Source of the DNA: Patescibacteria group bacterium | GTDB lineage: Bacteria; Patescibacteriota; Microgenomatia; UBA8517 | DNA: 64,000 nucleotides | Direction of reading: 5' to 3' | NCBI GenBank assembly: GCA_018823885.1 | Contig: JAHJHG010000001.1 | Span: 108,645 to 172,644, forward strand | Part shown: positions 1 through 64,000 of the stretch, in pieces | Layout: every line of letters starts with the position of its first letter | Numbering within the stretch: the stretch's first letter is position 1 | The notes under the pieces: model-generated | Told to the model about the DNA's origin: nothing | The model's input: only the letters and a program-made list of their open reading frames with translations | Databases searched by the model: none | Made by a program: the position numbers and the translations under genes

Positions 1-1078
1 GTTCTTGTATCGTTCCTTTGCCAAAAGAGGTTTCCCCTATTAATTGTATATTTCTATCATCTCTTAGGGCGCCTGCTAAAATTTCGGAAGCCGAGGCTGA
101 ACCTTCGTTAACAAGGACTACGGTCGGCATGTTTAACATTCTTCCTATTCTTTCAACTACAAAGTCATACTTTTCTCCATTGGCTCCTGCCTCGGTAACG
201 ACCACGCTACCACTACTCAAGAATTCCGATGCAATGTCTACTGAGGACTGAAGATAACCCCCCGGATTGTTTCTCAAATCAAGAATAACTCCTTTTACTT
301 GCGGCTTTTTAATGATTTCAATAACCGCTTCTTCCCACTCGCTCTCGGTCTCTGCGACAAATTTAAGAATCTTAATATGGGCTATGTTTTCATCTGCCCC
401 CTCGAAAGACAAAATAATACTTGGAATGTCTATGTTTCTTCTAATAACGTCTACCACTATTGGCTCTTCGCTGCCATTTCTTATGAGCGTTAGTGTAACA
501 ATGGTACCGGCCGGGCCCCTAATCGCCCTTACTGCTTCAGGGAGCGTTATTCCTACGGTTCCCCTATCAATGTCCTTAAGTTCATCTTTTATTCCCACTA
601 TAAAATCGCCGGCTTGAATCCCTTTTTCTTCTGCCGGTGAGCTTGGAAGTGGCGCAATAACCGCTAGCTGGCCATCTTTATAACCAATCTGAATACCAAC
701 ACCTTCAAAGCTTCCTGAAAGATCTTCTTGGACGACTTTATTTTCGCTTGGCGGTAGGAAAATGGTGTAAGGATCGCCCAATGCAGAAACCATTCCCTTA
801 ATTGCTCCGTATACCATTTCGCTGTCGACAATTTTTGTCTTGTCATAATAGTTTTCATCCAAAGAATCCCACACTCTCCAAAACAAAGAAAAATCAACGC
901 TTTTTTCGGGTGGGGTTTGTCTTGAAATTGTGACTATCGGAAAACGCGAGAATGAAGCCAAAAATCCTTTTCTTCCAAAAAAGTACCCTGTTGATAAGCT
1001 TGTGCCAATAATTACAATAATTAAAATTACTGTTCTTAGTTTTTTTAAGCTGATTTTAGGAAACGGCAGAAATTTCAT
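1..1078 (-). CDS. C-terminal processing peptidase (S41 family, Ctp/Prc-like), partial; C-terminus lies beyond the window start
   Basis: Manual reverse-strand translation from the ATG at 1078 gives an N-terminal signal anchor followed by PDZ-like and S41 segments (e.g. GVGIQIGY, ...DLRNNPGGYL..., ...NEGSASASEILAG...). No stop codon before position 1. Absent from the ORF track because it is incomplete. Confidence 0.7.
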   Translation of the reverse strand, partial: MKFLPFPKISLKKLRTVILIIVIIGTSLSTGYFFGRKGFLASFSRFPIVTISRQTPPEKSVDFSLFWRVWDSLDENYYDKTKIVDSEMVYGAIKGMVSALGDPYTIFLPPSENKVVQEDLSGSFEGVGIQIGYKDGQLAVIAPLPSSPAEEKGIQAGDFIVGIKDELKDIDRGTVGITLPEAVRAIRGPAGTIVTLTLIRNGSEEPIVVDVIRRNIDIPSIILSFEGADENIAHIKILKFVAETESEWEEAVIEIIKKPQVKGVILDLRNNPGGYLQSSVDIASEFLSSGSVVVTEAGANGEKYDFVVERIGRMLNMPTVVLVNEGSASASEILAGALRDDRNIQLIGETSFGKGTIQE

Positions 1079-1098
1079 ACGAAATAAATTGTAACACC

Positions 1099-1332
1099 TT
1101 ACACTCTTGAGACAAACGGAAGAAGTCCGAGGTGCCGTGCTCTTTTAATTGCGATTGATAAACGCCTTTGATGTTTGGCGCAAAGTCCCGTACGGCTCTC
1201 TCCAATAATTTTGGACCTGTCTGTCACAAACTTCTCGAGAGTCTTGTAATCTTTGTAATCAGGGTCTCTCTCACTTTTACAGAATGGGCAATGAAAAGCT
1301 TTTTTCTTTCTCCTTATAATTTTCTTTTTCAT
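1099..1332 (-). CDS. rpsR: 30S ribosomal protein S18
   Basis: 77 aa. CPFC...DYKD...GKI..R..TG.C.KHQR.L..AIKRAR..GLLP pattern. Lies in the conserved rpsF-ssb-rpsR arrangement. Confidence 0.9.
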   Translation of the reverse strand: MKKKIIRRKKKAFHCPFCKSERDPDYKDYKTLEKFVTDRSKIIGESRTGLCAKHQRRLSIAIKRARHLGLLPFVSRV

Positions 1333-1341
1333 AGTGGGTTT

Positions 1342-1857
1342 TTAAAAAGGAATATCCTCTTCGTTTTCTATTTCCGCCTTATCTCCGGAGCCTTTACTTT
1401 TTTTGTCTTTAGGAGTCTTTTTTGTTTTAGTTTTCTTAACACTCTCTTCTTCTGTTATAAGAGCCGTATCATCCTCTGGCATTCCCTTGTCTGGATAATC
1501 AAACCCTTCTTCTGAAGACCCTCTTTTTGAATCTAAAATTATCATACTAGAAATTACAATTTCCGTAGTTGTCCTTTTTGCACCATCTTGAGCATCCCAG
1601 CTTCTGGTTTGAAGCCTTCCTTCTACATAGGCTTTTCGGCCTTTCGTTAAAAGTTGTGCACATAATTCAGCCAGCTTGGTCCAAGCAACAATTTTATGAA
1701 ATTCAACATCTTCTTTCTTTTCTCCAGATTCCGTTGTCCACTGTCGATTTGTAGCAAGACCAAACGTACAAACAGCCGTACCTTGCGGAGTAAAACGAAG
1801 TTCTGGATCCCTGGTTAAATTGCCTATTAGTGATACTTTATTTAAACTCCGTGACAT
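1342..1857 (-). CDS. ssb: single-stranded DNA-binding protein
   Basis: OB-fold N-terminus (VSLIGNLTRDPELRFTPQG...), acidic tail ending DIPF. Sits between rpsF and rpsR. Confidence 0.9.
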   Translation of the reverse strand: MSRSLNKVSLIGNLTRDPELRFTPQGTAVCTFGLATNRQWTTESGEKKEDVEFHKIVAWTKLAELCAQLLTKGRKAYVEGRLQTRSWDAQDGAKRTTTEIVISSMIILDSKRGSSEEGFDYPDKGMPEDDTALITEEESVKKTKTKKTPKDKKSKGSGDKAEIENEEDIPF

Positions 1858-1860
1858 TTC

Positions 1861-2154
1861 TTATTTTTCCTCTTCCTTTCTTACCAAAAGATATCTAATA
1901 ATATTCTCTTCCAGATTTAACTTTTGCGGAAGCATTTTAACTGCTTCTTCCTCCAATTTTAAATGATAATGTAGGAATATGCCAGAGTCGTTTTTTGCAA
2001 TTTCATAGGCTAATTCTTTCTTTCCCCACTCCTCTATCTTGCCAACTTTTCCACCAATAATTTTGACTATTTTTTCAATAGCTTCTTGTGTATTTTTTTT
2101 CTTAGCAGCAGTAGCACTTCCTGGCAAAACTAATGTTAATTCGTAATCTTTCAT
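1861..2154 (-). CDS. rpsF: 30S ribosomal protein S6
   Basis: 97 aa, MKDYELTLVL... consistent with S6. Operon context with ssb and rpsR. Confidence 0.85.
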   Translation of the reverse strand: MKDYELTLVLPGSATAAKKKNTQEAIEKIVKIIGGKVGKIEEWGKKELAYEIAKNDSGIFLHYHLKLEEEAVKMLPQKLNLEENIIRYLLVRKEEEK

Positions 2155-2220
2155 ATTAATAATAAATTAGCACGTTCAACGTGCGAGGGAAAGTATATCA
2201 ACTCCCAACTTTAAACTCAA

Positions 2221-2967
2221 TTATATCTTTATCTTAGTGTAAGACTTCCTGGGTCTTTTGCGCTTATCGATAATTTCTCCCCGCGCTCTCCATATCGGTT
2301 TCATCCTAAACCGAGGCGACCGACCCAAGACAATGTGTGAGTGATAAGCAGCAAATCCTGGATCACTCACTACGTTATAACCCCTAGCAAGCATTTCTAG
2401 CGCCCAATCTCGATCCTCCGAGCCTGATAATTTTTCATCAAAAGGGTAAAGCCTCCACATATTTTTTCTTATTAATGCATGCGTGTTGTTCATATTTGAA
2501 GTATGTTCGACTCTTTTGGAAGAATCGAATATAGAAAATCCTAGAGGTCGCCATAAATATGCCAAAGGATTTGAACTTAAAGGACCTGTTACACCCGCTA
2601 TTGTCTTGTCCTTGAAGTTTTTATAACCATTTGCAAGCCATTTATTAGAACGTGGTATTGAGTGGCCGGATATTATTCCAATTATTTCCCCCCTCGTTTT
2701 CAAAATCCCAAGATTTAACGAATAACTCATACCGAACTCTTCTGGCTTGATTTGTATAATTCTAACTGGAAATTTACGAACAATTTCTAAAGTTTTATCT
2801 GTTGAACCAGAATCAACAATAATAACCTCGAACTCCTTAAAAGTCTGCTTATACAAATACCTGAGAACTTTTCCTATAAATCGACCCTCATCTTTTGTTC
2901 TGATAACGAAAGATACTTTTGGTTTCTTGTTTGTACTTTTCCTACTAGGCATTTGTCTTAAACTCAA
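2221..2967 (-). CDS. glycosyltransferase family 2
   Basis: N-terminal VSFVIRTKDEGRFIGKVLRYL...VIIVDSGSTD motif typical of GT2 (GT-A fold). Confidence 0.7.
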   Translation of the reverse strand: MSLRQMPSRKSTNKKPKVSFVIRTKDEGRFIGKVLRYLYKQTFKEFEVIIVDSGSTDKTLEIVRKFPVRIIQIKPEEFGMSYSLNLGILKTRGEIIGIISGHSIPRSNKWLANGYKNFKDKTIAGVTGPLSSNPLAYLWRPLGFSIFDSSKRVEHTSNMNNTHALIRKNMWRLYPFDEKLSGSEDRDWALEMLARGYNVVSDPGFAAYHSHIVLGRSPRFRMKPIWRARGEIIDKRKRPRKSYTKIKI

Positions 2968-3880
2968 TCACATCCTCGTCATTAACAATATAGTCTTTTC
3001 CTTCCAAGCGAATTTTTCCTTTCTCTTTAGCTTGTTTCCAATCTCCCACTGAAAATAAATCACCTATCTCAATAACTTCTGCTTTAATAAAGTTTTTTGC
3101 AAAGTCAGTATGGACCTCCTCAGCTGCTTCAATGGCGGTTGACCCGCTAACAATGCTCCACGCATGAATTTCTTTACCTCCTTTGATTGTATAAAAAGTT
3201 ATCAAATTGAGAAGTTTGTACGCAGCGTTGATTAACTGATTCAATCCGCTTTCTTTGACTGCAAGAGATTTCAAGTATTCTTCTCTTTCTTCTGTACTTA
3301 AGTCTATAAATTCTTCTTCCAGTTTTGCGGAAAGAGTGATTGCTTCGCTTTTGAATTTATCCTTAATCTTTTTGGTTATTACAACAGTTTCTTTGTTTCC
3401 TATTTGACTCTCTCCAATATTTATCACATAAATTGTTGGCTTTTTCTTAATCTCTCCCAACTCAAGCTCTAGGTTAACAATTTCTATATCTTCAATGATT
3501 TGCTCTAATGAACCGGGTGTGTGAATTGGATGTTGATGGGCAACATTAGAATCTTCAAAAGCACGAACAACATGAACAATGACGTCAACTTCTCGTATTT
3601 TCGCCAAAAATTGATTTCCCAAGCCTTCTCCTTTGTGAGCATCCTTTACCAATCCTGCAATATCTATAAATGTCACACTTGCTGGCACTGTCTCCTTAGG
3701 TTTAATTAATTTTGAAAGCTTTTCTAAATTCCTATCAGGCAGAGCCGCCACCGCTTCATGAGGATCAATCGTTGTAAACAGCCTTGGCGCGGTTTCGGCC
3801 AAACGCCTGCTTACCAACGCATTAAACAGCGTTGATTTTCCAGCGTTCGGTAATCCTACAATTCCAACTTGTAAGCTCAT
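2945..3880 (-). CDS. ychF: ribosome-binding ATPase YchF (Obg-like GTPase family), short form
   Basis: IVGLPNAGKSTLFNAL G1 motif, TTIDP, and a C-terminal TGS-like region (EVIEIGDL...). 311 aa, shorter than the canonical 363 aa. Confidence 0.8.
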   Translation of the reverse strand: MSLQVGIVGLPNAGKSTLFNALVSRRLAETAPRLFTTIDPHEAVAALPDRNLEKLSKLIKPKETVPASVTFIDIAGLVKDAHKGEGLGNQFLAKIREVDVIVHVVRAFEDSNVAHQHPIHTPGSLEQIIEDIEIVNLELELGEIKKKPTIYVINIGESQIGNKETVVITKKIKDKFKSEAITLSAKLEEEFIDLSTEEREEYLKSLAVKESGLNQLINAAYKLLNLITFYTIKGGKEIHAWSIVSGSTAIEAAEEVHTDFAKNFIKAEVIEIGDLFSVGDWKQAKEKGKIRLEGKDYIVNDEDVIEFKTNA

Positions 3881-4226
3881 GTCTGGATTATATAATTTAG
3901 CAATGACTAAATATAGAGAGTACTACCAAAAAATGGTTGACAATAATAAAGAGGTGTTTGAAAACTTTCAAAGGCTTCATGACAGATATGTCTTAGACGA
4001 AGAAAAGTGGCAAGAAGAGTTCAACAAGGAAGGAGAGAAAATACTTCTTGTTATACAAGAGTATGAAAACAAACTATGTTCCCAATCAGAAAAGGGAGGT
4101 TATTCGCACTTTACTCCAAAATTGGCTGAGAAGTTTCGAGAGGAAGTCAGAAAGCATTTTTCCATGATTGACCACATAGGAATAAGGGTGGATGTTTTTG
4201 CACTAAAAAAAATCAAACTCTCTTAG
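3879..4226 (+). CDS. hypothetical protein
   Basis: 115-aa ORF that fills an otherwise empty gap. No recognisable motif. Confidence 0.35.
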   Translation: MSGLYNLAMTKYREYYQKMVDNNKEVFENFQRLHDRYVLDEEKWQEEFNKEGEKILLVIQEYENKLCSQSEKGGYSHFTPKLAEKFREEVRKHFSMIDHIGIRVDVFALKKIKLS

Positions 4227-4719
4227 GAAAAGCCTTTGATAAACTAGTATTGAATGCCTGAAATTTCTCGTATGCTTCATTTATTTCTGGATTGGTGTCA
4301 CGAAAATTTTGTGTCCAGTCCCTAACTGTTTCTTTCCAGATTCCAAATACTTCATTAAAGCCTTTTTCGCCTATCCAGTCGTGCTCTTGAAGCTTGTTTC
4401 GGGTCAATTCAAGTTGTTTCCTTAGTTCTTCTGGAGTCTCTTTAAATTCTATTTCCAAGGATAACCTTCCCAACATTACAGTTCGCGAGTACTCCATATA
4501 GTGCGGTGAATATCCACTTAATTTAACCATGTTAAAAGCATTTGCATCATCATCAAGGATAAGAGTTATAATATGGCCCAAAAGGATAGTGTCTGTATCT
4601 TCTCCGGTTTTCTTTGTTTCTTTTCTTATAATCTCAGCTTTCTCAATAGGATACTTTATCCAATCCTGTTGTTTTTTGGCCTCGTCTTCGTTCTTTATAC
4701 TTTCAGTTAGTTCTGTCAT
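4213..4719 (-). CDS. hypothetical protein
   Basis: 168-aa ORF in a coding-dense context. No motif recognised. Confidence 0.4.
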   Translation of the reverse strand: MTELTESIKNEDEAKKQQDWIKYPIEKAEIIRKETKKTGEDTDTILLGHIITLILDDDANAFNMVKLSGYSPHYMEYSRTVMLGRLSLEIEFKETPEELRKQLELTRNKLQEHDWIGEKGFNEVFGIWKETVRDWTQNFRDTNPEINEAYEKFQAFNTSLSKAFPKRV

Positions 4720-4724
4720 AATGC

Positions 4725-5375
4725 CTATATATTAGTCAACATGTCGGGCGACAATTCCCCATAATCATAAATCACCTTTTTCGCTTTTTGAAGCAATTTG
4801 GCGTGCTTACTGTCTCTTGCAATCGCCACAACCTTCATCCCTGCATTTTGGGCCGCCTTTATACCCGCCACTGTATCTTCAATTACCAAACAATTTTCTG
4901 GGTCAATTCCTAATTTTTGTGCTGTTAAAAGAAATATTTCCGAATCCGGTTTTTTAAGCTTAACCTCTTCACCAGTTGTGATTGTTTCAAATATTCCCTC
5001 CAAATTGAAAGCATCAAAAACTTTCTCAACCGTTGGCCAAGTATTCGATGTTGCAAGAGCTACAAAAACTCCTGAATCTTTGAGATCTTTTACAAAATCT
5101 TTTACACCATTTTTAAAAGTAACTTTCGATAGCATTTTCAGATATGCCTCTTGGGTTTCTTTGGAAAGCTCTTCTGTGCTTTTTTTTGTTTTTATTTTAT
5201 GCTTAGGAATTAATCTTTGCCAATTTTCTTCCACACCTATTCCCTGTGTATGTGGAAATTCTGAATTAGTTTCTACTCCGAGCTTAGATAAGACTTCTTT
5301 AAAGGCAATTCCATATTCGTCTTCGTTATCCAATACTGTTCCGTCTAAATCAAATATCACCGCCAACAACTTCAT
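4725..5375 (-). CDS. HAD-superfamily hydrolase (beta-phosphoglucomutase-like subfamily IA)
   Basis: Motif I VIFDLDGTVLDNE at the N-terminus. Overall HAD-IA architecture. Confidence 0.75.
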   Translation of the reverse strand: MKLLAVIFDLDGTVLDNEDEYGIAFKEVLSKLGVETNSEFPHTQGIGVEENWQRLIPKHKIKTKKSTEELSKETQEAYLKMLSKVTFKNGVKDFVKDLKDSGVFVALATSNTWPTVEKVFDAFNLEGIFETITTGEEVKLKKPDSEIFLLTAQKLGIDPENCLVIEDTVAGIKAAQNAGMKVVAIARDSKHAKLLQKAKKVIYDYGELSPDMLTNI

Positions 5376-6796
5376 TTTTGTATTTTATTTACTTTGGGGC
5401 CTTCAGGAGTGTCTTCGACTAAATATCCCTCCTCTAGCATCGATTTTCTTATCTTGTCTGCATCCTCAAACTTTTCAGCTTTTCTTAAAGCCTCTCTTTC
5501 TTCCGCCAGTTTTTGAACCTCTATTGGTATTTCAACTTTCTGTGTCTGAAATCCTTGTAAGCCCAATCCCAATACTTCGTCGAAAGACATCGCCAAATCA
5601 TACTTATCTCCTGAGGGAATATTACTCTTTAACATCTCCCAAAAAGCAGCCAATGCTCTGGGAGTATTTATGTCATCGCAAACTGCCAGAGTGAACCTGT
5701 TTCTGAAATCATCAATTTTCTTTTGTTTCTCTGGAGAGAGAGTTGTTCTGGAAGACTTTTCTCGGTAACCAACCACTTGACTTCTAAGCTTATCAAAAGC
5801 AGTTTGCGCCGCCTTCAAGCTCTCCCATGTAAAGTTCAGTGAATCTCTGTAGTGAGCCGTTAAATAGAGATAGCGCAGAGCTAATGGATCAAAACCTTTT
5901 TTTTGTAAATCCGAAATTGTATAAAAGTTATTTAAGCTTTTGCTCATCCTTTTTCCGTCCACCTTGAGAAAAGTGACATGAATCCAGTAACGAACGAATG
6001 GCTTGTCCGTTGCCGCTTCGGACTGAGCAATTTCATTCGGATGATGAGTCGACCTAAGGTCTTCTCCGCCTATATGAATATCGAAACTTTCTCCTAAATA
6101 TTTCATGCTCATAGCAGAACACTCGATATGCCAACCTGGAAAACCGATTCCCCAGGGACTCTCCCATTCCATATGTCTTTCTCCCGGTTTTTTAGAAAAC
6201 TTCCATAAAGCAAAATCCCTTGCGTTTTTCTTTTCAGGGTTTTCCCTTACTCTTGCCCCTTCTAATACCTCATCCAACGTTGACAATTCCCCATACTTTC
6301 TGCCTGTCTTTTCTTCAAATTCCTTTGTATCAAAATATATTCCGTCCGATGTTTTATATGTAAAACCCTTTTCTTCAAGAACTTTAATAAGATCGATTTG
6401 TTCTTCTATGTGATCGGTGGCTTTTGGAAATATCCACGGTTTTCGCAAATTAAGCGCTTCGAAATCTTTCAAAAATATTTTTGTGTAATATTCTGCAATA
6501 TCCCATGCGGTTTTCCCTTTTTTCTTTGCTGACTCTTCAACTTTGTCATCACCAGTGTCTGCATCCCCGACAAGATGACCTACGTCTGTTAAATTCATAA
6601 CATATTTTGTATAAAAACTGTTGTACCCAAGTAGTCGAAAAAGAATATCGGCAACTGTATATGTGCGAAAATTACCGATCGTTGCAAAATTATGAACGGT
6701 AGGGCCACAAGCATACATCCCCACCTCTTTTGAATTATGGAGTTCAAATTTTTCTTTTTTCCCAGTAAGACTATTTGTTAGATAAATGTCGGCCAT
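5372..6796 (-). CDS. cysS: cysteinyl-tRNA synthetase
   Basis: Class I signatures: CGPTVHNFATIGN (HIGH region) and KMSKSLNN. Length 474 aa. Confidence 0.9.
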   Translation of the reverse strand: MADIYLTNSLTGKKEKFELHNSKEVGMYACGPTVHNFATIGNFRTYTVADILFRLLGYNSFYTKYVMNLTDVGHLVGDADTGDDKVEESAKKKGKTAWDIAEYYTKIFLKDFEALNLRKPWIFPKATDHIEEQIDLIKVLEEKGFTYKTSDGIYFDTKEFEEKTGRKYGELSTLDEVLEGARVRENPEKKNARDFALWKFSKKPGERHMEWESPWGIGFPGWHIECSAMSMKYLGESFDIHIGGEDLRSTHHPNEIAQSEAATDKPFVRYWIHVTFLKVDGKRMSKSLNNFYTISDLQKKGFDPLALRYLYLTAHYRDSLNFTWESLKAAQTAFDKLRSQVVGYREKSSRTTLSPEKQKKIDDFRNRFTLAVCDDINTPRALAAFWEMLKSNIPSGDKYDLAMSFDEVLGLGLQGFQTQKVEIPIEVQKLAEEREALRKAEKFEDADKIRKSMLEEGYLVEDTPEGPKVNKIQK

Positions 6797-6821
6797 AAGA
6801 ACATTTTACCCTAAATTGACC

Positions 6822-7289
6822 TCAGCCAGAAGGGGGCATGCGTATTTCTGCTTTTGCTTTCAATTTCTTAAGCTTACCCTTCATTCCTTTTATCGCTCCC
6901 ATGGCAGGCTTAGATGAAATCACTGGAATAGAATTGTCTTTTCCCTCTTCTTCCTGTATTTGCTCTTGGATTTCTTCTTCTTTTAATTTCTCTTCTTCGT
7001 CAAACTCTTTTTGCTTCCTAATGTCTTCAATTTCTTTTTCTAGAGCTTCTAATAATCTCTTACTTTTAACTTTAATCTTCTGTTCATCTAAGGGAAGTTT
7101 TTCTTCTTTCGACTCAGTATCTCTTTGTGTCACTTCATGAATAGGTCCAGAAACAGACTCTGCCCCAGAAACCTGCTTTCCTGCGGTTTTTAATATCTCA
7201 AAGGGCTCACCAACCACTTGCTTCGCGGCTTGTTTGGCAATCCTTTTAGTAGAATCGGATACACCTGATTTAATACCCTTTACCTTCAT
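6822..7289 (-). CDS. hypothetical charged protein
   Basis: 155-aa ORF, Lys/Glu-rich. No motif recognised. Confidence 0.35.
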   Translation of the reverse strand: MKVKGIKSGVSDSTKRIAKQAAKQVVGEPFEILKTAGKQVSGAESVSGPIHEVTQRDTESKEEKLPLDEQKIKVKSKRLLEALEKEIEDIRKQKEFDEEEKLKEEEIQEQIQEEEGKDNSIPVISSKPAMGAIKGMKGKLKKLKAKAEIRMPPSG

Positions 7290-7293
7290 TATT

Positions 7294-7911
7294 TTATATA
7301 TTTCTTCTTCCTTCTATTGCTTGCTCTAGGGTTGTTTCGTCTGCATACTCCAAGTCAGCCCCTGTGGGAATTCCCATGCCCAGTCTGGTAATCTTAAATT
7401 TCTTCCGTCCGTCAGCAATTTGTGCCTTTAGTTTTTTGGAAATATACATCGCTGTCGCCTCTCCTTCCATCGTGGGATTTGTGGCAATAATTATTTCCTT
7501 GATACTCTCATCCTCTCTCGTTCGCTTCAGCAAGTCATCAATATAAAGCTCATCGGGACCAATGTTTTCCAAAGGACTTATGCTTCCATGTAAGACATGA
7601 TATCGACCCGTAAATTTTCTTGTTCTTTCGAATGCCAGAATATCTAATGGCTGTTCAACAACCAATATTGTTTGTTCATCTCGTCCATCCTCAACACAGA
7701 TTGGACATGGATCCGTTTCTGCTACATTTCTGCATATCGAGCACAGGATTGTGCTTTTCTTTAGTTGACTCAATGCTTCGGCAAATGAATCTAATTCTCC
7801 TTGTGGAACATGAAGTAAATAGTAAGTTAACCGCTGAGCCGTCTTTGGCCCAATTCCAGGAAGTTTTTGAAAAGATTCAATTAACTTAAGAAGTGGCTTT
7901 GGTATTTTCAC
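7294..7911 (-). CDS. recR: recombination protein RecR
   Basis: HhH (LPGIGPKTAQRL), C4 zinc finger (CSIC...CPIC) and Toprim region. Classic dnaX-ybaB-recR order. Confidence 0.9.
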   Translation of the reverse strand: MKIPKPLLKLIESFQKLPGIGPKTAQRLTYYLLHVPQGELDSFAEALSQLKKSTILCSICRNVAETDPCPICVEDGRDEQTILVVEQPLDILAFERTRKFTGRYHVLHGSISPLENIGPDELYIDDLLKRTREDESIKEIIIATNPTMEGEATAMYISKKLKAQIADGRKKFKITRLGMGIPTGADLEYADETTLEQAIEGRRNI

Positions 7912-7943
7912 TATATAAAATTATACTATTTGCTGAATAGGGG

Positions 7944-8228
7944 CTACATTTTTCCCAGAAGTCCGGAGAGTCCTCCACCCATTTCAAGCATCTTTTTGGC
8001 AGCCTTCTTCTGAACTTTTTTCATCGCCTTGTTAATCGCATCGACAATATCCTGCCTCTCTTCTCCATCAACTTTCATATACGCCAGTTTTTGATCACCA
8101 GTGACTTTCACTTCAATATCCCCAGCGCTTAACGTTTCCGTAATCTGCTCCAACTCTTTCTGAAGTTCTTTCGCCTGTTGGCGCATTTTGTTTAATTCAC
8201 CTAATTGTTTAACTTTGTCAAATGCCAT
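7944..8228 (-). CDS. ybaB: nucleoid-associated protein YbaB/EbfC
   Basis: 94 aa with a coiled-coil N-terminus (MRQQAKELQKELEQ) and a ...VKVTGDQKL... core. Positioned between dnaX and recR. Confidence 0.85.
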   Translation of the reverse strand: MAFDKVKQLGELNKMRQQAKELQKELEQITETLSAGDIEVKVTGDQKLAYMKVDGEERQDIVDAINKAMKKVQKKAAKKMLEMGGGLSGLLGKM

Positions 8229-8238
8229 AATTTATTTA

Positions 8239-9756
8239 TTAGTTCCCAAAGATTTCTTTGGCGACTTTGATTATATCTTCGTCTGTTTCGTCAGTCAAAA
8301 CAACCTCTTCCTTGGGCTCCACTTTTAGTACCTGTTTGGCTTGCGGTTCAGCCAGCAAACACTGAATTCTTGTGGGGCACCCAAGCACTTCTGCAACTAC
8401 CCCCTCCAATACTCTCAAATGATGAGTATCTTCTAACCTTTCTTTGTGGAAACGATAAAAAACACTCAATGTAAGCACTTTTCCGTCAAATCCCAGGGGC
8501 TTAGCAGCTCTCAGAAGAGCCTCTATCGAAGTGTTGATTGGTTTGATCGCTAATAATATCTTTGTCCACACCTCTTCTGTTACTTCTTTTACTTTTTTCT
8601 TACTATGAAAAACTACCTTTTTTACCGGAGTTGTTTCTTTAGAATCGCCCGTATCTACATTCTCACCATTACCATTATCTCCACCTTTTGATACCTTTTT
8701 CTCCCCTTCATCTTCAGGCTGCACACTTTGTTCGTCACACCACTCGATAACGGCCACCTCTAGAGGCAATTGTTCAATTACCGCTCCCCTTAACTCAATT
8801 GCAGCGCTGACAAAAAGCCTAATAAGAGCAATGATTTCTTTTTTATTAAGCTCTGCATACTCTTCCCCTTCCAAACCGACCTTGTTTAGAAGAGCGTCTC
8901 TCAACCTTCTTAAAATTGCCGAAGTGTAAATTTCAAGCGACACTCCCGCATTAACCGCACCTTCAATTTCCTTTAAAGCTTTTTTTGTATTCTTTTCGGA
9001 TAAGTGAGAAAGTAACTCTTCGATATTGAAAGTTTTCTTTTTGAAAAGAAATTCCTCGGCATCCTTCGTATTAAGTTTTATTTTTTGTGTGACTAGCTCT
9101 TCTAAAATCTTCGCTCCATCTCGGAATGATCCATCTGACTTTTTTGCAATTAAAGATAGTGCACCTTTGTCTTTTAGTTTTTCTCCCCTGGCTATTTTCG
9201 CAAGAGATCTTTCAACCTCCTTTTCTGTCGCTTTCTTAAATACAATGTTTGTTACTCTTGATCTTATCGTTTCAATTAATTTCTCAGGGTTAGTTGTTGC
9301 CAATATAAACATGACGTGATCTGGAGGTTCTTCTAAGGTTTTAAGAAGAGCATTCGCAGCTTCAGTGGTTAACATGTGCGCTTCATCAATTATATAAACT
9401 TTTTTTCTGGAGCTTGCGGGCGCCAACTTCACGGCATCTCTCAAGGCTCTTACATCGTCGATTCCGCGATGGCTTGCCGCGTCTAACTCAATAACGTCTA
9501 TATTTGACCCTCTTGTTATCGATTTACACTGACTACATTTATTGCAGGGTTCTCCAAATTTTTTTTCATTCGCCTGACAATTTACAACTTTGGCCAAAAT
9601 TCTTGCTGCTGAAGTTTTCCCCGTTCCTTTTGGACCCGAGAATAGAAATGCGTGAGGAATTTTTCCAGATGCCACAATTTTTCCTAACGACTCTCTAACA
9701 TTATGAATATCTAGGTCCTCTATTTTTTGGGGGCGATATTTAAGATAATAAGTCAT
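8239..9756 (-). CDS. dnaX: DNA polymerase III subunit gamma/tau
   Basis: YRPQKIEDL..., Walker A GPKGTGKTS, zinc module CQANEKKFGEPCNKCSQC, DEAH-like IIDEAHML. Confidence 0.9.
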   Translation of the reverse strand: MTYYLKYRPQKIEDLDIHNVRESLGKIVASGKIPHAFLFSGPKGTGKTSAARILAKVVNCQANEKKFGEPCNKCSQCKSITRGSNIDVIELDAASHRGIDDVRALRDAVKLAPASSRKKVYIIDEAHMLTTEAANALLKTLEEPPDHVMFILATTNPEKLIETIRSRVTNIVFKKATEKEVERSLAKIARGEKLKDKGALSLIAKKSDGSFRDGAKILEELVTQKIKLNTKDAEEFLFKKKTFNIEELLSHLSEKNTKKALKEIEGAVNAGVSLEIYTSAILRRLRDALLNKVGLEGEEYAELNKKEIIALIRLFVSAAIELRGAVIEQLPLEVAVIEWCDEQSVQPEDEGEKKVSKGGDNGNGENVDTGDSKETTPVKKVVFHSKKKVKEVTEEVWTKILLAIKPINTSIEALLRAAKPLGFDGKVLTLSVFYRFHKERLEDTHHLRVLEGVVAEVLGCPTRIQCLLAEPQAKQVLKVEPKEEVVLTDETDEDIIKVAKEIFGN

Positions 9757-9764
9757 ATTAGATA

Positions 9765-10151
9765 TTAATCATGATGGATACCAATCAAGTGTAAGGCTCC
9801 GTGTTTCACCAATTCCTTTATTTTTTCTTCTGTATCAACTTTCTCTGCTTTGGCCTCGTCATTAGCTTTAGGGTAGCAAACTATTATCTCTCCTAAATGT
9901 ACCGAGTTGTCGGGAGGAAAAATAAACTTATCTGAAACCTCACTGTATGTAAAAGAAAGAACATTATGCACCTTATCATCTTTAAGATACTTTCTTGATA
10001 TGTCAAGCATCTGCTTTTTTCCAACTAAAGCAACAGATACTTTGGTGTTAGAAACTATGCCTCTTTGTTCTAATAAAGTAGACAAACACCGTTCAATTTC
10101 GTCCACGTTTACGGGATATTTTGACTGATTTTTTACAGAAACCGATATCAT
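9765..10151 (-). CDS. ybeY: rRNA maturation endoribonuclease YbeY
   Basis: C-terminal HGALHLIGIHHD metal-binding motif (H..H.....H). Confidence 0.8.
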   Translation of the reverse strand: MISVSVKNQSKYPVNVDEIERCLSTLLEQRGIVSNTKVSVALVGKKQMLDISRKYLKDDKVHNVLSFTYSEVSDKFIFPPDNSVHLGEIIVCYPKANDEAKAEKVDTEEKIKELVKHGALHLIGIHHD

Positions 10152-10190
10152 ATATTTATTCTTTCTCTTACTTCAAACCTCGGACAGTTA

Positions 10191-10631
10191 TTAAGAGAGC
10201 TTTGAGCGCACCATCTCGGAGACTTTTTTCCCATCAGCTTTTCCTTTACATTTCCCCATCACAACGCCAATTGCTTTTCCCATATCTTTCATATCTGCAG
10301 CGCCTGTTGAGGTGATTACCTCATCAACAATTTTTTCTATTTCTTTCTCAGATAATTCTTCAGGTAAATATTCTTGTAGAATTATTAATTCTTTTTTCTC
10401 TTTTTCAGCTCTATCGGTCGCTCCAGCCTTCTCATAAGCTTCGATTGCATCTTTTCTCATTTTGGCCTCTCGTTTTACAACCTCCAGCTCTTCCTCTTCC
10501 GATAATTCTTCCCTTTTCTTAATTTGTGCATTGTGGAGAGCGGAAGATAAAAGCTTCAATGTAGACATTTTTAATTTATCTCCCGATTTCAGTGCTTCTA
10601 TAATTTGTATCTTAATTTTCTCCGTTATCAT
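10191..10631 (-). CDS. GatB/YqeY domain protein
   Basis: 146 aa. The ...LKLL.SAL...KR.ELSEEE... and ...DMGKAIGVVMGK... pattern is typical of YqeY. Confidence 0.7.
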   Translation of the reverse strand: MITEKIKIQIIEALKSGDKLKMSTLKLLSSALHNAQIKKREELSEEEELEVVKREAKMRKDAIEAYEKAGATDRAEKEKKELIILQEYLPEELSEKEIEKIVDEVITSTGAADMKDMGKAIGVVMGKCKGKADGKKVSEMVRSKLS

Positions 10632-10633
10632 AT

Positions 10634-11005
10634 TTATTCGCTTTCCTGCTCATCCTTGCCAGCTTCCATTTCAGGAGCTTTGTCTTTCCATCCCCCGATT
10701 AAATGGTAGTGAAGGTGAAAAACTGTCTGACCGGCTCCTTTGCCACTCGCCGTTAGTACTCGAAAAGCATCTTTTATACCTTTTTTGCCCGCAAGTTCGC
10801 TAGCTATTTTCTGAATTTTCCCAAGTAATTCGACATCTTCCTTCTTAACTTCCTTTAGTGACTCTATGTGTCTTTTAGGGATTATCACAATATGAACAGG
10901 TGCAATCGGGTTAATATCATCAAAGGCTACTACTTCGTTATCATTCCACTCAAATTTCGTTGGAATTTCTTCATTTACAATTTTACAAAAAATACAGTCG
11001 TCCAT
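10634..11005 (-). CDS. HIT-family (histidine triad) nucleotide hydrolase
   Basis: CIFCKI N-terminus and an HLHYHL histidine triad. Confidence 0.8.
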   Translation of the reverse strand: MDDCIFCKIVNEEIPTKFEWNDNEVVAFDDINPIAPVHIVIIPKRHIESLKEVKKEDVELLGKIQKIASELAGKKGIKDAFRVLTASGKGAGQTVFHLHYHLIGGWKDKAPEMEAGKDEQESE

Positions 11006-11140
11006 TCCGTTTCAGTATATATACTTGTGAAAACTGCAACAAGAGGAAATTTTAGGCGTTTTTGACAAAAAATATGAGACTCCATCTCCAGGTTTTTACA
11101 CCCAAACGCGAAGTCCCAATGACCAAGATCTGTTACGGTA

Positions 11141-11341
11141 TTATTCACTGTTTTGTTGACGCCTAGGACACGAAGATAGCCCTAAAATCAAACAATAGAA
11201 TAATATCGCAAATGTTCCGAACACATCAGGAGGTAGATATGTTTCTCCAACCCAAACTGAAACTGCAATGAGAAGGACAACCCCTAACCATTTCCCTACC
11301 ATCCTTAAACCTTCACTAGGCGATTCTGGATAATACTGCAT
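11141..11341 (-). CDS. small membrane protein (two predicted TM helices)
   Basis: 66 aa. SD-like AGGAGGG 8 nt upstream of the ATG. Hydrophobic segments. Confidence 0.4.
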   Translation of the reverse strand: MQYYPESPSEGLRMVGKWLGVVLLIAVSVWVGETYLPPDVFGTFAILFYCLILGLSSCPRRQQNSE

Positions 11342-11359
11342 ATTATACTCCCTCCTTCA

Positions 11360-11494
11360 TTCGGGGTCCGAGTCCCATGTCTCTAATTTTGACAACCTAT
11401 CCTTCTTTAGATTGTCCCACGCAGCAACGATCACCAATAGAATATAAGCTAAGATAATCAGTGTCGATAAAACAAAGTCATTCGAAACAGGCAT
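11360..11494 (-). CDS. small membrane protein (45 aa, one TM helix)
   Basis: Manual translation gives MPVSNDFVLSTLIILAYILLVIVAAWDNLKKDRLSKLETWDSDPE. AAGGAGG Shine-Dalgarno 9 nt upstream. Its stop abuts the SD of the next small ORF. Confidence 0.4.
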
Positions 11495-11563
11495 GTTTAC
11501 ACTCCTCCTTTTATTATTAAAGAACGGCTTGGTGACCAGATTATACTTTTTTACTGGGAAATA

Positions 11564-12559
11564 TCAAAGAAGAGACACTATTGTTCTTGCAAGTTTACTC
11601 GAATCGTGCCTATAAAAAGTAGTCGTATCCATAAAATCTCCCGTAATTATTTTGACGTTTTGTTTTTTCTTACTTAAATCATCTATTACTGGTTTTGATC
11701 CGTACCTTTTATACCAATCGGCTATTCTGCTTTTAGTTTTGATTTTATTCCTATGGACTATCACATGGCTAATTTTCTCGGAGGCATCACCTAAATAATC
11801 CCTAATCACAGCCAAAAAATCACTTGCAGAAAAATCATCCGTTTCTCCTCTTTTCGTTAAGAGATTAACTACATAAACTAATTTTGCCTTTGACTTATAT
11901 AGAGCTTCGTTCATTCCTTGAACAAGAAGTGTTGGAACAATGCTTGTATATAGATCGCCGGGACCTAAAACAACTAAATCTGCTTTCTCAATAGCCTTGG
12001 CCGCTTTTTCAAAAATTTTGGCCTTTGGAGTTAAATATACCTTTTTTATCGGATATTTAAGCTTAAAATTTCGCATATCAATCTTGCTTTCGCCATAAAT
12101 ACGTGTACCGTCCGTTAATGTGGCCGCCAAATTCGATTTATCCAATGTTACGGGATAAACCGAACCGGAAAGATTAAATATTCTAGCTGCCTCATCGATA
12201 GCCCTATCCATACTACCTGTTATCTGCACCAAGGCGGCCAGTAAAATATTGCCCACTGAATGCCCCGCCAAACTTTTCCCATTCGTAAAGCGGAAATCAA
12301 ATACATCCTCAAGTGTTTTTCTCGCAAATGGAAGGTCTGAAAGGGCTAAAATTGCACGCCTAACATCGCCGGGGGGCAATATGTCTAGCTCTTTACGAAG
12401 TTTACCTGTTGAACCCCCCGAGTCGCACATGGAAATAACAGCAGATAACTCAAGTGGATACGTTTTAAGACCCGTAAGAACAGCATATGTTCCTGTACCT
12501 CCTCCTATCGCAACAACTTTTTTCTCCCTTCTTTCTTTCATTTTCTGTTTTTTGACCAT
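11564..12559 (-). CDS. YvcK/CofD-like family protein (gluconeogenesis factor / UPF0052)
   Basis: VVAIGGGTG...MCDSGGSTGKLR...PPGDVRRAILALS motifs. Confidence 0.75.
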   Translation of the reverse strand: MVKKQKMKERREKKVVAIGGGTGTYAVLTGLKTYPLELSAVISMCDSGGSTGKLRKELDILPPGDVRRAILALSDLPFARKTLEDVFDFRFTNGKSLAGHSVGNILLAALVQITGSMDRAIDEAARIFNLSGSVYPVTLDKSNLAATLTDGTRIYGESKIDMRNFKLKYPIKKVYLTPKAKIFEKAAKAIEKADLVVLGPGDLYTSIVPTLLVQGMNEALYKSKAKLVYVVNLLTKRGETDDFSASDFLAVIRDYLGDASEKISHVIVHRNKIKTKSRIADWYKRYGSKPVIDDLSKKKQNVKIITGDFMDTTTFYRHDSSKLARTIVSLL

Positions 12560-12927
12560 ACTGCCAACATAGCTTGAACAAGAATCTTTTTGAGATTTGA
12601 ATTTGGATTACCGGTCACTTTTTTCATCACTTCTTTTTGATTTAACCATCTTTTCCCACGATTTTGGGGAAACAAGTACAGTTCAACTATTTTTCCCTGT
12701 TGTCCTGTAAGTAGCTTTTTATAATTAGATTCTTTTTGAATACTTATAAGCCACTTATTCAGCTGTCCTTTGAAATTTAAATCAAGAGGTCTATAAATAA
12801 GCTCAAATTTCTTGGGGGCACGATATCGTGTAATTCTCGGTTGAGGGTATTTCGGTTTTTGCTCAACAACGTCAATTCCTTCGAAGCCCGGCAGTCTTCT
12901 TTGTTTGCCTTTTCTTTGTCGAAGCAC
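12538..12927 (-). CDS. hypothetical basic protein
   Basis: 129-aa ORF. Overlaps the yvcK start by 22 bp. No motif recognised. Confidence 0.3.
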   Translation of the reverse strand: MLRQRKGKQRRLPGFEGIDVVEQKPKYPQPRITRYRAPKKFELIYRPLDLNFKGQLNKWLISIQKESNYKKLLTGQQGKIVELYLFPQNRGKRWLNQKEVMKKVTGNPNSNLKKILVQAMLAVWSKNRK

Positions 12928-14154
12928 TTATTTTAATCTTTTAATTGTTTGGTCTAGTGTTATTATTTCAACCTTATCGCCTGCTCTTTCTTTCCACTCA
13001 ACCTTATCACCCGTATCAGCCGATATTATCATTCTAACTGGAATTCCAATTAAATCCGCATCCGCAAACTTTTCACCCGCCGCAACATCTCTATCGTCCC
13101 AAAGCACATCTACTTTTTCCTTAAGTAATTTTTCATAGATTTCTTTGGCTTTTCCTTTTTGATTAATATCAATTAGGTGAACATCAAAAGGTGCAACTTG
13201 CGGGTACCAAATGATTCCCTTGTCATCATGGCTCACTTCTACTAAGGCGCCCATCACTCTTGTTGAGCCAATACCATAACTGGCAAACCATACAGGCTTC
13301 TTCTTGCCTTTGTCATCGGTGTAGTAAACCTTCATTCTCTCCGCATACCAAGTGCCAAGCGGGAAGATATTGCCAACTTCAATCGCCCTTGATTCAACAA
13401 TCTTCCCCTTTTTGCATTTGGGACACTCTTTCCCCACTTTGTCCCCCAATAGTTCTTTGTTGACCCCCCAGCTACACTTATCACAAAAGTAAATTGTATC
13501 TTCTCCACCTTCCGCTAAGACTTGAAACTCATGAGTGTTTCCATCAGTAAACACCCCACCCGGCGCATCTGTTACTCTAAAATCAAAACCCAATCTTTTA
13601 AAAATTTTGGAGTATGCGATTTTTACTTTTTCATAATAATCCCACATATCTTTCTCAGTCGTATGAGCACTATACAAATCCTTCATCATGAATTCTCTTC
13701 CTCTTAGAATTCCGCTTCTGGGCCTGGCCTCGTTTCTGAATTTCGTAGAAAAGTGATAGACATAAATAGGTAAATCTTTATGGCTGGTTACATTTTTTCT
13801 GAGAAGATCCATGACAATCTCTTCGTGAGTAAAAGAAAGAGCAAATTCTTTGCCCCTTGTATCTTTAAATTGATACATCACTTCTTTCGCTTTTTCCCAC
13901 CTGCCTGTTTGATCCCAAATCTTTCTGGGATGAAGAAGAGGCATTAACATCTCCTGTCCTCCAACGGCATTCATCTCTTCCCTGATAATTTGATTTATTT
14001 TTGTAACAACTCGCCATCCAAGAGGAAGCAATGTCCAACTTCCCGCCATTAATTGATCCATGAAACCACCTCGAACAAGGAGTTGATGATTTGCGCTTTC
14101 GGCTTCTTTTGGCGCTTCTTTTCTGGTTTTTGGAAATAATTTTGATTGCAACAT
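12928..14154 (-). CDS. proS: prolyl-tRNA synthetase (short form lacking the editing insertion)
   Basis: Class II motifs: ...HQLLVRGGF..., ...FRNEARPRSGILRGREFMMKD..., ...SYGIGSTR... Zinc-ribbon-like CDKC...CPKC insert. 408 aa. Confidence 0.8.
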   Translation of the reverse strand: MLQSKLFPKTRKEAPKEAESANHQLLVRGGFMDQLMAGSWTLLPLGWRVVTKINQIIREEMNAVGGQEMLMPLLHPRKIWDQTGRWEKAKEVMYQFKDTRGKEFALSFTHEEIVMDLLRKNVTSHKDLPIYVYHFSTKFRNEARPRSGILRGREFMMKDLYSAHTTEKDMWDYYEKVKIAYSKIFKRLGFDFRVTDAPGGVFTDGNTHEFQVLAEGGEDTIYFCDKCSWGVNKELLGDKVGKECPKCKKGKIVESRAIEVGNIFPLGTWYAERMKVYYTDDKGKKKPVWFASYGIGSTRVMGALVEVSHDDKGIIWYPQVAPFDVHLIDINQKGKAKEIYEKLLKEKVDVLWDDRDVAAGEKFADADLIGIPVRMIISADTGDKVEWKERAGDKVEIITLDQTIKRLK

Positions 14155-14162
14155 TGGGGTTA

Positions 14163-15275
14163 TTATCTCAGAATGGAATTTAGAAATCCAGAAATTCCGC
14201 CGGCAGACACAAGCCTTCGAACATCATGAATAGTAATCGCCACAAGAAGTGAAATCAAAATTATCATACCGATGGCGTTTATAGTTGCTTCAATTTTTGG
14301 CAAAACCTTTCTGCCTATTACCGACTCTATCCCTATAAACAATAACCTCCCCCCATCGAGGGCTGGAAAAGGAAGAATGTTAAGTATTACTAGGTTTATT
14401 GACAGTATCCCAACAAAATTAATAAGTGCAAGTATTCCGTATTCCGCAGCTTTGGAGGTCAAAGCAAATATTCCCACCGGCCCAGCAATATCCTTTGGTA
14501 CCTGTCCATTAAATAGATTGGCAAAGAGAGTTATAAATCCAGTAACCATCGTTGCTGTCCAAAAAAGAGCCTCTTTAACACCATAGTATATTCCGACAAA
14601 AGGTCTTTGCCATACTGGCGGATAGTATATTTCCGTTGAAGAAATTACTACGCCCAAGGGGCCCTCTTCTTCAGGTGGGGCCTCTCTTGGAGTAATGCTA
14701 ACTTTCTCTAGTGTTTTTTCGTCGCCCTTAACCCTTTCGAGCTCAAAGGCCAATCTGCTCCCCTTATTTTTTTCAACTATTTCAATAAATCCAGAAACAG
14801 TTGTAACTTCTTCATCGCCAACCTTTCTAACAACATCACCGACTAGTATTTTTGCGGTTTGTGCAGGAGAGCCAGGAACAACGTCAACCACGCGAACATT
14901 TTCGGTATCCTTTGGTATCCCGGAAAATGAATATACCGTTGCAAAGGCGACAACGGCTAGTAAAAGATTCATGGTAACTCCCGCCAAAAGTATTGTAATC
15001 CGCGCTTTTTTGCTTTTATTCACAAAAGACCTTCGTGGTTTAGTCACTCCTTCTTCACTCATCTCCCCATGAAGCCTAACGAACCCACCAAAAGGCAATA
15101 AGTTAATCGAATAGATTGTCTCACCAATTTTCTTACTGTAAATTCTCGGAGGGTAACCAATCCCAAATTCTTCAACTAAAACTCCTGCACGCTTTGCCGC
15201 CCAGTAATGTCCAAGCTCATGTACCAGTATTAAAACTGATAAAACTACTAAAAATGTCAATATTGAAATTGCCAT
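14163..15275 (-). CDS. rseP: RIP metalloprotease RseP (site-2 protease, M50) with PDZ domain
   Basis: HELGHY zinc motif at the N-terminus, multiple TM segments, internal PDZ (VVDVVPGSPAQ...). Confidence 0.85.
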   Translation of the reverse strand: MAISILTFLVVLSVLILVHELGHYWAAKRAGVLVEEFGIGYPPRIYSKKIGETIYSINLLPFGGFVRLHGEMSEEGVTKPRRSFVNKSKKARITILLAGVTMNLLLAVVAFATVYSFSGIPKDTENVRVVDVVPGSPAQTAKILVGDVVRKVGDEEVTTVSGFIEIVEKNKGSRLAFELERVKGDEKTLEKVSITPREAPPEEEGPLGVVISSTEIYYPPVWQRPFVGIYYGVKEALFWTATMVTGFITLFANLFNGQVPKDIAGPVGIFALTSKAAEYGILALINFVGILSINLVILNILPFPALDGGRLLFIGIESVIGRKVLPKIEATINAIGMIILISLLVAITIHDVRRLVSAGGISGFLNSILR

Positions 15276-15294
15276 AATATAATATTAGCAGAAG

Positions 15295-15849
15295 TCAGAC
15301 TTGAAGAAGCTCAACTTCTTTCTTTTTGCCGCTTTCGTCAATTTTCCCAACAAATTCATCTGTTATTCCTTGCAAGTTTTTTTCCTGGTTAAATTTCTCA
15401 TCTTCGCTTAATTCCTTGTTTTCGAAATTCTTTTTTATGTCCCTCATTGCGTCTGAGCGAACCTGCCTAACCATAACTCGCCCGCTTTCGAGTTTCGTTG
15501 ACAAAAGTTTTACATATTTTTCTCTGTCTTCCGTTGTCAAAGGGGGCAGGCTTATTCTTATAATCTCACCGTCCACCGATGGATTGAAACCTATATTAGC
15601 TGTCAATATCCCCTGCTTTATATCGCCAATTATTGATTTGTCCCAAGGGTCAATGATTAACGTTTGTGAGTCAGGGGACGAAATGGTTGCCAATTCGTTT
15701 ACCTTTAATCTCTGTTGACCACCATAAACGGCAACCTCTAGCTCCTCAATTAACCCTGGTGTTGCTCTACCTGTTCTTATGGTACCAATGTCAGTCACAA
15801 CCATATCGAGAACTTCTTGCATCTTGGAGCGAACTGTGCCTTCATCCAT
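15295..15849 (-). CDS. frr: ribosome recycling factor
   Basis: 184 aa. RTGRATPGLIE...LATISSPD... pattern is typical of RRF. Confidence 0.9.
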   Translation of the reverse strand: MDEGTVRSKMQEVLDMVVTDIGTIRTGRATPGLIEELEVAVYGGQQRLKVNELATISSPDSQTLIIDPWDKSIIGDIKQGILTANIGFNPSVDGEIIRISLPPLTTEDREKYVKLLSTKLESGRVMVRQVRSDAMRDIKKNFENKELSEDEKFNQEKNLQGITDEFVGKIDESGKKKEVELLQV

Positions 15850-16310
15850 TACTTGCCTAATTCTATCCTAATCACGCGGCCAATGCGAATGTTTTCACCT
15901 GTCTTAGCAATTACTTCTTTAACAAGTTCTGAAACTTTTTTGCTGGGGTCTTTTATATAATCTTGCTTTTCAAGCTCCTTCGCATCTTCTGCCTTCATCG
16001 ATGCCGCTTGCATGGCTAGATTGTGGGCAAGTTTTTCAAAAAGATCATTTCTTGCAACAAAATCTGTTTCACAAAAAAGCTCAACTGCTCCCATCACTTT
16101 TTGATTATGGTGATTATAGGTGGCAATGATGCCCTGTTCTGTAGCCCGACCGCTTCTTTTTGCCGCTTTTTCAAATCCTTCTTCTTTCAATATCTCTTCA
16201 GCCTTTTTTTCATCTCCCCCAACCTCTTCTAGTACCTTTTTCGCCCTGACAACAGGTGCCCCTGTTTTTCCTCTAAGTTTTCTAATCTGATCAATTTTTA
16301 TTTTTACCAT
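15849..16310 (-). CDS. tsf: elongation factor Ts (compact form)
   Basis: N-terminal UBA-like IRKLRGKTGAPVVRAKKVLEE and core ...ELFCETDFVARN... 153 aa. Stop shares a nucleotide with the frr start. Confidence 0.85.
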   Translation of the reverse strand: MVKIKIDQIRKLRGKTGAPVVRAKKVLEEVGGDEKKAEEILKEEGFEKAAKRSGRATEQGIIATYNHHNQKVMGAVELFCETDFVARNDLFEKLAHNLAMQAASMKAEDAKELEKQDYIKDPSKKVSELVKEVIAKTGENIRIGRVIRIELGK

Positions 16311-16315
16311 AATAT

Positions 16316-17017
16316 TTATTTCTTTTTACTCGTTTTTTTCTTCCCTTCCATAATTGCTTGCTGCATTAATTCTAATACGTACTCTAAAGCTTTTGAAGCA
16401 TCATCGTTCATTGGAATTGGGTAATCAATTAAAGTAGGATCTGTGTTTGAATCTACAATCCCAATTGTTTCTATCCCCATTTTCCTAGCTTCCTTCACGG
16501 CTCCTATTTCTCTTCTAATATCAACAATTATCATTAAACTTGGAGGACGTTCCAAACCGCTTAAGCCTCCAAAAAAACGTTCAAGTCTTGTAATTTCTTT
16601 TTCAAGAAGAAGTCTTTCCTTTTTCGTAAAATGACTATATTCCTTCGCGGCCATTTTTTCCTTCATCTCCTTTAATTTCCTTAAAGACTTGTCTATTTGC
16701 TCAAAATTCGTCAATGTTCCTCCAAGCCAACGCTCAGTCACGTAATAAATTCCTGTTGTTGCGGCCACTTCCTTTGCTTTTGCCTTTGCTTGCTTTTTTG
16801 TGCAAACAAGCAAAATCGCTTTACCTTCTTTGGTTGTCTGAGTAAGCAAGGAAAGTGCTTCATCAAGTTTTTCCTTTGTGATTGTTAGGTCAAAAACATG
16901 AACCCCTTCTTGAGAGCCATAGAGATACTCCTGCATTTTAGGATTCCAACGCTTAGTCTGATGTCCAAAATGAGCACCAGATTCAAGTAATTCTTTTAGT
17001 GATATTTTTACTGCCAT
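16316..17017 (-). CDS. rpsB: 30S ribosomal protein S2
   Basis: MAVKISLKELLESGAHFGHQTKRWNPKM... canonical S2 N-terminus. Confidence 0.9.
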   Translation of the reverse strand: MAVKISLKELLESGAHFGHQTKRWNPKMQEYLYGSQEGVHVFDLTITKEKLDEALSLLTQTTKEGKAILLVCTKKQAKAKAKEVAATTGIYYVTERWLGGTLTNFEQIDKSLRKLKEMKEKMAAKEYSHFTKKERLLLEKEITRLERFFGGLSGLERPPSLMIIVDIRREIGAVKEARKMGIETIGIVDSNTDPTLIDYPIPMNDDASKALEYVLELMQQAIMEGKKKTSKKK

Positions 17018-17134
17018 TTAGATTGATTCCTTATTCCACCAACTGGTGGACCGCTACCTAAGGGAGAAGTATACGGAGCTTCTCAGGAACCTTGCCTTAA
17101 GTATGTGTATTTTGCTCTAAGAGCAAGCTGTATT

Positions 17135-17965
17135 TTAGCAAGACTTATCTTTTTTTTCAACGGCCACAGCCGCATTCACTATATTCTCCATTAAATGGAA
17201 TATTGTCATGGGGCCAATTCCACCAGGCACAGGAGTTATGTATGCTGCTTTTTTGACAACACCGTCAAAATCCATATCCCCTTTTGACGCTCCAATATCG
17301 ATTGCCACCACGCCCTCTTTTACCATCGCGGCTTTTATCAAATTAGGCTTTCCTGTCGCACTAATTAATATCTTTGCATCTTTTGTTATTTCCATATTTC
17401 CAACACCTAAGTCTACGCCCTCCACCTCATAGTCTGTTGTTTCTAGAGCTTTGATAATCCTTCTACCGACAAAACCTTTTGCTCCAACGACAACAATTTT
17501 TTCTCGCTGGGTTAGCGAAAGACATTTCCCTGCATCCGCTATCACCGACATCACTGCTTTAACCACTGGCGCCAAATAGAGACTATCTTCGCGCATTCCA
17601 TCAACGTCTTTTTCGGAAACAATCGTCTCAAGAATTTCTTTTTGCTTACTAGCAAGTTGCTCAGGAATTGGTAGTTGAACCATTATTCCGTGTATCTCGG
17701 TATTAATGTTCATTTTTTTGATAAATTCGATAACTTCTTTTTCAGAAATATTTTCTGAAAACCTCTTTATTTCAATGGTGACACCTGTTCTTTCCCCAGC
17801 TTTTTGTTTTAAAGAAAGATACCGCTCACTATCGCTATCTTGACCTATTAAAATCGAAACAAGCTTGGGACTAGTTTTTTTGCTTCTTAAGCATTCTGTT
17901 TTTTCTCTTAATGCTCCTTCTCTCTGCAAAGCATGTTTTTTCCCGTCAAATATAATTGTATTCAT
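17135..17965 (-). CDS. folD: bifunctional methylene-THF dehydrogenase / methenyl-THF cyclohydrolase
   Basis: IIDGKK...LAVILVG...YL..K.KA-type N-terminus, GIMVQLPIP, Rossmann VVVGAKGFVGRRI. Confidence 0.85.
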   Translation of the reverse strand: MNTIIFDGKKHALQREGALREKTECLRSKKTSPKLVSILIGQDSDSERYLSLKQKAGERTGVTIEIKRFSENISEKEVIEFIKKMNINTEIHGIMVQLPIPEQLASKQKEILETIVSEKDVDGMREDSLYLAPVVKAVMSVIADAGKCLSLTQREKIVVVGAKGFVGRRIIKALETTDYEVEGVDLGVGNMEITKDAKILISATGKPNLIKAAMVKEGVVAIDIGASKGDMDFDGVVKKAAYITPVPGGIGPMTIFHLMENIVNAAVAVEKKDKSC

Positions 17966-17966
17966 G

Positions 17967-18659
17967 CTATCTCTGTTTTAACATTTTTGAAGAAACTATT
18001 TTCCATATATCTTTGTGAATAGATTTTGTAAAATCTTTTCGATAATCTTTAACCCCTGACACTTCAACCCACCATCTATTCATCTTAACTGTTCGCTTAT
18101 ACTCTCGATACGCCGATTCCTGATGATGCCAATCTTTCTCGGCAATATCCTTCTTTCGTTTTTTTAAATATGCTCTTTTCTTTTTGTAATTAATTAATTC
18201 TTTTGCTACATGGGGTGGTGTAGCAACAAAAATAACAAGATCTGGTTTTAATATTCCTAAATCTTTATACCCTGCTGTCCACAACCAATCGCGATATTTT
18301 TTCTGAGAAGATGTTTTTAGCTTCGCAATTTGATGAACATTAGAGGTAAAATATCGATTCGAAATTATCAATCCCCCCTTTTCAATCCAAGGTATGCCTA
18401 TATCCCTTGTCCAAGTATACTCATCCAACATATATGGAAGGGCGGCAAGGTACGGACTTACACCCTTGAGAGACCCAAATTCTCCTGCAAGAAAGTGCCC
18501 AACTAACTCTCCCCATCTTGAGTCATAATATCTTGGAAAATCCGCCAACAGGAAACGATATCCTTCCTTTTTAAATCTTTTTTGCAATAATCGAAACTGG
18601 GTGTCTTTTCCACTACCGTCAATTCCCTCTAAAACAATAAATTTTCCTCTTTTTTTCAT
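17967..18659 (-). CDS. thymidylate kinase-like P-loop kinase
   Basis: FIVLEGIDGSGKDTQ P-loop and ISNRYFTS (DRY-like) segment. Divergent elsewhere, so the assignment is tentative. Confidence 0.55.
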   Translation of the reverse strand: MKKRGKFIVLEGIDGSGKDTQFRLLQKRFKKEGYRFLLADFPRYYDSRWGELVGHFLAGEFGSLKGVSPYLAALPYMLDEYTWTRDIGIPWIEKGGLIISNRYFTSNVHQIAKLKTSSQKKYRDWLWTAGYKDLGILKPDLVIFVATPPHVAKELINYKKKRAYLKKRKKDIAEKDWHHQESAYREYKRTVKMNRWWVEVSGVKDYRKDFTKSIHKDIWKIVSSKMLKQR

Positions 18660-18661
18660 TG

Positions 18662-19417
18662 TTAAATAAGCGCCTCAGGTAAGATAATATTTTCATTACC
18701 TCCCAACCGCTTCTTCATCTCTCCAGTTAGCTCTTCTAGCAATTTCTTTTTAGCATCTTCCTCATTTTCATAATTTGAAAAATCATATTTATCTCCATCA
18801 ATAATGATTATGTTTAAATTTAATGGATTTTCTGTTATCCATGTTTCAAATAAGTGTCTCAATCTCATCCAATATTCTGGTTTTTCTTCCAATTCAACTG
18901 CTCTTTCTGGATTAGTTTTTGCTCTATTAATTAGTCTTTTTATAAACGTTGGATATGTTAATCGAATATATACAAGCAAATCTGGATTGTGGTCTTCTTC
19001 ATCAACCATACCTTCAAAAAACAAATTATATTCGTCCATTTTTTTGGGAGAGTTTTCAAGTCTTGCTTGAGCATATATGCGGTCCTGATATATCGATTCT
19101 GATATTACTGATCCTCTTTCCAACATATCTTTCACTCCTTCTTTTTCACCAAAACCAAGTACCTTACATCTTCTATCAAACAAAAAAGTCAATTGTGTTA
19201 CAAAAGCTATTACTGAGGGATCTTTTGAGGAAGGTTTATAATAGTCCTCAAATGTTGAAACATCCTCAACCGAAATTTCGCCAACAAAATCCATACCCAA
19301 TCTGTCACTAATATATTTTCCTAAAGTTGTTTTGCCACTGGCAGGAAGTCCCATTAATTGAATCCAGAAGTGTCTTTTGGATTCTATTTCCTTCTCTCTA
19401 TTTATCTCGTTACTCAT
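18662..19417 (-). CDS. deoxynucleoside kinase family protein (dCK/dGK-like)
   Basis: P-loop GLPASGKTT, ERS/DR-type segments (ESIYQDRIYA), LID-like RLINRAK. Confidence 0.65.
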   Translation of the reverse strand: MSNEINREKEIESKRHFWIQLMGLPASGKTTLGKYISDRLGMDFVGEISVEDVSTFEDYYKPSSKDPSVIAFVTQLTFLFDRRCKVLGFGEKEGVKDMLERGSVISESIYQDRIYAQARLENSPKKMDEYNLFFEGMVDEEDHNPDLLVYIRLTYPTFIKRLINRAKTNPERAVELEEKPEYWMRLRHLFETWITENPLNLNIIIIDGDKYDFSNYENEEDAKKKLLEELTGEMKKRLGGNENIILPEALI

Positions 19418-20081
19418 TTTTATCTTTTATATTTGTTTGAGGTTTTCCAGGAACTTCATGGTGATCACGGCAGCGAGCCTCATAAAGCTCACTTGCTCCA
19501 ACAACCACAATAGGATCTTCATATCTTGCTGGGCGGCCATTAATCAATCGTTGTGTGAATGATGCTGATTCTCCACAAACCATACATATCGCATAAAACT
19601 TTTTTAATTTATCTGCTTGAGCCATAAGAATAGGTACTGCACCAAAGGGCTCACCGCGAAAGTCGGCATCCAAACCAGCGACGATAACACGGTATTTATT
19701 GTCAGCCAATTCTTGAACAAACGGGATTATTTCGTTACCAAAAAACTGAGCTTCATCTATAGCAACGACAGAAGTATGTGGTCTTAACAGTTTTTTTATC
19801 TGCTGGACTTCTTTAACCGGAGTTGCCTCAAATTCTTTCCCCGAATGGGAGGCAAGTTTGTCTTTGTTATATCTTACGTCTAAGTCGGACTTGAACACTT
19901 GGATTTGATGCTTGGCAATTTTGGCCCGACGAAGGCGCCTCATCAATTCTTCAGTCTTTCCACTAAACATACACCCAGCAATAACCTCCACGGAACCGAT
20001 CTTTACAAATCTAATTTCAGACCCTTTGTCTATTTCTAGCATTTCCTTTCGTTTTGTATCAACACTAAGTAGTTCTGTCAA
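19410..20081 (-). CDS. tdk: thymidine kinase
   Basis: P-loop GCMFSGKTEEL, VAIDEAQFF, C-terminal zinc ribbon C..C...C..H. Confidence 0.85.
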   Translation of the reverse strand: MTELLSVDTKRKEMLEIDKGSEIRFVKIGSVEVIAGCMFSGKTEELMRRLRRAKIAKHQIQVFKSDLDVRYNKDKLASHSGKEFEATPVKEVQQIKKLLRPHTSVVAIDEAQFFGNEIIPFVQELADNKYRVIVAGLDADFRGEPFGAVPILMAQADKLKKFYAICMVCGESASFTQRLINGRPARYEDPIVVVGASELYEARCRDHHEVPGKPQTNIKDKNE

Positions 20082-22078
20082 CTACTAGTTGGAGGTTTTT
20101 CTGGAGTCGGCTTTCGCCATGAAGCCCATTTACAATCTGGATATTGAGAGCATCCAAAAAACCTTCTCTTCTTTTTAGTTTGCCTAATAATGACGTCTCC
20201 CTTACCACAATCAGGGCATTTCATGCCCACCTTTTCAATATATTTGTCCGTAAAATCACAGTCGGGAAATCTTGAACAAGAAATAAATTTCCCAAATCTC
20301 CCAATTCTTATAACCAGTTCTCCCTTTTTGCATTTCGTACATTTTTTGCCAAGTTTCTCGGTTTCAATTTTGACTCTTTTGGCTTCTTTCTCAACTTTCT
20401 TTAATTTTTTACCTAGAGGATTCCAAAATCCGCTTATTAGTTTTTCCCACTCTTTCTTTCCCTCAGCAACATCGTCTAAATCAGCTTCCATTTGAGCCGT
20501 AAAAGAATATTCAAAAACGTCAGGAAAGTTTGCCAATAAAAAGTCATTTACAGCAACACCTACTGGCGTTGAATAGAATTTCCTCTCTTTCTTTTCAACA
20601 TAGTTTCTTACTTGAATTGTGGAAATTGTCGGTGCATATGTAGAAGGTCTACCTATTCCAAGTTTTTCGAGTGTTCGAATGATAGAAGCTTCATTATACC
20701 TAGCTGGAGGTTCCGTAAATTTTTGATTTGGAATAACCTTAATTAATTTAAGTTGTTCATCAACTGTCAACGCAGGCAACTCCTGTTCTTCATTGTTTCC
20801 CGTTTTCTTTATAACTTTTCTCCAACCGTCAAATTTCGTCATTCTCCCTGATGTTCTCAGAAGATATTTCTTGCCATCAACCCCTTCGACTTCGATAGTT
20901 GTTTCATCATAAATCGCTTCTTTCATTTGACATGCAATAAATCTGTTCCAAATAAGGCCATATAGTTTCTCTGCATCGTTACCATATCTCCCTGGCACAC
21001 TGACTTCTTCCTTCATTTTTGTTGGCCTAATCGCCTCATGAGCTTCTTGGGCAACTTTAGCTTTTGTTTTATATAGTCTGGGTTGTTCCGGAAGATAATT
21101 TTCCCCATATTTCTTTTCGATAAATCCTCTAGCTTTATTTATGGCGGAAATTGCAATGTTGGTTGAATCAGTTCGGTGGTAAGTAATTAGTCCTTCTTCA
21201 TATAATCTTTGCGCAACTGACATTGTCTTCTTGGCAGACCAGTGAAAAAGATTTGCAGCCGCTTGTGTCATTGTAGAAGTTGTAAACGGAGCATTGGGAT
21301 TTTTCTTAACTTCTCTTTTATTAATTGCTAGGACCTTATACTTTGCTTTATTAAGCCCTGTAACAACCTCATCCGCATCTTTTTTATTCGTAATATCGGC
21401 TTTCTCATCGTCTATCCTTGCAAGATTAACTGTTAGTTTTATTTTTTTACCTTTTGTTTGGGCAACCTCGCAAAATATCTCCCAATACTCATCGGGTTTG
21501 AATTTTTTAATTTCTCGCTCGCGTTCAACGATTAATCTTACTGTAATCGTTTGTACTCGACCCGCTGAAAGACCACGCCTTACTTTTTTCCAAAGAAGCG
21601 GAGAAAGCTCATAACCAACAAGCCTGTCTAAAACTCTTCTTGCAATTTGGGCATCAATAAGTTTTTTATCAATGCTTCGCGGTGACTCTATTGCTTTATT
21701 AACAGCTTTTTTCGTAATTTCATGAAACACTATCCTTTTAATCTTGTCTTCCGAAATTTTTCCTTTCGCATTTTCGTGAAATATTTCATAAGCGTGATAA
21801 GCAATTGCTTCTCCTTCACGATCAGGGTCTGTTGCCAAATATATTTTTTCTGCCTTCTTGGCCGACTTTACCATCTCTTCTATGTCTTTTTCTCTTCCTG
21901 GAACAACCACGTAATCTGGCTTAAAGTTATTCTCTATATCAACCCCTAGTTTTGATTTTGGAAGATCTTTTAGGTGGCCCGTCGTTGCTACTACATTAAC
22001 ATCTCCACTCAAAAATTTAGTTATAGTTCTCGCCTTTGTCGGGCTTTCAACAATTATTAAGTCCATCTGCTTAGTCAA
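20078..22078 (-). CDS. topA: DNA topoisomerase I
   Basis: Toprim N-terminus (LIIVESPTKARTI), active-site region, three C-terminal C4 zinc ribbons (CTKCKKG, CPDCGKG, CSQYPDC). Confidence 0.9.
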   Translation of the reverse strand: MTKQMDLIIVESPTKARTITKFLSGDVNVVATTGHLKDLPKSKLGVDIENNFKPDYVVVPGREKDIEEMVKSAKKAEKIYLATDPDREGEAIAYHAYEIFHENAKGKISEDKIKRIVFHEITKKAVNKAIESPRSIDKKLIDAQIARRVLDRLVGYELSPLLWKKVRRGLSAGRVQTITVRLIVEREREIKKFKPDEYWEIFCEVAQTKGKKIKLTVNLARIDDEKADITNKKDADEVVTGLNKAKYKVLAINKREVKKNPNAPFTTSTMTQAAANLFHWSAKKTMSVAQRLYEEGLITYHRTDSTNIAISAINKARGFIEKKYGENYLPEQPRLYKTKAKVAQEAHEAIRPTKMKEEVSVPGRYGNDAEKLYGLIWNRFIACQMKEAIYDETTIEVEGVDGKKYLLRTSGRMTKFDGWRKVIKKTGNNEEQELPALTVDEQLKLIKVIPNQKFTEPPARYNEASIIRTLEKLGIGRPSTYAPTISTIQVRNYVEKKERKFYSTPVGVAVNDFLLANFPDVFEYSFTAQMEADLDDVAEGKKEWEKLISGFWNPLGKKLKKVEKEAKRVKIETEKLGKKCTKCKKGELVIRIGRFGKFISCSRFPDCDFTDKYIEKVGMKCPDCGKGDVIIRQTKKKRRFFGCSQYPDCKWASWRKPTPEKPPTSS

Positions 22079-22090
22079 TAAAACATTATT

Positions 22091-22798
22091 CTAGATGATC
22101 ACGTCAAGTATGTCTTTTGGATTTTGAGCAATTTGCGCTCCATTCTCTATCAAAAATAGAGGTGCCGCAGAGAGGGGTGAGTCGATTGGCCCAGGAATCG
22201 CAAACACTTCTCTTCCCTGGTTCGCCGCCCAAGACGCAGTTGATAATGTTCCACTTCTTCTGGCTCCCTCCACAACCAATACGGCTAGTGATAATCCTGA
22301 AATTATTCTGTTTCTGGTTAAGAAATTCCTACCTAAAGGTTTTGTTCCAAGAGGGAACTCCGAAACTAATGCACCGTTTTTTCTGACTCTTTCTGCAAGG
22401 GCTTTGTTCTCCGGTGGATATATTATGTCCAGACCACACCCTAATACCGCTATTGTTCTCCCACCCGCACTCAAAGCAGCCTTGTGGGCGATAGTATCAA
22501 TACCACGAGCGAGCCCTGAAATGATTGTTACTTTGTTTTTAGCCAACTCTCTGGCAAATTTTGCCGCCATTCTTTTACCATAATCTGTCATCTTTCTTGA
22601 CCCAACTATGGCAACTGCTTTTCTATCTCTCTTTCTGATCTTTCCTGAAATATATAAAAGTTCTGGTCTCTCATTGTCAGGCAAGGCTAAAAGGTTTTCA
22701 GGATATCGCTTGTCTTGCCAATCTGCCGTATATATTTCCTTATTCATTTCGATCGTTAAACCAATAGTCAAATATTTCTCTGGCAATCGGGCCTGCAA
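22091..22798 (-). CDS. dprA: DNA processing protein DprA (Smf)
   Basis: Rossmann-like core ...AIVGSR..T.YG...A..A..LA..G..IISGLARGID..AH. Confidence 0.85.
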   Translation of the reverse strand: MQARLPEKYLTIGLTIEMNKEIYTADWQDKRYPENLLALPDNERPELLYISGKIRKRDRKAVAIVGSRKMTDYGKRMAAKFARELAKNKVTIISGLARGIDTIAHKAALSAGGRTIAVLGCGLDIIYPPENKALAERVRKNGALVSEFPLGTKPLGRNFLTRNRIISGLSLAVLVVEGARRSGTLSTASWAANQGREVFAIPGPIDSPLSAAPLFLIENGAQIAQNPKDILDVII

Positions 22799-24404
22799 CT
22801 TGCGAGCCCTCTCCTCCTTTTTCTACCAAAACAGTAGCGACTATTTCTGGAAAATCTGATGGAGCAAATACCGTAAACCAGGCGTGTGTTTCATCTTCTA
22901 TATTTGTTTCTGCCGTACCAGTTTTGCAAGCAACCTGTGGACTAAAATCAAAAAACGTGAAGCCTGTTCCATCTTCACTGCAAACCCCGACCATGCCCTC
23001 CTTAACAAGTTCTAAATTACTTGTATCAATATCCAAGTCTTTGCATTTTTCATCTCCTACTATTTTTGGTTCACACAAAAACCCATTGGATGCAATGGTA
23101 GAAATAGAGGTGTTTATGCCAATCGGCGTTAAAGAAAGATCTCCCTGTCCAATGGAAACATGGTAAGTGTTTCCCAAAAACCAACGTTCTCCTTTGACTT
23201 CCTCTTTCCACTCTGGAGTCGGAACCAATCCGGAAATCTCACCAGGCAAATCAATTCCCGTCTTTTCTCCAAGACCTAACTTATGTGACCAATCTACCAA
23301 TTTCTCTATGCCCACAAGTTCGCCTATTGTATAAAAGAAAGTGTCGGTCGAACGAGCGATAGCCCGTACAAGACCTATCTCTCCCTCAGTTCTTCCATAT
23401 TGGGTAAAATACCAGTTTGCATAGGAGTATTCGCCATATAATGTTTTCATCGTAATTTGGCCCTTATCTTCATAAATATATTCTTCGTCAATTTCTTCTT
23501 CTTCCAGTGCGGCAATGGCAACAACTGGTTTATAAACTGATCCAGGAGCAAAGCTGCCACCGATAACACGATTGAATAATGGCAAATTTTTGTCATTTAG
23601 TACTTCTCCTATTTTGTTTTGGTCATCACCACCTACAAAAATATTGGGGTCATAAGATGGCGAGGAATAAAGTGCCAATACCTCGCCCCTGGGGTCTGTG
23701 ATAATTACGGCACCTTGTCTCTCTAAAGGCATGTCCTCGTTTTTCACAATGATATCGGCAACCTTTTCTTGCAAAAAGTAGTTGATTGTTGTTTGGATAT
23801 TTTCCCCAGGAATTGGATCCTTTTTCCCAAGAACACGGATTTTCTTACCAGAAGAATCTACTTCCACTAGCTCCTCACCGTCAACCCCCGAAAGAATACA
23901 TTCATATTGCTGTTCCAAACCACTCCTGCCAACTAACTGACCTATCTTCCTCGGCCCTTTTTCTGGACATTGAGGGTTAATGGTCTCTAGCTCTTCTTCG
24001 TTCACCTCACCCACATAACCACTAATATGAGCAGCGGCTGCTCCAAGTTTGTAATCTCTTTCCCATTCTGTAATTATTTCTTCCTCGGTTGCATCACGAA
24101 TATTTGCTGTTTTTTTATAACCAGATCCTGGATCAAAAATCACTCTATTTTTTATTTCTTTATTCCCCACCAGCAATTCTCCACCGCGCGCTAAAATTGT
24201 TCCTCTAGGGGCGGAGATCGGGACTCGCCTAATTCTGTTTCCTTCTGCTAAATCTCTGTAGTAATCTCCCTTGATTATTTGAAGTTCAATAAGTCTCCCT
24301 ATTACTATCACAAAACCTAGGATAAGAGCCCCTCTTAAAAACCAACCAAGCCAACTTTGTGTTTTTGAATTAGAAAGTTTCTCCATAATCATATAATACC
24401 GCAA
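22740..24404 (-). CDS. mrdA: penicillin-binding protein 2 (class B transpeptidase)
   Basis: N-terminal TM anchor plus dimerisation domain. Transpeptidase motifs (...SxxK..., SxN, KTGT: ACKTGTAE). Adjacent to mreB. Confidence 0.85.
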   Translation of the reverse strand: MRYYMIMEKLSNSKTQSWLGWFLRGALILGFVIVIGRLIELQIIKGDYYRDLAEGNRIRRVPISAPRGTILARGGELLVGNKEIKNRVIFDPGSGYKKTANIRDATEEEIITEWERDYKLGAAAAHISGYVGEVNEEELETINPQCPEKGPRKIGQLVGRSGLEQQYECILSGVDGEELVEVDSSGKKIRVLGKKDPIPGENIQTTINYFLQEKVADIIVKNEDMPLERQGAVIITDPRGEVLALYSSPSYDPNIFVGGDDQNKIGEVLNDKNLPLFNRVIGGSFAPGSVYKPVVAIAALEEEEIDEEYIYEDKGQITMKTLYGEYSYANWYFTQYGRTEGEIGLVRAIARSTDTFFYTIGELVGIEKLVDWSHKLGLGEKTGIDLPGEISGLVPTPEWKEEVKGERWFLGNTYHVSIGQGDLSLTPIGINTSISTIASNGFLCEPKIVGDEKCKDLDIDTSNLELVKEGMVGVCSEDGTGFTFFDFSPQVACKTGTAETNIEDETHAWFTVFAPSDFPEIVATVLVEKGGEGSQVAGPIAREIFDYWFNDRNE

Positions 24405-24469
24405 ATCTTTGCTTAACTCAGTTGTTTTTTGTTATTATTGCCCCAGCCGAACATTAACAGGAGGGAAAA

Positions 24470-24745
24470 ATGAATATCTGGGTTTCTTTAATAGTAAGTG
24501 TTTTTTTAATAGGCGTCGGATGGTATTTCGTCTGGACTAGAAACGCTCACCAACCAATAGGAATCAACTTCGTTGTAGCCGCAATTGCTTTGATTTACGT
24601 TATTGCCGCACAAAAGCCAGTTGTGTGGATATCTCTGCCAGCTCTTTGGTTTGCAGGATGTGCCATACCCCTTTTGTATGATTCATGGGCCTGGGCTAAG
24701 TTAGCAAGGGAACAGGAAAAAATGGGGTCAGAAGACTACTATTAA
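24470..24745 (+). CDS. small membrane protein
   Basis: 91 aa, three hydrophobic helices. Occupies the gap between PBP2 and mreB. Confidence 0.35.
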   Translation: MNIWVSLIVSVFLIGVGWYFVWTRNAHQPIGINFVVAAIALIYVIAAQKPVVWISLPALWFAGCAIPLLYDSWAWAKLAREQEKMGSEDYY

Positions 24746-24813
24746 AACTCGAGAAGGTGAAATAAGGAGCTTACAATGTTAAGCAACAACAAACATTGTA
24801 AGCTCCACATATC

Positions 24814-25854
24814 TTATAACCCCTTAGTAACTCTGATTTTCTTAAGAAGCCCTGGATCCTCCAAAACCTTGCCGCACCCTCTTACAACACACGTTATCGG
24901 ATCATCGGCAATCCAAACTGGCATTTTTGTTTCCTCAGAAACCACTTTGTCAATCCCAGGCAAAAGGGAACTCCCTCCCGCCATAACAATTCCCTTTTCC
25001 ATAATATCTGATATGAGCTCTGGCGGTGTTTCCTCAAGAGCCTCTACTATATTTCCAATTATTTCTCTTAAGGTGGGTGCCAACGACTCTCTCACTTCCG
25101 TACTTGAAAGTTTCACAGACTTCGGAAGTCCAGATTCTAAATCTCTACCTCTAATTACGTGGAATTTTTCTTTTTTTGAAGCAGCTGATCCAATATTTAT
25201 TTTTACTTCTTCTGCCGTCGATTCACCCAAAAGAAGTGAATATTTAAGCCTTGCATATTTGATAATCGCCTCATCCATCTCATCACCAGCAATTCTTATC
25301 GAACGGCCAATCACAATTCCTCCTAAGGAAATTACGGCAATTTCCGTAGTGCCTCCTCCAATATCGACCACAAATTTCCCTTTCGGATCCTCGATTGATA
25401 ACCCTGCTCCAATAGCTGCCGCCATTGGCTCTTCTATAAGATGTGCTTGTCTTGCTCCAGCCGCAACTGCGGCGTCGGCAACCGCTCTTCTTTCTACCTC
25501 CGTTACTCCTGATGGTATTCCAATAACAACTTTTGGTCTTGGGATTTTTGGTATAACCGTACCAGATTCATGAACTTTTTTAACATAATAATCCAACATC
25601 GCTGCCGTTGCATCAAAGTCTGCTATAACTCCGTCCCTTAAGGGCCTTATCGTCTCGATTGTCGCTGGAACACGCCCCAACATTCTTTTTGCTGATGAAC
25701 CAATGGCCAAAATTTCTTTTGTTTTTTTATGCCTGGCAACTACAGAAGGTTCCCTAATAACAACTCCTTTCCCCCGCACCCAAACTAATGTGTTGGCAGT
25801 ACCTAAATCTATACCGACGTCATGACTGAAGAAACCAAAAATGCGATTAATCAT
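24814..25854 (-). CDS. mreB: rod shape-determining protein MreB
   Basis: Actin-fold motifs: DLGTANTLV, ...IRPLRDGVIADF..., DIGGGTTE. Confidence 0.9.
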   Translation of the reverse strand: MINRIFGFFSHDVGIDLGTANTLVWVRGKGVVIREPSVVARHKKTKEILAIGSSAKRMLGRVPATIETIRPLRDGVIADFDATAAMLDYYVKKVHESGTVIPKIPRPKVVIGIPSGVTEVERRAVADAAVAAGARQAHLIEEPMAAAIGAGLSIEDPKGKFVVDIGGGTTEIAVISLGGIVIGRSIRIAGDEMDEAIIKYARLKYSLLLGESTAEEVKINIGSAASKKEKFHVIRGRDLESGLPKSVKLSSTEVRESLAPTLREIIGNIVEALEETPPELISDIMEKGIVMAGGSSLLPGIDKVVSEETKMPVWIADDPITCVVRGCGKVLEDPGLLKKIRVTKGL

Positions 25855-25972
25855 ATCTTTATTGTCTTTAACAGGCTCTTTTGCTGCGGGTCAAGTATAA
25901 CCTCCGAGAAACACCTTTGCAAAGCGAAAAACTCTTTCTTTTGACACATAATTGCTGTAAATTTAGGGAGTT

Positions 25973-28039
25973 GTGATTACTTGGTTTGCAAATTTAATTC
26001 CATTTTTATTTAACGTACTTTTTTTCTTTGTACCTTTGGTTCTATTTCCAAAAACCTCTGAGCTTTTTGAATTTAACAAGGTAGTTATAATTTATGCAGT
26101 CACAATTGCAATTGTAGCCTCTTGGTTGATAAAGATGGTTGCAGAAAGAAAAGTAATATTTCGTCGCACAATATTAGACTACCCCCTTTTAATTTTCTTG
26201 GGGGTGCAATTGATCTCCACGGTTTTTTCAATTGATACACATACTTCCTTTTTTGGTTATTATTCTCGCTTCCACGGCGGATTCCTCTCTTCTCTCTCCT
26301 ACTCTCTCCTTTATTGGGCATATGTTTCAAACATGAATTTTTCTAAAACAAAGAAAGCAATCTATATAACACTTGTTTCTGCCATCTTCGTTTCTATATA
26401 CGGTGTGCTTGAACGCCTTGGTATTGATAAAAATATCTGGGTGCAGGATGTTCAAAACAGAATCTTTTCTACTTTGGGGCAACCAAACTGGCTTGCTGCA
26501 TGGATTACTGCCCTCATACCCATTACTTGGGCGCTTATAATTTCCAAGGGGCAGAAGTATAAACATTATCATGGATTATTAGGAATATTTTCACTATTTT
26601 TCCTTGTTTTACTTTATACCAAGTCGCGCTCCGGAATATTGGGCTTTGCGGCTTCTTATTTTACCTTTTGGGTCGGTTTTTATCTTCTAAATAAAAATAT
26701 TAAAACAATATTTCGGTCATTTCTGCAAATTACTTTTCTTGCTCTAATTATCACTTCGGTCATTGGGACTCCTTGGACCCCAAACTTAGGTGATCTTTTC
26801 AAAAAGTCCGATATCACTGAGTCCCAACCAGCAAGCGCACCTGTTGGACCAGCCCTTGAGGTTGGCGGAACAGAATCGGGAGAAATTAGAAAAATAGTTT
26901 GGAAGGGTGCTATAAATATCTGGAAGAATTACCCTATTTTTGGCTCCGGTGTTGAAACGTTTGCGTACTCTTATTACAACTTTCGACCCGTCGAACACAA
27001 TCTTGTTTCTGAATGGGATTTTCTTTACAACAAAGCCCACAACGAATACTTAAATTTTTTGGCCACTACCGGTACCGTAGGATTCTTATCCTATCTCGGA
27101 GTCCTCTTGTTTATGATTTATGTCTTTGTTGGCCCTTGGCTTGATAAACATAAGGAAAAATTAATTAAAGTAACCGAAAAACAAGTTTTACCTCTTGCCT
27201 TTTTGTCAGGGTTTTCTAGCATATTGGTAACCAATTTTTTTGGCTTTTCTGTTGCCCCCGTTGCTCTTCTCTTTTTCTTATACCCAGCAATGATGGTGAC
27301 TGTTTCTATAAAAGATAGTGCACGAGCCACAACTCCAAGAAAAGAAATTTTTGACACTTCACAAACAATAAGTGGTGGAATGGTTTTGGCTGTCACGTTT
27401 TACTTATTATTTCTTCTCTCCCGATATTGGTATACCGATACGCTTTTCGCAGAAGGGAAAATGCAAAATGACGTGGATAATTTTACTCATGCAAGAGAGA
27501 TATTGTTAAAAGCTACGAAATACTCTCCCAAGGAAGCCGTCTATTATGATGAGCTTTCGGAGGCAACAAGCGGAATTGCTTTAAGTTTAAGTGAATCAGC
27601 AAACGAAGAAGCAGCTGAACAATTCGCATTAACCTCAATTAATGAATCCGCAAAAGCAGTTGAACTTTCACCCTCCAATTTAAATATAAGAAGGAATAGG
27701 GCAAGATTATTTATTAAACTTTCCATTATTGACCCTACTTATTTGGTCGGCGCTAGAGAAACGCTTATCGAGGCAGTCAAACTTGCTCCGACAGATGCTA
27801 AACTTTTTTATAATTTAGGGCTGACTCTTGCTAGGTTAGGAGAATCTAATGAAGCAATAGAGGTTATGGAGCAAACGATAGAGATGAAAGCCAATTATAG
27901 AGACGCTAGGTTTGCCCGCGCTCTTCTCCTAGTAGATGCGGGTCGAAATGAAGAAGCAATAAGCGAACTTTCATACATTTTAGAGAAAATAAGCCCCGAA
28001 GATGAACTAGTGAGACTTCAGCTGGAAGAATTAAAATAA
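25973..28039 (+). CDS. polytopic membrane protein with an O-antigen ligase/polymerase-like (Wzy_C-type) core and a C-terminal TPR repeat domain
   Basis: At least 10 hydrophobic helices. Wzy_C-like loop (...YTKSRSGILGFAASY...). The C-terminal 200 aa show TPR periodicity (...YYNLGLTLARLGESNEAIEVMEQTIEMKANYRDARFARALLL...). Confidence 0.55.
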   Translation: MITWFANLIPFLFNVLFFFVPLVLFPKTSELFEFNKVVIIYAVTIAIVASWLIKMVAERKVIFRRTILDYPLLIFLGVQLISTVFSIDTHTSFFGYYSRFHGGFLSSLSYSLLYWAYVSNMNFSKTKKAIYITLVSAIFVSIYGVLERLGIDKNIWVQDVQNRIFSTLGQPNWLAAWITALIPITWALIISKGQKYKHYHGLLGIFSLFFLVLLYTKSRSGILGFAASYFTFWVGFYLLNKNIKTIFRSFLQITFLALIITSVIGTPWTPNLGDLFKKSDITESQPASAPVGPALEVGGTESGEIRKIVWKGAINIWKNYPIFGSGVETFAYSYYNFRPVEHNLVSEWDFLYNKAHNEYLNFLATTGTVGFLSYLGVLLFMIYVFVGPWLDKHKEKLIKVTEKQVLPLAFLSGFSSILVTNFFGFSVAPVALLFFLYPAMMVTVSIKDSARATTPRKEIFDTSQTISGGMVLAVTFYLLFLLSRYWYTDTLFAEGKMQNDVDNFTHAREILLKATKYSPKEAVYYDELSEATSGIALSLSESANEEAAEQFALTSINESAKAVELSPSNLNIRRNRARLFIKLSIIDPTYLVGARETLIEAVKLAPTDAKLFYNLGLTLARLGESNEAIEVMEQTIEMKANYRDARFARALLLVDAGRNEEAISELSYILEKISPEDELVRLQLEELK

Positions 28040-28078
28040 TCAGAGGTAACTTAAGATTCTCTTTTAATTAAGCTATAA

Positions 28079-28624
28079 TTGCACTTAATGATTAAGAAAG
28101 TTGTCCAAGCGGGAGATTCCAGGTTAAGAAAGTTGTCCAAACCTGTTGAAAAAATAGACAGGAAAATCCTTCTTTTAATATCTGATTTAAAAGAAACATT
28201 GCTGGCTCACAAAGACCCGGAAGGTGTTGGCCTGGCCGCTCCACAGATAGGAAAAAATCTGAGAGTCTTTGTAATGCGCGATGGGGAAGAAATAAAAACC
28301 GTTATTAACCCCGAAATTATCTCTACTACAAAAGCAAAAACAGCCAAAACAAAAAAAGACAACAAAGACGAGGCACTAGAGGGATGCCTGTCAATTCCTC
28401 ATTATTACGGGTCTCTTACGCGAGGAGGAGAAATAACAATAAAATACTTGAACGAAGACGGACAAAAAGTCGTTGAAACATTTAAAGATTTCCCAGCCCA
28501 AATTGTTCAACACGAAATCGATCATCTCGAGGGTCATCTTTTTGTAGACAGACTATTAAAGCAAAAGCGCCCCCTCTATCAAATTAAGGGTGATGAAGTT
28601 GAGGAAGTTGATTTTACTCAATAG
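28079..28624 (+). CDS. def: peptide deformylase
   Basis: Motifs GVGLAAPQIG, EGCLSIP, HEIDHLEG. Confidence 0.85.
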   Translation: MHLMIKKVVQAGDSRLRKLSKPVEKIDRKILLLISDLKETLLAHKDPEGVGLAAPQIGKNLRVFVMRDGEEIKTVINPEIISTTKAKTAKTKKDNKDEALEGCLSIPHYYGSLTRGGEITIKYLNEDGQKVVETFKDFPAQIVQHEIDHLEGHLFVDRLLKQKRPLYQIKGDEVEEVDFTQ

Positions 28625-28627
28625 ATT

Positions 28628-29593
28628 ATGAAAATCGTATTTTTCGGAACACCTGAATATGTCCAGCCTGTTGTTGAAATGCTTCACAAAACTTTCAAGC
28701 CTTCAGGTGATAATAAATCAAGCATTGTCGCTGTCGTTACCCAAAGCCCAAAGCCTGTCGGCAGAAAAAAAATATTATCTCATTCACCAATTGATAAATG
28801 GGCACACAACAAAAATATACAAATCATTAACAAGAGCGATAAGCTTCTTGAATCTGAATTAAAACCCGATATTGGCATTCTTGCCTCTTTCGGCGAAATC
28901 ATTCCAAAAGAAATTTTAAACTATTTTCCTCACGGAATTCTCAATATCCATCCTTCCCTTCTTCCTAAATACAGAGGTGCATCACCAGTCCGGGCAGCAA
29001 TTGCCACGGGTGAAACTGAAACCGGTGTCACCATAATAAAATTGGATGAAAAACTTGATCATGGAAAAATCATTTCTCAATTTAAGGCCGAAATAGAAAA
29101 AGGCGACACGACAAAAACGCTTCGAGAAAGACTTTTCATCCAAGCAGCAGAGGTTCTTGGAACTCTCATTGGTCCTTATTTGGAAGGTAAAGTGAAACCC
29201 AAAATGCAGGACGAGAAAAAAGCAACTTTCACTACCTTAGTGACGAGGAAAGAAGGTTTTATAAAGCCGAAATATATACAAGACGCACTAAATGGAAAAA
29301 GTTTTACGGATAAATGGGATATTCCCTTTATCAAGGTTGGGCCCAAAAAAGATAACTTTAAAGTAACTCCTTCTCCTAAAAGCATTGATTGTTTTATTAG
29401 AGCCATGCATCCCTGGCCGATTGCTTGGACAACAGTGAAAACTAGTTCTAATAAAGAGTCAAGAAGACTAAAGATATCAGAGGCACATTTGTCTGGAAAA
29501 AAGTTGATCCTCGATGAAGTTCAACTTGAAGGCAAAAATCCTGTTTCTTGGAAACAATTTGAAGAAGGTTATCCTACCGTGATATTTTTATAA
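28628..29593 (+). CDS. fmt: methionyl-tRNA formyltransferase
   Basis: MKIVFFGTPE..., NIHPSLLPKYRGASPV. Directly follows def, as in the conserved def-fmt pair. Confidence 0.85.
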   Translation: MKIVFFGTPEYVQPVVEMLHKTFKPSGDNKSSIVAVVTQSPKPVGRKKILSHSPIDKWAHNKNIQIINKSDKLLESELKPDIGILASFGEIIPKEILNYFPHGILNIHPSLLPKYRGASPVRAAIATGETETGVTIIKLDEKLDHGKIISQFKAEIEKGDTTKTLRERLFIQAAEVLGTLIGPYLEGKVKPKMQDEKKATFTTLVTRKEGFIKPKYIQDALNGKSFTDKWDIPFIKVGPKKDNFKVTPSPKSIDCFIRAMHPWPIAWTTVKTSSNKESRRLKISEAHLSGKKLILDEVQLEGKNPVSWKQFEEGYPTVIFL

Positions 29594-29820
29594 TCACCAA
29601 TTGCACCCGACTTTTTAATTCTCTTTAGGCACTTTGTACAAATCTTCATTTTAGTTTTTTTGCCAGAAATGCTAAGCGTGACTTTTTGAAGGTTGGGTTT
29701 AAAAACTCTCCTTGTTGCTGGAGCTTTCTTTTTCCAACGTTTACCAGCAACACCTCTTTTGTGTCGCTGAGACCTACCCACTACTGAACTTTTTTCACAA
29801 ATTTCGCAAATGTATGCCAT
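29569..29820 (-). CDS. rpmB: 50S ribosomal protein L28
   Basis: 83 aa. C..C.K......RSQRH...A.KRW...PNLQKV.. pattern. Confidence 0.75.
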   Translation of the reverse strand: MAYICEICEKSSVVGRSQRHKRGVAGKRWKKKAPATRRVFKPNLQKVTLSISGKKTKMKICTKCLKRIKKSGAIGDYKNITVG

Positions 29821-29840
29821 GATTGTAATCCTTTCAACGC

Positions 29841-30533
29841 TTGATTATACTACAAAGACAAAGCTTCACAAAGAGTATGTTAACAATAATTATCTGGATA
29901 CTAGCTTTTATAGTTGCCATAACCATCCACGAAACGGCCCACGCTTGGATGGCGGATAGACTTGGTGACCCAACGCCAAGGCTTATGGGAAGATTATCAC
30001 TAAACCCAATGGTTCACTATGACCCCATTGGAACAACCCTTCTTTTGGTTTTGGTTATCATGAGGTCTATTGGAATTCCAGTAATCCCTTTTGGTTGGGC
30101 AAAGCCTGTTAGGTTCGATCCTTACAATCTTAAAAACCCAAGAAGAGATGCAGCCTTAATTTCGTTGGCAGGACCTTTGTCAAATTTGATCTTGGCAATA
30201 ATATTAGGAATGGTTGTCCGCATAGCATCAACTCCCTTTTCCCCAATTCCTTTTATTGCTGAGTTTCTGTATCCCTTTATCATCCTTAACGTTGTCTTGG
30301 CTATTTTCAACCTTATTCCAATTCACCCCCTTGATGGGGGGAAGATTCTTATAGGTCTTCTTCCTGCAAAGGACGCTTATGAAGCAGATAGGTTTATGAA
30401 TCGTTATGGAATCATTATTTTATTTCTTCTGATATTTCCAACCTTTGGCGGGACTTCTCCTATTTTTATGTTTCTTTCCCCAATCCTGAACTTTATTTTG
30501 GGTATCCTTATCCCCGGAAATCCCGTTATCTAG
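29841..30533 (+). CDS. M50-family membrane metalloprotease (site-2 protease-like)
   Basis: HETAHAWMA HExxH motif in the first TM helix. Multiple TM helices and a downstream ...LDGG... motif. Confidence 0.7.
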   Translation: MIILQRQSFTKSMLTIIIWILAFIVAITIHETAHAWMADRLGDPTPRLMGRLSLNPMVHYDPIGTTLLLVLVIMRSIGIPVIPFGWAKPVRFDPYNLKNPRRDAALISLAGPLSNLILAIILGMVVRIASTPFSPIPFIAEFLYPFIILNVVLAIFNLIPIHPLDGGKILIGLLPAKDAYEADRFMNRYGIIILFLLIFPTFGGTSPIFMFLSPILNFILGILIPGNPVI

Positions 30534-30708
30534 TAATCTTCCGCCAATTGACAAAATCTGGTAGAATATATACGACCCTGCTAAAGGGTGTTTTCGGAAG
30601 AGTTTTTTCCTCATCGAAAAGCACTAAGGGAGGGCATATAGCCTTAGCCCGTGGGCTAGAGCTGAGTCCACCCACCTGGATTTATCCGGGGAAAAATTAA
30701 CTTCCGCT

Positions 30709-30731
30709 GGACCCTCGGCAGGGTCCTTTGG
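30709..30731 (+). terminator. intrinsic terminator-like hairpin (GGACCCT-CGGC-AGGGTCC followed by TTTGG)
   Basis: Perfect 7-bp GC-rich stem with a 4-nt loop and a short T tract. Closes the GC-rich segment downstream of the M50 protease gene. Confidence 0.4.
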
Positions 30732-30756
30732 TTAACTTCAAAATATTCGGATTTTT

Positions 30757-30766
30757 TGGTATAATT
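30757..30766 (+). promoter_or_regulatory. extended -10 promoter (TGGTATAAT) upstream of the tRNA-Thr/tRNA-Tyr pair
   Basis: TGnTATAAT consensus lies about 19 nt upstream of the tRNA-Thr 5' end. Confidence 0.45.
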
Positions 30767-30784
30767 ACGCTCGCAGATATAACA

Positions 30785-30856
30785 CGCCGGCGTAGCTCAG
30801 TGGTAGAGCAACGGTTTTGTAAACCGTAGGTCAGTGGTTCGACCCCACTCGTCGGC
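30785..30856 (+). tRNA. tRNA-Thr (anticodon TGT)
   Basis: Cloverleaf folded by hand: acceptor GCCGGCG/CGTCGGC (one G-U pair), D-arm GCTCAGTGGTAGAGC, anticodon stem ACGGT/ACCGT with loop TTTGTAA, T-arm AGTGG-TTCGACC-CCACT. No encoded CCA. Confidence 0.85.
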
Positions 30857-30881
30857 TCATATTTAATAGATTTGATTTAAT

Positions 30882-30970
30882 TGCTGGGATGGCGGAGTGG
30901 TCAATCGCAACAGTCTGTAAAACTGTCGCCCGAACGGGCTACGTAGGTTCGAATCCTGCTCCCAGCACCA
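30882..30970 (+). tRNA. tRNA-Tyr (anticodon GTA), long variable arm, CCA encoded
   Basis: Acceptor GCTGGGA/TCCCAGC, anticodon stem ACAGT/ACTGT with loop CTGTAAA, variable-arm hairpin GCCCGAACGGGC, T-loop GGTTCGAATCC, 3' ACCA. Confidence 0.85.
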
Positions 30971-30973
30971 CTT

Positions 30974-31864
30974 TTATCTAATAAACTCTGGCTGGGCCCA
31001 TGAAGACATGTAGGTCGAGAGTTCTTCCTCTTTAACCAGCTTTCCGTCTCTATAAGTAAGTTTTATAACTAGACTCTTTCTTGTTTCTTCACTCCACATC
31101 TGATCAAAAACAAAATTACCTAACGAATAATAAACAGGTTTTTCATTTATATACTCCATTCCTTGCACCCAATGCGGTCCGTGGCCAACAACAACATCAG
31201 CCCCTGCCTCAACTAATTTTTTGGCCCATTGTTTTTGAATTTCTGCCGGTTCTTTTCTATATTCTGCTCCCCAGTGAACACTAACTACTAATACATCTGC
31301 CTTACCTACCGACTCCGCAACTAATTTATAATCGTTTTCTTTTGGTATCTTGGATATGAAATCAAATCCAAGAAAGCCATATTTAATACCCTTGCTCTCT
31401 TTTACAACCAATTCTCCCAAGCCTGTTGTTAAAATTTCTTTTTCATCAAGAATCTCAATAGTTTCGGCAAGTCCGCTTTCTCCATAATTTCTTGAGTGGT
31501 TGTTGGCAAGATTAACAATATCAATTCCTGCTGTAACTAATCCTTCCACCATGGCGGGGTCTGCACAAAAAATAAGACTCTCATAACTTCTATGACAATT
31601 TGAAACCATTGGATTCTCTAAATTAACAAAAACAATATCGGCTTCATTTAGTTCATCCGAGACTTTTTCAAAAGGATAGCTGGGATTGCTTAAATCAAGA
31701 CTTTTTGTCATCACCGTTCTTCCCAGCATTACATCTCCCGTTAACATTATTGTTGTTTCAGATCCCTGATTAATTCTGGGGCTGAATTTCAAGGTATAAA
31801 TAAGAAGCATAAAAAATGAGGCTGTTAAGATAAGAAGAAACGTCTGAGATTTATTGCCATTCAC
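30974..31864 (-). CDS. CapA/PgsA-like metallophosphatase (poly-gamma-glutamate capsule synthesis family)
   Basis: N-terminal signal anchor. Calcineurin-like motifs (...LENP...ANNH..., ...GHGPH...). Overall CapA architecture. Confidence 0.75.
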   Translation of the reverse strand: MNGNKSQTFLLILTASFFMLLIYTLKFSPRINQGSETTIMLTGDVMLGRTVMTKSLDLSNPSYPFEKVSDELNEADIVFVNLENPMVSNCHRSYESLIFCADPAMVEGLVTAGIDIVNLANNHSRNYGESGLAETIEILDEKEILTTGLGELVVKESKGIKYGFLGFDFISKIPKENDYKLVAESVGKADVLVVSVHWGAEYRKEPAEIQKQWAKKLVEAGADVVVGHGPHWVQGMEYINEKPVYYSLGNFVFDQMWSEETRKSLVIKLTYRDGKLVKEEELSTYMSSWAQPEFIR

Positions 31865-31910
31865 TTTTTTAGTATATCAGTCTCTGGTATAATCTCACTA
31901 GGCTAGACAT

Positions 31911-31982
31911 GCCTGGGTAGTTTAGTGGCAAAACAAATCCTTGGTAAGGATTAGAGCGGGGGTTCGATTCCCCCCCCAGGCT
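31911..31982 (+). tRNA. tRNA-Thr (anticodon GGT)
   Basis: Acceptor GCCTGGG/CCCAGGC, anticodon stem AATCC/GGATT with loop TTGGTAA, T-arm GGGGG-TTCGATT-CCCCC. Discriminator T, no encoded CCA. Confidence 0.8.
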
Positions 31983-32022
31983 CAAGGTTGTTTATAAGTT
32001 AAAAAAGTGTAAAATATCACGT

Positions 32023-32196
32023 ATGGCAAAAAAAGGAGCTAGGGAAATTGTCGCTTTAGTTTGTTCCGAGTGTAAAGCGCATAATTATGCCACCACCAGG
32101 AACAAAGTTAATATTGAGAAAAAATTAGAAATTAAGAAATATTGCAAGAACTGCAAAAAAAACACTCTTCATAAGGAAACTACCAAATTAAAATAA
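32023..32196 (+). CDS. rpmG: 50S ribosomal protein L33
   Basis: 57-aa ORF, below the track cutoff and translated by hand: MAKKGAREIVALVCSECKAHNYATTRNKVNIEKKLEIKKYCKNCKKNTLHKETTKLK. C..C...C..C zinc ribbon typical of L33. A leaderless-type promoter TTGTTT-16-TAAAAT lies just upstream. Confidence 0.8.
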   Translation: MAKKGAREIVALVCSECKAHNYATTRNKVNIEKKLEIKKYCKNCKKNTLHKETTKLK

Positions 32197-32239
32197 TTTA
32201 CCGCTTGACTCCCAAATAATACCCGAATATCATTGGATT

Positions 32240-32899
32240 ATGCCCTATTCTCTGGAGTTTAAACAAAAAGCCATTAATCTCCGTAAAAAAGGCTACTCCA
32301 TTAAAGAAGTTTCCGAAATATTAGGAATTGCCAAAAGTACCTCCTCTTTGTGGTTGAGAAATGTCAAACTTTCAAAAAAAGCCCAAGGTCGGCTGGCGAA
32401 AAGGGGCATTTTAGGCCAACACAAGTCAAGAAGAACAAACAGGAAGAAAAGAGAGTTGCGAAAACAAGAATATAAACTTTGGGCAAAGAGCAAACTCAAA
32501 TCTCTCCCCACATCAAAAACAGCTCTTCAAATCTATTGTTCTATCCTCTATTGGGCAGAGGGGGGTAAATTTACCGACAATCATCTTGAATTTACAAACT
32601 CTGACCCGCTAATGATAGGGTTATTCTTGAGACTTTTGCGAAAGGGGTTTGATATTGATAAAAGCAAACTAAGAGCCAATGTTCATATTCATGAATATCA
32701 CGAAGACGCCAAACAAAAAGATTACTGGTCTAAAGCTAGCAACATTCCTCTCAAGCAGTTTAACAAAAGCTATCGTAAACCACACACAAGAAAAAGAATT
32801 AGAAATAATTACCCAGGCTGTGTTAGAATATGCTACTATTCTGCGGATACTGCGAGAAAGATCCAGGCTCTTTATCAAAATTTGACAGATTATATTTAA
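32240..32899 (+). CDS. basic protein with an N-terminal transposase-type HTH (IS3/IS911 OrfA-like HTH_Tnp_1). The remainder is unassigned.
   Basis: N-terminus YSLEFKQKAINLRKKGYSIKEVSEILGIAKSTSSLWLRNVK matches the ys.EfK..av.l....g.sv.eva..lGis..tl..W pattern. Wedged between rpmG and tRNA-Trp. Confidence 0.45.
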   Translation: MPYSLEFKQKAINLRKKGYSIKEVSEILGIAKSTSSLWLRNVKLSKKAQGRLAKRGILGQHKSRRTNRKKRELRKQEYKLWAKSKLKSLPTSKTALQIYCSILYWAEGGKFTDNHLEFTNSDPLMIGLFLRLLRKGFDIDKSKLRANVHIHEYHEDAKQKDYWSKASNIPLKQFNKSYRKPHTRKRIRNNYPGCVRICYYSADTARKIQALYQNLTDYI

Positions 32900-32905
32900 T
32901 TTTTT

Positions 32906-32979
32906 AGGCCCGTGGTGAAATGGCATCATCGCGATCTCCAAAATCGCTGTTCCAGGTTCGAGTCCTGGCGGGCCTGCCA
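32906..32979 (+). tRNA. tRNA-Trp (anticodon CCA), CCA encoded
   Basis: Acceptor AGGCCCG/CGGGCCT, anticodon stem GCGAT/ATCGC with loop CTCCAAA, T-arm CCAGG-TTCGAGT-CCTGG, 3' GCCA. Confidence 0.85.
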
Positions 32980-33005
32980 ACCCGAGGGGAAGATGAAAGG
33001 TTTGA

Positions 33006-33278
33006 TTATAAATTTTTTGGATTTAGTGTATTCCTTGTCTCTTCGTAAATCTCCTTTACTTCTGCAAAAGCGTCCTGTGCTATCTCGATAGCTTTTTTTT
33101 GATCAATGCCTCTAGACTTTACTCTTATAGTTGTCTTCGCTCTTCGAAGAACTTCCTCTATTGCGTTTAATTTAACCTCTATTAGGGCTTCTAGCCAGTT
33201 GGTGTGAAATTGCTCACCACATTTTTTGCAATGGACTACCGCCAGAAATTCGTGTTCACAATCTTTGTTTTTCTTCAT
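33006..33278 (-). CDS. hypothetical small protein with a CxxC...CxxC-like N-terminus
   Basis: 90 aa (CEHEF...CKKCGEQFH). Promoter-like AAACTTTGTCAG...TATAAT element upstream. Confidence 0.35.
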   Translation of the reverse strand: MKKNKDCEHEFLAVVHCKKCGEQFHTNWLEALIEVKLNAIEEVLRRAKTTIRVKSRGIDQKKAIEIAQDAFAEVKEIYEETRNTLNPKNL

Positions 33279-33377
33279 TTTCGATTTCTAATCCTGGCTT
33301 GGTATGTAATTATACAATAGTGGTCCCTGACAAAGTTTACTAGCCTCTGCCACCCACCCAAGGTTAGAACGAGCTTT

Positions 33378-33863
33378 TCAAATCAGCTCGTTTTTCAGAA
33401 GCTTCAAAGCTTTTCTTAATAATATCTTGTTTCCTTTTTTATAACTCCAAGTACTAGCTCCAGATGGATGTGGAAACGGAATAACTATTAATTCATTTTT
33501 CATAGCCAGATAAGGGTCAGTAATATAGATTTGTCCGATATTCTCTACTAAAGGTTTTATTTTTTCATTTAAGCAGTAAGAAATTGACAATCTCCCTATT
33601 GGAACAACTATCTCGGGATTAAAGCTGGTAATTGTGTTAATTAATCTATCTCTTTCTTTATCAATATCATCCTTCGTTGGAACAATATGAGACCCATTCA
33701 TTGTCCCAGGGAAATAATCAATCAATGCTGAATAAAGAAAATTCTTACTAATTAGCTCATCGGTAAGTCCAATTGAATAAAGCCACTGATTTAATGAGAG
33801 CCAGTCGTGAGGATGTCTTTTAACTTTCGGCATAGCTTGACCAATGAAAATCGTTTTCTTCAT
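33378..33863 (-). CDS. uracil-DNA glycosylase superfamily protein (family 4/5-like)
   Basis: C-terminal ...IVIPFPHPSGASTW... resembles UDG-superfamily motif B. The start was moved to the internal Met (MKKTIFIG...) that sits 7 nt after a TATAAT box, a leaderless arrangement. Confidence 0.5.
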   Translation of the reverse strand: MKKTIFIGQAMPKVKRHPHDWLSLNQWLYSIGLTDELISKNFLYSALIDYFPGTMNGSHIVPTKDDIDKERDRLINTITSFNPEIVVPIGRLSISYCLNEKIKPLVENIGQIYITDPYLAMKNELIVIPFPHPSGASTWSYKKGNKILLRKALKLLKNELI

Positions 33864-33965
33864 TAAAATCATTATACCTAAAGTAGTTACTGACAAAGTT
33901 TATCCGTCTCTGTATAGAAAGAATTTGTTGACTTTAGCACTACCTTAATTTATTATTCCAGCTAG

Positions 33966-34790
33966 ATGGAGGAAGAACATATAATCCCTGCTGAAGACAA
34001 GGAGCCTACTTCAAAAGAGCCCTCGAAATATCTGTCCTCTCAAAAGAAACTATTTATTATTGCTGCAATCATCTTGGTTTTTGCCATAATTGGCGGAGCT
34101 TTCTGGCTTGGATCAAGTAGGAAAAAACAAGAGGGTGAACCATCACCTTCACCTACCCCTGAAGCAAATCCAGCTGCTGTTATAGAAGGGGCAACTGAAA
34201 GCTCTAGTCCCTCATCTGAAGTAACTAGTAGCCCATCTCCCACTCCCACCCCAACCCCCGAAACAATAGAAAAAGTAATTACGTCAACAGCTTCTCTGGA
34301 TGGTTATTGGGGTAGTAATGGCTTTGGCTATGATAATTTATATATTTTGGTCGGAAGAAATATTGGCGTTATTCAACGTGGTTTTGTCAGTTTTAATTTA
34401 AGCAGTTTACCTTCGGGTGCAGTTATAGAAAGTGCTACCTTAAGACTTTACCAAGAAAAAATAGTTGGTCATCCATACGGGATAGGCACAAGAGACTTGA
34501 AAGTAGATCATCTTAATTACGGAGATAGTTTAGGCAATGAAGATTACGGTGCTTCGGCAATTTCAGCCAGTTTTGCCACATTAACCAATAATGCAACTAT
34601 TGAATGGAAAGATGCTAATGTTACTGATTCTCTAAAAAATGATTTATCAAACGGGAGAAACAAGTCTCAGTATCGAATTCTTTTCCCAACTGATGTGGCA
34701 GGAGCAACAAGCGATCTTGTCTATTTTGAATCAGCCGATAATTCTCAAGGAACAGGAAATCTTCCCCAGCTTGTAATCAAATACCACTAA
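33966..34790 (+). CDS. secreted/membrane-anchored hypothetical protein with a Pro/Ser/Thr-rich linker
   Basis: Signal anchor (LFIIAAIILVFAIIGGAFWL), PSPSPTPE...SPSPTPTPTPE linker, then a globular C-terminal domain. Confidence 0.45.
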   Translation: MEEEHIIPAEDKEPTSKEPSKYLSSQKKLFIIAAIILVFAIIGGAFWLGSSRKKQEGEPSPSPTPEANPAAVIEGATESSSPSSEVTSSPSPTPTPTPETIEKVITSTASLDGYWGSNGFGYDNLYILVGRNIGVIQRGFVSFNLSSLPSGAVIESATLRLYQEKIVGHPYGIGTRDLKVDHLNYGDSLGNEDYGASAISASFATLTNNATIEWKDANVTDSLKNDLSNGRNKSQYRILFPTDVAGATSDLVYFESADNSQGTGNLPQLVIKYH

Positions 34791-34911
34791 TCATTGTTTG
34801 GAAATTTAGTTTGAGGATACTTTGTTGAAGTCTTAATTTGAAAAAATCTGGTGGGGAAAACTAAAAAAAGAACTTTCAGTTCTCCCCACCCATTAAGCCA
34901 ATTAATCAAGA

Positions 34912-35546
34912 TTACTCTTCCCGTATGTGCGTTTGTGTGACAAAACGCGTACGTTCAACGAGCTCTTGATAAGTTTCCATGCTAACGCCAGAGATAAGCC
35001 TGGGCGTTTGCGGTAACTGAGCACTCGATTTGCTCTTTGGCTTGAACGCAGGAACCTCAGTTCCCTTATCTGGTTTTCCAGACACTTCGTACCTCCTGGC
35101 GCTAATTTGATCAGGATACCCGATCATGCGCTGGTCGTGGTATACATTATAGGTGCAATCTTTTGTAAAGTCAAATTTCTGAAGATTGGGCTTTGAAACA
35201 ACTATTAGTGGTATGACTCTAGGCAAAACAAATGCGATTAAATGCATTTTTGCTTCACCTAGAGCCAACTTCGTGCTTAACACAGAGATTAGATTTCTTG
35301 GCAAGCTCCTTGCTTAATAGTCCTTAGTTCCTCGGGATCTATTGGACTTACCTTCTGTGCTTCATTAAAACCGAACGAACGTCGTTGTCCGGTTTCTTGT
35401 CGAAACCACGCACACGTTGGTATATTAAAAGGGCGACCCGGAAAGTGACCGTCTATCTGTTCACTTGTATACGGAATCTCTGGGCTTACCCACTCTTTGG
35501 GGTTGGAATGTGGTTCCAAACCCTCAACTATGTTACGGTGCGACAC
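34912..35546 (-). pseudogene. two overlapping ORFs (35289..35546 and 34912..35304) in different frames, possibly one frameshifted gene. Lies in a GC-rich patch.
   Basis: 16-bp overlap with a frame change. Local GC (~50%) is well above the window background (~38%). No motif recognised. Confidence 0.3.
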
Positions 35547-35645
35547 TTTTAACCTCCTTCGCGAGTATTTAGTCGCTTTTGACTATTTTGCGATGGCTCA
35601 GTATATTATAGGAGTTCTAATGTTAAATTACAAATAGGAGGAATA

Positions 35646-36014
35646 TTATCGTGAATTGCGTCCCTGCTCCCCATATCTTCTCCATTGTTCGCTGTAAGGT
35701 AGTCTCTTGTTTAAAAACCCACATTCTTTTGCAACAAGCGCGATTGTGGGAGATTCGAGGTCATTTTCGTTTACACGCTCCGTTGGAGCATGATATGTAT
35801 TTAACCAATAACTCCATTTGTCTTTTTCTTCATCAAAGAACCGCCAAGTAAACATCCTACCCTCTCGAGTTATTTCTAACTTCACACCTTCTTCGTCCTC
35901 ACCTGCAAGCTTCTCGCCAAGATACAGCACTACTCTTTCTAGTTCTCCTTCGACAACTATGTTCAAGACCCTACCGCCGACACGAATCTCTGGTTGTTCT
36001 GATTCTTTATTCAT
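35646..36014 (-). CDS. hypothetical protein (GC-rich patch)
   Basis: 122-aa ORF in the same compositionally atypical segment. Confidence 0.35.
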   Translation of the reverse strand: MNKESEQPEIRVGGRVLNIVVEGELERVVLYLGEKLAGEDEEGVKLEITREGRMFTWRFFDEEKDKWSYWLNTYHAPTERVNENDLESPTIALVAKECGFLNKRLPYSEQWRRYGEQGRNSR

Positions 36015-36211
36015 ATTGAATTTCGTCTGGTATGTTACTACAAATTAACCTCTCTTTTCAAATTTGTAAGACCAATAGCACAGATTTTATGAGCCAAATA
36101 TCCAATATTTATGAGCGTAGGACTTCACATATTTCTTAATTCTGTTAAAATAACATCAGGTGGTGGTTTATGTGATTTTATTAAACATTCAAGGAAAGGG
36201 GGCGATAACTA

Positions 36212-36403
36212 GTGGTTTTCGTCAAAAAGAAAAAAGGCGAATCAGAAGACAGGCTTATAGCCCGCTTCAGGAAAAAAGTGGTTAACGAAGGAATTTTGTT
36301 TGAAATTAGGGAAAAAGAGCGCTATAAAAAGCCCTCGGAAAGAAGGCAAGAAAAAATAAAAAGAGTTAAGCACCAGATAAAACTGGAGAAAAAAAGAGAC
36401 TAA
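36212..36403 (+). CDS. rpsU: 30S ribosomal protein S21
   Basis: 63 aa. The ...RLIARFRKKVVNEGILFEIREKERYKKPSERRQEK... region aligns with the S21 core ALRRFKR...GVL.E.RRRE.YEKP..ERK. Confidence 0.7.
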   Translation: MVFVKKKKGESEDRLIARFRKKVVNEGILFEIREKERYKKPSERRQEKIKRVKHQIKLEKKRD

Positions 36404-37098
36404 ATGCTTTTAGAGAGAAAGGTCTCTACAAATTTTTTTCTGTGATATCTTGATATTCCAAATTTTTTTATTGCCTTGCCGTGTTCTTTTGTACCGTATC
36501 CTTTGTTTCTGTCCCACCCATATCGTTTATATCTTGGTCTTTCGCTTAAAGCTTTCATAATATTATCTCTGTATACTTTGGCAATAATTGATGCCGCTGC
36601 GATAGAAATCGACTTTTGATCGCCTTTCACAATGGCTTCTTGTCGGCCTCTCCCATCCTTTAGATTATGATTCTTTCGAGCGGCTTTTCGTTTCATGGGT
36701 AAACCACGTACACATGGTATAAAAAGGGCATCTATGAGTAGATAATCTGTTCTTCTTTGCATCCTCTTGTTCGCATTTTCGATAGCTCTCCGAAAAGCCA
36801 CTTGAGTCGCTTTGGACATCCCTATTCTATTAATAACTCCTGCACTCACTTCCCCCGTTCCCCAAGCAAGAGCGTTTTTAACTATCCATTCGTTTGCAAT
36901 CTTTCGTCTTTTGGGTGTCACTTTTTTAGAATCATTAATGTATATGTTTTTAGGAATTTTCGTTTCCAGTTTAAATACCACGCAACCAGCAACAACTGGC
37001 CCTGCAAACGAACCCCTACCCACTTCATCCAATCCGGCAACAAATTTAAAACCTTTTTTCCAAAGCCTTTTTTCGAAGGAAAAATTCGGGAGATTCAT
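36400..37098 (-). CDS. rnhB: ribonuclease HII
   Basis: GLDEVGRGSFAGPVVAGCVVF N-terminal DE motif, internal ...LIDA... Length 232 aa. Confidence 0.85.
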   Translation of the reverse strand: MNLPNFSFEKRLWKKGFKFVAGLDEVGRGSFAGPVVAGCVVFKLETKIPKNIYINDSKKVTPKRRKIANEWIVKNALAWGTGEVSAGVINRIGMSKATQVAFRRAIENANKRMQRRTDYLLIDALFIPCVRGLPMKRKAARKNHNLKDGRGRQEAIVKGDQKSISIAAASIIAKVYRDNIMKALSERPRYKRYGWDRNKGYGTKEHGKAIKKFGISRYHRKKFVETFLSKSI

Positions 37099-38385
37099 TT
37101 AGTCAAATACCGTATAAACTAAATTGTCCGGATCTTCTAATACTTCACCTATCAAGGTATGTACTTGACGCAATTTTCTAATTGCGCCTTCAGGGTCTCT
37201 TTTCATAATAAATTCCTCTGCCGATATTCTCTCTAATTCGCCTTCCATACCAGCGGCTTTTAGCACTGTTCTTAAAACAAACCAGTTTTTACTTTTCATA
37301 TTATACGGTGACAGCAACATAGCCTCGCTTAAACGGGAAATAAGGAGGTAAGGAGCAACACGAACCGGTCTTAAATTTATTTTTACGATTGCTTTTAGGT
37401 CTCGCCTTAATCCACTTATCTCTTTATCACTAATGTTTTTTGTGGGGTCGTCTTCTGTTAAAACTTTATGTCCGGATTCTTTTCCTAAACCAGCCAACCT
37501 TTCAATGGCATCTCTTGCATTTTCAAGTAGAGCCCTTGTTGTAAATCTTTCAACATAAAGTAAATTGAAAACATTGTTCGCTTTTTCTCTTGACAATCTG
37601 GCAAGCACCTCTCGTTTAACAACGTCTAGATAGGCTGATCGTAAAAGCGTTCTTGAAATTAATGGATTTACTCTTCCAAGTCGATCTTCCTTCCCTGCCC
37701 GTAGCAATGAGTCAATCATGCGCTGATAAACACCACCCTTTGTTTCCGATATCCCAAGCTCTTCAATCATCGCGCTTGTTTTTTCCGCAACTTCAAATAG
37801 TTCGTCCCTGCTAATTCCCCCTTTAAGAAACGGTTCCGTGAGTTTGTGAATCTCCACAAACAAACCGGCTATCTTATCCTGTTCTATTCCCCCAAAAACA
37901 CCATAATCCCTCCGTACCTCGTCTTGCTGTCTCATTGCCGCCTCAATTCCATCTTCAATTTTTTGAGGAATAAGTCGTGCAACGAACCAGCTTTTAGGAA
38001 ACGATACTAGATCAACATTCTTTGCATGCTTCGGTTTACCAATAACAACAAATCGCTCTGGCTCCTTTAATGCTTGCTTTCCTTTGTCAGTTATCTCCGT
38101 AGCAGCTGATCTCCATTTTGTAATAATAACAACCCCAGTATCTCTCTCATACCTGGGAACCCAACTCGAAGGATATTGAAGATTGGAGGGCCCTATTATT
38201 GGCAAATTCAAAAAGTCTTTTTTTGAGTTTTCGATTATTAGAAGCCCAATCTTTCCGCCTGGCATTTCTGCTCTAGCCCTGACAGCTATTCTCTCACGAC
38301 CAATCTCTATTGACTCTCCTTTCTGAAAGCCTCGCTTAACACCTGGAATTCTATCTAACCTTTCTCTATCCCTCTCCTTACTCAT
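37099..38385 (-). CDS. hypothetical protein, apparently co-transcribed with rnhB
   Basis: 428-aa ORF ending 1 nt before the rnhB start. No motif recognised. Confidence 0.4.
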   Translation of the reverse strand: MSKERDRERLDRIPGVKRGFQKGESIEIGRERIAVRARAEMPGGKIGLLIIENSKKDFLNLPIIGPSNLQYPSSWVPRYERDTGVVIITKWRSAATEITDKGKQALKEPERFVVIGKPKHAKNVDLVSFPKSWFVARLIPQKIEDGIEAAMRQQDEVRRDYGVFGGIEQDKIAGLFVEIHKLTEPFLKGGISRDELFEVAEKTSAMIEELGISETKGGVYQRMIDSLLRAGKEDRLGRVNPLISRTLLRSAYLDVVKREVLARLSREKANNVFNLLYVERFTTRALLENARDAIERLAGLGKESGHKVLTEDDPTKNISDKEISGLRRDLKAIVKINLRPVRVAPYLLISRLSEAMLLSPYNMKSKNWFVLRTVLKAAGMEGELERISAEEFIMKRDPEGAIRKLRQVHTLIGEVLEDPDNLVYTVFD

Positions 38386-38423
38386 ATTGACAGGATTATA
38401 GCATTTCCTATCTACAGGCTTGT

Positions 38424-38645
38424 TTGTTTCCTTCTTTTCTGATAAAATTTCAAACCGTGAAGGGTGTAATAAAGTACCTTAAAGAGGTAAGAACCGAATT
38501 AAGCAAGGTTATCTGGCCAAAAAAAGAGCAGGTAATTAAACTTACTTTGATTGTTTTTATCATCTCAGGAGCGATTGGTCTTTATGTGGGCGTATTAGAC
38601 TTTTCCTTCACAAAACTACTTGAATTATTATTAGTCAGACAATAA
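38424..38645 (+). CDS. secE: preprotein translocase subunit SecE (start uncertain: TTG at 38424 or GTG at about 38457)
   Basis: ...KYLKEVRTELSKVIWPKKEQV... followed by a single TM helix. Immediately precedes nusG. Confidence 0.7.
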   Translation: MFPSFLIKFQTVKGVIKYLKEVRTELSKVIWPKKEQVIKLTLIVFIISGAIGLYVGVLDFSFTKLLELLLVRQ

Positions 38646-38665
38646 GCTGGCTATATATCACCAAC

Positions 38666-39286
38666 ATGAATAAAACCAAAGACACTAAAGATGCCGTTAG
38701 TGAGCGTGGCGTAGGGACAAAAAAAATCCCAGGTCACATCGTTATTAATGATAAGAAAAACTCTAAAGCAAAATGGTACGTCGTCCACACAACGTCCGGT
38801 CATGAAGTACGAGTGGCAGAAACATTAAGGCAAAGGGTTGAAACAATGAATCTAAAAGATAGTATTTTTGAAATTCTCGTGCCCACCCAGGATAGAGTGG
38901 TCATAAGAGGAGGCAAAAAAGCAACCGTAAAGGAAAAAATCTTCCCAGGATATATGTTAGTAAAAATGATTCTTGATGATCCAACCTGGCTTGCCGTTAG
39001 GACCACACCTGGTATTACGGGATTCGTGGGTGCAGGAAGTAAACCAACACCCCTCTCTGAAAAAGAAGTTGACAATATTCAAAAATTCGTTTCAGCGCCT
39101 GCAAAAAGATTCAAAACGAAGTTTTCTGTTGGTGAAGCTGTAAAAATCACAGACGGCCCATTTTCAGATTTCTTAGGAACAATTGATGACATTGACGAAG
39201 AAAAAGGAAAAGTAAAAGTATTAGTCTCAATCTTTGGTCGAGAAACCCCGGTTGAACTAGATTTCCTTCAGATTGCCAAAGCCTAA
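38666..39286 (+). CDS. nusG: transcription termination/antitermination factor NusG
   Basis: NGN domain (KWYVVHTTSGHE...) and C-terminal KOW (FSVGEAVKITDGPFSDFLGTIDDID...). Confidence 0.85.
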   Translation: MNKTKDTKDAVSERGVGTKKIPGHIVINDKKNSKAKWYVVHTTSGHEVRVAETLRQRVETMNLKDSIFEILVPTQDRVVIRGGKKATVKEKIFPGYMLVKMILDDPTWLAVRTTPGITGFVGAGSKPTPLSEKEVDNIQKFVSAPAKRFKTKFSVGEAVKITDGPFSDFLGTIDDIDEEKGKVKVLVSIFGRETPVELDFLQIAKA

Positions 39287-39307
39287 TCTCCCAAAACCCG
39301 CATTGTA

Positions 39308-39946
39308 CTATTTCCCTAGGTTGTGTCTTTCCTTGAAAACAATACTTGAAGTATCAAATACGAATCGCATTGTTTCTTCTCCTTCTTTTTGAAAAGTAAT
39401 GTCTCCTGCTCCTATCCTAATGCATCCAAGTCCGTAGAGTGTTCCATTGATGCTTGATCTCACTTTTTCGGGCATTTCTGGCGTTGCCGGAAAAACAAGC
39501 CAGTTTGCATCAGGATTAATCATCTTTTTCTCACCATTGGGCCCAACTATTTCTGCCTTTGATGTACTCTGCTCGTCAGCTTCTCTTAACACAATGTATG
39601 GATTCTCGATGAAAAATTCTTCTCCTTCATTAATCCCTTCAATCTCTGTTTCTTCCCTCATATTAGTTGTCACTAGGCCTTTCTCAGGCTGATTCTTCCA
39701 AACAGTGGGTGCACTATGTATAGAAGCCCCTTCTCTAACAAACACTTTGCCTACAAAATATGAGTGGTAACCCGGAAACAGCTCCTTTCCTCCAATAAAC
39801 TCCTCCAACCTTTTCGGATTATTTAAATCCCACTTCTTCTCCGATAGAAAATCTACAACCTCTATGGCCGCAGCTACACCTATACCTAGCGCCGCTACTT
39901 TTAAAGCACCTCTTCTAGATAGCTCTTTCCCTTCTCCTCCACTCAT
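39308..39946 (-). CDS. membrane-anchored hypothetical protein inserted between nusG and rplK
   Basis: 212 aa with a signal anchor (ALKVAALGIGVAAAIEVV). No motif recognised. Opposite strand to the flanking operon. Confidence 0.4.
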   Translation of the reverse strand: MSGGEGKELSRRGALKVAALGIGVAAAIEVVDFLSEKKWDLNNPKRLEEFIGGKELFPGYHSYFVGKVFVREGASIHSAPTVWKNQPEKGLVTTNMREETEIEGINEGEEFFIENPYIVLREADEQSTSKAEIVGPNGEKKMINPDANWLVFPATPEMPEKVRSSINGTLYGLGCIRIGAGDITFQKEGEETMRFVFDTSSIVFKERHNLGK

Positions 39947-40118
39947 GATTTCACCTTAGCATAAAATATGCTTCTATTAAATCCTGCGCTTTACTTTTAA
40001 AGGATATTTAGCTAAAATTCTTTCTACCTCGTTAAGGTTTTGCTTTCTCGAGGAAGATATACAAATATCGAAAGCTTCTTAAGTAAACTAGCTTCCCGAT
40101 ATTTATTGTTTCACTAAT

Positions 40119-40550
40119 ATGGCTGCAAAAAAGATATTAACGACCCTAAAAGTTAACTTACCTGCAGGAGAAGCCTCTCCAGCTCCCCCTCTTGGTCCTG
40201 CATTGGGACAACATGGGGTAGCCATCATGGATTTCGTTAAAGCATACAACGAAAAAACAGCCGATATGAAAGGCAACATTGTACCTGCCATTATCACAAT
40301 TTACGAAAACAGAAGTTTTGAGTTTGAAATTAAAAAAGCTCCAGTTTCAGACATGATAAAGAAAAAGCTTGGTCTTGAAAAAGGTTCCAGCACTGCGCCA
40401 AGAGATATTGTCGGAAAACTAACACAAAAGGATCTTGAAGAAATCGCCAAAGAAAAAATGGACGATTTAAACACTGAAGATATTGACGCTGCCAAGAAAA
40501 TCGTAGCGGGCTCGGCAAGAAGTATGGGCATAGAAGTTGAGGAAAAATAA
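40119..40550 (+). CDS. rplK: 50S ribosomal protein L11
   Basis: ...PAGEASPAPPLGPALGQHGVAIMDFVKAYN... canonical L11. Confidence 0.9.
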   Translation: MAAKKILTTLKVNLPAGEASPAPPLGPALGQHGVAIMDFVKAYNEKTADMKGNIVPAIITIYENRSFEFEIKKAPVSDMIKKKLGLEKGSSTAPRDIVGKLTQKDLEEIAKEKMDDLNTEDIDAAKKIVAGSARSMGIEVEEK

Positions 40551-40554
40551 TATC

Positions 40555-41358
40555 ATGGGCAAAACAAAAACAGCAATTATCAGCGGTGAACTTGAGCCAG
40601 AAGTCTCAAAAGGCAAAGGTAAAAAAAAGGGAAAGAAACAAAAATCTTCTAAAGAAAAAAAGGGCGTAAAGGTTCCTGGACTTAAGGGGGGCGAAAGAGT
40701 GGTTGCTGTGGAAGCTGAGCCAATTGCTGAAACAGAAGAAAAAGGAAAAACAACAAAGGAAATAGAAAGAAAAGTTAAGGTTCGGGGTAAAAAATACATA
40801 GAAGCTCAGACTAAAGTTAACAAAACCAAACTGTATCCGCTTACCGAGGCCATCAAACTTGTTAAAGAAACATCATATTCCACCTTTGATGGTACTATTA
40901 ATCTCCACGTAGTTGTTAAAAAAGCAGGAATATCAGCTAATGCCTTGTTGCCTCATTCAACCGGCAAAGAGAAAAAAATTGAAGTGGCAAAAGAGAGCAC
41001 AATCAAGAAACTTGAAAAAGGCAATGTTGATTTTGATATTTTATTAGCAACAGCCGATATGATGCCCAAACTTGTTCCTTTTGCAAAAATACTAGGACCT
41101 AAGGGTCTTATGCCAAACCCCAAAACCGGAACATTAATTAAAGATATTAAAGAAGCCAACAAATTTTCTGCGAACAAAATTAACCTGAAAACAGAGAAAA
41201 AGGCCCCTCTCATCCACACACCTGTTGGCAAAGTCAGTTCAAAAGAAAAAGATTTGTCTGAAAATATCGAAGCTGTACTAAACGGAATAGGAAAGAGACA
41301 AATTATTAAAGCTTATCTTGCCCCCACGATGGGACCATCCGTTAAAGTCCAAATTTAA
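40555..41358 (+). CDS. rplA: 50S ribosomal protein L1 (with a Lys-rich N-terminal extension)
   Basis: The track start at 40537 is a TTG. The ATG at 40555 has a GAGGA SD. Core ...KLYPLTEAIKLVKE...FDGTINLHVVV... matches L1. Confidence 0.85.
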   Translation: MGKTKTAIISGELEPEVSKGKGKKKGKKQKSSKEKKGVKVPGLKGGERVVAVEAEPIAETEEKGKTTKEIERKVKVRGKKYIEAQTKVNKTKLYPLTEAIKLVKETSYSTFDGTINLHVVVKKAGISANALLPHSTGKEKKIEVAKESTIKKLEKGNVDFDILLATADMMPKLVPFAKILGPKGLMPNPKTGTLIKDIKEANKFSANKINLKTEKKAPLIHTPVGKVSSKEKDLSENIEAVLNGIGKRQIIKAYLAPTMGPSVKVQI

Positions 41359-41434
41359 CCGTCTACCTTTCTCAAATCCATTAATTATTTTTTGATATTT
41401 GTTTTTAAAGGGCTTTGCTTGTTAAAATGATATC

Positions 41435-42163
41435 GTGACGGAAAATACAACAAATGCTGAGGATAATTCTAAAATTATAAAACCTGTTGTTAAAGAGGTC
41501 TTAACAGGAGTCGATAGAGCTATGGATTCTATAAAGAAGGCGCAAAACGCAGGCTCTTGGCCAAAAAAGGAAATACCTCAGTCTCCAACAGTAACTAGCG
41601 ACGCCGTTGAGGAGATATACCCAACTGAGAAAGAGTATCCAAATCCAGAAGCGCGGGGAAAAATACTTAATTCTATACGCAATCAAGAACCAACAATTCC
41701 TCCTAAAATAAAAAAAGAGTTAACAGAAGAGGCCCACAAACTCGATACCGTAACGATGGGGACAGAAGGAGAAGAAGCTCAAAAAACAACAAAGTTGCCA
41801 AAAACACAACCATTTATAGAGGGAACAATCACTCCTCTTCCTACCCAAGCCCCAGAAACCATCAAAGCTCAAGGTGGCGCCGAACCACTAAAAAGAATCT
41901 TAAAAGCGCAAGAAAAAGTAGACAGTGAAAATGCGGCCTTGCAAGAAGATGCCGAGGCAAAAATGAAAGCAAGAATATTGAAAAAACAAGTAGAGGTTCC
42001 TTCTGAAGCAAAAAATTTTGTACCACCCTCACAGATTCCGTTCGAAAAACCAATTCCCCAGCCAACAATTGAGCCCACTCCTCAAGAAGCAACACAACCA
42101 TTGAAATCAGAGCGAAAACCTTTTCTCTCAAGAACATTTCGTAAAATTTTTGGCAAAGAATAG
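41435..42163 (+). CDS. low-complexity Pro/Lys/Glu-rich hypothetical protein inserted between rplA and rplJ
   Basis: 242-aa ORF. Compositionally biased and likely disordered. Confidence 0.35.
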   Translation: MTENTTNAEDNSKIIKPVVKEVLTGVDRAMDSIKKAQNAGSWPKKEIPQSPTVTSDAVEEIYPTEKEYPNPEARGKILNSIRNQEPTIPPKIKKELTEEAHKLDTVTMGTEGEEAQKTTKLPKTQPFIEGTITPLPTQAPETIKAQGGAEPLKRILKAQEKVDSENAALQEDAEAKMKARILKKQVEVPSEAKNFVPPSQIPFEKPIPQPTIEPTPQEATQPLKSERKPFLSRTFRKIFGKE

Positions 42164-42166
42164 CTA

Positions 42167-42289
42167 TTGATTTCTGCGCCAAGTTTTGGTATATTTTCTT
42201 TGTCCTAAGACAGCATGCATACAAATAAGACGTGTCGAGGCGAAAGCAGTTTGATGCGCCTCGTGCGCATTTTTTAATGGTATAAAACC
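42167..42289 (+). promoter_or_regulatory. sigma70-type promoter (TTGATT-17-TATATT) plus structured 5' leader of rplJ, a candidate L10 autoregulatory/attenuator leader
   Basis: -35/-10 boxes with 17-nt spacing. The leader contains a CGAGGCG...CGCCTCG hairpin overlapping a GCGC-CTCGT-GCGC stem followed by ATTTTTT (alternative structures). Confidence 0.4.
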
Positions 42290-42814
42290 ATGAAAAAAGG
42301 TCAAAAAACATTTTTTGTTGAGAACCTAGCCGAAGAGCTCAAATCGGCCAATTCTGCTGTGCTTATCAATTTCGCCGGAATGGGTGTAAAAACCCAGCAA
42401 GATCTTAAAAAAAGATTGAAAGAAGTCGATGCAAAGATGGTCGTGGTCAAGAACACTCTTTTTAAACTTGCAGGAGAAAAAGCCAAGCTCCCTAATAAAG
42501 CACTCAGCGACTCCGCTTTAACCGGACAAACAGCTCTGATTATTACTGAAAAAGACCCTATCTCTCCTCTTCAGGTCTTGGCAAAATTTACTAAAGAATT
42601 TGAGGTCCCCCACCTTAAAGTCGGCATTGTAGAAGGATTCTTTCAAAACGAAGAAGAGCTAACTAGACTATCAAAGCTCCCTGGGAAAGATGCTTTGGTT
42701 GCCCAAGTAATCGGTGCAATTGCATCACCCATGTATGGTCTAATCGGTACTCTACAAGGAAATTTACAAAAATTGGTTTTTGTTCTTAATGAAGCAAAGA
42801 ACCAAAAATCTTAA
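42290..42814 (+). CDS. rplJ: 50S ribosomal protein L10
   Basis: 174 aa. ...VLINFAGMGVKTQQDLKKRLKEVDAKMVVVKNTL... typical L10. Confidence 0.85.
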   Translation: MKKGQKTFFVENLAEELKSANSAVLINFAGMGVKTQQDLKKRLKEVDAKMVVVKNTLFKLAGEKAKLPNKALSDSALTGQTALIITEKDPISPLQVLAKFTKEFEVPHLKVGIVEGFFQNEEELTRLSKLPGKDALVAQVIGAIASPMYGLIGTLQGNLQKLVFVLNEAKNQKS

Positions 42815-42827
42815 GGAGGTGATAATA

Positions 42828-43253
42828 ATGGCAAATGATAAAAAAGAAACAAAAAAAGATCTTCCAAAAGCAGTTGAAAAATTAGTTGATGAGGTTTCAA
42901 AACTTACCGTTGTGGAATTAAGTCAATTAGTCGACGCCTTACAAGATAAGCTTGGTGTTTCAGCTATGCCAGTCGCAGCCGCTCCAGCAGGAGGTGCTAC
43001 AACAGAAGCAGAGGGTGCAACAGAAGACACCGCAGCCGGAGCCAACCAAACAGTGATTATCACTGGAGCTGGAGAAAACAAAATCGCCGTTATTAAGGCG
43101 ATTAGAGAAATAGATCAGAACTTGGGACTTAAGGAAGCAAAAGATATGACCGAAAATCTTCCCGCTGAAGTATTGAAAGATGCAAAGGCAGAGGATGCTA
43201 CCGCAGCTGCAGATAAACTTAAGGCAGCAGGAGCTACGGTTGAACTTAAATAA
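42828..43253 (+). CDS. rplL: 50S ribosomal protein L7/L12
   Basis: AAGGAGG SD 8 nt upstream of the ATG at 42828 (the track start at 42780 is upstream and in-frame). Ala-rich hinge, C-terminal ...KIAVIKAIREI...GLKEAKD..E..P..LKD.AKAEDA... domain. Confidence 0.9.
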   Translation: MANDKKETKKDLPKAVEKLVDEVSKLTVVELSQLVDALQDKLGVSAMPVAAAPAGGATTEAEGATEDTAAGANQTVIITGAGENKIAVIKAIREIDQNLGLKEAKDMTENLPAEVLKDAKAEDATAAADKLKAAGATVELK

Positions 43254-43282
43254 AGCTCTAATATCTTCCCAGCAAAGTAATT

Positions 43283-43321
43283 GGCGCGCAAGTTATCCTT
43301 TCGGAAGGTCGTTCTGCGCGC
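43283..43321. terminator. GC-rich hairpin (GGCGCGCA...TGCGCGCC) between the convergent rplL and a small membrane ORF
   Basis: 8-bp GC stem enclosing an inner CCTT-TCGG-AAGG hairpin. A U tract is absent, so it would be a bidirectional or weak terminator. Confidence 0.35.
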
Positions 43322-43346
43322 CATGTTGTTTCAAGTAATACGCTGA

Positions 43347-43625
43347 TCAAGGTACTGAACAGTAAAGCCCATATCCAAATGCTGTCAGCGCTAGGATTAT
43401 AAAAATGATACCTAGCCAGTAAAACCAACGACCTTTGTCATCCCACTTCGAACCTAGAGCTATAATAATCATGTAGAAACCTAATCCGACTAGGCTCAGG
43501 ATAAGGGTTTTTAACCACATTTCCAACACGATCGCCCAACCAGCAGCAATAAGTAATATCGTGGGCACAATACTCAGAAGATAAAGCCTTTTCTTCATCT
43601 TCTTTTCGTAAGTTTCCATATCCAT
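43347..43625 (-). CDS. small membrane protein (three TM helices)
   Basis: 92-aa hydrophobic ORF. Confidence 0.35.
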   Translation of the reverse strand: MDMETYEKKMKKRLYLLSIVPTILLIAAGWAIVLEMWLKTLILSLVGLGFYMIIIALGSKWDDKGRWFYWLGIIFIILALTAFGYGLYCSVP

Positions 43626-43708
43626 CTGAATCCTCCTTTGGAGTTAGATATCAGCGAATTATGCTAAAGAGCCTGATCATTGTAGCAAATTTGTGGTCTA
43701 GAAACAAA

Positions 43709-45760
43709 CTATGGGAGGTTCTCAAGTTCTTTTATTGCCTCATCTAAACTCATACCATCATCTAAAGATTTTTTAAGTTTTGGCCAGATTTTGTGTGCAA
43801 CAACCATTTCAGGCTCACGCACCTTGCTCAAATCGAACATTCCAAGTCGTTTCAAGTCTTGCACGGAACACAAGTCAATTCCTGCAATATATAGCAATTT
43901 TGAAAGACCAGATTTTCTTGCTTCCTCCGACATTAAAACTTCCGCAACTAATTCCTGCTCTATATAATTCAACTGGCTTGATGTGGGTAAAAAGCCACTC
44001 CTATCATTAAGCGCTGTATGCTTCCTAAAGATTCTTAGGGTCGAAGAGTATGCTTTTTGAAAAGTTTTGCCAAACAATTCCTCATTTACTAACAGTTCTT
44101 CCAATGTCATATTATGCTCTCTCCTCGCCCTTGCCTCCAAAGAAACTCTGAGACACTCCTTAAAACTACCTCCCCTGCTCTTTTCCCTTAGTATTGCGTA
44201 GTAGTATGGTTTGGCCTTGTTCTTAAACCCAACAATCGCATCCCTTGTATCATCCTCTACTTTCATCGATAGTGCTTCGGCAAGTATTGAACTTCTTCCT
44301 GTAGCTAACTCATCTAAGAGACCCAAATCACTGCCTAACCCCACCTCTTGATTTGCGTATCTCAACACATGCCCTTCAACCTCATGAGCTAAAACAGTGA
44401 CGGCATCAATCAAACCCCTATTAAAGCTTCTTGGAATTCTTACCTCTCTGACCTTTTTGTCTTTCTCTTTAAATATCACTATTAAAGTCCCCTTTCTATC
44501 CAAAACCACAGCGCTCCATTTTTTATCACCTTCGGTTAAGCCATATCGAGCCAAAATTACATCACATAATATTTTTGCTTGTTCTGCATTAACCTTGTGT
44601 CTGTTATATTCTTTATATTCTTCCGTTTTTTCCTGAAATGGCTCAGAAATTCTTGTCTTCGCATATTTGGCTAGATTATCTGGAATTGTCTCAAAAAATC
44701 CATTTTCTCCAATTTTCAGTCCAGTTCCTTTCAAGAAGTGGTCTATTCTTTCTAATGTCCTAGATGCTTTCTCGTACGCAAATCTATCTCCTTTTATCTC
44801 ACCTTTCACTCCCCTTAATATACTTAAGGCTTTCTCCTCTTTTCTACCTCTTTTTGATTGGGCAGCTAAAATTCTGCCATTGGCATACTGACCAGCGATA
44901 AGAACGTTTACATATCGTTGATAAAGCTCAAGAACAATCTGCTCGGCTTCGGCGAAACTGCCAGGCTCGGCCCTCAACTGTTGTCGTACTCTCTTTAGAT
45001 CGGATTTCAAACCACGATATCCTTGGAGTTTTTCAATCAAATTATCGATCTTGACTATCTGCGTTATTCTTTGAGGATTTTCAATTTTTGAAACATCACC
45101 ACCTGCTTTGATAACCTCATCTTTGAATTTATCTTTTTCCCAGTCAGAAGAATATCGGTTCATTCTCTCTCTTACTCTTTTGGGTGTTTTCTTTAAATCT
45201 GTCTCAAAAAATACCTTTTCAATAAACTCAGCATCAAAGGTTCCTTCATTCTCCTCGTCTGATGTCCTAGGAATATTTCCTTTAAAATTAAGTGGCGTTT
45301 CTGAAAAAAGGGCTTTTTGGAGCTTAGGAAATACGCTACCCTCCTTGCAATACTCTGCAAAACTACCCTCGTTTGAAACAACCTCCAATAAATCATCAAA
45401 AAAAGCTTCATATACTGATCGTTTCTTTTTTAAGTCTTTTAAATCAATATTGTTTTCTTTTGCTAGTCGTTTAATTCTCTGTTTTAAATCCTTATCGAAA
45501 TAGACTGCAGAAAAAAGCCGAGAGCCGGCATCAGTCGTAAAGGCTTCGGGATATATAACGTGATCCTCAACCGATGTTTCTTTCAACTTTTTTATTTCTG
45601 TAAAAAAGGGTTTCTCAAACATACGTAATTGACCTCTTTCTTTCTCAGTTAGTTGGAGCGGGGAAATTTCTTCTAAAAAATCTGGATGTCTAACTAATTC
45701 CGAAGGCCTTTGGGGATAAGGATAAACGGAAGGACCTCTTTTTTCTTTAGTCTCCAGCAT
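43709..45760 (-). CDS. large hypothetical protein, first gene of the ATP-grasp neighbourhood. Possibly related to the QEGLA-motif (DUF1704-like) partner proteins.
   Basis: 683 aa. Contains ...VLAHEVEGHVLRYANQEVGLGS..., which resembles the QEGLA-family region. Assignment is tentative, from memory of family descriptions. Confidence 0.4.
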   Translation of the reverse strand: MLETKEKRGPSVYPYPQRPSELVRHPDFLEEISPLQLTEKERGQLRMFEKPFFTEIKKLKETSVEDHVIYPEAFTTDAGSRLFSAVYFDKDLKQRIKRLAKENNIDLKDLKKKRSVYEAFFDDLLEVVSNEGSFAEYCKEGSVFPKLQKALFSETPLNFKGNIPRTSDEENEGTFDAEFIEKVFFETDLKKTPKRVRERMNRYSSDWEKDKFKDEVIKAGGDVSKIENPQRITQIVKIDNLIEKLQGYRGLKSDLKRVRQQLRAEPGSFAEAEQIVLELYQRYVNVLIAGQYANGRILAAQSKRGRKEEKALSILRGVKGEIKGDRFAYEKASRTLERIDHFLKGTGLKIGENGFFETIPDNLAKYAKTRISEPFQEKTEEYKEYNRHKVNAEQAKILCDVILARYGLTEGDKKWSAVVLDRKGTLIVIFKEKDKKVREVRIPRSFNRGLIDAVTVLAHEVEGHVLRYANQEVGLGSDLGLLDELATGRSSILAEALSMKVEDDTRDAIVGFKNKAKPYYYAILREKSRGGSFKECLRVSLEARARREHNMTLEELLVNEELFGKTFQKAYSSTLRIFRKHTALNDRSGFLPTSSQLNYIEQELVAEVLMSEEARKSGLSKLLYIAGIDLCSVQDLKRLGMFDLSKVREPEMVVAHKIWPKLKKSLDDGMSLDEAIKELENLP

Positions 45761-45771
45761 GTTTCATTTTT

Positions 45772-46677
45772 CTAAAGAGTGGACAAAAACTTAATAATTT
45801 CTCTTTCTACATTAAGTCCGGTGTCTTTTCTAACCGCTTCCCATCGAGGGGCAGAGTTCACTTCCAAAACAAAAAGTTCACCTGTTTTGTCAACCCTCAG
45901 CACGTCAACTCCTCCGATATCAATTTGCAAAGCCGATGCCGCTTTTATGGCCAGTTTTGCCTCATCTTCGGGAACTGGATTAAGTTGCTCACGTTTCCCC
46001 TCAGGAAATTCGCCATCTATTTTATCGATAAATCGCCTTCTCCAGCGGGTTGGGCGAGTAATTCCAGCTAACACCTTTCCCCCAACCACAAATATCCGAC
46101 TTCTTTGGGAAGATTCCGTAAATTCTTGAGCAATAAAATTCATTTTTTTCTTTTTTTGAAATTCCTGTAATTTCTCGTACAATTCATCTAATTCATTTTC
46201 ATTTCTCGGTGACCAAACCGCATGACCTTGCTTGCCAGTCGTTCCTTTTATTACGAAAGGGTATCCAAATATTTTTGGTGCCTTTTCTTTAATGTTGGCC
46301 AACTTACCAAAATAGGTTTTCGGTACTGGTATACCAGCTTCAATAAAGAGTTTCACTTCTACCGATTTGGGAATGGGGATGCGAATTAAATCTTCTCTTT
46401 CAAATACTCTGTCAACAACTCTCACTCCATGTTGTTTGCAGTGATTAACTAAAAGAGACACTTCTTCAAATCTCTTGCCAACAAGTCTTATATAAACAAC
46501 ACTAAAAGAAGCAATATCTTCACCCTTCACTTTTAAGATTGCTCTTCCCCCATCCGTTAAATATTCAAGATCAGAAAATGAAGCTGTTAGAAGTGGAACA
46601 TTAAGCTCTTTCGCTTCCTTAACAAATGGCTCTATGTGGCGAGTACCCCCGCCAACTATGACTAATATTTTGCTCAT
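45772..46677 (-). CDS. RimK-family ATP-grasp ligase (alpha-L-glutamate ligase-like)
   Basis: 301 aa, the same length class as RimK. ATP-grasp motifs (...FVIKGTTGKQGHAV..., ...GVDVLRVDKTGELFVLEVNSAP...). Confidence 0.7.
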   Translation of the reverse strand: MSKILVIVGGGTRHIEPFVKEAKELNVPLLTASFSDLEYLTDGGRAILKVKGEDIASFSVVYIRLVGKRFEEVSLLVNHCKQHGVRVVDRVFEREDLIRIPIPKSVEVKLFIEAGIPVPKTYFGKLANIKEKAPKIFGYPFVIKGTTGKQGHAVWSPRNENELDELYEKLQEFQKKKKMNFIAQEFTESSQRSRIFVVGGKVLAGITRPTRWRRRFIDKIDGEFPEGKREQLNPVPEDEAKLAIKAASALQIDIGGVDVLRVDKTGELFVLEVNSAPRWEAVRKDTGLNVEREIIKFLSTL

Positions 46678-47972
46678 TCTTCTTCCTTTACGGGATTCAC
46701 CAGAAACCCAGCCAGATCTCGCCTACCGACAATAAGTGGCCTCTTAAGCTTGCTTCTATCTGCTACACCAGCTGAGGTTTTAATTTTTTTACCCTTTAAC
46801 CAAAAAGTGACATTAATAATTGGTCTTCTCTGTTGACCAATAGAACTCCAAACTGTTTTTTGCCAAAGAATGTTGCTCTCTTCAAGCAATCCCATATCCT
46901 GAGCCAATGTTTTGTCTATCGAGCTTCGCCATGCACCAGTATCAATCTTTGACGGAACAGTCAGTCTTTTGCCATCTTTGCCTTTTATTTTTACTTCCTC
47001 AAAAATGTTAAGTGTTCTTATCCCTTCCTCAGCTCTTACTCTATCCGCAAAGGGTCCGGCAAAAAGAGATTTGGCGATAAGAACACCATGGTCGGCATCT
47101 TTTACTTTTAGATCTTCTACTCTTTCCAATCTCTTCCGCAAACCTGCTTGATTAGCAATTTGGATTTGCAAACCGGGTAGAAAATTAATCTCCAAAATCA
47201 TTGGTCCTTTTTCCGGATGAAGGACAATATCGACCCCCAAGTACCCCAACTCCGCTGTCTCTTGGCACATAACGGCCATCTTTAATATCTTTGTCCAATT
47301 GGGTATTTTTATTCCATGAAGCTTGCGTTTTGTCCCAGGTTTATAGGGAATATAATCCCCTTTCCACAAAGCTTTTGTTGTGATCCCTGTGGTGATGTCG
47401 ATACCAACAGCGATTGCTCCTTGATGCAAATTTGCTCTTCCACCCGATTCCTTAGTGGGAAGTCTTAACATGGCCATAACTGGAACTTTATTAAAAACAA
47501 TAATACGAACATCAGGAGTCCCTCTAAAAGCATACTTCTTAAAAGATTTATGCCGACCTACGTATTCTTCAAAAAATGCCATATCCGGCACATTTTGCAT
47601 ACTATACGCTCCTTCTAAAATATCAAATATATGAAGTTTTAAATCCTCAATGGTGACTTTCGTTCTACTTGTTGTGATCCAACCATCTCCATCTTTAGAT
47701 TTTTTCTTGACAACTATTATTCCCTCTCCACCTAAACCTTTGTTAGGCTTTAATGCAAACGAAGGCGGTAGACTATCCCAATCAAAATCGATAAGGTCTC
47801 GGGGATCTTTAAATCTGGCATAAGTATCGGGGACAGGAATATCTACCTTTCTTAACATCCTTTTTGTCCGAAGTTTTGAGTTGGCAATCTTTTTACCATG
47901 CACCGGGTTGTATGGGTACGAAAATAGTTGACTTCTGGCGTTAAGCCCTAAAATTGATGAAGTTTTAACCAT
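46674..47972 (-). CDS. ATP-grasp enzyme (alpha-L-glutamate ligase-related subfamily) fused to a C-terminal retropepsin-like (DTGA, RimB/Zn_protease-like) domain
   Basis: N-terminal KPNKGLGGEGIIVV and SGGRANLHQGA motifs. C-terminal ...KIDTGAWRSSID... and ...IVGRRDLAGFLVNP... are typical of the clan-AA aspartic-protease-like domain that accompanies RimK systems. Confidence 0.6.
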   Translation of the reverse strand: MVKTSSILGLNARSQLFSYPYNPVHGKKIANSKLRTKRMLRKVDIPVPDTYARFKDPRDLIDFDWDSLPPSFALKPNKGLGGEGIIVVKKKSKDGDGWITTSRTKVTIEDLKLHIFDILEGAYSMQNVPDMAFFEEYVGRHKSFKKYAFRGTPDVRIIVFNKVPVMAMLRLPTKESGGRANLHQGAIAVGIDITTGITTKALWKGDYIPYKPGTKRKLHGIKIPNWTKILKMAVMCQETAELGYLGVDIVLHPEKGPMILEINFLPGLQIQIANQAGLRKRLERVEDLKVKDADHGVLIAKSLFAGPFADRVRAEEGIRTLNIFEEVKIKGKDGKRLTVPSKIDTGAWRSSIDKTLAQDMGLLEESNILWQKTVWSSIGQQRRPIINVTFWLKGKKIKTSAGVADRSKLKRPLIVGRRDLAGFLVNPVKEEE

Positions 47973-47978
47973 AGCTTG

Positions 47979-48875
47979 TTAGTCACTGATAAGTCTCCTG
48001 AAACGCCAAAGTTCTATAAATCTTAGGCCAACATACTTACCTACCAGGTAATCTATAGCGATAACTATTAATAACAATATTTCCGGATTAAGTAAGGCGA
48101 ATTCTTGCATTGGTTTTAGAGTTAAAAGAACATAGGAGGCGAGAGATAATATTAACGTTTCTGTAGCTAAATTAATGGCTGTCTTTGCGCTTTTACCTGC
48201 CTGGACTCTACTAAAGTCTTCTGCCAAAAGAACCAAAACAAGAACCGGGAAAATGGAGACATTAGTTAAATCAGGGTGCTGAATAATTGGGGTTGTAAAA
48301 AGCACGCCCAATACCCCGATGGCAACAAACCAAAGTAATAGTGCCATTTTAGGAAGATATTGGAGCTTAATCTTAAGTTTTCTCAAAGCCATTCTCGCTG
48401 CAGTGGAGATTGCCACAATCACTAAGAACAGAACTATTCCTACAATCGGCCCCGTAGCCACAAACACAATTGACAAAGCAGCTGGAAGAAAAATTCCAAA
48501 ACCTCGAATTCCAAGTAAATGCCTCGCCGATGCTATGGCTGCAGCCACCATGGGAAGCAATAATAATAAAACAATCGTATTCGGCGGCACTCCAGCCCCT
48601 ACGGCTCCCCTTATGGCATATTTTATTGGATTTGTTGGCCAAACAGGACCAAGCTCTTGCTCCTCTAAAAGCTTCTCAAGAGGACCAATGGTTTCTTCGG
48701 TAGGTTGGGTCAAATCGGGCCTAGGAGACGGACTAGGTTCAGCCTCAAGCCCTGCTGAAGGACTTGCTGTACCGATGGGAGAAAGGCCTTGAGCAAATAT
48801 ATTGGTCACCACGGCAAAGCTTAAAGCTGCCGCGGCCATAAAACTGATAAGAATACTTGCCTTGCGCATTGTCAT
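47979..48875 (-). CDS. polytopic membrane protein, possibly the 7TM partner of ATP-grasp/transglutaminase-type systems
   Basis: 298 aa. N-terminal signal plus Pro-rich spacer, then about 6–7 hydrophobic helices judged by eye. No soluble domain. Confidence 0.45.
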   Translation of the reverse strand: MTMRKASILISFMAAAALSFAVVTNIFAQGLSPIGTASPSAGLEAEPSPSPRPDLTQPTEETIGPLEKLLEEQELGPVWPTNPIKYAIRGAVGAGVPPNTIVLLLLLPMVAAAIASARHLLGIRGFGIFLPAALSIVFVATGPIVGIVLFLVIVAISTAARMALRKLKIKLQYLPKMALLLWFVAIGVLGVLFTTPIIQHPDLTNVSIFPVLVLVLLAEDFSRVQAGKSAKTAINLATETLILSLASYVLLTLKPMQEFALLNPEILLLIVIAIDYLVGKYVGLRFIELWRFRRLISD

Positions 48876-49015
48876 ATTATACCAGTGTAGAAGGGTTTTT
48901 CCCCTATTTGCAAGGGGGGAAAGAGCCTTGCCGTCACCAGGTTGTTTTCCTTAAAAATTGACAGCTCTAAATATATTGATTACGATATTCAATAACTCCC
49001 TAATTTATCATTTAG

Positions 49016-50320
49016 ATGTCCAAAAAGCATCCTTATAAAGAAATTGTTCTTCCTAATAAACTTCGAGTTCTTCTCTATCCCATGGATTCCGTTATGTCTG
49101 TTTATGCTGTTGTATATGTTCGAGTCGGAGCTATTTATGAGAAACAAAAGGAAAGAGGGATCTCGCATTTTACTGAGCACATGCCCTTCTTGGGCACAAA
49201 AGCGTTGCCCACCCCCCTTTCTCTTTCTCAAGCAGCCGACGAGATCGGAGCAAAATACAATGGAATAACAGGAAGATTTAAAACCGAATACTTGATTAAA
49301 TTACCCTATACAAATATAGGTAAGGGGGTAGATTTTCTTTATAATTTTGTATTTGAACCCCTAAATATAGGCAAAGATATTGAAAAAGAAAAAAACGTTA
49401 TTCTCTCTGAATATAATGATTTTTGGCATAATCCTGATAAAAAATTTAATCATGAATTTTGGAGAAAAAGATTTAAACAAAAAGAGCATCCTTACAGCTA
49501 TCGTGCCCTCGGAATACCCAGAACAATTAAGGCTTTTGAAAAAAATGACATTCTTCACTGGAGAGAACAGTACTATAACCCTGCTAATATGATTCTCTCA
49601 ATTGCTGGAAATATAAACGAGAAACAGTTGATTGAAAAACTCAAAACCACTTTTGGCAAAGAAAAAGCAGGAACAAAGAGAAAAGAACCAAAGTTTGGTT
49701 CAAATGATTATTCTAACTTTTCTGTCTTTCTACAAAATGAGCCTAGGCCGCAAATTAGATTTTTCGTAACATTTCCCGCTTTCGGCTACAAACAAGTATC
49801 TCGACAAAAAGAATTGCAATTAGAATTATTAAAAGACATTCTTGGAGGAAGTCCCTCTTCCCGCTTATATCATCGACTAAGAAGAAAAGAAAGATTTGTA
49901 TATAGTGCTGGATGTAATATGAATATCTATCCTTGGATGGGTGCTTTTTATGTTTGGGGTTCCGTGCCAGCAGAAAAGCTCCTTCCTACTATGAAGTCTA
50001 CTAAGCAAGAAATAGACAAAGTATTAAAAACTGGTGTTACTGAAAAAGAGATAAATCTGTCTAGAAAATACATGGCGGCAGCAAGATTAATGCACTTCGA
50101 TAGCCCCGAATCTGTCGCTTACTATTTCGCTAATCAGGTTTTCGATGAAGACAAAATATGGTTTCCTGAAAGGTATATTAAAGAAGCAGAAAAGGTCACC
50201 AAGGAGGAATTGAATAATTTAGCAAAAAAGATTTTTGACTATTCAAAAGTAAATATCTCACTCCTCGGAAATGTTCCAGATAAAACTTTGAAAGCGGTTG
50301 AGGAAATTTTCAAAGTGTAA
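49016..50320 (+). CDS. M16-family (pitrilysin/insulinase-like) zinc peptidase
   Basis: Inverted zinc motif HFTEH (HxxEH) near the N-terminus, 434 aa. Promoter-like TTGACA-17-TACGAT upstream. Confidence 0.75.
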   Translation: MSKKHPYKEIVLPNKLRVLLYPMDSVMSVYAVVYVRVGAIYEKQKERGISHFTEHMPFLGTKALPTPLSLSQAADEIGAKYNGITGRFKTEYLIKLPYTNIGKGVDFLYNFVFEPLNIGKDIEKEKNVILSEYNDFWHNPDKKFNHEFWRKRFKQKEHPYSYRALGIPRTIKAFEKNDILHWREQYYNPANMILSIAGNINEKQLIEKLKTTFGKEKAGTKRKEPKFGSNDYSNFSVFLQNEPRPQIRFFVTFPAFGYKQVSRQKELQLELLKDILGGSPSSRLYHRLRRKERFVYSAGCNMNIYPWMGAFYVWGSVPAEKLLPTMKSTKQEIDKVLKTGVTEKEINLSRKYMAAARLMHFDSPESVAYYFANQVFDEDKIWFPERYIKEAEKVTKEELNNLAKKIFDYSKVNISLLGNVPDKTLKAVEEIFKV

Positions 50321-50378
50321 TTTTATGGAGCCACTTCTTTCCAATTTAGTCTTTTGAAGGTAAAGTCTCTTGGGAAGG
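50321..50378 (+). repeat. copy A of a ~55-nt direct repeat (TTTTATGGAGCCACTTCTTTCCAATTTAGTCTTTTGAAGGTAAAGTCTCTTGGGAAGG)
   Basis: Aligned by eye with the copies at 53163-53220 and 58609-58666, about 80-85% identity, same orientation. Starts right after the M16 peptidase stop codon. Confidence 0.7.
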
Positions 50379-50565
50379 TTAGCTTCTATGCTATAGATAT
50401 TTTCTCCAACCAGATTTACTTAAAATCTCTGGTATTGAACCTTTTCGGTTTTTTGGCCAATTATGAAGGGGTTGTTGAGCGGGATAACCTTTCTCTTCAG
50501 GGTTAGTAAAAACGGTTAGCGCTTCTTTAAAGGTCGAAAATTACCCCAACTGGTATACTTAGCCC

Positions 50566-51525
50566 ATGATAGGCAAAAACTACTTGGCGACAAAAAAGGA
50601 TTTGGAGGCGATAAACGAAGCTTTGCGCTTTGTGTGGCATCCAAAAATGAAGTTTGTCTTCCAAGAAAAATCAAAAATTGCTAATACGGCTGTAATCTCC
50701 TACGACAGCAAGTTTATATATATATGGACACAAAAAGAATTAAAGGGAATTGACAAAATGCAAAGTGGCCACCCCAAGTATTTGTTTTACAAAATACCTC
50801 ATGCCCTAGAACTCAAAGAGAGGTGGCAATATACATGGCATGCAGACTTGTGGAAAAACATGGAAAAATTCCTTCCTGATCAGATAAAAAGAGAGAATTT
50901 GTTTGATATACCAAGGATTGGTGGAGGATTACTCACACCCTTTGTTGAACTTCAGAAGAAGAGAGGGTTCAAATATAATCCATATGTTACTGGCGAATCG
51001 TATCTCGCCACCATCATACATGAGTTCGGACACAACTACTGGAACCAACACAAACTCTGGTGGTACTCAAACAAAGAAAAAAACATTGAGTATCTAACAG
51101 CTGCAAAAAACCTGTATCAAAAAGGGGGGGGAAATCCTAACATACCTTTGCATATACCAACAAAAAGCGAGGTCGGTGAACTATTCGCGTTTTGCACAGA
51201 ATACTATGCAAGCTCCATCTTTTGGCCAACCCATAGGCAAGCCCTTGACATTTTTGGTAAATATCGATTAAAGGAATTAATAAGGGAGGAAAAAGGGAAA
51301 AATCTAGATAAGCAAGATTCTGTCCTTGAGCCGTCAAAGAACTTACATGACTTTTCCCTTGTTTTCGGCAAAATCATATTCGAGTGCCACCCTAAAAAGT
51401 GGCCTAGTTTTCTAACAAGTCCTCCTTACTTAGGAAGTCATTATGGCCTTGGCGGTCCTGGAGGCGGTGATGGACGACTGGGATTACACGGCTGGGGAGG
51501 TTCCCCAGAAGGCAGGCATGACTGA
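50566..51525 (+). CDS. hypothetical HExxH zinc-metallopeptidase-like protein with a Gly-rich C-terminal tail
   Basis: IIHEFGHNYW motif. Extended -10 (TGGTATACT) 7 nt before the ATG suggests a leaderless start. The last 85 bp overlap a convergent small ORF. Confidence 0.5.
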   Translation: MIGKNYLATKKDLEAINEALRFVWHPKMKFVFQEKSKIANTAVISYDSKFIYIWTQKELKGIDKMQSGHPKYLFYKIPHALELKERWQYTWHADLWKNMEKFLPDQIKRENLFDIPRIGGGLLTPFVELQKKRGFKYNPYVTGESYLATIIHEFGHNYWNQHKLWWYSNKEKNIEYLTAAKNLYQKGGGNPNIPLHIPTKSEVGELFAFCTEYYASSIFWPTHRQALDIFGKYRLKELIREEKGKNLDKQDSVLEPSKNLHDFSLVFGKIIFECHPKKWPSFLTSPPYLGSHYGLGGPGGGDGRLGLHGWGGSPEGRHD

Positions 51526-51635
51526 GCAGCAACTTTATTAGTATCTAAAGTTACCAGTTCAATTGTAGGCTCCTTGGATATCTCGCCGTCAACTTCTCCC
51601 ACCTGCTTAGCAAACGATAGCATTTCTTTTTGCAT
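51441..51635 (-). CDS. small Pro/Cys-rich peptide (64 aa), a candidate RiPP precursor downstream of the radical-SAM/SPASM gene
   Basis: Strong SD (GAAAGGGGG) 8 nt upstream of an ATG. The track start is a GTG three codons earlier. The C-terminus CLPSGEPPQPCNPSRPSPPPGPPRP is core-like. It is antisense to the Gly-rich tail of the HExxH ORF, so the coding strand is ambiguous. Confidence 0.35.
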   Translation of the reverse strand: MQKEMLSFAKQVGEVDGEISKEPTIELVTLDTNKVAAQSCLPSGEPPQPCNPSRPSPPPGPPRP

Positions 51636-51674
51636 TGTTTTCACCCCCTTTCTTCAAATTTGTCTTATTACTTA

Positions 51675-53108
51675 TTAATATTCTATTGGATGTGCGACTT
51701 CAACTCCTTGAGTTGCCACTACTTTTTTTATAAACGGCTCTAAGGTTTCATCATAATAAGGCTTTCCCTCTCCGTTTAATCTCCAGGCCCCCTTTGCCCA
51801 CTCACCTCTATATGGATTGTATGTACATCTGGGATAAGGAGCAGAAAAATATTCACCCTGATTCTGATTAGCTCCTTCCGCAAGGGGTCGACAATCAAAA
51901 CAAGCATATCTATACTCACAGTCCTGACAAACCAATACATTATCTTTTGTATTTCTCCAAACAGTTTCGAGTTTTTGCCCTAAAACTATTTCTCTAAGAG
52001 CCACTTCCAAAGCATTACCGACTATTAAGTCTCTCGAAAAAATACATGGCAATACATTTCCATTATCAGTAATAGTTATTTTGCCTTGTAGACATGAATG
52101 TCCAGAAGTATTTCTAGAGAAAATATCTTTTGAGATTGTAAAATTTGGTGACATCATAAGGCTATATTTCACGATAGATTTCTTAGTTGGCATTATCGAT
52201 GGATTGTCTCCTCTTCCTTTTGGTCTCAAAACGTCTGGTTGCTTATGGGAAAACCCCATTTCTTCTACAAGTTCCTGAGTTTGCTTGATTGTCTGTTCAT
52301 TTGGACTCATTAATACCGTCTCAACTCTTACGGGCACACCAACTTCTTTTAGAAATTTTAAAGCTTCTATTGTTTTTCTGAAACTACCTGGGGTTTTTGT
52401 AATTGAATCATGTAGTTTTTCATCATTTGAATAAAGCGAAGTGGCAACATTTATACCAAGTGCTTTAATTCTTTGAATTTTTTTTGGCGTAAGCATTGTT
52501 GCATTCGTAAAAATTTCAATATATTCATATCCAACATTTTTAGAATATTCTGCAAGATCAAAAACTGTTTCTCCATTTTCTCCCTTATATAGAAGTGGCT
52601 CGCCACCAATAAACTGACATCTTCTACATCCCAAATAGTAAGATTCATCAATAAACTCTTTCCATTTCTCAAAGGAAACCCCCTTATTGTTTTCGAAACT
52701 CTGTTTGGAATGCAAGTTTCTTTCTTTTGAGATACCCATTGCTTTTTGGTACGTGGGTGGCATACATTCCGCATAGCAGTGAATACAACTTTCGTTGCAA
52801 TCATTTGAAACAATCTCGAACCACACAAATTGAAGAGAGGGGCTTCGCATAAGTTCTTGCAACATACTTCTTCGATTGCTTTTTTCCTGGGTTACTAAAT
52901 CCATGGTTTCAAGCTTTTTCCAAAACCCTAAATTTTTAGTTACACCAATCAAAATGTCGCAAGCCGAGTGGTTTATTGAATAAATTCTGGAGGAATTTAC
53001 ATCATAAATTGCTCCTCTTAGTACTCCAGGGACAAAGAAAACACCATCTTTAAATATATGCTCACCTGAGGATAAATGTTCTTTAATATCCAGGCCACGT
53101 TCTTTCAT
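51675..53108 (-). CDS. radical SAM enzyme with a C-terminal SPASM domain (peptide-maturase type)
   Basis: CNESCIHC (CxxxCxxC) cluster. The C-terminal Cys-rich region (...C.DCEYRYACFDC...C) is SPASM-like. The track start at 53186 is a TTG inside repeat B. The start was reassigned to the ATG at 53108, which is preceded by a perfect TTGACA-17-TATATT promoter at 53119-53147 on the minus strand. Confidence 0.8.
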   Translation of the reverse strand: MKERGLDIKEHLSSGEHIFKDGVFFVPGVLRGAIYDVNSSRIYSINHSACDILIGVTKNLGFWKKLETMDLVTQEKSNRRSMLQELMRSPSLQFVWFEIVSNDCNESCIHCYAECMPPTYQKAMGISKERNLHSKQSFENNKGVSFEKWKEFIDESYYLGCRRCQFIGGEPLLYKGENGETVFDLAEYSKNVGYEYIEIFTNATMLTPKKIQRIKALGINVATSLYSNDEKLHDSITKTPGSFRKTIEALKFLKEVGVPVRVETVLMSPNEQTIKQTQELVEEMGFSHKQPDVLRPKGRGDNPSIMPTKKSIVKYSLMMSPNFTISKDIFSRNTSGHSCLQGKITITDNGNVLPCIFSRDLIVGNALEVALREIVLGQKLETVWRNTKDNVLVCQDCEYRYACFDCRPLAEGANQNQGEYFSAPYPRCTYNPYRGEWAKGAWRLNGEGKPYYDETLEPFIKKVVATQGVEVAHPIEY

Positions 53109-53162
53109 GTTTGCACAGAATATAGGATAAAAACATAAAATTGTCAAATAATGAACACGCGC

Positions 53163-53220
53163 TTCTACGGAGCCACTTCTTTCCAATTTAGCCTCTTGAA
53201 GGTAAGATCTCTGGAGGAAG
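53163..53220 (+). repeat. copy B of the ~55-nt direct repeat
   Basis: CTACGGAGCCACTTCTTTCCAATTTAGCCTCTTGAAGGTAAGATCTCTGGAGGAAG. Lies between the rSAM promoter and the NUDIX gene stop. Confidence 0.7.
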
Positions 53221-53295
53221 AAAGGAAGGGGATATTGGATTTTTCCAGAAAGTGGTTATATACGAAGGTGTTCTTGATCCTTGTAAAAAATGCTT

Positions 53296-53757
53296 TTACT
53301 CTATCTCTTTAATGTATTCCCCCTCTTTAGGAAATCCGTTATTGAAATCTACCAATAACTTCGGAGACAATGTTTTTGGTAATAGATTGTCTGATAAATT
53401 ATCAATATCAAGCCAAGTCAACCAAACTGATCCGTCGGGGTGTTCCGGATCTTTTAAACCATCTAGTTTGTCAGTTTTGTTTATACTTCCCAAAATAAAT
53501 AATTCCACACTGTGTTCATTCTCATCAGGTCTAATAAAATCACGGATGTAGAGCATTTTCTGAAAATCAAACTTAACCTTATCTCCACATTCTTCCCTTA
53601 CTTCTCTTGCACAAGCATCCTCTACAGTTTCTCCATATTCCAAATGGCCTCCGATATAATGATAAAAATCACCCTTTTCTCTGTATTGAACAAGAACTTT
53701 CCTGTTATGGATTATTACCAACCTTACCCGAACGTTAATTATATTTTCAGTTTTCAT
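53296..53757 (-). CDS. NUDIX hydrolase
   Basis: Nudix box GGHLEYGETVEDACAREVREECG. Confidence 0.8.
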   Translation of the reverse strand: MKTENIINVRVRLVIIHNRKVLVQYREKGDFYHYIGGHLEYGETVEDACAREVREECGDKVKFDFQKMLYIRDFIRPDENEHSVELFILGSINKTDKLDGLKDPEHPDGSVWLTWLDIDNLSDNLLPKTLSPKLLVDFNNGFPKEGEYIKEIE

Positions 53758-53888
53758 TTATTTATAGTTATTATAAATCTTTTTGTGTTTGTTTTCATTC
53801 CTTTGAGTGCATCGTATTTTTTATAAACCTTTCTAATATCTTAAAGTTTTTTTATAATGTCTCTTTTGGAATGTTATAAATGTAAAAA

Positions 53889-55118
53889 TTAGTTAAATTC
53901 TAATCCCAACTCTCTCGCTTGTTTCAAATTAAAGTTTAATCTCTTAACCCATCTTTTAGAGGGACTAGAAAAAACACGTGTCGATTTAAAAATATTTGCC
54001 AACTTATATGAGTAGTTCTTATTCAAGAATTTCCCCTTTGCTGTATCAAAGCCGCATATTGCAATATTTTCTCTTAATTTTGAATTTGTCATAACCAACT
54101 CAATTTTACTAGCTAAATCTTCATAGTTTCCATGAGTATACAAAAAGCCATTTTTCTCATGTTTTATTATTTCCGAAACTCCGCCGCCATCGGCAGCAAT
54201 AACAGGTTTTTTGAATAACATCCCTTCTAAAATCGTTCTTCCAAAAGCTTCATTTTTTGAGCAAACAAGAACAGCGTCACATTGTTGAAACAACGGATAG
54301 GGATTTTCAATAAAATCTCTAACCTGAAAGCGCCATTTTTTCCCACTCTGATCAATCAAATTATGAATTTTTTTCATGAAAACGTCGTCAGTACACCTAC
54401 CAAGGATTAGCAATTCAACATCCAGTTTTCTGACTAGTAATAACGATGTTGCTCTAATAATATCCAGCTGTCCTTTTTTTTTAGAAATTGTTCCCGCTAT
54501 TAATAACTTAAAAGCGTTGGGGTAATTAAATGTGACCGGTAATTTTTTTATAAAAAGCTTTCTGTTAATTCTAATTGAGTTATAAACTACAGTAGATTTT
54601 GATCTTAAAATGTACTTACCAAATTCCTTCATTACAGCTTTAGAGTTAAATATAACCCTAGATGAAAAGTCATTAATAAATTTAGCAGTGAAAGCAAAGC
54701 CAAACTCGAATATAAAACCATGATCCTTCTCGCCTAATTCTCTAACATACCATATGTGAGGAACCCTTAACATATTGGCTACCAGTGCTCCTATGCAAAT
54801 CGTACTGGTGTTTGTTACCACCAAATCGGGGTGAAATTTCTCAATTTTGTTTTTCAGTCTCTTCGCACTATCTAAATGAGTATAAAAAAAGGTATTTACT
54901 GGTCTCCTGCTTTCTCCTCTGCGCACAGTCCACCACTTATATGGATGAATAATCCAATTTATTCTTGCTCTTGTAAGTTTGACGCCAAGTGCCCCATCAG
55001 ACGGAAGAACTACGCACAATCGCATCTTGGGAATTTTTTTTAGTGTTTCAAGCAAATAAAGCAAAGAACGCTCTGCACCTCCTAAATTGCTACTATGCGA
55101 AATAAAACAAATTTTCAT
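53889..55118 (-). CDS. glycosyltransferase family 4 (GT-B, GT1-type)
   Basis: MKICFISHSSNLGGAERSLL N-terminus. C-terminal E..G..ILE.M....PVIA motif region. Confidence 0.8.
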   Translation of the reverse strand: MKICFISHSSNLGGAERSLLYLLETLKKIPKMRLCVVLPSDGALGVKLTRARINWIIHPYKWWTVRRGESRRPVNTFFYTHLDSAKRLKNKIEKFHPDLVVTNTSTICIGALVANMLRVPHIWYVRELGEKDHGFIFEFGFAFTAKFINDFSSRVIFNSKAVMKEFGKYILRSKSTVVYNSIRINRKLFIKKLPVTFNYPNAFKLLIAGTISKKKGQLDIIRATSLLLVRKLDVELLILGRCTDDVFMKKIHNLIDQSGKKWRFQVRDFIENPYPLFQQCDAVLVCSKNEAFGRTILEGMLFKKPVIAADGGGVSEIIKHEKNGFLYTHGNYEDLASKIELVMTNSKLRENIAICGFDTAKGKFLNKNYSYKLANIFKSTRVFSSPSKRWVKRLNFNLKQARELGLEFN

Positions 55119-55123
55119 GTAAT

Positions 55124-56890
55124 TTAGAAAGTTTTTAGTTTTAAAAGTTTATTCATAGGTGTGTTTTTTTCGAAAAAATTAAACCATAAAACGATATCAA
55201 GGATGGTACTAATCCTATTTATTTTTAAATTCATTTTTGCATCGTTGATAATTTTTCTCTTCCTTAAAAAAGGTGGAAAATCTAAGCGATTTAATAAATC
55301 AAACAGATATCTCGCGTCATTTTTAGAGATTTCAGAATAGTCGCTTATTAACTCTCTTGGGTTTTCATTAAATTGCATAATTCTTTGGTCATAAGCTCTC
55401 AATTTCTCCAAATTTTCATCGCTTGTTGACCTAATTTGCTTAACTTCAGGAAATGCTGTGTCGATTATTCGTCTATAAATAAACTTAAATTTGTAATCAT
55501 GTTGAATGCTTAGGCCAAATGTAATTAGTTTGTCGTTGAAAAATGGCTGTATTACTGTTTTCAAACAACTTCCAATAATATTACTAGGTGTTATGCTGAT
55601 TCCATTTCTAATTCGGTTTTTCATTAGAAAAACTACCATTCGATTTTCAGTCGTAGGTATATTATTCAATTCATCAACGACCCAGTCTTCTTTGTATTTA
55701 ATACTCTTCCAAACCTCAGGGTTTAAATAATCTTCGAGCCAAGAATATTCAAATCCAAACTGCTTTCTAAAAAGTTTAGCTAGATAGCGTGAATTCGCTT
55801 TCATTTGAATATGTATTGGGCGCACTCGAGTAGAGCGCATTATTATGTCTCCTCCAATACCATCAATATAAGTATCATATTTTTTGATCGTTTCCAGCAT
55901 CGGCATCGTCCATAAATGTTCTTGCACTAAACAGTCGCTCAAGTAAGCTTTCATAACAAAAAAACGTTCGTAAATATCGGCAGGTCTATCAATATAAATA
56001 CTATTTATCCCCAAAGCATTAGATAGTTCGCATACAATGTCTTTCTCTGAACCGCAAGGATGGAGTGTGGTTATCGTGTCAAAATCAGATTGGTTAGAAA
56101 ACTTTTTGAGACCAGCCACAATACACCGGGAATCATACCCTCCAGAGAGAGCAGTTATCGATTTCGATCCTTCAATGGTTTTTCCCAAATCACTAAAAAC
56201 CTTTCTAAATATTTCTACACCCTCTGAGGTTTTTTGTTCGTAGCTGGAGTTATAATCAATATCAATTTGCGAAAAATCCCAATACTTTTCCTGTCTAACA
56301 CTAATAGCATCTCTGTAGGATATCTTAACTAAAGTTCCATTTGATATTAAGCGAATATCTTTGTAAAAAGTTTCTTCACCTAACGTAAATCTAAAAGTTA
56401 AATATTCCCCCCACGCTTTCCAGTTTATGGGTGGTTTCCTATCTAATAAAGGTATTAGCAACTTTACTTCAGATCCGAAGGCAAAACCATCAGCACATCT
56501 GCATACGAAAAGGGGTCGAGAACCATATTTGTCAGTTATTATAAAAATTAGTTGTTTTTTCTTATCTATTAATAAAAGATTAAAGGATCCATTAATCTTT
56601 TTGACAAAATTAATAGAATGTTTTTTGTTATACAAGCTTATTATGTGACTTGCAGTTTTTTCTGCTTTAGGCTTATCAAAAAGATTTCCTTGAAAAACAA
56701 CAATCAAATTTTCGTCTTCAGCTATACAATCATCAATTGGGGCCAAACCACAGACTGATATTTTATAATTATTATCTTTAAAATATCTAAGATTTTTGTA
56801 ATAACTTTCAACACCTGCTGGAAGTATTCCTGTAAAACTCAAGTTGTTTCGTGATAAGTTTTTGCCTATCCTTCCAAAGATTTTAAGCAT
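55124..56890 (-). CDS. asparagine synthetase-like amidotransferase (AsnB family) lacking the N-terminal Cys nucleophile
   Basis: PP-loop SGGYDSR and the AsnB synthetase domain are present. The N-terminus is MLKIFG rather than MCG. Confidence 0.75.
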   Translation of the reverse strand: MLKIFGRIGKNLSRNNLSFTGILPAGVESYYKNLRYFKDNNYKISVCGLAPIDDCIAEDENLIVVFQGNLFDKPKAEKTASHIISLYNKKHSINFVKKINGSFNLLLIDKKKQLIFIITDKYGSRPLFVCRCADGFAFGSEVKLLIPLLDRKPPINWKAWGEYLTFRFTLGEETFYKDIRLISNGTLVKISYRDAISVRQEKYWDFSQIDIDYNSSYEQKTSEGVEIFRKVFSDLGKTIEGSKSITALSGGYDSRCIVAGLKKFSNQSDFDTITTLHPCGSEKDIVCELSNALGINSIYIDRPADIYERFFVMKAYLSDCLVQEHLWTMPMLETIKKYDTYIDGIGGDIIMRSTRVRPIHIQMKANSRYLAKLFRKQFGFEYSWLEDYLNPEVWKSIKYKEDWVVDELNNIPTTENRMVVFLMKNRIRNGISITPSNIIGSCLKTVIQPFFNDKLITFGLSIQHDYKFKFIYRRIIDTAFPEVKQIRSTSDENLEKLRAYDQRIMQFNENPRELISDYSEISKNDARYLFDLLNRLDFPPFLRKRKIINDAKMNLKINRISTILDIVLWFNFFEKNTPMNKLLKLKTF

Positions 56891-56922
56891 AATGTATAAT
56901 ATTTTACCAGAGTTTATAATTT

Positions 56923-57825
56923 ATGACATCTTATTCATTTATAATCCCATCATTCAACTCGGCCAAGGATCTCATGACGTGTGTTAGGAGTCTAAACAGT
57001 TTAAAATACAATAAGCGTAAATATGAAATTATTATTGTAGATGATGGTTCAACAGACCAATCGACTTCGCAAATAAAAAGACTCAACATAGCCAACCTAA
57101 AGATTTATAAGAACCCAAAACAAGGTGCTGCTGCTGCCCGGAATTATGGCATAGAAAAAGCAAAGAAAAACATCCTTATATTTCTAGACCAGGATGTATC
57201 AGTTAAAGAAAATTTGCTTAACATATATGATAGTGCTTTAAAGATTACTGGTGCAGATGCGGTGCAAGGTAATATTTGGAAGCAACTAATAAATACTGAG
57301 CTAACGAAGACACATGCAACGTGGAGAAAGATAGTATTTATAAACAAAGTTAACGATCATGATGGATTTATAAAAACTATTGTTACCAGGAATGTAGCCA
57401 TAAAGAAGGAGGTTTTAAATAAAATACTACGAAAAGATGGTTATATTTTTGACGAGAAATTTAAAGGTACTGGTGGCGAAGACCGCGAACTAGGATATAG
57501 AATTAATAAGCTTGGATTTAATATTTATCTTGAGCCCCAAGCCATCGTAAAACACAAAGACCCTGACAAGTTATTGGGTATCCTTATCCAAAAATATAAA
57601 CACGCACGGGGCGATGTAAAATTGGGGATTGGAGAAAAGTTTTACGACATATCTAACTTTAAGAGGGTTGTCATAAATCCGTTGGGAAGTGGAGTTCCTC
57701 TATATTTTTCATTTCTTATCTGGTGCTTTCATATAGCTGGTTGCGAAATCGAAAGAGCTAAGCAAAAACTTATCATAATTTCAAACGGTATTTTTTCCAG
57801 AAATCATAGCCCAAGGGGTTTTTAA
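56923..57825 (+). CDS. glycosyltransferase family 2
   Basis: FIIPSFNSAKDL...EIIIVDDGSTD and a DxD-containing core. Confidence 0.75.
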   Translation: MTSYSFIIPSFNSAKDLMTCVRSLNSLKYNKRKYEIIIVDDGSTDQSTSQIKRLNIANLKIYKNPKQGAAAARNYGIEKAKKNILIFLDQDVSVKENLLNIYDSALKITGADAVQGNIWKQLINTELTKTHATWRKIVFINKVNDHDGFIKTIVTRNVAIKKEVLNKILRKDGYIFDEKFKGTGGEDRELGYRINKLGFNIYLEPQAIVKHKDPDKLLGILIQKYKHARGDVKLGIGEKFYDISNFKRVVINPLGSGVPLYFSFLIWCFHIAGCEIERAKQKLIIISNGIFSRNHSPRGF

Positions 57826-58419
57826 CAAAATTAGCAAGTCAAGAAACAGGGATTTTTTCCCCGCATAATATGCGTCCAATTCTATTCTTTTGTCGAAATC
57901 CACACTACTTCTTCCCGATACTTGCCAATATCCTGTAATACCTGGTTTGACGGATAAAACATTTTTCAGCAATTTCTTTTTCTCGGGAAACTTTCTAAAC
58001 TGTTGCCCAAGCTCTTCAGGATAATATGGTCTAGGTCCGACAATGCTCATTTCACCCTTCAAAACATTCAACAGCTGTGGAATTTCGTCGATTGAGTGTT
58101 TCCTTATAAACCTACCGACTGGAGTCACTCTTGGATCGTTATAGAGCTTGTAACCAGATTTTGTATATTCTTTATGGAGATTCTTGAAACGAGGGTCTGT
58201 TTTTAAAAGTTCATGAGCATTTACTATCATTGACCTAAATTTATATGGAAAAAAAGCTCTATTGCTCTTCCCTACTCGCTTTGGTGTATTGGCAAAAATT
58301 GGGCCATGGGTTGTTAGTTTAATTAATAATGCGGTGATTAGTATAACAGGGGAAAAAAATATCAGTAGAAAAATAGCCCCAACAATATCTATTGATCTTT
58401 TTAATATCTTATAAATCAT
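57781..58419 (-). CDS. small phosphoglycosyl transferase (bacterial sugar transferase family, PglC/WbaP C-terminal-domain type)
   Basis: Single N-terminal TM helix followed by ...YKFRSM..., DE.PQL.NVL.G.MS.VGPRP motifs. Confidence 0.8.
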   Translation of the reverse strand: MIYKILKRSIDIVGAIFLLIFFSPVILITALLIKLTTHGPIFANTPKRVGKSNRAFFPYKFRSMIVNAHELLKTDPRFKNLHKEYTKSGYKLYNDPRVTPVGRFIRKHSIDEIPQLLNVLKGEMSIVGPRPYYPEELGQQFRKFPEKKKLLKNVLSVKPGITGYWQVSGRSSVDFDKRIELDAYYAGKKSLFLDLLILLKTPWAMISGKNTV

Positions 58420-58461
58420 ATAATAAATTCTACATTAAGAAAGCAGGTCAAAGCTAGTATA

Positions 58462-58608
58462 ATGCAAATAATGAAAGCGGCAATATATAATCCGTATTTA
58501 GACACCTTGGGTGGTGGCGAGCGCTATACGGTGGCAGTTGCTACAACCTTGAAAAAGAACGGTTATTTAGTCGATACTGAATGGAAAGATTCTTCAATAA
58601 AAAGTCTA
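58462..58608 (+). pseudogene. 5' fragment (about 48 codons) of a GT-B glycosyltransferase gene, truncated at repeat copy C
   Basis: The N-terminus MQIMKAAIYNPYLDTLGGGERYTVAVATTLKKNGYLVD looks like a glycosyltransferase start. Recognisable sequence stops where the repeat begins, and the remaining ORF is repeat-derived or antisense sequence. Confidence 0.5.
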
Positions 58609-58666
58609 TTTTATGGAGCCACTTCTTTCCACCTTAACCTTTTGAAGGTGAGGTCTCTGGGGAAAG
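58609..58666 (+). repeat. copy C of the ~55-nt direct repeat
   Basis: TTTTATGGAGCCACTTCTTTCCACCTTAACCTTTTGAAGGTGAGGTCTCTGGGGAAAG. Coincides with the glycosyltransferase truncation point and with the stop of the 723-aa minus-strand gene. Confidence 0.7.
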
Positions 58667-60782
58667 TTAAAACAAAGTCTGGAGCAAATTCGAAAACTTC
58701 CGCCGGCTCATCAGCATTATCACCCAATAGATCTCTCTCTAAGACTACCCCGCCATATGCAGCCACCATTCCTCTAACATGTAATTGGTTACTTCCCGCT
58801 CCTGTTCTGAATTGGCCTTCTGACAAAAATACTCCCTCTATTTCTACCGCAACTGGGTGAGAAACATTTGCATCAATAGAGATATTTCCTTTGTTTCCAC
58901 TATCGTCCTTGCCCACAATAAACATTATGAATCCTGTGCCATCAACAACATTAATTCTGTCATTGATATATAAATCTGCATTTTCCACTAAAACAACCAC
59001 TTTTCTAGTTCCTGGCATATTTATACTATTACTTATTGTTAAATCGCCCCAAGTATTGCCGTCAAAGTGATACCAAACATAACCCCTTGAAGGTGCTCCT
59101 CCCGAAGTAAAGAATCCTCCATTGACAGAAGCTTGTTCAATCTCTGTTAAGCTTACTTCAACATCTGAACGTACCATTTTTCTAAAGAAATTGTAGTCAT
59201 ATATTTTACTAAACAAGCTCTGAGTATTAGCAAGCCAGCCAGTTGAAGAAACACCTCCTTCTCCAAAATTTGCAGTAGAGCCACCATAAATAGGAACACC
59301 AGGATAACCGCCAAGTCCCTCTAAACCAAAGAGTGGGTTGCACCCAGGCAAGGCACAACTTGAAGGAATTGAAGAAATTATATCCCCACTTGTAATAACA
59401 TCCGCGTCTATCACCTGCCACCATGGACCGGGGGCAGTAACATTAAGAATAGCCGTATCAGTACATCTCTGTGCACCACCCATTATTACATTTGAAGTAA
59501 TTGTTGAACTACCAACAGCAAGTGTTTCCCCAACTGTTTGGTATGGTTGGGTGGTATCTGATGCCGGATTTACGGTTGATACGGCGGTATTGCTCGAAGA
59601 AAAATTCACCTGACCTACAATACCAGCTCCAATTGTAACCGTAGCTATATAATTCGCGTTTGTACCTATAGCCACACTTACAGTAGAAGGGTCTAAGCTA
59701 GCTGTGCATGAAGGGGTGGGGGTAGGTGTTGCTGCACATGCAGCGTCATCAACACACCTTGACTCAGCAGCACACCCAGGAGGAGAACATGTGCGCGTTT
59801 GTAATCTTTCATTACTAGGACAAGAACCCCCTCCACATGCACCATTTACCCAACTACCACAACCACACGTCCAATAGCAGCTTCCATATCTGGTCTCACA
59901 AGTATCAATTCCACAACCGGGAGCATAGCAGGACGTGCCACTAACTCTGCATTCTCTATTAAAAGCCCAAACACAATCTTTTACATAAACACATGTTCCA
60001 AGACACTCCCACCTTTTTAGAAAGATATCATAATAACAATTACAATCTGCTCCATATGTGCTACAGCCCGATCCGTTTGAACTACACTCAAGCCACCATT
60101 CGTTAACAAAACACTGCGTTCCCGTTCCCGTACATGATTGAGCCATCACCGTTTTTATGGGCCTAAACTTCCCTATAAAAAGAGCGGTCTTTTTTTTACC
60201 TAATTCAATAAATTCAAATTTATTATTAACTACTTCCTGCTGAATCTTTATTAACTCCTCTGATAGCTTATCTGGTTCTAAATCTCCGTTCGAAATTATG
60301 AACAGCCCCTCAACAAAATAGGAACTCACTATCGTATTAACACTTGCACCTCCTCCGCTCAACTCAGAAAGTTTGGGATTTATATAAAGAAAAAGTTCAT
60401 ATGTCTCGCTATCCTCATCATACGCTCCCCAAAAACCTCTTAATACCGTCCTTTCACCGCCATCAGTAGGCGTAACTATTTTGAGGACGGGCTGCTCTTC
60501 ATTTGTTAAGATAATTTTTATCTTTTCAGTGAAGTTTATTTGTTTGTCTTCAAAATTCATTACCCCACTTGCCATAATTCTATCTAGTATCCCTTTTTCC
60601 AATAAATATGTTTCTAGGGCTTCTTTGTCTTTAATTCGAAGTTCTAAATTGTCCTGCTGTGATTGAGTTTTAATGTATATGTTGCCTATTTTCTGACTTT
60701 TGTTGGCTCTATAAAGAAGAGTAATTTCAACAACCACGACAGCAAGAAGAATAAATAATATAATATAGAGCAGTTTTCTCAC
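58611..60782 (-). CDS. large secreted/surface protein with an extremely Cys-rich module
   Basis: 723 aa. Signal anchor (LLYIILFILLAVVVV). About 35 Cys within roughly 150 residues (...CTGTGTQCFVNEWWLECSSNGSGCSTYGADCNCYY...CGCGSWVNGACGGGSCP...), then a PTPTPS linker and Gly/Ser/Thr-rich repeats. Confidence 0.55.
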   Translation of the reverse strand: MRKLLYIILFILLAVVVVEITLLYRANKSQKIGNIYIKTQSQQDNLELRIKDKEALETYLLEKGILDRIMASGVMNFEDKQINFTEKIKIILTNEEQPVLKIVTPTDGGERTVLRGFWGAYDEDSETYELFLYINPKLSELSGGGASVNTIVSSYFVEGLFIISNGDLEPDKLSEELIKIQQEVVNNKFEFIELGKKKTALFIGKFRPIKTVMAQSCTGTGTQCFVNEWWLECSSNGSGCSTYGADCNCYYDIFLKRWECLGTCVYVKDCVWAFNRECRVSGTSCYAPGCGIDTCETRYGSCYWTCGCGSWVNGACGGGSCPSNERLQTRTCSPPGCAAESRCVDDAACAATPTPTPSCTASLDPSTVSVAIGTNANYIATVTIGAGIVGQVNFSSSNTAVSTVNPASDTTQPYQTVGETLAVGSSTITSNVIMGGAQRCTDTAILNVTAPGPWWQVIDADVITSGDIISSIPSSCALPGCNPLFGLEGLGGYPGVPIYGGSTANFGEGGVSSTGWLANTQSLFSKIYDYNFFRKMVRSDVEVSLTEIEQASVNGGFFTSGGAPSRGYVWYHFDGNTWGDLTISNSINMPGTRKVVVLVENADLYINDRINVVDGTGFIMFIVGKDDSGNKGNISIDANVSHPVAVEIEGVFLSEGQFRTGAGSNQLHVRGMVAAYGGVVLERDLLGDNADEPAEVFEFAPDFVLTFPRDLTFKRLRWKEVAP

Positions 60783-60822
60783 TAAAGTCAGTTTATGTCG
60801 GAACCATAAAATCTGTCAATCT

Positions 60823-62718
60823 TCATCTAATATCCCCATACTTTATCAATTCATATTTGCCCGCCATCTCTTCTTCTGTGGGAAATTCATTTACATGTAT
60901 AAATATTTGCCACACGGTATAATGGCCGTCCTCGGCCATTGTATTAGTTGTTGAAATAATCGAACCTCTTTTAAGACCAAACTCCTCCTGCAGCTCTCTC
61001 ATTGTCCAAGTCGACAAATGCGGACTAGATGTACCACTCTTGAGAATATAGCGTTCTTCCGCTTTACCAAACTCATTAATATACCTTAAACCAAGAAGGC
61101 CTGATTCGGTTGGTGGCGATGCAGGTCTGGTAGAAATAAATGCCTCAGGGTTTTGTTCCGGTGTTAAATCACTTCCAGGCTTGATTTGTAATACTAAATA
61201 TCCCAATCCCGAATCCACGAAACCATAAAAAAAGCCCACATCTTGCTGGCTTGAAGGAAGAGGATAATTCCAAACCTCAGAGCCTAAGCCACGAATATCC
61301 ATGCCAGAGTCTTTGTGCCATGGGTTGATTGCCCACCAGGTATCAAAATATGCCCTGTAAAGCTCAATCAGATCTGGATAATCGGAAACACCCATAAGTG
61401 AAATCAATTCTTCTGCTTTCCCCTCATATGATGTTATTTCTGTTAATGGCGCCATACCTTGCGGTCCTGAATAAGGAGTAAATTTAGACACATCCACTAT
61501 ATTAAGTTTCTGCAACAGTTCACTGTTCATCCTAATCACCAAACTCTCTGGTTGAACTAGTGGGGGCATTTCGGGTAATTCTTCTGTTGGTGTTGCTTCA
61601 GGAGTAACAATCTCAAAAAAGGCTGTGGGGTCGGCAAAACCTTCATCTGTTAACAAACCCTTTAGTGGGCTTATATGTCTATCTGTGGGAGACATTATAA
61701 TTTTCCATTCTCCGCCAGATTTGATTTTAAACTCCCCTGTTTTTAGTCTCTGAACCAGAGATCCTTGGGTAATTAAGTTTCCGGTTTCAGGATCAAATCC
61801 ATATCCCAGAAACTCATATTTGAGAAGATTGTTTACTCCACTAGGGTTCTCATTTCTTACCAAGAGGATAACTGAATTGACAGAGCCATCTTTGTTTAAA
61901 CGTATTAGTAAAGGCAGATTCTTTTCTTCGCCTGTTTCTTTGTTTTTGAAAACTGAAGTGGCAAAATTAAATATCTCTCCGCCTTCTATGCTCACAACGT
62001 TGCCTACTTCTTTTACTTCAGAGATGCCTAATTCCGTATATTCTTTGTTTAAATAATCTTGTATTGCCGTACTCATTTCATCTTCTGCTCCCGCAATAGG
62101 CATAATTTCTGTAGGAATCTGAGTTACTTCTGTGGCCACAGGCCCTATTCCCTGGACAGCCTCAGGAGTTCTGGGAGTAACGGTTGTTCCACAGGCAGCA
62201 GCGGCCAGAGAAAGGGCAAGAATGCCCATTTTCTTTTCCACTGGGGTCTTACCGAAAACTCTTTCTCCTTTAATTAGTTTTTCTGATTGTTTATGGAGTT
62301 TTGAAATTGTTCTGTCCAGATTAAAACCGCCATATCTGACTTGGTCGGGAATATGCTCTGAGTTTCTTATAATTCTAAATCTGGCTTCGGCTTCAGCCAG
62401 GGAGGCCAGTTGAACACTGCGGGAAGCGGTTTTCAAAGCCTCTTTTCTTTCTGGAACTTTAATATCAGAACTGATGGAGAATCTTGTTTGGGAAGGGGTG
62501 GTTACTTTAAGTTCAATTCTTGTCTCTTCAGTCTTTTCAACCAAGGGCGCCAGCTGATCAGGTGAGGAAAGAATCCCCTTGAAGCCCTCTATCTTCCCTT
62601 TCGGTAAAATCATCCTCTGAGAAAGTTCTCTGACGTATTCCTCAAGGCTATTGGTAACAACAACCTTTGCTTTCCTCTCAGAAGCTGTTTTTACTTCAGA
62701 CATTCTTTCTACTCTCAT
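60823..62718 (-). CDS. large hypothetical protein with an internal signal/lipobox-like segment (start uncertain)
   Basis: 631-aa ORF. A ...MGILALSLAAAACG... segment at residues ~165-178 looks like a lipoprotein-type signal. The true start may be this internal Met. Confidence 0.45.
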   Translation of the reverse strand: MRVERMSEVKTASERKAKVVVTNSLEEYVRELSQRMILPKGKIEGFKGILSSPDQLAPLVEKTEETRIELKVTTPSQTRFSISSDIKVPERKEALKTASRSVQLASLAEAEARFRIIRNSEHIPDQVRYGGFNLDRTISKLHKQSEKLIKGERVFGKTPVEKKMGILALSLAAAACGTTVTPRTPEAVQGIGPVATEVTQIPTEIMPIAGAEDEMSTAIQDYLNKEYTELGISEVKEVGNVVSIEGGEIFNFATSVFKNKETGEEKNLPLLIRLNKDGSVNSVILLVRNENPSGVNNLLKYEFLGYGFDPETGNLITQGSLVQRLKTGEFKIKSGGEWKIIMSPTDRHISPLKGLLTDEGFADPTAFFEIVTPEATPTEELPEMPPLVQPESLVIRMNSELLQKLNIVDVSKFTPYSGPQGMAPLTEITSYEGKAEELISLMGVSDYPDLIELYRAYFDTWWAINPWHKDSGMDIRGLGSEVWNYPLPSSQQDVGFFYGFVDSGLGYLVLQIKPGSDLTPEQNPEAFISTRPASPPTESGLLGLRYINEFGKAEERYILKSGTSSPHLSTWTMRELQEEFGLKRGSIISTTNTMAEDGHYTVWQIFIHVNEFPTEEEMAGKYELIKYGDIR

Positions 62719-63202
62719 TGTATATTAAAAAATATTCTTTTGTCAGCAACCGTAATTCTTAACTTTATAACCTATAACCCAAGCAATTATACCACATACC
62801 TCTTTTTCTTTTGTTGCTGCGAGTTCTCAAAACGATCGCAACACTTTAAAAGATAGTTTTTAGGCATCATCTTCTCCATGGAAGTAAGAATGGAGATATG
62901 GTAATCGAAGCTACACCGGGGGGTTGCAATCGTTCTTAGAACTTATGCGCGTATTTTTTGTTTCATATTTACTTAATATTTGTGCTAAGAACATGGGCAC
63001 TACTTAACATTACCTTTTAATAACCAGCGGGTCGCTCACTTTAACATAAGCAATGCGGTCATTATCATTATACTTAAATCCTGAAACACTGTGTGATTGT
63101 CAACACAATCTAAACCCAACGCCGTCCATTCTTTTTTTTTGCTTAAAAACAAGCACAATAATCTGTCTTGACATCTATTATTTAGCCCACTAGGGTTAGG
63201 GT

Positions 63203-64000
63203 ATGAAACTTGATCAAGGCAAAAGCATGTCTCCTTTAATTTTACCAAACGATAAAATTATCGTCGCTAAAACCTCGTCTTTAAAAGTTAATGACATTGT
63301 CGTCTTTAAAAAAGAAAAGCGCTTAATCGCCCACAGATTAATCTATATTTCACCATCAAAAGATTTTCTTGTAACTAAAGGTGACAACAACCTCAAATCG
63401 GATGGAAAAATAAAGCCCAGTCAAATTCTGGGCAAGGTTAATTTCATCAAAAGAAATGGAGAGACTATTAAATTATCCCACATTTATCTGTCCCAATCTT
63501 CAGCCTATCTTCAAGAGCTAATAAAAATCAATAAAGCTCTTGACCAAAAACACATTCCATATATTTTTTTGAAAGGACTCCCCTTGCACCTGCATTTTGG
63601 TCAAACTTTCCCAAAAAGATTATATTTGGACGCAGACATTCTTACTAATAGAACATCTTCAACACAGGTCGACAAAGTCCTGGTTAGCTTTGGGTTTAAG
63701 AAACAAAAACGCACCCTCTTTGATAAAAAAAATACGGAGTCAACACAGATTTCTTATCTTAAAGAAACTAAACCCTTCCCGGTAATTATTGATTTACACC
63801 TCGAACCCGCCATTGGCTTTACTAAACTTAAAAGCATTAATAAACTGTTGCCGTCAACAAAGCAATTTGCCCAATATCTTTTCAAAAATATCCAGATAAT
63901 CAAACTAGACAAGAGAAGCTTCCCAATCCTTAACACCGAAACATTAATTCTCTACCTTTTCCTGCATCTTTATCATCACAACTTCCATGGCGCCCACAGA
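63203..64000 (+). CDS. protein with an N-terminal signal-peptidase-I/LexA-like (S26/S24) fold, partial (continues past the window end)
   Basis: ...GKSMSPLILPNDKIIV... (SMxPTL-like) and ...KGDNNLKSDGKIKPSQILGKV... (GDNRxxSxDSR-like) motifs. No stop before position 64000. Confidence 0.45.
   Translation, partial: MKLDQGKSMSPLILPNDKIIVAKTSSLKVNDIVVFKKEKRLIAHRLIYISPSKDFLVTKGDNNLKSDGKIKPSQILGKVNFIKRNGETIKLSHIYLSQSSAYLQELIKINKALDQKHIPYIFLKGLPLHLHFGQTFPKRLYLDADILTNRTSSTQVDKVLVSFGFKKQKRTLFDKKNTESTQISYLKETKPFPVIIDLHLEPAIGFTKLKSINKLLPSTKQFAQYLFKNIQIIKLDKRSFPILNTETLILYLFLHLYHHNFHGAHR

Follow-up and report, generated by a model that had tools for sequence, protein, structure and literature searches.

A probable compact and divergent 6S RNA gene beside the M50 protease gene of a Woesebacteria genome

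The proteins encoded in the window, by which we mean the whole 64-kb stretch of DNA analysed, have their nearest matches in Candidatus Woesebacteria and other Patescibacteria, and the DNA thus belongs to a Microgenomates (CPR) genome. The window carries an M50 (site-2) protease gene at 29877-30533 (Pfam PF02163; stop codon 30531-30533), followed on the same strand by a GC-rich segment and, 57 nt beyond the segment, by tRNA-Thr(UGU) at 30786 and tRNA-Tyr at 30883. On the protease gene's 5' side the ribosomal protein L28 gene (29569-29820, -) converges on the methionyl-tRNA formyltransferase gene (28628-29593, +) with a 3' overlap of 25 nt, and on its far side a PGA_cap (capsule synthesis) gene (30974-31864, -) lies between tRNA-Tyr (30883-30970) and tRNA-Thr(GGU) (31911-31983), interrupting what is usually a tight tRNA cluster. 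Farther on, an ORF of 219 aa (32240-32899, +) sits between rpmG (32023-32196) and tRNA-Trp (32906) and breaks an otherwise conserved cluster of tRNA, ribosomal protein L33 (rpmG) and tRNA-Trp genes; its N-terminus matches an IS630/homeodomain-like helix-turn-helix (Pfam HTH_Tnp_IS630, 23 bits), and the remainder belongs to no family.

The earlier note had singled out the segment between the protease gene and the tRNAs as GC-rich and highly structured, and both descriptions hold. The G+C content of 30574-30729 is 0.519, compared with 0.383 for the whole window, a value that ranks at the 99.6th percentile among windows of 156 nt, and its minimum free energy is -68.7 kcal/mol, compared with -49.3 +/- 4.25 kcal/mol for 200 dinucleotide shuffles, none of which equalled it (z = -4.56). 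The RNA is encoded once within the window, as judged by a search with the covariance model R1, whose seed consists of the window sequence and three close relatives. We assign the RNA to the + strand because G-U pairs are frequent and because the + strand scores of non-seed members lie far above their - strand scores, as in L042 with 76.8 and 27.1 bits, respectively.

Relatives were sought in 80 loci chosen through an alignment of M50 protease homologs, drawn from species-representative genomes that are mostly Woesebacteria and other Microgenomates. An nhmmer search with the window segment showed that in about 35 of the 80 loci the protease gene is immediately followed by homologous DNA, and R1 gave full-length + strand matches at E values up to 1 in 57 of the 80, its match in the window covering 30574-30729. 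Nearly all of the R1 matches come immediately after the M50 protease gene and share its strand; two weak ones, in L053 (31.2 bits) and L044 (20.2 bits), are about 1 kb farther downstream. The earlier note had associated the segment with the tRNA cluster, a placement that the relatives do not bear out: the RNA keeps its place 3' of the protease gene in L010, L015, L016, L017 and L036, although the tRNAs nearby are encoded on the other strand there, and because of these inversions we take the protease gene, rather than the tRNAs, to be its linked neighbour. The length of the RNA across the family is 140-221 nt (median 153), with almost all of the variation in the apical domain. Large apical insertions occur in L012:3210-3434, L011, L010, L034, L017, L022, L049 and L035, extending the terminal domain to as much as 120 nt (median 48) and the whole RNA to as much as 221 nt and leaving the bubble and closing arm unaltered. 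We also observed that an M50 locus of the Microgenomates type occurs in many records titled 'uncultured Gammaproteobacteria', 'Pseudomonadales', 'Woesearchaeota', 'Bathyarchaeia' and 'Nevskiaceae', among them L008, L011, L013, L018, L060, L066 and L072, and that several of these oddly titled records, for example L008, L011, L018 and L072, contain the RNA match as well; such titles appear unreliable as taxonomy.

The conserved fold is a rod with a large central bubble, in which a closing stem is followed by three more helices, the bubble and a terminal stem-loop (Table 1). It was evaluated on A6, a model-based alignment of the 43 best + strand R1 matches, in which 88.8% of cells pair, compared with 71.6% after column shuffling and 44-58% when the partners are slid by 1-3 columns. 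Compensatory change on both sides was seen in 46 of the 49 pairs among these 43 homologs, one pair of P3 occurring as CG in 14, UA in 9 and GC in 6 members, and the covariation score of 0.442 exceeds the 0.07-0.13 obtained for slid partners. A6 was fitted to the structure, which favours that structure, and it is the slid controls, the variety of pair types and two independent results that agree in support of the fold. From a structure-blind MAFFT alignment of 22 members, RNAalifold found the terminal stem and a stem of 10 bp between the two ends of the RNA, with compensatory changes in 17 of the 25 predicted pairs. When 17 members were folded singly with the stretch from UUCCU to GGGAG held single-stranded, all 17 adopted the same rod, which lay 0-7.9 kcal/mol above the free minimum, and 1-4 kcal/mol above it in most. 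Helices 5-8, which make up the terminal domain, are 85-99% paired in A6, and this domain was also found without structural input. The bubble strands vary little in size, the 5' strand measuring 14-21 nt across the family (median 18; consensus CU[C/G]ACCAAA) and the 3' strand 15-22 nt, and the core columns of CACCCACCUGG, which spans the junction between the terminal stem and the bubble's 3' strand, are identical in 42-43 of the 43 members. Homology search and covariation analysis had both been proposed by the earlier note, and they find the RNA conserved in most related loci with strong covariation.

Table 1. Features of the RNA gene and its flanks in the window; pairing and compensatory change refer to alignment A6.
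Feature	Position	Strand	Remarks
TTGACA box	30548..30553	+	8 nt 5' of the -10 hexamer; conserved, too close for a canonical -35
Extended -10 element TGgTAGAAT	30559..30567	+	TG 30559-30560, TAGAAT 30562-30567; predicted start G30574
6S-like RNA	30574..30725	+	152 nt, first to last base of closing stem; RF00013 match, R1 match, covariation
P1 closing stem, 5' strand GACCCUGCU	30574..30582 with 30717-30725	+	97.2% paired; 9/9 pairs compensatory
P2, AGGGU	30585..30589 with 30711-30715	+	70.9% paired; 5/5 compensatory; weakest helix
P3, CGGAAG	30595..30600 with 30701-30706	+	80.3% paired; 6/6 compensatory
P4, UUUUUC	30604..30609 with 30691-30696 (GAAAAA)	+	88.4% paired; borders central bubble
Central bubble, 5' strand CUCAUCGAAAAGCACUAA	30610..30627	+	18 nt; presumed template strand for product RNA
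Terminal domain	30628..30673	+	GGG-A-GGGC ... GUCC-A-CCC stem, inner stem, apical hairpin UUAGCC-CGUG-GGCUAG
Nearly invariant motif CACCCACCUGG	30669..30679	+	terminal stem into 3' strand of bubble
Central bubble, 3' strand	30674..30690	+	about 17 nt; contains hairpin
Hairpin of bubble 3' strand, CCUGGA-UUUA-UCCGGG	30675..30690 (30675-30680 with 30685-30690)	+	93.5% paired; 5/6 compensatory
3' strands of P4, P3, P2, P1	30691..30725	+	A6 fold
Tail CUUUGG	30726..30731	+	likely termination region; weak in this genome

The local stems that catch the eye in the window sequence fared unequally. As the earlier note had described, a hairpin GGACCCT-CGGC-AGGGTCC followed by TTTGG is present at 30709-30726, where a terminator-like site is also listed (+), and the internal stems GTGTTTTCG...CGAAAAGCAC and TAGCCC-GTGG-GCTA can likewise be read from the sequence; of these, the last is the apical hairpin of the conserved terminal domain. 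As a conserved helix GUGUUUUCG/CGAAAAGCAC was rejected, with 50.7% pairing over 43 homologs, the level of shuffled columns, and slid partners that did no worse. The 3' hairpin GGACCCU/AGGGUCC was rejected on the same grounds, its 54.3% pairing being the same as that of shuffled columns and no better than that of slid partners, as was its mirror image at the 5' end, ACCCU/AGGGU, with 64.6% pairing at shuffle level. It is solely the conservation of the CCC and GGG runs, needed for P1 and P2, that allows these local 5' and 3' hairpins to form; the conserved pairing joins the 5' end of the RNA to its 3' end (30574-30582 with 30717-30725).

The RNA forms a transcription unit of its own: in most of the 43 loci a -10 box precedes P1 and a U-rich tail follows it. 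Exactly 6 nt separate a TAnAAT hexamer from the first base of P1 in 30 of the 43 loci, and in 28 of the 43 the TG extension is present. At least 5 T occur within 10 nt after P1 in 34 of the 43 orthologs, compared with 17% at random positions. The TTGACA box that the earlier note took as the start of the segment is present, one base before the 30549 given there; the 8 nt between it and the -10 box are too few for a canonical -35 element. An exact TTGAC 7-8 nt from the -10 box recurs in 18 of the 43 orthologous loci, which is about one helical turn nearer than a sigma-70 -35 element, and the canonical spacer of 17 nt is found in 6 of the 43, in which the -10 element reads TATTnT. As a general promoter type TTGAC-N6-9-TANAAT shows no enrichment in the window, with 3 matches and 1.2 expected. 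Upstream, the protease stop codon lies about 15 nt from the TTGACA box and there is no terminator between that stop codon and the RNA promoter, so that read-through from the protease gene is also possible. Just 5' of tRNA-Thr is a further promoter-like site, 30737-30765 (+), in which TTCAAA is followed after 17 nt by TATAAT with a TG extension, and similar CTTCAAA...TGnTATAAT-like sequences recur 5' of tRNAs in L006, L009 and L025.

At curated thresholds, Rfam finds four tRNAs and nothing else in the window, and tmRNA or tRNA identity for the segment is excluded by ARAGORN and Rfam. The Rfam scan that the earlier note had suggested, run at permissive thresholds over 30400-30900, aligned 30575-30725 (+) to positions 1-187 of the 187-position 6S model RF00013, with 25.0 bits and E = 0.0036 for a 501-nt search, compared with a gathering threshold of 46.4 bits; it is the only meaningful non-tRNA family matched there. 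The earlier note had found no match to 6S by eye, and yet 6S is the best identity to emerge. RF00013 was also matched over its full length, at the same position of the locus, in 10 of 25 further loci scanned permissively, with 28.7-43.5 bits (L042 43.5, L054 40.4, L027 38.7, L018 36.2, L047 36.2, L029 34.3, L006 33.5, L028 33.2, L016 29.3 and L009 28.7), the local E-value in L042 being 9.4e-8, and no other Rfam family recurs among these orthologs. The gathering threshold was reached by none of the 20 loci scanned at threshold, which returned tRNAs only. As all copies tested score below 46.4 bits, Rfam-based annotation would miss the whole group, even though the E-values of the window and of L042 are significant.

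Part of this Rfam score is generic, because any long rod-like RNA scores against a rod-like model. The alignment places CACCCACCUGGA on caCCCACCUggaA, GGGAG on GGGag and CCUCAUCGAAAA on CuGAgCCgAaaa of the RF00013 consensus with high posterior probability, so that the near-invariant columns of the family, CACCCACCUGGA, GGGAG and CCUCAUCGAAAA, fall on the most conserved Rfam consensus positions. CACCCACCUGG coincides with caCCCACCUgg, the stretch of the Rfam 6S consensus that is most strongly conserved, and the 5' strand of the bubble aligns to CuGAgCCgAaa. In the reverse direction, R1 missed ssrS in the E. coli locus L086 and reciprocal detection failed; R1, whose four seed sequences amount to an effective number of 1.09, has too narrow a base for a reciprocal test. 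Masking the presumed product-RNA template in silico gave no consistent rearrangement helix across 14 members. A metagenome scan for GGGAG-N35-65-CACCCACCTGG returned mostly chance matches, 5 of 80 loci matching R1, and yielded two RNAs above the RF00013 threshold, L138:987-1148 (50.6 bits) and L113:801-959 (46.9 bits).

We propose that the GC-rich segment 30574-30725 (+) is very probably a 6S RNA gene of the ssrS type, compact and divergent, in a host belonging to Candidatus Woesebacteria (Microgenomates, CPR). Judged by its sequence, the RNA is best filed as a divergent 6S homolog, which by the Rfam rule is not annotated as 6S; the gene is of an ordinary kind, too divergent for standard annotation to recognise. 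The most serious competitor is a structured small RNA particular to the Microgenomates lineage that serves another function, such as protein sponging or base-pairing regulation, and whose likeness to 6S RNA is convergent or very distant. Such an RNA would be in keeping with RF00013 scores that all lie below the curated threshold, with the failure of the narrow R1 to detect E. coli 6S and with the lack of a predicted product-RNA rearrangement helix. We nonetheless hold it to be unlikely, as eleven independent full-length matches point to RF00013 and to no other family, the shared motifs occupy equivalent structural positions, the threshold-passing L138 and L113 carry the same landmarks in the same order, and bubble strands of 14-21 and 15-22 nt suit a 6S RNA.

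The remaining readings would make the segment an appendage of one of its neighbours. One of them takes it for the terminator or 3' untranslated region of the M50 protease mRNA, kept because it stabilises or ends that transcript. This would agree with the position of the RNA, which in almost every locus having it comes immediately after the protease gene and in the same orientation, and with the short distance of about 15 nt between stop codon and TTGACA with no terminator between, which makes read-through likely. We judge this highly improbable, since a conserved TGnTAnAAT between the stop codon and the RNA is so placed that in 30 of the 43 loci transcription would start exactly where the closing stem begins, the local hairpin 30709-30726 is conserved no more than chance, and a covarying rod of 150 nt with an invariant single-stranded motif far exceeds the needs of a terminator; the segment is not merely the protease 3' end that the earlier note had allowed it might be. 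A leader or processing element of the tRNA-Thr/tRNA-Tyr operon is less credible still. Its proximity to tRNA-Thr on the same strand in the window speaks for it, but the tRNAs have their own promoter-like site at 30737-30765, 34 of the 43 loci have a U-rich tail after the RNA, and the five relatives with opposite-strand tRNAs, in which the RNA stays by the protease gene, effectively refute it. The 6S RNA gene remains our preferred reading. For this gene the boundaries, the conserved promoter, the covarying fold and the similarity in sequence and structure to Rfam 6S are established, and the proposal of a structured small non-coding RNA made in the earlier note is borne out by conservation, an own promoter, the U-rich tail and covariation.

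By analogy with characterised 6S RNAs, a model for the action of this RNA can be put forward, in which polymerase binding, product-RNA synthesis and the physiological role are all inferred. Transcription would initiate at G30574 under the RNA's own extended -10 promoter and stop just after the closing stem. The rod would then mimic an open promoter and act as a decoy, lodging in the active-site cleft of RNA polymerase when this is bound to the housekeeping sigma factor, and damping transcription globally in starved or slowed cells. In this arrangement the terminal stem may stand in for upstream promoter DNA and P4 to P1 for downstream DNA, and the invariant ACCCACCU on the 3' strand of the bubble may take the position of the non-template -10 element, which would account for its invariance. 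Once nucleotides are back, the polymerase would copy the 5' strand of the bubble and the adjoining U-rich strand of P4 (around 30604-30620), and the short product RNA would unzip the 6S-like RNA and free the polymerase. The sizes of the bubble strands, 14-21 and 15-22 nt, are the architecture that a 6S RNA requires.

6S RNA is a well-known regulator that plugs RNA polymerase. Finding one here is unsurprising, as a textbook regulator of this kind is expected in nearly all bacteria, and the Woesebacteria 6S-like RNA reveals no new mechanism. The novelty is modest and consists of a compact, divergent Microgenomates 6S subfamily that is linked to the M50 gene and preceded by a TTGAC box only 7-8 nt from the -10 element in 18 of the 43 loci. 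Whether this is the first recognised member of a compact 6S subfamily shared by Microgenomates (CPR), systematically missed by Rfam, fixed beside the M50 site-2 protease gene and served by an atypical promoter, we would put at a little short of an even chance; in the open-access literature we found no paper linking 6S RNA to CPR/Patescibacteria, and an earlier description may exist. If it is true, ultra-small, host-dependent bacteria with minimal regulatory repertoires keep a 6S-type global control of RNA polymerase, and control of the polymerase by an RNA decoy would be shown to persist even in genomes of about 1 Mb. Recognising the family would furthermore fill an annotation gap in a very large uncultured group, and its sequences could widen the Rfam RF00013 seed.

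According to the published description (PMC8414754), 6S RNA is present in nearly all bacteria and is rod-shaped, about 160-200 nt long, with long helical arms on either side of an enlarged internal loop; it binds the housekeeping form of the RNA polymerase holoenzyme, and short product RNAs are copied from it. The RNA of the window matches this published shape and at 152 nt is slightly below the published length. Aquifex aeolicus provides a precedent for the retention of 6S RNA in a highly condensed genome (PMC8414754), and its compact type of 6S RNA may resemble that of the window further. The nearest parallels above the Rfam threshold are the 6S RNAs of L138 and L113, which come from soil or other metagenomes and share with the window RNA, in the same order, the landmarks GACCCYG close to the 5' end, GGGAG, CACCCACCUGG and CRGGGU close to the 3' end, the CCAGG hairpin that follows CACCCACCUGG and a similar length of 159-162 nt. 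Unlike the window RNA they have a higher G+C content and extra bases outside the closing stem, and the narrow R1 did not detect them at E <= 0.01. In comparison with the 6S RNA of E. coli and Bacillus subtilis (SsrS; RF00013), the present family is shorter, scores 3-21 bits under the Rfam threshold and has the odd TTGAC box 7-8 nt from the -10 element, and polymerase binding and a product RNA are here presumed; the gene adjoins that of the M50 protease, whereas in E. coli the order is zapA-ssrS-fau. What the two have in common is the rod itself, with its closing stem, large bubble, terminal stem-loop and hairpin in the 3' strand of the bubble, the GGGAG and CCCACCU motifs that flank the bubble, the CUGA.CC-like motif that begins its 5' strand, and a single gene with its own sigma-70-type promoter.

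Follow-up and report, generated by a model that had tools for sequence, protein, structure and literature searches.

A Patescibacteria gene block with a fused ATP-grasp ligase and retropepsin-like domain as a candidate variant of the Rlo system

Four genes on the minus strand of a 64,000-nucleotide stretch of Patescibacteria DNA (the window, meaning the whole stretch analysed) are best read, at a probability of about 0.5, as a Patescibacteria variant, of the Microgenomates/Woesebacteria type, of the Rlo system. Its most likely activity, again at about even odds, would be a cycle at the membrane in which an acidic, poly-Glu-like peptide is built up and trimmed. In 5' to 3' order the genes encode a RloB-like 7TM protein of 298 residues (47979-48875), a 432-residue fusion of a RloC-like ATP-grasp ligase with a retropepsin domain (46674-47972), a RimK/LysX-family ATP-grasp ligase of 301 residues (45772-46677), and a 683-residue protein predicted to be a MATCAP/M32-like gluzincin metallocarboxypeptidase (43709-45760). 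The first two are separated by 6 nt, the RimK-like gene begins before the fused gene has ended, with 4 nt in common, and the 683-residue gene follows the RimK-like gene after 11 nt. A first-pass annotation, made from the letters alone, had described four co-directional genes here; all of these open reading frames were verified at their positions, and its domain calls (RimK family, TIGR02291-like ATP-grasp, fused RimB-class retropepsin, and 7TM_transglut) were upheld by profile searches.

Another gene, 83 nt downstream of the 683-residue gene and in the same direction (43347-43625, minus strand), encodes a membrane protein of 92 residues with about three TM helices by hydropathy and a weak match to DUF7649. 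The unit may end with this gene, which is conserved in close relatives only (loci L001, L002, L013, L014, and L018). Small TM open reading frames analogous to it are present in loci L010, L015, and L016.

The fused protein and its membrane partner

The ligase domain of the fused protein (residues 1-290, nt 47103-47972) matches PF14397 (E = 3.8e-66, 223.6 bits) and TIGR02291 (E = 7.8e-76, 255 bits against a cutoff of 314) over residues 3-287. It carries a P-loop-like KPNKGLGGEGI, the motif R179-A-N-L-H-Q-G-A (nt 47415-47438) within GGRANLHQGA, and a predicted Mg-binding E261-I-N263 (nt 47184-47192), and these motif residues are unchanged in all 26 aligned homologues. A linker delimited by alignment with homologues (residues 291-317, nt 47022-47102), in which D292, H295, G296, K301, F304, F308, V312, E316, and G317 are invariant, leads into a C-terminal domain of the RloA/RimB retropepsin type (residues 318-432, nt 46677-47021). 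The direct match of this domain to PF05618 is weak (E = 1.3e-5, 25.6 bits, under the cutoff of 27, residues 367-427), and a RloA3 family profile finds it at E = 1.5e-4. A PDB search with a profile of this domain alone ranks two crystal structures of RloA highest, 9G59 (E = 1.6e-6) and 9G58 (E = 2e-4), and also reaches 2PMA (E = 5.6e-3). The predicted catalytic D344-T-G-A (residues 344-347, nt 46932-46943) and an I-V-G-R (residues 414-417, nt 46722-46733) are in place, with D344, T345, G346, G416, and R417 invariant across the 26 homologues. The retropepsin assignment in the first-pass annotation is thereby strengthened, and all three motifs it had quoted for this protein (KPNKGLGGEGI, GGRANLHQGA, and DTGA) were located.

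RloA cleaves runs of at least eight Glu residues by means of K46, R114, and R137 (PMC11957051). K342 and R406 of the fused protein, both invariant, are the counterparts of the poly-Glu-binding K46 and of the DRS arginine, and by this analogy the fused protease may share the poly-Glu specificity. The fused protein has no predicted signal peptide, and its retropepsin domain must act in the cytoplasm because it is joined to an ATP-dependent cytoplasmic enzyme. The earlier suggestion of ligation plus processing at the membrane thus fits the evidence as to ligation and processing, with the qualification that the protease is cytoplasmic, unlike the secreted RloA. In this lineage the fused protein is the norm: lengths among the best 120 homologues range over 426-463 residues and identities over 65-93%, and DTG and GR never vary. 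By the Rosetta-stone argument, the fusion links RloC with RloA.

The 298-residue protein matches PF14402 (7TM_transglut, E = 2.7e-23 in Pfam) and aligns only with the C-terminal 7TM part of the NCBIfam RloB model (profile positions 313-507 of 508), and is by these matches a predicted RloB-like protein without the transglutaminase domain. Its best 120 homologues likewise show PF14402 only, and nearly all are 285-317 residues long. Hydropathy and an AF2 model agree with the polytopic character noted at first pass, placing an N-terminal TM helix at residues 6-24 (nt 48804-48860), an acidic, Pro/Ser-rich extracytoplasmic segment of 74 residues at 25-98 (nt 48582-48803), and a polytopic block of about seven helices at 99-298 (nt 47982-48581). 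The extracytoplasmic segment holds an invariant WPxNPxK motif (W79-P80-x-N82-P83-x-K85), and nine further polar residues are invariant (R118, H119, R161, E219, K228, E239, E265, R285, and E288). A structural search with the 7TM fold found no informative relative, and confidence in the model is low (pLDDT 62); that this protein exports or anchors something is a guess.

Through the fused gene we collected 82 related loci, and the linkage counts given here use subsets of them with denominators of 67, 66, 44, and 28. The 7TM gene lies directly upstream of the fused gene in 67 of 67 loci, and a RimK-like gene lies downstream of it in 61 of 66. Compared with the window proteins, the fused protein has a median identity of 66%, the 7TM protein of 64%, and the RimK slot of only 27%; the ribosomal proteins L11, L7/L12, L10, and L1 encoded at those loci stand at 71%, 64%, 62%, and 57%, respectively. 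In these very small genomes the fused protein and its membrane partner are therefore conserved as well as ribosomal proteins, and the RimK slot is swapped among subfamilies. In this variable slot after the fused gene lie RimK genes in one or two copies, a third ATP-grasp gene in 11 loci, or a gene for a SAM methyltransferase in 15. The operon is convergent to rplK-rplA-rplJ-rplL in 28 of 28 loci with enough flank; at the divergent locus L092 this adjacency is missing, and the operon there adjoins a class A PBP. The adjacency may therefore be mere lineage synteny.

The variable downstream genes

The 301-residue protein matches PF08443 (RimK, E = 1.9e-23), and its best PDB matches are Pseudomonas RimK 7QYR (E = 5.5e-12) and then E. 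coli RimK (E = 1.2e-11). It scores 106.7 bits against TIGR00768 (cutoff 143.4) and 51.6 bits against the S6-ligase equivalog model, far under the cutoff of 331. A predicted Mg-binding E-V-N is retained (nt 45856-45864), but a comparison of loops across loci shows that the canonical R-x-N...G-G loop is absent from this protein, the RimK FRSNLHRGG being replaced by the derived substrate loop TRPTRWRRRFIDKIDGEFPEGKR (residues 207-229, nt 45991-46059). The protein may not use glutamate, or may be no conventional ligase.

The 683-residue protein has no match in Pfam or NCBIfam, including none to DUF1704/PF08014, and no predicted signal peptide. DUF1704 had been named at first pass as a family to check; the sequence match is missing, but the closest structural match is MATCAP. 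The catalytic domain covers about residues 410-683 (nt 43712-44533), and the N-terminal half, some 400 residues, is helical. The zinc-site motif is H459-E-V-E-G-H464 (nt 44369-44386), with E495 at nt 44276-44278 and Y599 at nt 43964-43966. HExxxH is invariant, together with a Glu 35 residues beyond the catalytic Glu, a spacing that matches the inactivating TMCP2 mutations E329A and E364A. From fold and zinc-site motif, the protein is a predicted gluzincin metallocarboxypeptidase, MATCAP/M32-like, of a previously unclassified family.

The expectation that all four genes are co-conserved held for three of them; the 683-residue gene occurs in only 2 of the 44 loci found through the fused gene, and since it also has several stand-alone homologues (one sub-clade of the family stands alone, in unrelated contexts) it is not a core part. 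It could be foreign to the system altogether, a lineage-specific insertion into the variable spot between the ligase operon and rplL, where the same gap hosts many unrelated genes. We consider this unlikely. The gene is on the same strand, immediately after the RimK-like gene, and it is tied to the derived-loop RimK, being present in 4 of 17 loci with that loop and in none of 39 others (Fisher p = 0.0065). The full block recurs elsewhere at 42-79% identity. In a separate lineage with this operon layout, the corresponding place is taken by a relative of about 23% identity, and two further distant relatives adjoin ATP-grasp genes. Finally, the nearest structural relative is a natural antagonist of an ATP-grasp ligase.

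A candidate peptide cycle and its alternatives

In the cycle that we favor, a conserved core, consisting of the 7TM homologue of the RloB module and the cytoplasmic RloC-like ligase carrying the retropepsin, would be served by a variable tailoring slot downstream, filled in the window by the derived-loop RimK-family ligase and the MATCAP/M32-like zinc carboxypeptidase. The two ligases, dividing the labor between them at the cytoplasmic face of the membrane, would use ATP to build an acidic chain with alpha-peptide bonds, most probably glutamate-rich, either free or carried by an acceptor on its C-terminus. Two fused subunits would pair so that their retropepsin domains form an active dimer, which would cut long Glu runs endoproteolytically, and the 683-residue enzyme would remove C-terminal residues one by one; jointly the two would determine how long the product is and which group ends it. 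The membrane partner may anchor the machinery or hand the product to the cell envelope. Genome-encoded runs of five or more Glu residues are absent from the window and from 2668 open reading frames of related loci, and a poly-Glu substrate would therefore need enzymatic synthesis. In Pseudomonas, deletion of rloB or rloC suppresses a triple rloA mutant (PMC11957051), which argues that the ligase and membrane protein make something that requires trimming.

Because Pfam labels PF14397 as a sugar-transfer associated ATP-grasp, a glycan could take the place of a peptide as acceptor. In that case the ligases would place amino acids on a surface glycan, a teichoic-like polymer, or a peptidoglycan precursor, with the 7TM protein handling the polymer and the protease and peptidase domains maturing or recycling the decoration. 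Stand-alone homologues of the 683-residue protein do lie among glycosyltransferase, Wzy, PMT_2, and flippase genes, the class A PBP at L092 points the same way, and a Shewanella mutant in a 7TM/inactive-transglutaminase protein overproduces membrane vesicles. Pseudomonas rlo mutants, moreover, have cell-shape, hypo-osmotic, and beta-lactam phenotypes (PMC11957051). Against this, glycosyltransferase and lipid-carrier genes are absent from the conserved core, and the nearest relatives of the fused protease are specific for peptide poly-Glu. This reading overlaps the peptide cycle, the acceptor being the only difference, and as a whole it has a rather small chance of being correct.

The first-pass annotation had drawn an analogy to glutamylation of ribosomal protein S6, which fared badly. 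A RimK/RimB-like cycle, in which the ligase extends the C-terminus of S6 or another ribosomal protein and the retropepsin and carboxypeptidase remove residues, would accord with RimK-family membership, with a RimB-class protease in the cytoplasm, and with the neighboring ribosomal genes; S6 in the window ends in ...KEEEK and L11 in ...VEEK, and MATCAP-like removal of Lys could expose a terminal Glu. It is nevertheless improbable, as the terminal residue of S6 is not Glu, the RimK-like protein lacks the RSNLHRGG loop and falls far short of the S6-ligase cutoff, the integral membrane partner found in 67 of 67 loci has no equivalent in the Rim system, the ribosomal genes are convergent rather than co-transcribed and part company with the operon at L092, and the carboxypeptidase that would expose Glu is absent from about 95% of loci. 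Quite improbable is a reading in which the product is a small, soluble metabolite of peptide nature, for example a di- or tripeptide resembling an osmolyte or a short peptide with modifications, made non-ribosomally by stand-alone ATP-grasp enzymes and methylated in some lineages: up to three different ATP-grasp ligases and a methyltransferase in the variable slot, weak matches to the ATP-grasp domains of glutathione synthetase, cyanophycin synthetase, and NAGGN synthetase, and the osmotic phenotype of the Rlo system favor it, but a dimeric endoprotease for long substrates and the 683-residue carboxypeptidase fit a di- or tripeptide poorly, and the invariant membrane partner is left without explanation.

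Comparison with known systems

Iyer, Abhiman, Burroughs and Aravind (2009, Mol Biosyst 5:1636) reportedly predicted amidoligase neighborhoods to be peptide-tagging or peptide-synthesis systems, said to combine ATP-grasp ligases, a 7TM/inactive-transglutaminase protein, a PF05618 protease, and DUF1704-type peptidases. The 683-residue protein is not, by Pfam threshold, a member of the MATCAP/TMCP1-2 family (KIAA0895L/KIAA0895; PF08014, formerly DUF1704), and differs from it in being bacterial and twice the size, with the helical N-terminal region added. It likewise has no sequence-level match to the M32 (Taq-type) and DUF885 gluzincin carboxypeptidases, M32 having HExxH in place of HExxxH. In the TTL/TTLL cycle of tubulin, MATCAP/TMCP enzymes remove Tyr and Glu from the acidic tails, opposing an ATP-grasp ligase (PMC10499314).

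The RimK-RimB(-RimA)/RpsF system of Pseudomonas also pairs a RimK-family ATP-grasp enzyme with a cytoplasmic retropepsin, which there trims poly-alpha-glutamate; the runs that RimB cleaves are at least 5-6 Glu long, and RimB boosts poly-alpha-Glu synthesis by RimK (PMC11957791). In both systems the protease is tied to a ligase, RimB by binding RimK and the domain described here covalently, but to a RloC-type rather than a RimK-type enzyme. The failure of the RimK-like protein against the S6-ligase model, its missing loop, the terminal Lys of S6, and the obligatory membrane partner are further differences.

The closest characterised system is rloABC of P. aeruginosa, the name given to the trio of 7TM protein, ATP-grasp, and retropepsin in a study of its genetics and structures (Lormand et al. 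2025, PMC11957051). The first-pass view that function had not been established must be amended to that extent. In the window the secreted RloA is replaced by a protease joined to the C-terminus of a cytoplasmic ligase; the Pseudomonas protease being periplasmic, the site of trimming differs between the systems, and perhaps the chemistry as well. RloB's periplasmic inactive transglutaminase domain gives way to the 74-residue segment, a second RimK-family ligase and a carboxypeptidase are added, and the host belongs to the Patescibacteria, whereas 96% of RloB matches fall in Proteobacteria (PMC11957051). The two share a PF14402 7TM protein (RloB), a TIGR02291/PF14397 ATP-grasp (RloC), and a PF05618 retropepsin (RloA) in one operon, with the catalytic DTG and the basic residues equivalent to the poly-Glu contacts of RloA kept.

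Domain composition of the four-gene block

The first-pass annotation had placed four minus-strand genes at 43709-48875, among them a RimK-family ligase and a 432-aa protein joining an ATP-grasp to a retropepsin-like domain. All four open reading frames were found at exactly these coordinates, and both assignments held up. The genes encode a 7TM membrane protein of 298 aa (47979-48875), the fused ligase-protease of 432 aa (46674-47972), a RimK-like ligase of 301 aa (45772-46677), and a 683-aa protein (43709-45760) that has no Pfam or NCBIfam match. In this order, the first two genes lie 6 nt apart, the second and third overlap by 4 nt, and the third and fourth lie 11 nt apart, the packing expected for a single transcription unit; consensus promoter and terminator scans of the block did no better than on shuffled sequence. 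A 92-aa membrane protein gene begins 83 nt after the 683-aa gene, and beyond it lies the 3' end of the plus-strand cluster rplK-rplA-rplJ-rplL. Where the 92-aa gene and rplL converge, an inverted repeat at 43283-43322 (GGCGCGCA...TGCGCGCC) contains CCTT/AAGG as an inner stem; it is a plausible candidate for a shared bidirectional terminator, missed by the consensus terminator scan.

The ligase domain of the fused protein matches Pfam model PF14397 at 223.6 bits (cutoff 31.4, E = 3.8e-66) and, over residues 3-287, NCBIfam model TIGR02291 at 255.1 bits (E = 7.8e-76). Because the latter score falls under the hypothetical-equivalog cutoff of 314.2, we place the ligase in the TIGR02291 family without calling it an equivalog. 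The two ATP-grasp proteins of the window are only remotely related to each other. At the C-terminus, the match of the window's own fused protein to PF05618/RloA3 is weak (PF05618 25.6 bits, cutoff 27), and many of its homologues carry a precomputed PF05618 match. The best PDB matches of a profile restricted to the C-terminal domain are two crystal structures of RloA, 9G59 (E = 1.6e-6) and 9G58 (E = 2e-4), the alignments covering both motifs, followed by the Legionella RloA-like protein 2PMA (E = 5.6e-3). Residues D344, T345, G346, G416, and R417 are invariant in 26 homologues, in the motifs K-I-D-T-G-A and I-I-G-R. Also invariant are K342, two residues ahead of the catalytic Asp as is K46 of RloA, and R406, within a D-R-S motif that aligns with RloA-like chains; K342 and R406 are the counterparts of residues that contact poly-Glu. 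Judged by sequence and profile comparison, the predicted retropepsin domain is real; by analogy with RimB and RloA, it would have a homodimeric active site and would cleave poly-Glu. No signal peptide was found on the fused protein, and the protease, being joined to the ligase as aa 318-432 of the same chain, is therefore cytoplasmic. Homologues of the fused protein number in the thousands. The best 120 are all 426-463 aa in length and 65-93% identical, and the named organisms among them are Woesebacteria or Patescibacteria.

The 7TM protein scores 83.2 bits against PF14402 (7TM_transglut; cutoff 25, E = 2.7e-23). To the NCBIfam RloB profile it aligns over positions 313-507 of 508 only (66.9 bits, cutoff 900), and the transglutaminase domain of that profile is absent, its place taken by a 74-residue acidic Pro/Ser-rich segment. 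The best 120 homologues have PF14402 only and nearly all measure 285-317 aa; named hosts of these transglutaminase-less forms are Microgenomates or Woesebacteria. A fold search with the structural model of the 7TM protein, a weak model, was uninformative.

The RimK-like protein scores 83.5 bits against PF08443 (cutoff 21, E = 1.9e-23) and keeps the E-V-N motif and Gly-rich ATP loop of the family. It passes neither the RimK subfamily model TIGR00768 (106.7 vs 143.4 bits) nor the S6-ligase equivalog model PRK10446 (51.6 vs 331). The F-R-S-N-L-H-R-G-G loop of RimK is replaced by RWRRRFIDKIDGEFPEGK, and this derived loop is conserved within its subtype, with the consensus T-R-P-T-R-W-R-R-R-F-I-x-K-x-x-G-E-F-P-E-G.

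Conserved core and variable companions in related loci

The fused protein served to gather 82 loci, and the window's proteins served to annotate them; the sample derives from an alignment-based metagenome scan, a single-protein scan of genome contigs having given two loci. The first-pass annotation named a lack of co-conservation of the four genes as grounds for refutation; co-conservation holds for three of them: where flanking sequence sufficed, the 7TM gene lies directly upstream of the fused gene in 67 of 67 loci and a RimK-like gene directly downstream in 61 of 66, but the 683-aa gene occupies its gap in only 2 of 44, plus two truncated cases. Elsewhere the gap is filled by a SAM methyltransferase in 15 loci, by a third ATP-grasp (YheCD/RimK type) in 11, or by small membrane proteins or unknown proteins. 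In one locus, L020, a 424-aa opposite-strand ORF without a Pfam match lies between RimK and rplL (4197-5468, minus) and carries the HExxH motif HEINHE; the slot held here by the 683-aa gene may there be taken by another metallopeptidase. The RimK-like proteins form subtypes. That of the window is single-copy, while 24 of 50 loci with enough flank have two RimK-like copies, both with the canonical F-R-S-N-L-H-R-G-G loop.

Conservation was measured as identity to the window's protein in 19 loci that also have ribosomal genes. Median identity was 66% for the fused ligase-protease and 64% for the 7TM protein, in the range of L11 (71%), L7/L12 (64%), L10 (62%), and L1 (57%), and 27% for the RimK slot. 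Because of these medians, we view the system as a two-protein core under ribosomal-protein-like constraint, accompanied by a variable tailoring module. The same operon occurs at 91% and 72% identity in two loci (L010 and L011) whose genome records are titled "uncultured Gammaproteobacteria bacterium". These titles look like mislabels, since homologues from other sources are named Woesebacteria, Microgenomates, or Patescibacteria.

A convergent rplL-rplJ-rplA-rplK cluster lies within 7 kb in 28 of 28 loci with enough flank, always tail-to-tail with the operon, though the 0-4 kb between them (43253-43347 in the window) differs by lineage. In the window rpoB is not next to rplL, and the divergent locus L092 lacks the adjacency altogether. 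The arrangement may be functional or mere lineage synteny. Between rplA and rplJ, a 242-aa Pro/Glu/Lys-rich ORF without a Pfam match (41435-42163, plus) has a 244-aa counterpart at the same position in the related locus L001.

On the other flank, a 319-aa protein (50566-51525, plus) with a HExxH motif (IIHEFGHNYW), a Gly-rich C-terminal tail, and no Pfam match adjoins a 503-aa radical SAM/SPASM protein (51675-53186, minus). The two are found again in another related locus, L049, some 5 kb upstream of its 7TM gene, and they may be a peptide-modification pair. A flanking M16 peptidase and the radical-SAM/SPASM gene were considered as system members and left outside it, because neither is consistently adjacent in related loci. 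PADLOC anti-phage defence models gave no meaningful match. Over long minus-strand gene runs in positions 1-40000, GC skew is strongly negative (about -0.2) and AT skew is negative too; both move towards zero or positive values where genes turn plus-strand (about 26-34 kb and 40-43 kb). The host organism is known from metagenomes only.

The 683-aa peptidase-like family

The 683-aa protein has no match in the PDB either, whether searched by single sequence or by profile. Its family comprises just 23 clusters at 90% identity among 5.8 billion; an exhaustive search of 1.84 billion proteins by profile yielded 424 representatives, most of them about 600-620 aa long and none with Pfam annotation. An AF2 model is confident (pLDDT 84, pTM 0.82) and places a small beta-sheet (residues 416-449) before a long helix bearing H459-E-V-E-G-H464, followed by a helix with E495. 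Among 90 members of the family, about 23% identical, G345, E460, H464, E495, and Y599 are invariant and H459 nearly so. The metal site of MATCAP/TMCP enzymes is HExxxH with a Glu ligand downstream, and the inactivating mutations E329A and E364A of TMCP2 lie 35 residues apart (PMC10499314), the same spacing as E460 to E495. A same-fold comparison of the 683-aa protein with MATCAP/DUF1704 (PF08014) was positive. The PF08014 HMM itself does not match the 683-aa protein; it gives weak matches in 4 of 76 family members (best E = 0.0012), the most recurrent Pfam family among such matches. On the motif, the spacing, and these weak matches, we regard both the fold and the active site of the protein as MATCAP-like, although by threshold it is not a PF08014 member. 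The family is predicted to be an unclassified group of MATCAP-like HExxxH carboxypeptidases, and its genomic neighbourhoods tie it to ATP-grasp ligases.

The full block recurs in three related loci at 79% (L001), 50% (L009), and 42% (L004) identity, and P0095, a relative at about 23% identity, belongs to an operon ordered 7TM, fused ATP-grasp/retropepsin, ATP-grasp, RimK, peptidase, in another lineage and not beside ribosomal genes. In a sample of neighbourhoods across the wider peptidase family, two more distant members adjoin a RimK-like gene or an ATP-grasp_3 gene, and a third does not. One sub-clade is stand-alone among unrelated genes, which counts against a tight link to ligases. In the unbiased sample, the peptidase was found in 4 of 17 loci with derived-loop RimK against 0 of 39 others (Fisher p = 0.0065). 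Exclusive pairing of the two was rejected as local only, the partner having the canonical loop in the divergent loci L004, L092, and L098.

A proposed cycle of peptide building and trimming and its relation to Rlo and Rim systems

The best-supported explanation is a cycle at the membrane in which an acidic peptide chain, probably rich in Glu, is built and trimmed. The two ligases, one RloC-like and one RimK-like, would write the chain, the fused retropepsin would cut its long runs, the MATCAP-like enzyme, where present, would trim its C-terminus, and the 7TM partner would anchor the complex or pass on the product. Encoded runs of at least 5 Glu are absent from the window and from 2668 ORFs of the related loci. 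Together with RimB/RloA specificity and the conserved basic contact residues, this absence supports a non-ribosomal poly-Glu substrate. What the data show is the homology of every component, catalytic motifs that are intact, the linkage of the genes, their conservation, and a protease placed in the cytoplasm; the product chemistry, the acceptor, and the role of the membrane protein are inferred.

Decoration of an envelope glycan also fits, being consistent with the Pfam family name, some gene contexts, and Pseudomonas and Shewanella phenotypes, and it differs from the build-and-trim cycle mainly in its acceptor. A cycle modifying ribosomal-protein tails is suggested by the unbroken synteny with the L7/L12 cluster and by the E-E-(E)-K ends of S6 (1861-2154, minus; short at 97 aa, ending ...VRKEEEK) and L11 (40119-40550, plus; ending ...GIEVEEK). 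Such Lys-capped acidic tails are of a kind that a MATCAP-like carboxypeptidase could uncap. Against it stand the convergent orientation, the adjacency lost in L092, a score that fails the S6-ligase model, and a membrane partner that is obligatory; S6 is moreover an unlikely acceptor because its terminal residue is Lys, not Glu. Self-glutamylation of the fused protein (tail ...KEEE) was likewise rejected, as just 18 of 69 distinct homologue tails end in Asp or Glu. A small soluble metabolite would suit the multiple ligases and the methyltransferase, but fits neither the endoprotease nor the carboxypeptidase.

With genomes of about 1 Mb, Patescibacteria can synthesise very little for themselves. 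This branch nonetheless keeps an ATP-consuming operon of 3-5 genes, whose two core proteins have evolved at the slow pace of ribosomal proteins, and this speaks for an important function; to our knowledge, nobody has studied it there. A bolder joint reading, to which we give roughly one chance in four, is that the 7TM protein and fused enzyme form a near-essential machine of a large Patescibacteria branch, producing a length-controlled acidic peptide or envelope/surface tag needed by ultrasmall host-dependent cells, with swappable genes diversifying the product and the 683-aa family as the first bacterial MATCAP-type eraser. If so, the product would vary from lineage to lineage through RimK subtypes, the third ATP-grasp, the methyltransferase, and the MATCAP-like peptidase, and this "eraser" facing ATP-grasp "writers" would be a prokaryotic counterpart of the tubulin tyrosination/glutamylation cycle. 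With this family, the control of C-terminal peptide tails by writers and erasers has a tractable model in bacteria.

The NCBIfam Rlo names led us to the closest characterised system, rloABC of P. aeruginosa. There (Lormand et al. 2025, PMC11957051), a secreted retropepsin, RloA, cuts runs of at least 8 Glu; the 7TM protein RloB carries an inactive transglutaminase domain in the periplasm; the ATP-grasp RloC is cytoplasmic; and the defects of a triple rloA mutant are suppressed by deletion of rloB or rloC. The Rlo system has a part in tolerance of hypo-osmotic conditions and in envelope phenotypes. RimB, a cytoplasmic homologue, cleaves Glu runs from a length of 5-6 upwards and enhances RimK's synthesis of poly-alpha-glutamate (PMC11957791). 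The window shares with Rlo the RloC-type ATP-grasp, the RloB-type 7TM module, and the operon linkage of the three families. It differs in that its protease is fused to the ligase and cytoplasmic, whereas RloA is separate and secreted, with an N-terminal signal peptide; in the acidic segment that stands where RloB has its transglutaminase domain; and in the appended RimK-family ligase and 683-aa gene. With RimK it shares the RimK-like ATP-grasp domain, but not a passing score to the S6-ligase model, the FRSNLHRGG loop, or a Glu-ending S6.

The fusion argues independently for a single molecule on which both RloC and RloA act, and so bears on the Pseudomonas question of what RloB and RloC make that must be trimmed. 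It also shows that the transglutaminase domain and the periplasmic location of the protease are both dispensable. The literature that we searched, which did not cover the prediction paper of Iyer et al. 2009, holds no description of the Patescibacteria form. The block is of a known kind, an Rlo/Rim-type amidoligase-retropepsin neighbourhood; it is set apart by its covalent fusion of ligase and protease, a lost transglutaminase domain, the swappable second-ligase slot, the unclassified, predicted MATCAP-like peptidase family, and near-universal presence with ribosomal-protein-level conservation in one Patescibacteria branch.

Follow-up and report, generated by a model that had tools for sequence, protein, structure and literature searches.

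Among the closest known systems are CteB (SCIFF) and the other ranthipeptide and sactipeptide synthases (PapB-freyrasin, AlbA, SkfB, StsB), which combine an RRE with radical SAM and SPASM domains and work beside a Cys-rich precursor carrying a repeated short motif. CteB is reportedly a thioether synthase with an auxiliary-cluster site free. SuiB, the streptide maturase, and the cyclopropyl synthase TigE are likewise RRE-rSAM-SPASM maturases, and the TigE substrate, like that of the family described below, has a tandem short-repeat core. anSME, another radical SAM/SPASM enzyme, modifies Cys within a C-x-P sequence; it recognises the motif C/S-x-P/A-x-R in its sulfatase substrate, is believed to have eight cluster-ligating Cys (the ligation state has reportedly been described) and, to our knowledge, has no RRE. 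Removal of RiPP leaders by M1, M61 and M16 metalloproteases is documented, as is leader or core processing by the AplP-like M1 and MfuP-like M61 enzymes of lanthipeptide systems (PMC10885120).

The window analysed here, a 64,000-nt stretch of DNA from a Patescibacteria group bacterium, contains a locus at 50321-53220 that is best read as a radical SAM/SPASM-type RiPP cassette whose precursor belongs to an undescribed Cys-x-Pro family. We lean slightly towards a three-gene unit consisting of an rSAM/SPASM maturase, a precursor peptide and a convergent HExxH peptidase. The original prediction had proposed a four-gene RiPP cassette that also included an M16 peptidase, and all four ORFs were found at the positions it gave. 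Synteny, motifs and selection bear out the cassette for the rSAM enzyme, the small peptide and the HExxH protein, while the M16 gene drops out. That prediction did not include the Cys-x-Pro register in which the core Cys stand, the occurrence of the family well outside the CPR or the antisense overlap between the HExxH tail and the peptide gene.

The radical SAM/SPASM enzyme

The minus-strand gene at 51675..53108 encodes a radical SAM/SPASM peptide maturase of 477 aa, identical to P0001 and assigned from Pfam, homologues, an AF2 model and Foldseek. A CxxxCxxC cluster and a C-terminal SPASM Cys array had been proposed for it, and Pfam Radical_SAM (E=1.6e-18) and SPASM (E=1.2e-6) both exceed the gathering score. 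The cluster motif (C104, C108 and C111; 52776..52799, minus strand) is invariant in both family sets compared (20 and 71 members). In the family alignment, the seven Cys of the SPASM array (C339, C355, C394, C397, C403, C406 and C428; 51825..52094, minus strand) do not vary across 71 members drawn from many phyla, among which no conserved eighth SPASM Cys was found. A homologue search recovered 801 rSAM homologues, of which those named by source are all CPR (Woese-, Ames-, Roizman-, Davies- and Levybacteria), and a wider genome scan carries the family beyond the CPR.

Foldseek searches with the AF2 model (pLDDT 78.5) returned SuiB, SkfB, TigE and CteB as top matches (E 1e-12 to 1e-10), and in this comparison the predicted structure is similar along its entire length to RRE-bearing peptide maturases. 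SuiB is the best Foldseek match (1e-12) and TigE the best sequence-profile match (5e-11), although identity to either is just 14-15% and their substrates, modified at Lys-Trp (SuiB) and Ile/Val (TigE), have no Cys requirement, unlike those of the window family. anSMEcpe is also a significant structural match (E 2.6e-9); when grouping with anSME-like non-peptide enzymes was checked, the RRE-bearing maturases matched better. No curated maturase family reached its cut-off on the enzyme, either in NCBIfam or in Pfam beyond the generic domains, which is a point against the cassette reading. The best scores below cut-off were AhbD (95 bits vs 500), SPASM_w_grasp (82 vs 175) and StsB (62 vs 625), with AlbA at 47 vs 850 and, in a relative, PapB at 50 vs 340. 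A literature search found no description of this enzyme-peptide family.

The best-scoring SPASM-domain similarity, to Grasp-with-spasm (TIGR04193; 82 bits), covers residues 356-465 and hence the C-terminal domain only. ATP-grasp genes likewise occur 3-6 kb from the unit, within a RimK / ATPgrasp_ST-retropepsin / 7TM_transglut operon; in the 86 related loci searched, none of its three genes had a homologue within ~4-6 kb of the rSAM homologue.

The N-terminal extension, residues ~1-90 (52839..53108, minus strand), appears RRE-like (PqqD-like), as the original prediction had suggested, and would bind the leader. Its AF2 model contains three or four strands at 17-45 followed by helices at 47-68, its profile matches the lasso RRE TbiB1 best in the PDB (E=0.033; CteB N-terminus, E=0.5), and the PqqD Pfam is found under threshold in the enzymes of two relatives (E=0.0037 and 0.036). 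That this evidence stays under family thresholds counts against the cassette reading.

The probable Cys-x-Pro precursor peptide

The next gene on the minus strand (51441..51635) encodes a precursor peptide of 64 aa from its ATG, MQKEMLSFAKQVGEVDGEISKEPTIELVTLDTNKVAAQSCLPSGEPPQPCNPSRPSPPPGPPRP, recognised by its conserved position, purifying selection and motifs and ending in ...CLPSGEPPQPCNPSRPSPPPGPPRP. The strong Shine-Dalgarno sequence noted earlier for this ORF is real: GGGGGTG (51642..51648, minus strand), read from the sequence, stands 6 nt ahead of the ATG, and AAGGAGGTG occupies this place in homologous loci. The program-made ORF list begins the ORF at a GTG lying inside the Shine-Dalgarno sequence. 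A leader recognition motif, EPTIELVT (residues 22-29; 51549..51572, minus strand), is conserved across the peptides as (E/K/Q/D)P(T/E)IxLV(T/S), a form common to those of CPR, Chloroflexota and archaea, with L27 and V28 invariant in the peptide alignment (A6). The core (51480..51518, minus strand) comprises two Cys-x-Pro units, C40-L-P and C50-N-P, the second being CNPSR, and is followed by a Pro-rich tail; C40, P42, C50 and P52 are invariant columns of the same alignment. Across 45 peptides, 254 of 277 Cys (92%) stand in the CxP register, compared with ~49 expected from composition.

The 64-aa ORF is the only one in the window to combine the leader motif with CxP units. Conservation of the small ORF beside rSAM homologues had been named as a check on the cassette; under a strict test, an adjoining same-strand small CxP ORF with the shared leader motif was found in 54 of 80 genomes with a homologous rSAM gene, against a background of 1 match in 318 kb of distal flanks. 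The peptide ORF is under purifying selection, since pN (0.17-0.28) is far below pS (0.54-0.86). One Clostridiales member carries a Nif11 leader and GG ahead of a CxP core (Nif11, TIGR03798, 1.3e-9, above cut-off), which ties the CxP family to accepted RiPP logic. The enzyme and the small peptide are very probably an enzyme-substrate pair. The pair differs from ranthipeptide and sactipeptide systems in its leader motif (EPxIxLVT) and in a C-x-P repeat without a fixed acceptor, as against CxxxD (PapB) or the SCIFF pattern. It differs from anSME in having as its substrate not a sulfatase but a small peptide of its own that carries many units.

The HExxH protein and the limits of the unit

Opposite these genes, 50566..51525 on the plus strand encodes an HExxH zinc metallopeptidase-like protein of 319 aa, a putative leader or tail peptidase with its zinc-binding motif, HEFGH, at 51019..51033 (plus strand). 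H152, E153, H156 and E205 are invariant in its family, and the predicted fold is that of a gluzincin, a thermolysin/M1-type zinc peptidase, sharing HExxH and a distal Glu with the AplP-like M1 and MfuP-like M61 enzymes. It differs from those in size (~285 aa vs 600-900 aa), in having neither Pfam nor NCBIfam membership, in having homologues only in CPR relatives (protein-collection search) and in being encoded by a gene convergent with the precursor gene and overlapping it in antisense over its last ~28 codons. A novel HExxH partner also sets the family apart from ranthipeptide and sactipeptide systems. The protein belongs to the cassette unit, as originally proposed, because homologues adjoin the rSAM gene in 19 species genomes and a zinc-peptidase fold is predicted; that it processes the precursor is probable. 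In 15 other genomes the same position is filled by another HExxH family, for which no homology to the first could be detected.

In homologous loci the gene order rSAM, small ORF, convergent HExxH is kept across unrelated flanks. In the window, the three genes lie in an island of lower GC content that has been rearranged and is flanked by stubs of genes; direct repeats bound them at 50321..50375 on the left (encoding ..FPRDFTFKRLNWKEVAP* on the minus strand) and 53163..53220 on the right (encoding ..RDLTFKRLNWKEVAP*), each an orphan remnant of the 3′ end of a surface-protein gene. The repeats are 88% identical (50321-50370 vs 53163-53212), their 23-mer core had 0 matches in 100 shuffles, and a third copy lies at 58610-58663. 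Just upstream of the rSAM start is a putative sigma-70-like promoter, TTGACA-17-TATATT (53119..53147, minus strand), whose 11/12 consensus match is the best of the region in a consensus scan; if functional, its proximity would leave a very short 5′ UTR. No transporter gene lies within the three-gene unit, a further point against the cassette reading, and export and a biological function of the product are presumed.

The M16 peptidase gene (49016..50320, plus strand; Pfam Peptidase_M16 and M16_C) is adjacent to the unit but is not assigned to it on the evidence. A dedicated leader peptidase completing a four-gene unit, as first proposed, would fit its adjacency, its intact HxxEH motif (HFTEH) and a weak PqqF match (52 bits; cut-off 320), and some RiPP leaders are indeed processed by heteromeric M16 proteases, at times from outside the cluster (PMC10885120). 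We consider this quite improbable: none of 86 related loci has an M16 homologue within 4-6 kb of its rSAM gene, the window's M16 gene has its own promoter in a consensus scan (48958-48986), it lies outside the repeats that had been said to bound the whole unit, it is missing at the corresponding site in an 83-85% identical relative (L087), and the best family matches of its product are the YfmH/YfmF-type housekeeping M16 pair.

Proposed mechanism and alternative readings

On the three-gene reading, the promoter at 53147-53119 would drive a bicistronic minus-strand operon for the maturase and then the precursor peptide, with the convergent gene supplying a gluzincin-type HExxH zinc peptidase. 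The RRE-like domain would bind the leader as a strand, EPTIELVT, and SAM would be cleaved at the radical SAM cluster to a 5′-deoxyadenosyl radical that may abstract hydrogen in or next to each core Cys-x-Pro unit, in a turn probably enforced by Pro. The two SPASM clusters could then serve as thiolate anchor and electron sink while each unit is converted, most likely by closure of a small thioether (S-C) ring within the peptide, with the loss of 2 Da per unit, before the HExxH peptidase removes the leader or trims the Pro-rich tail. We put thioether cross-links forward tentatively. They are preferred because seven rather than eight SPASM Cys would leave one auxiliary-cluster site free for the substrate thiolate, as in CteB, and because Cys is the only invariant reactive residue. 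Against them, no residue stands out as the acceptor; D or N occupies position +3 in only 84 of 250 units, and this position is mostly non-acidic in the window's clade. The general thioether mechanism and the anSME C-beta mechanism are both summarised in PMC10114670.

The same cassette and substrate could instead support Cys-centred chemistry as in anSME, with C-beta (or C-alpha) hydrogen abstraction and no cross-link, giving formylglycine, a D-Cys epimer or another oxidised Cys in the C-x-P turn. The sulfatase motif has C-x-P at its core, the final CxP unit in the window peptide reads CNPSR where relatives show CGPTR or CNPTR, which fits CxPxR, the anSMEcpe fold match is significant, and only Cys and Pro are invariant. 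We nevertheless judge this unlikely, as Arg at +4 occurs in just 8 of 207 units, the anSME family model reaches only 42-50 bits against a 349 cut-off in relatives and is outside the top 25 for the window protein, the RRE and the seven-Cys array depart from anSME, and cross-linking maturases are the better structural matches. A chance small ORF, with the enzyme's true substrate being a small molecule (haem/AhbD-like, cofactor) or the product of a gene at another locus, is extremely improbable: the top NCBIfam partial matches are AhbD and NirJ2, but far under cut-off and spanning only the generic core, and the antisense frame at the ORF's 3′ end is open because Pro codons (CCN) read as Gly (GGN). 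The ORF's position, leader motif and CxP register are conserved across phyla, its frame is under selection, and the enzyme carries an RRE-like domain.

A different question is whether the family is real but the window copy a decaying or non-functional remnant. The copy is atypical and may be decaying: its peptide has two CxP units compared with 8-9 in the closest relatives (74-75% enzyme identity), and the HExxH ORF no longer has the customary stop and continues in antisense into the peptide gene; both also count against the cassette reading. The resulting tail of ~35 aa is unique and modelled with very low confidence, no identical protein was found in the protein-collection search (best match 59%), one metagenome assembly of the same genome carries a nonsense allele (W159stop, G to A at 51042), likewise a point against the cassette, and the unit sits in a rearranged island between stubs. 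Such decay is still rather unlikely, given that the rSAM gene retains every invariant residue and a near-consensus promoter, the peptide its leader motif, Shine-Dalgarno sequence and both invariant CxP columns, and the HExxH protein all its family-invariant residues, with the intact allele identical in three independent assemblies.

Dozens of distant bacteria and archaea share this undescribed enzyme-peptide pair, which has no curated family match, and this makes it a good candidate for a new family of peptide natural products.

Gene layout and limits of the unit

ORF listing and direct reading placed all four genes of the original prediction where it had put them. The plus strand carries an M16 peptidase (49016-50320; HFTEH, with Pfam Peptidase_M16 and M16_C domains) and a 319-aa HExxH protein (50566-51525; HEFGH), and the minus strand carries a 64-aa precursor peptide ORF (51441-51635) and the 477-aa radical SAM (rSAM)/SPASM gene (51675-53108), the last identified by Pfam. 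The HExxH protein and the small ORF had no Pfam match. A strong Shine-Dalgarno sequence (SD), GGGGGTG (51642-51648, minus strand), precedes the peptide gene; the start given by ORF listing is a GTG inside this SD, and the ATG was taken instead. The tail of the HExxH ORF lies antisense to the small ORF over 85 nt; the Gly-rich residues with which it ends (GLGGPGGGDG...) are no more than the Pro-rich core of the peptide read from the opposite strand. The rSAM gene has a near-consensus promoter (TTGACA-17-TATATT, 11/12 match; 53147-53119, minus strand), whose -10 hexamer ends just 10 nt before the ATG, with no SD visible (53106-53147, minus strand). Translation of this first gene of the operon may thus start on a leaderless or near-leaderless mRNA, whereas the peptide gene has a strong SD.

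The M16 gene had been counted as a fourth member of the cassette, an assignment that is not upheld: none of the 86 loci examined has a homologue, the gene has a promoter-like site of its own (48958-48986, a consensus match), and it is missing at this site in L087, a contig from a relative with 83–85% nucleotide identity. Among family models it most resembles the YfmH/YfmF housekeeping pair, and it scores 52 bits against the PqqF model (TIGR02110; cut-off 320). The direct repeats proposed to bound all four genes are genuine (core 23-mer, 0 matches in 100 shuffles), and they bracket exactly three, the HExxH, peptide and rSAM genes, since one ~55-nt copy (50321-50375) follows the M16 stop and leaves that gene outside while another (53163-53220) lies beyond the rSAM promoter. 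Both of these copies are orphan stubs. The third copy (58610-58663, coding on the minus strand) forms the authentic 3′ end of a gene for a 723-aa Cys-rich surface protein, whose sequence finishes with FPRDLTFKRLRWKEVAP and a stop codon. All three copies have the same orientation and encode the last 17 residues of the surface protein (..FKRL(N/R)WKEVAP, then stop), an ending also found in a metagenomic homologue (L088 168-227). An RNA element and an att site were both rejected as explanations of the repeat, which has no Rfam match and no integrase nearby and encodes the true C-terminus of the surface-protein family.

Upstream of the M16 gene lies an apparent three-gene operon (45772-48875, minus strand) of a RimK-type ATP-grasp protein, an ATPgrasp_ST and retropepsin-like fusion, and a 7TM_transglut membrane protein. 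The set is RloB-like and has no connection with the RiPP unit; a graspetide link through its ATP-grasp genes was discarded because these belong to the 7TM_transglut operon and 0/86 loci have a homologue of any of the three within about 4–6 kb of the rSAM gene. In L087, the region upstream of the 7TM operon (equivalent to window position 48915) runs straight into a repeat copy (4937-4990), where the contig ends. This junction and the reduced GC of most genes in the 49016-58419 interval suggest a variable island, 48916-58609, divided into segments by recombination at the short repeat. The cassettes of other genomes have no such flanking repeat. A plus-strand ORF (58462-58860) starts like a GT4 glycosyltransferase N-terminus (MQIMKAAIYNPYLDTLGGGERY...) and loses this resemblance exactly where repeat copy 3 begins, so it is probably a gene cut short at the junction of a rearrangement. 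Elsewhere, in other genomes, the cassette adjoins an IS200/IS605 Y1 transposase or an AbiEi/AbiEii pair (L003 8878-9552; L005 2420-3963), mobile and defence-type neighbours that are consistent with a cassette living in variable regions.

An rSAM/SPASM enzyme with a probable RRE-like N-terminus

Pfam searches supported both domains proposed for the enzyme, with scores above the gathering thresholds for Radical SAM (PF04055; 67.9 bits vs 29.5, E 1.6e-18) and SPASM (PF13186; 29.2 bits vs 21.5, E 1.2e-6). For SPASM, assignment additionally called for a C-terminal seven-Cys array (CX9-15GX4C...CX2CX5CX2-3C...C). C104-x3-C108-x2-C111 and seven further Cys are invariant among 20 homologues of 50–75% identity, and exactly these 3+7 Cys, with no eighth, are retained when the alignment is widened to 71 members of the family across many phyla. 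In the AlphaFold model (mean pLDDT 78.5), predicted N-terminal strands (17-45) and helices (47-68) precede the TIM-barrel core. The top Foldseek matches in the PDB are SuiB, SkfB, TigE and CteB (E 1e-12 to 1e-10 over 410–480 aligned columns), all of them peptide maturases with an N-terminal RiPP precursor recognition element (RRE), a radical SAM core, and a SPASM or twitch domain, followed by anSMEcpe, MoaA, BlsE and viperins. Among solved structures, TigE is the closest by sequence profile, though the match reaches only E 5e-11.

The N-terminal extension, which the original prediction suspected of being RRE-like, was compared with the features expected of such a domain, namely a winged helix of ~90 aa whose sheet has three strands plus a PqqD (PF05402) or RRE-Finder match. 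Its predicted secondary structure fits an RRE-type fold, and full-length Foldseek alignments to SuiB and CteB include the N-terminus. The best PDB match to a profile of the N-terminal ~90 residues is the lasso-peptide RRE TbiB1 (E=0.033), with the CteB N-terminus at E 0.5; for PqqD, the window enzyme has no Pfam match and two distant members score 18.0 and 14.8 bits, below the 23.4 threshold. Given these profile and sub-threshold matches, the domain is likely RRE-like.

Placement in a named family was negative throughout. No NCBIfam cut-off is reached by the window rSAM or by four distant relatives from Clostridia and Krumholzibacteriota. Scores for the ranthipeptide and sactipeptide synthase models (PapB, StsB, AlbA, SkfB, CcpM) are all far below cut-off. 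The enzyme scores 51.6 bits against PqqE (TIGR02109; cut-off 381), and its precursor lacks the PqqA-type Glu/Tyr motif (E-x3-Y). The anaerobic sulfatase-maturating enzyme (anSME) model TIGR03942 is outside the best 25 matches of the window protein and gives 42–50 bits in relatives (cut-off 349). Among PADLOC defence-system models, only generic pVip (viperin) core similarity was seen for the rSAM (50 bits), and the HExxH, peptide and M16 products had no match. Judged by these models, the enzyme is of the rSAM/SPASM kind but falls in no curated maturase family.

Conserved Cys-x-Pro precursors and two families of HExxH partners

Homologues of the enzyme form 801 clusters at E<=1e-5, the named ones coming from Woese-, Ames-, Roizman-, Davies- and Levybacteria. 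The trio of rSAM gene, same-strand small ORF behind AAGGAGGTG, and convergent ~282-aa protein recurs in three independent contexts with wholly different flanks. A scan of one genome per species recovered 80 loci with a homologous enzyme, in bacteria (Microgenomates, WWE3, Dojkabacteria, Saccharibacteria, Chloroflexota, Latescibacterota, Krumholzibacteriota, Clostridia and Deltaproteobacteria) and archaea (Methanosarcinales, Bathyarchaeota and Thermoproteota), with some labels of metagenome-assembled genomes (‘uncultured Gammaproteobacteria’) probably unreliable. Almost everywhere a Cys/Pro-rich ORF adjoins the enzyme gene, directly downstream or, in archaea and Clostridia, upstream. Under a strict definition (a same-strand ORF within 1.5 kb with at least three C-x-P (CxP) motifs that cover at least 70% of its Cys), 54/80 loci contain such an ORF, compared with a single match in 318 kb of more distant flanks. 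The small ORF is thus clearly conserved beside rSAM homologues, as a precursor gene was expected to be.

The peptides have the general organization of RiPP precursors, with a gene conserved beside that of the modifying enzyme, a leader that is likewise conserved, and a core that varies but carries the motif. The leader motif, (E/K/Q/D)P(T/E)IxLV(T/S), appears in the window peptide as EPTIELVT (residues 22-29) and lies 4–16 residues ahead of the first Cys. Across 45 peptides, Pro occupies position +2 of 254 of the 277 Cys (92%), where composition-preserving shuffles predict ~49; x is free and +3 is often D, N or C. Pairwise codon comparison of eight peptide gene pairs gave pN of 0.08–0.28 and pS of 0.18–0.86, indicating that the peptide frame is under purifying selection. 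One Clostridiales member (L083 5241-5585) has a Nif11 leader (TIGR03798, above cut-off) that ends in GG and is immediately followed by an eight-unit CxP core, which ties the family to accepted RiPP logic; this leader is the only match of the family peptides to curated models. A peptide profile search of 5.8 billion proteins returned 12 matches, all unnamed or ‘hypothetical’.

Two variants of the peptide stand out. Those of Microgenomates (window 51441-51500; L003, L040, L089, L090) end in a common module, C(G/N)P(T/S)R-G(D/E)-PRPPGPP(K/R)P, in which a sulfatase-like CxPxR unit comes first and a tail reminiscent of proline-rich antimicrobial peptides last. At archaeal and some other loci (L044 3570-3986, L056 3183-3689, L063 3198-3680, L065 3372-3755, L066 3158-3679), the CxP-repeat gene is upstream of the enzyme and encodes a 125–175-aa product with a C-terminal amphipathic, coiled-coil-like helix (..EIKKKIARK), a feature that may point to a structural or non-secreted product in this branch.

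The HExxH protein of the window has 232 homologues, all unnamed and without a Pfam domain, with named sources in Woese-, Davies- and Roizmanbacteria; no Pfam or NCBIfam model matched this family. In 19/80 species genomes a homologue adjoins the rSAM gene, usually in convergent orientation and abutting the stop of the peptide gene. H152, E153, H156, E205 and Y213 are invariant, and the structural model is that of a predicted gluzincin (clan MA), with HExxH on the active-site helix, a downstream Glu, and a thermolysin-like fold; E205 would be the zinc ligand. In 15 other genomes, the equivalent position beside rSAM and CxP-peptide pairs is taken by a second HExxH family of ~250 aa (L011 5656-6426, L013 2975-3697, L020 5673-6395 and 12 other loci) that has an invariant HExxH-x9-H...E...D pattern and no matching Pfam model. 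Homology between the two was sought and rejected (hhalign probability 0.3%, alignment at the motif only), so we treat them as independent recruitments, which favours a metallopeptidase step as part of the pathway. Proteases of the M1, M61 and M16 families have been documented as RiPP leader or core peptidases (PMC10885120). At ~285 aa, the HExxH protein would rank among the smallest dedicated RiPP metalloproteases, a possible tool for leader removal.

Chemistry and novelty of the cassette

Onto the established architecture, synteny, motifs and selection on the peptide frame, we infer the following steps. The leader strand EPTIELVT would dock onto the RRE-like domain, the 5′-deoxyadenosyl radical would take a hydrogen at every C-x-P unit, the SPASM clusters would finish the two-electron oxidation, and the gluzincin would take off the leader. 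As chemistry we favour thioether ring formation, because no reactive residue other than Cys is invariant, the closest structural matches are peptide cross-linking enzymes, and the SPASM domain has seven rather than eight Cys. In CteB this number leaves an auxiliary-cluster site for the substrate thiolate, whereas in anSMEs the clusters are fully Cys-ligated.

The leading alternative is modification of the Cys itself, in the manner of an anSME. The sulfatase motif (C/S-x-P/A-x-R) centres on C-x-P, and the last unit of the window peptide and its relatives is a conserved C(G/N)P(T/S)R. Elsewhere, however, Arg seldom stands at +4 (8/207 CxP units), a count on which sulfatase-type CxPxR was rejected as the general motif, and the enzyme probably carries an RRE-like domain whereas the anSME class is defined without a leader-binding domain. 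A separate question is whether the window copy still functions in full. Its peptide has two CxP units where the closest relatives (74–75% enzyme identity) have 8–9, its HExxH ORF, for want of the usual stop codon, continues for ~35 more residues, and in one assembly of the same genome (L093) a G-to-A change at window 51042 turns the conserved W159 into a stop. These peculiarities make partial decay a live possibility, but an unlikely one. The rSAM enzyme and its promoter are intact, and two other assemblies of the same genome are identical to the window.

As a kind, the RRE-dependent radical SAM/SPASM RiPP cassette is well known. What appears new is the family of Cys-x-Pro precursors with its leader motif, together with the two families of HExxH partners, none of which matches a curated model. 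Searches of open-access full text found no published description of the CxP peptides or the HExxH partners, an absence that is weak evidence. No curated system of radical SAM/SPASM maturases shares the strict Cys-x-Pro register, and its chemistry could thus be new. More speculatively, and with the balance of probability against it, the CxP peptides and RRE-rSAM-SPASM enzymes might form an undescribed RiPP class across the candidate phyla radiation (CPR), Chloroflexota, Firmicutes, Latescibacterota and several archaeal lineages, with a new C-x-P chemistry (e.g., a Cys-to-Pro thioether micro-ring or serial formylglycines) and a Microgenomates product that has a PRPPGPP(K/R)P tail like those of proline-rich ribosome-targeting antimicrobial peptides and is freed by a novel minimal gluzincin. 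Even if the modification is an ordinary thioether, a widespread subclass reaching into archaea would be added.

The family has a crisp signature, an EPxIxLVT leader ahead of a core with nearly all Cys in C-x-P, and the small, portable gene set is ready for heterologous expression. To our knowledge, the tiny genomes of CPR/Patescibacteria have yielded almost no characterised natural products. That many Microgenomates conserve a mobile three-gene unit for peptide modification suggests a useful function, which may lie in host or competitor interaction, signalling or metal handling.
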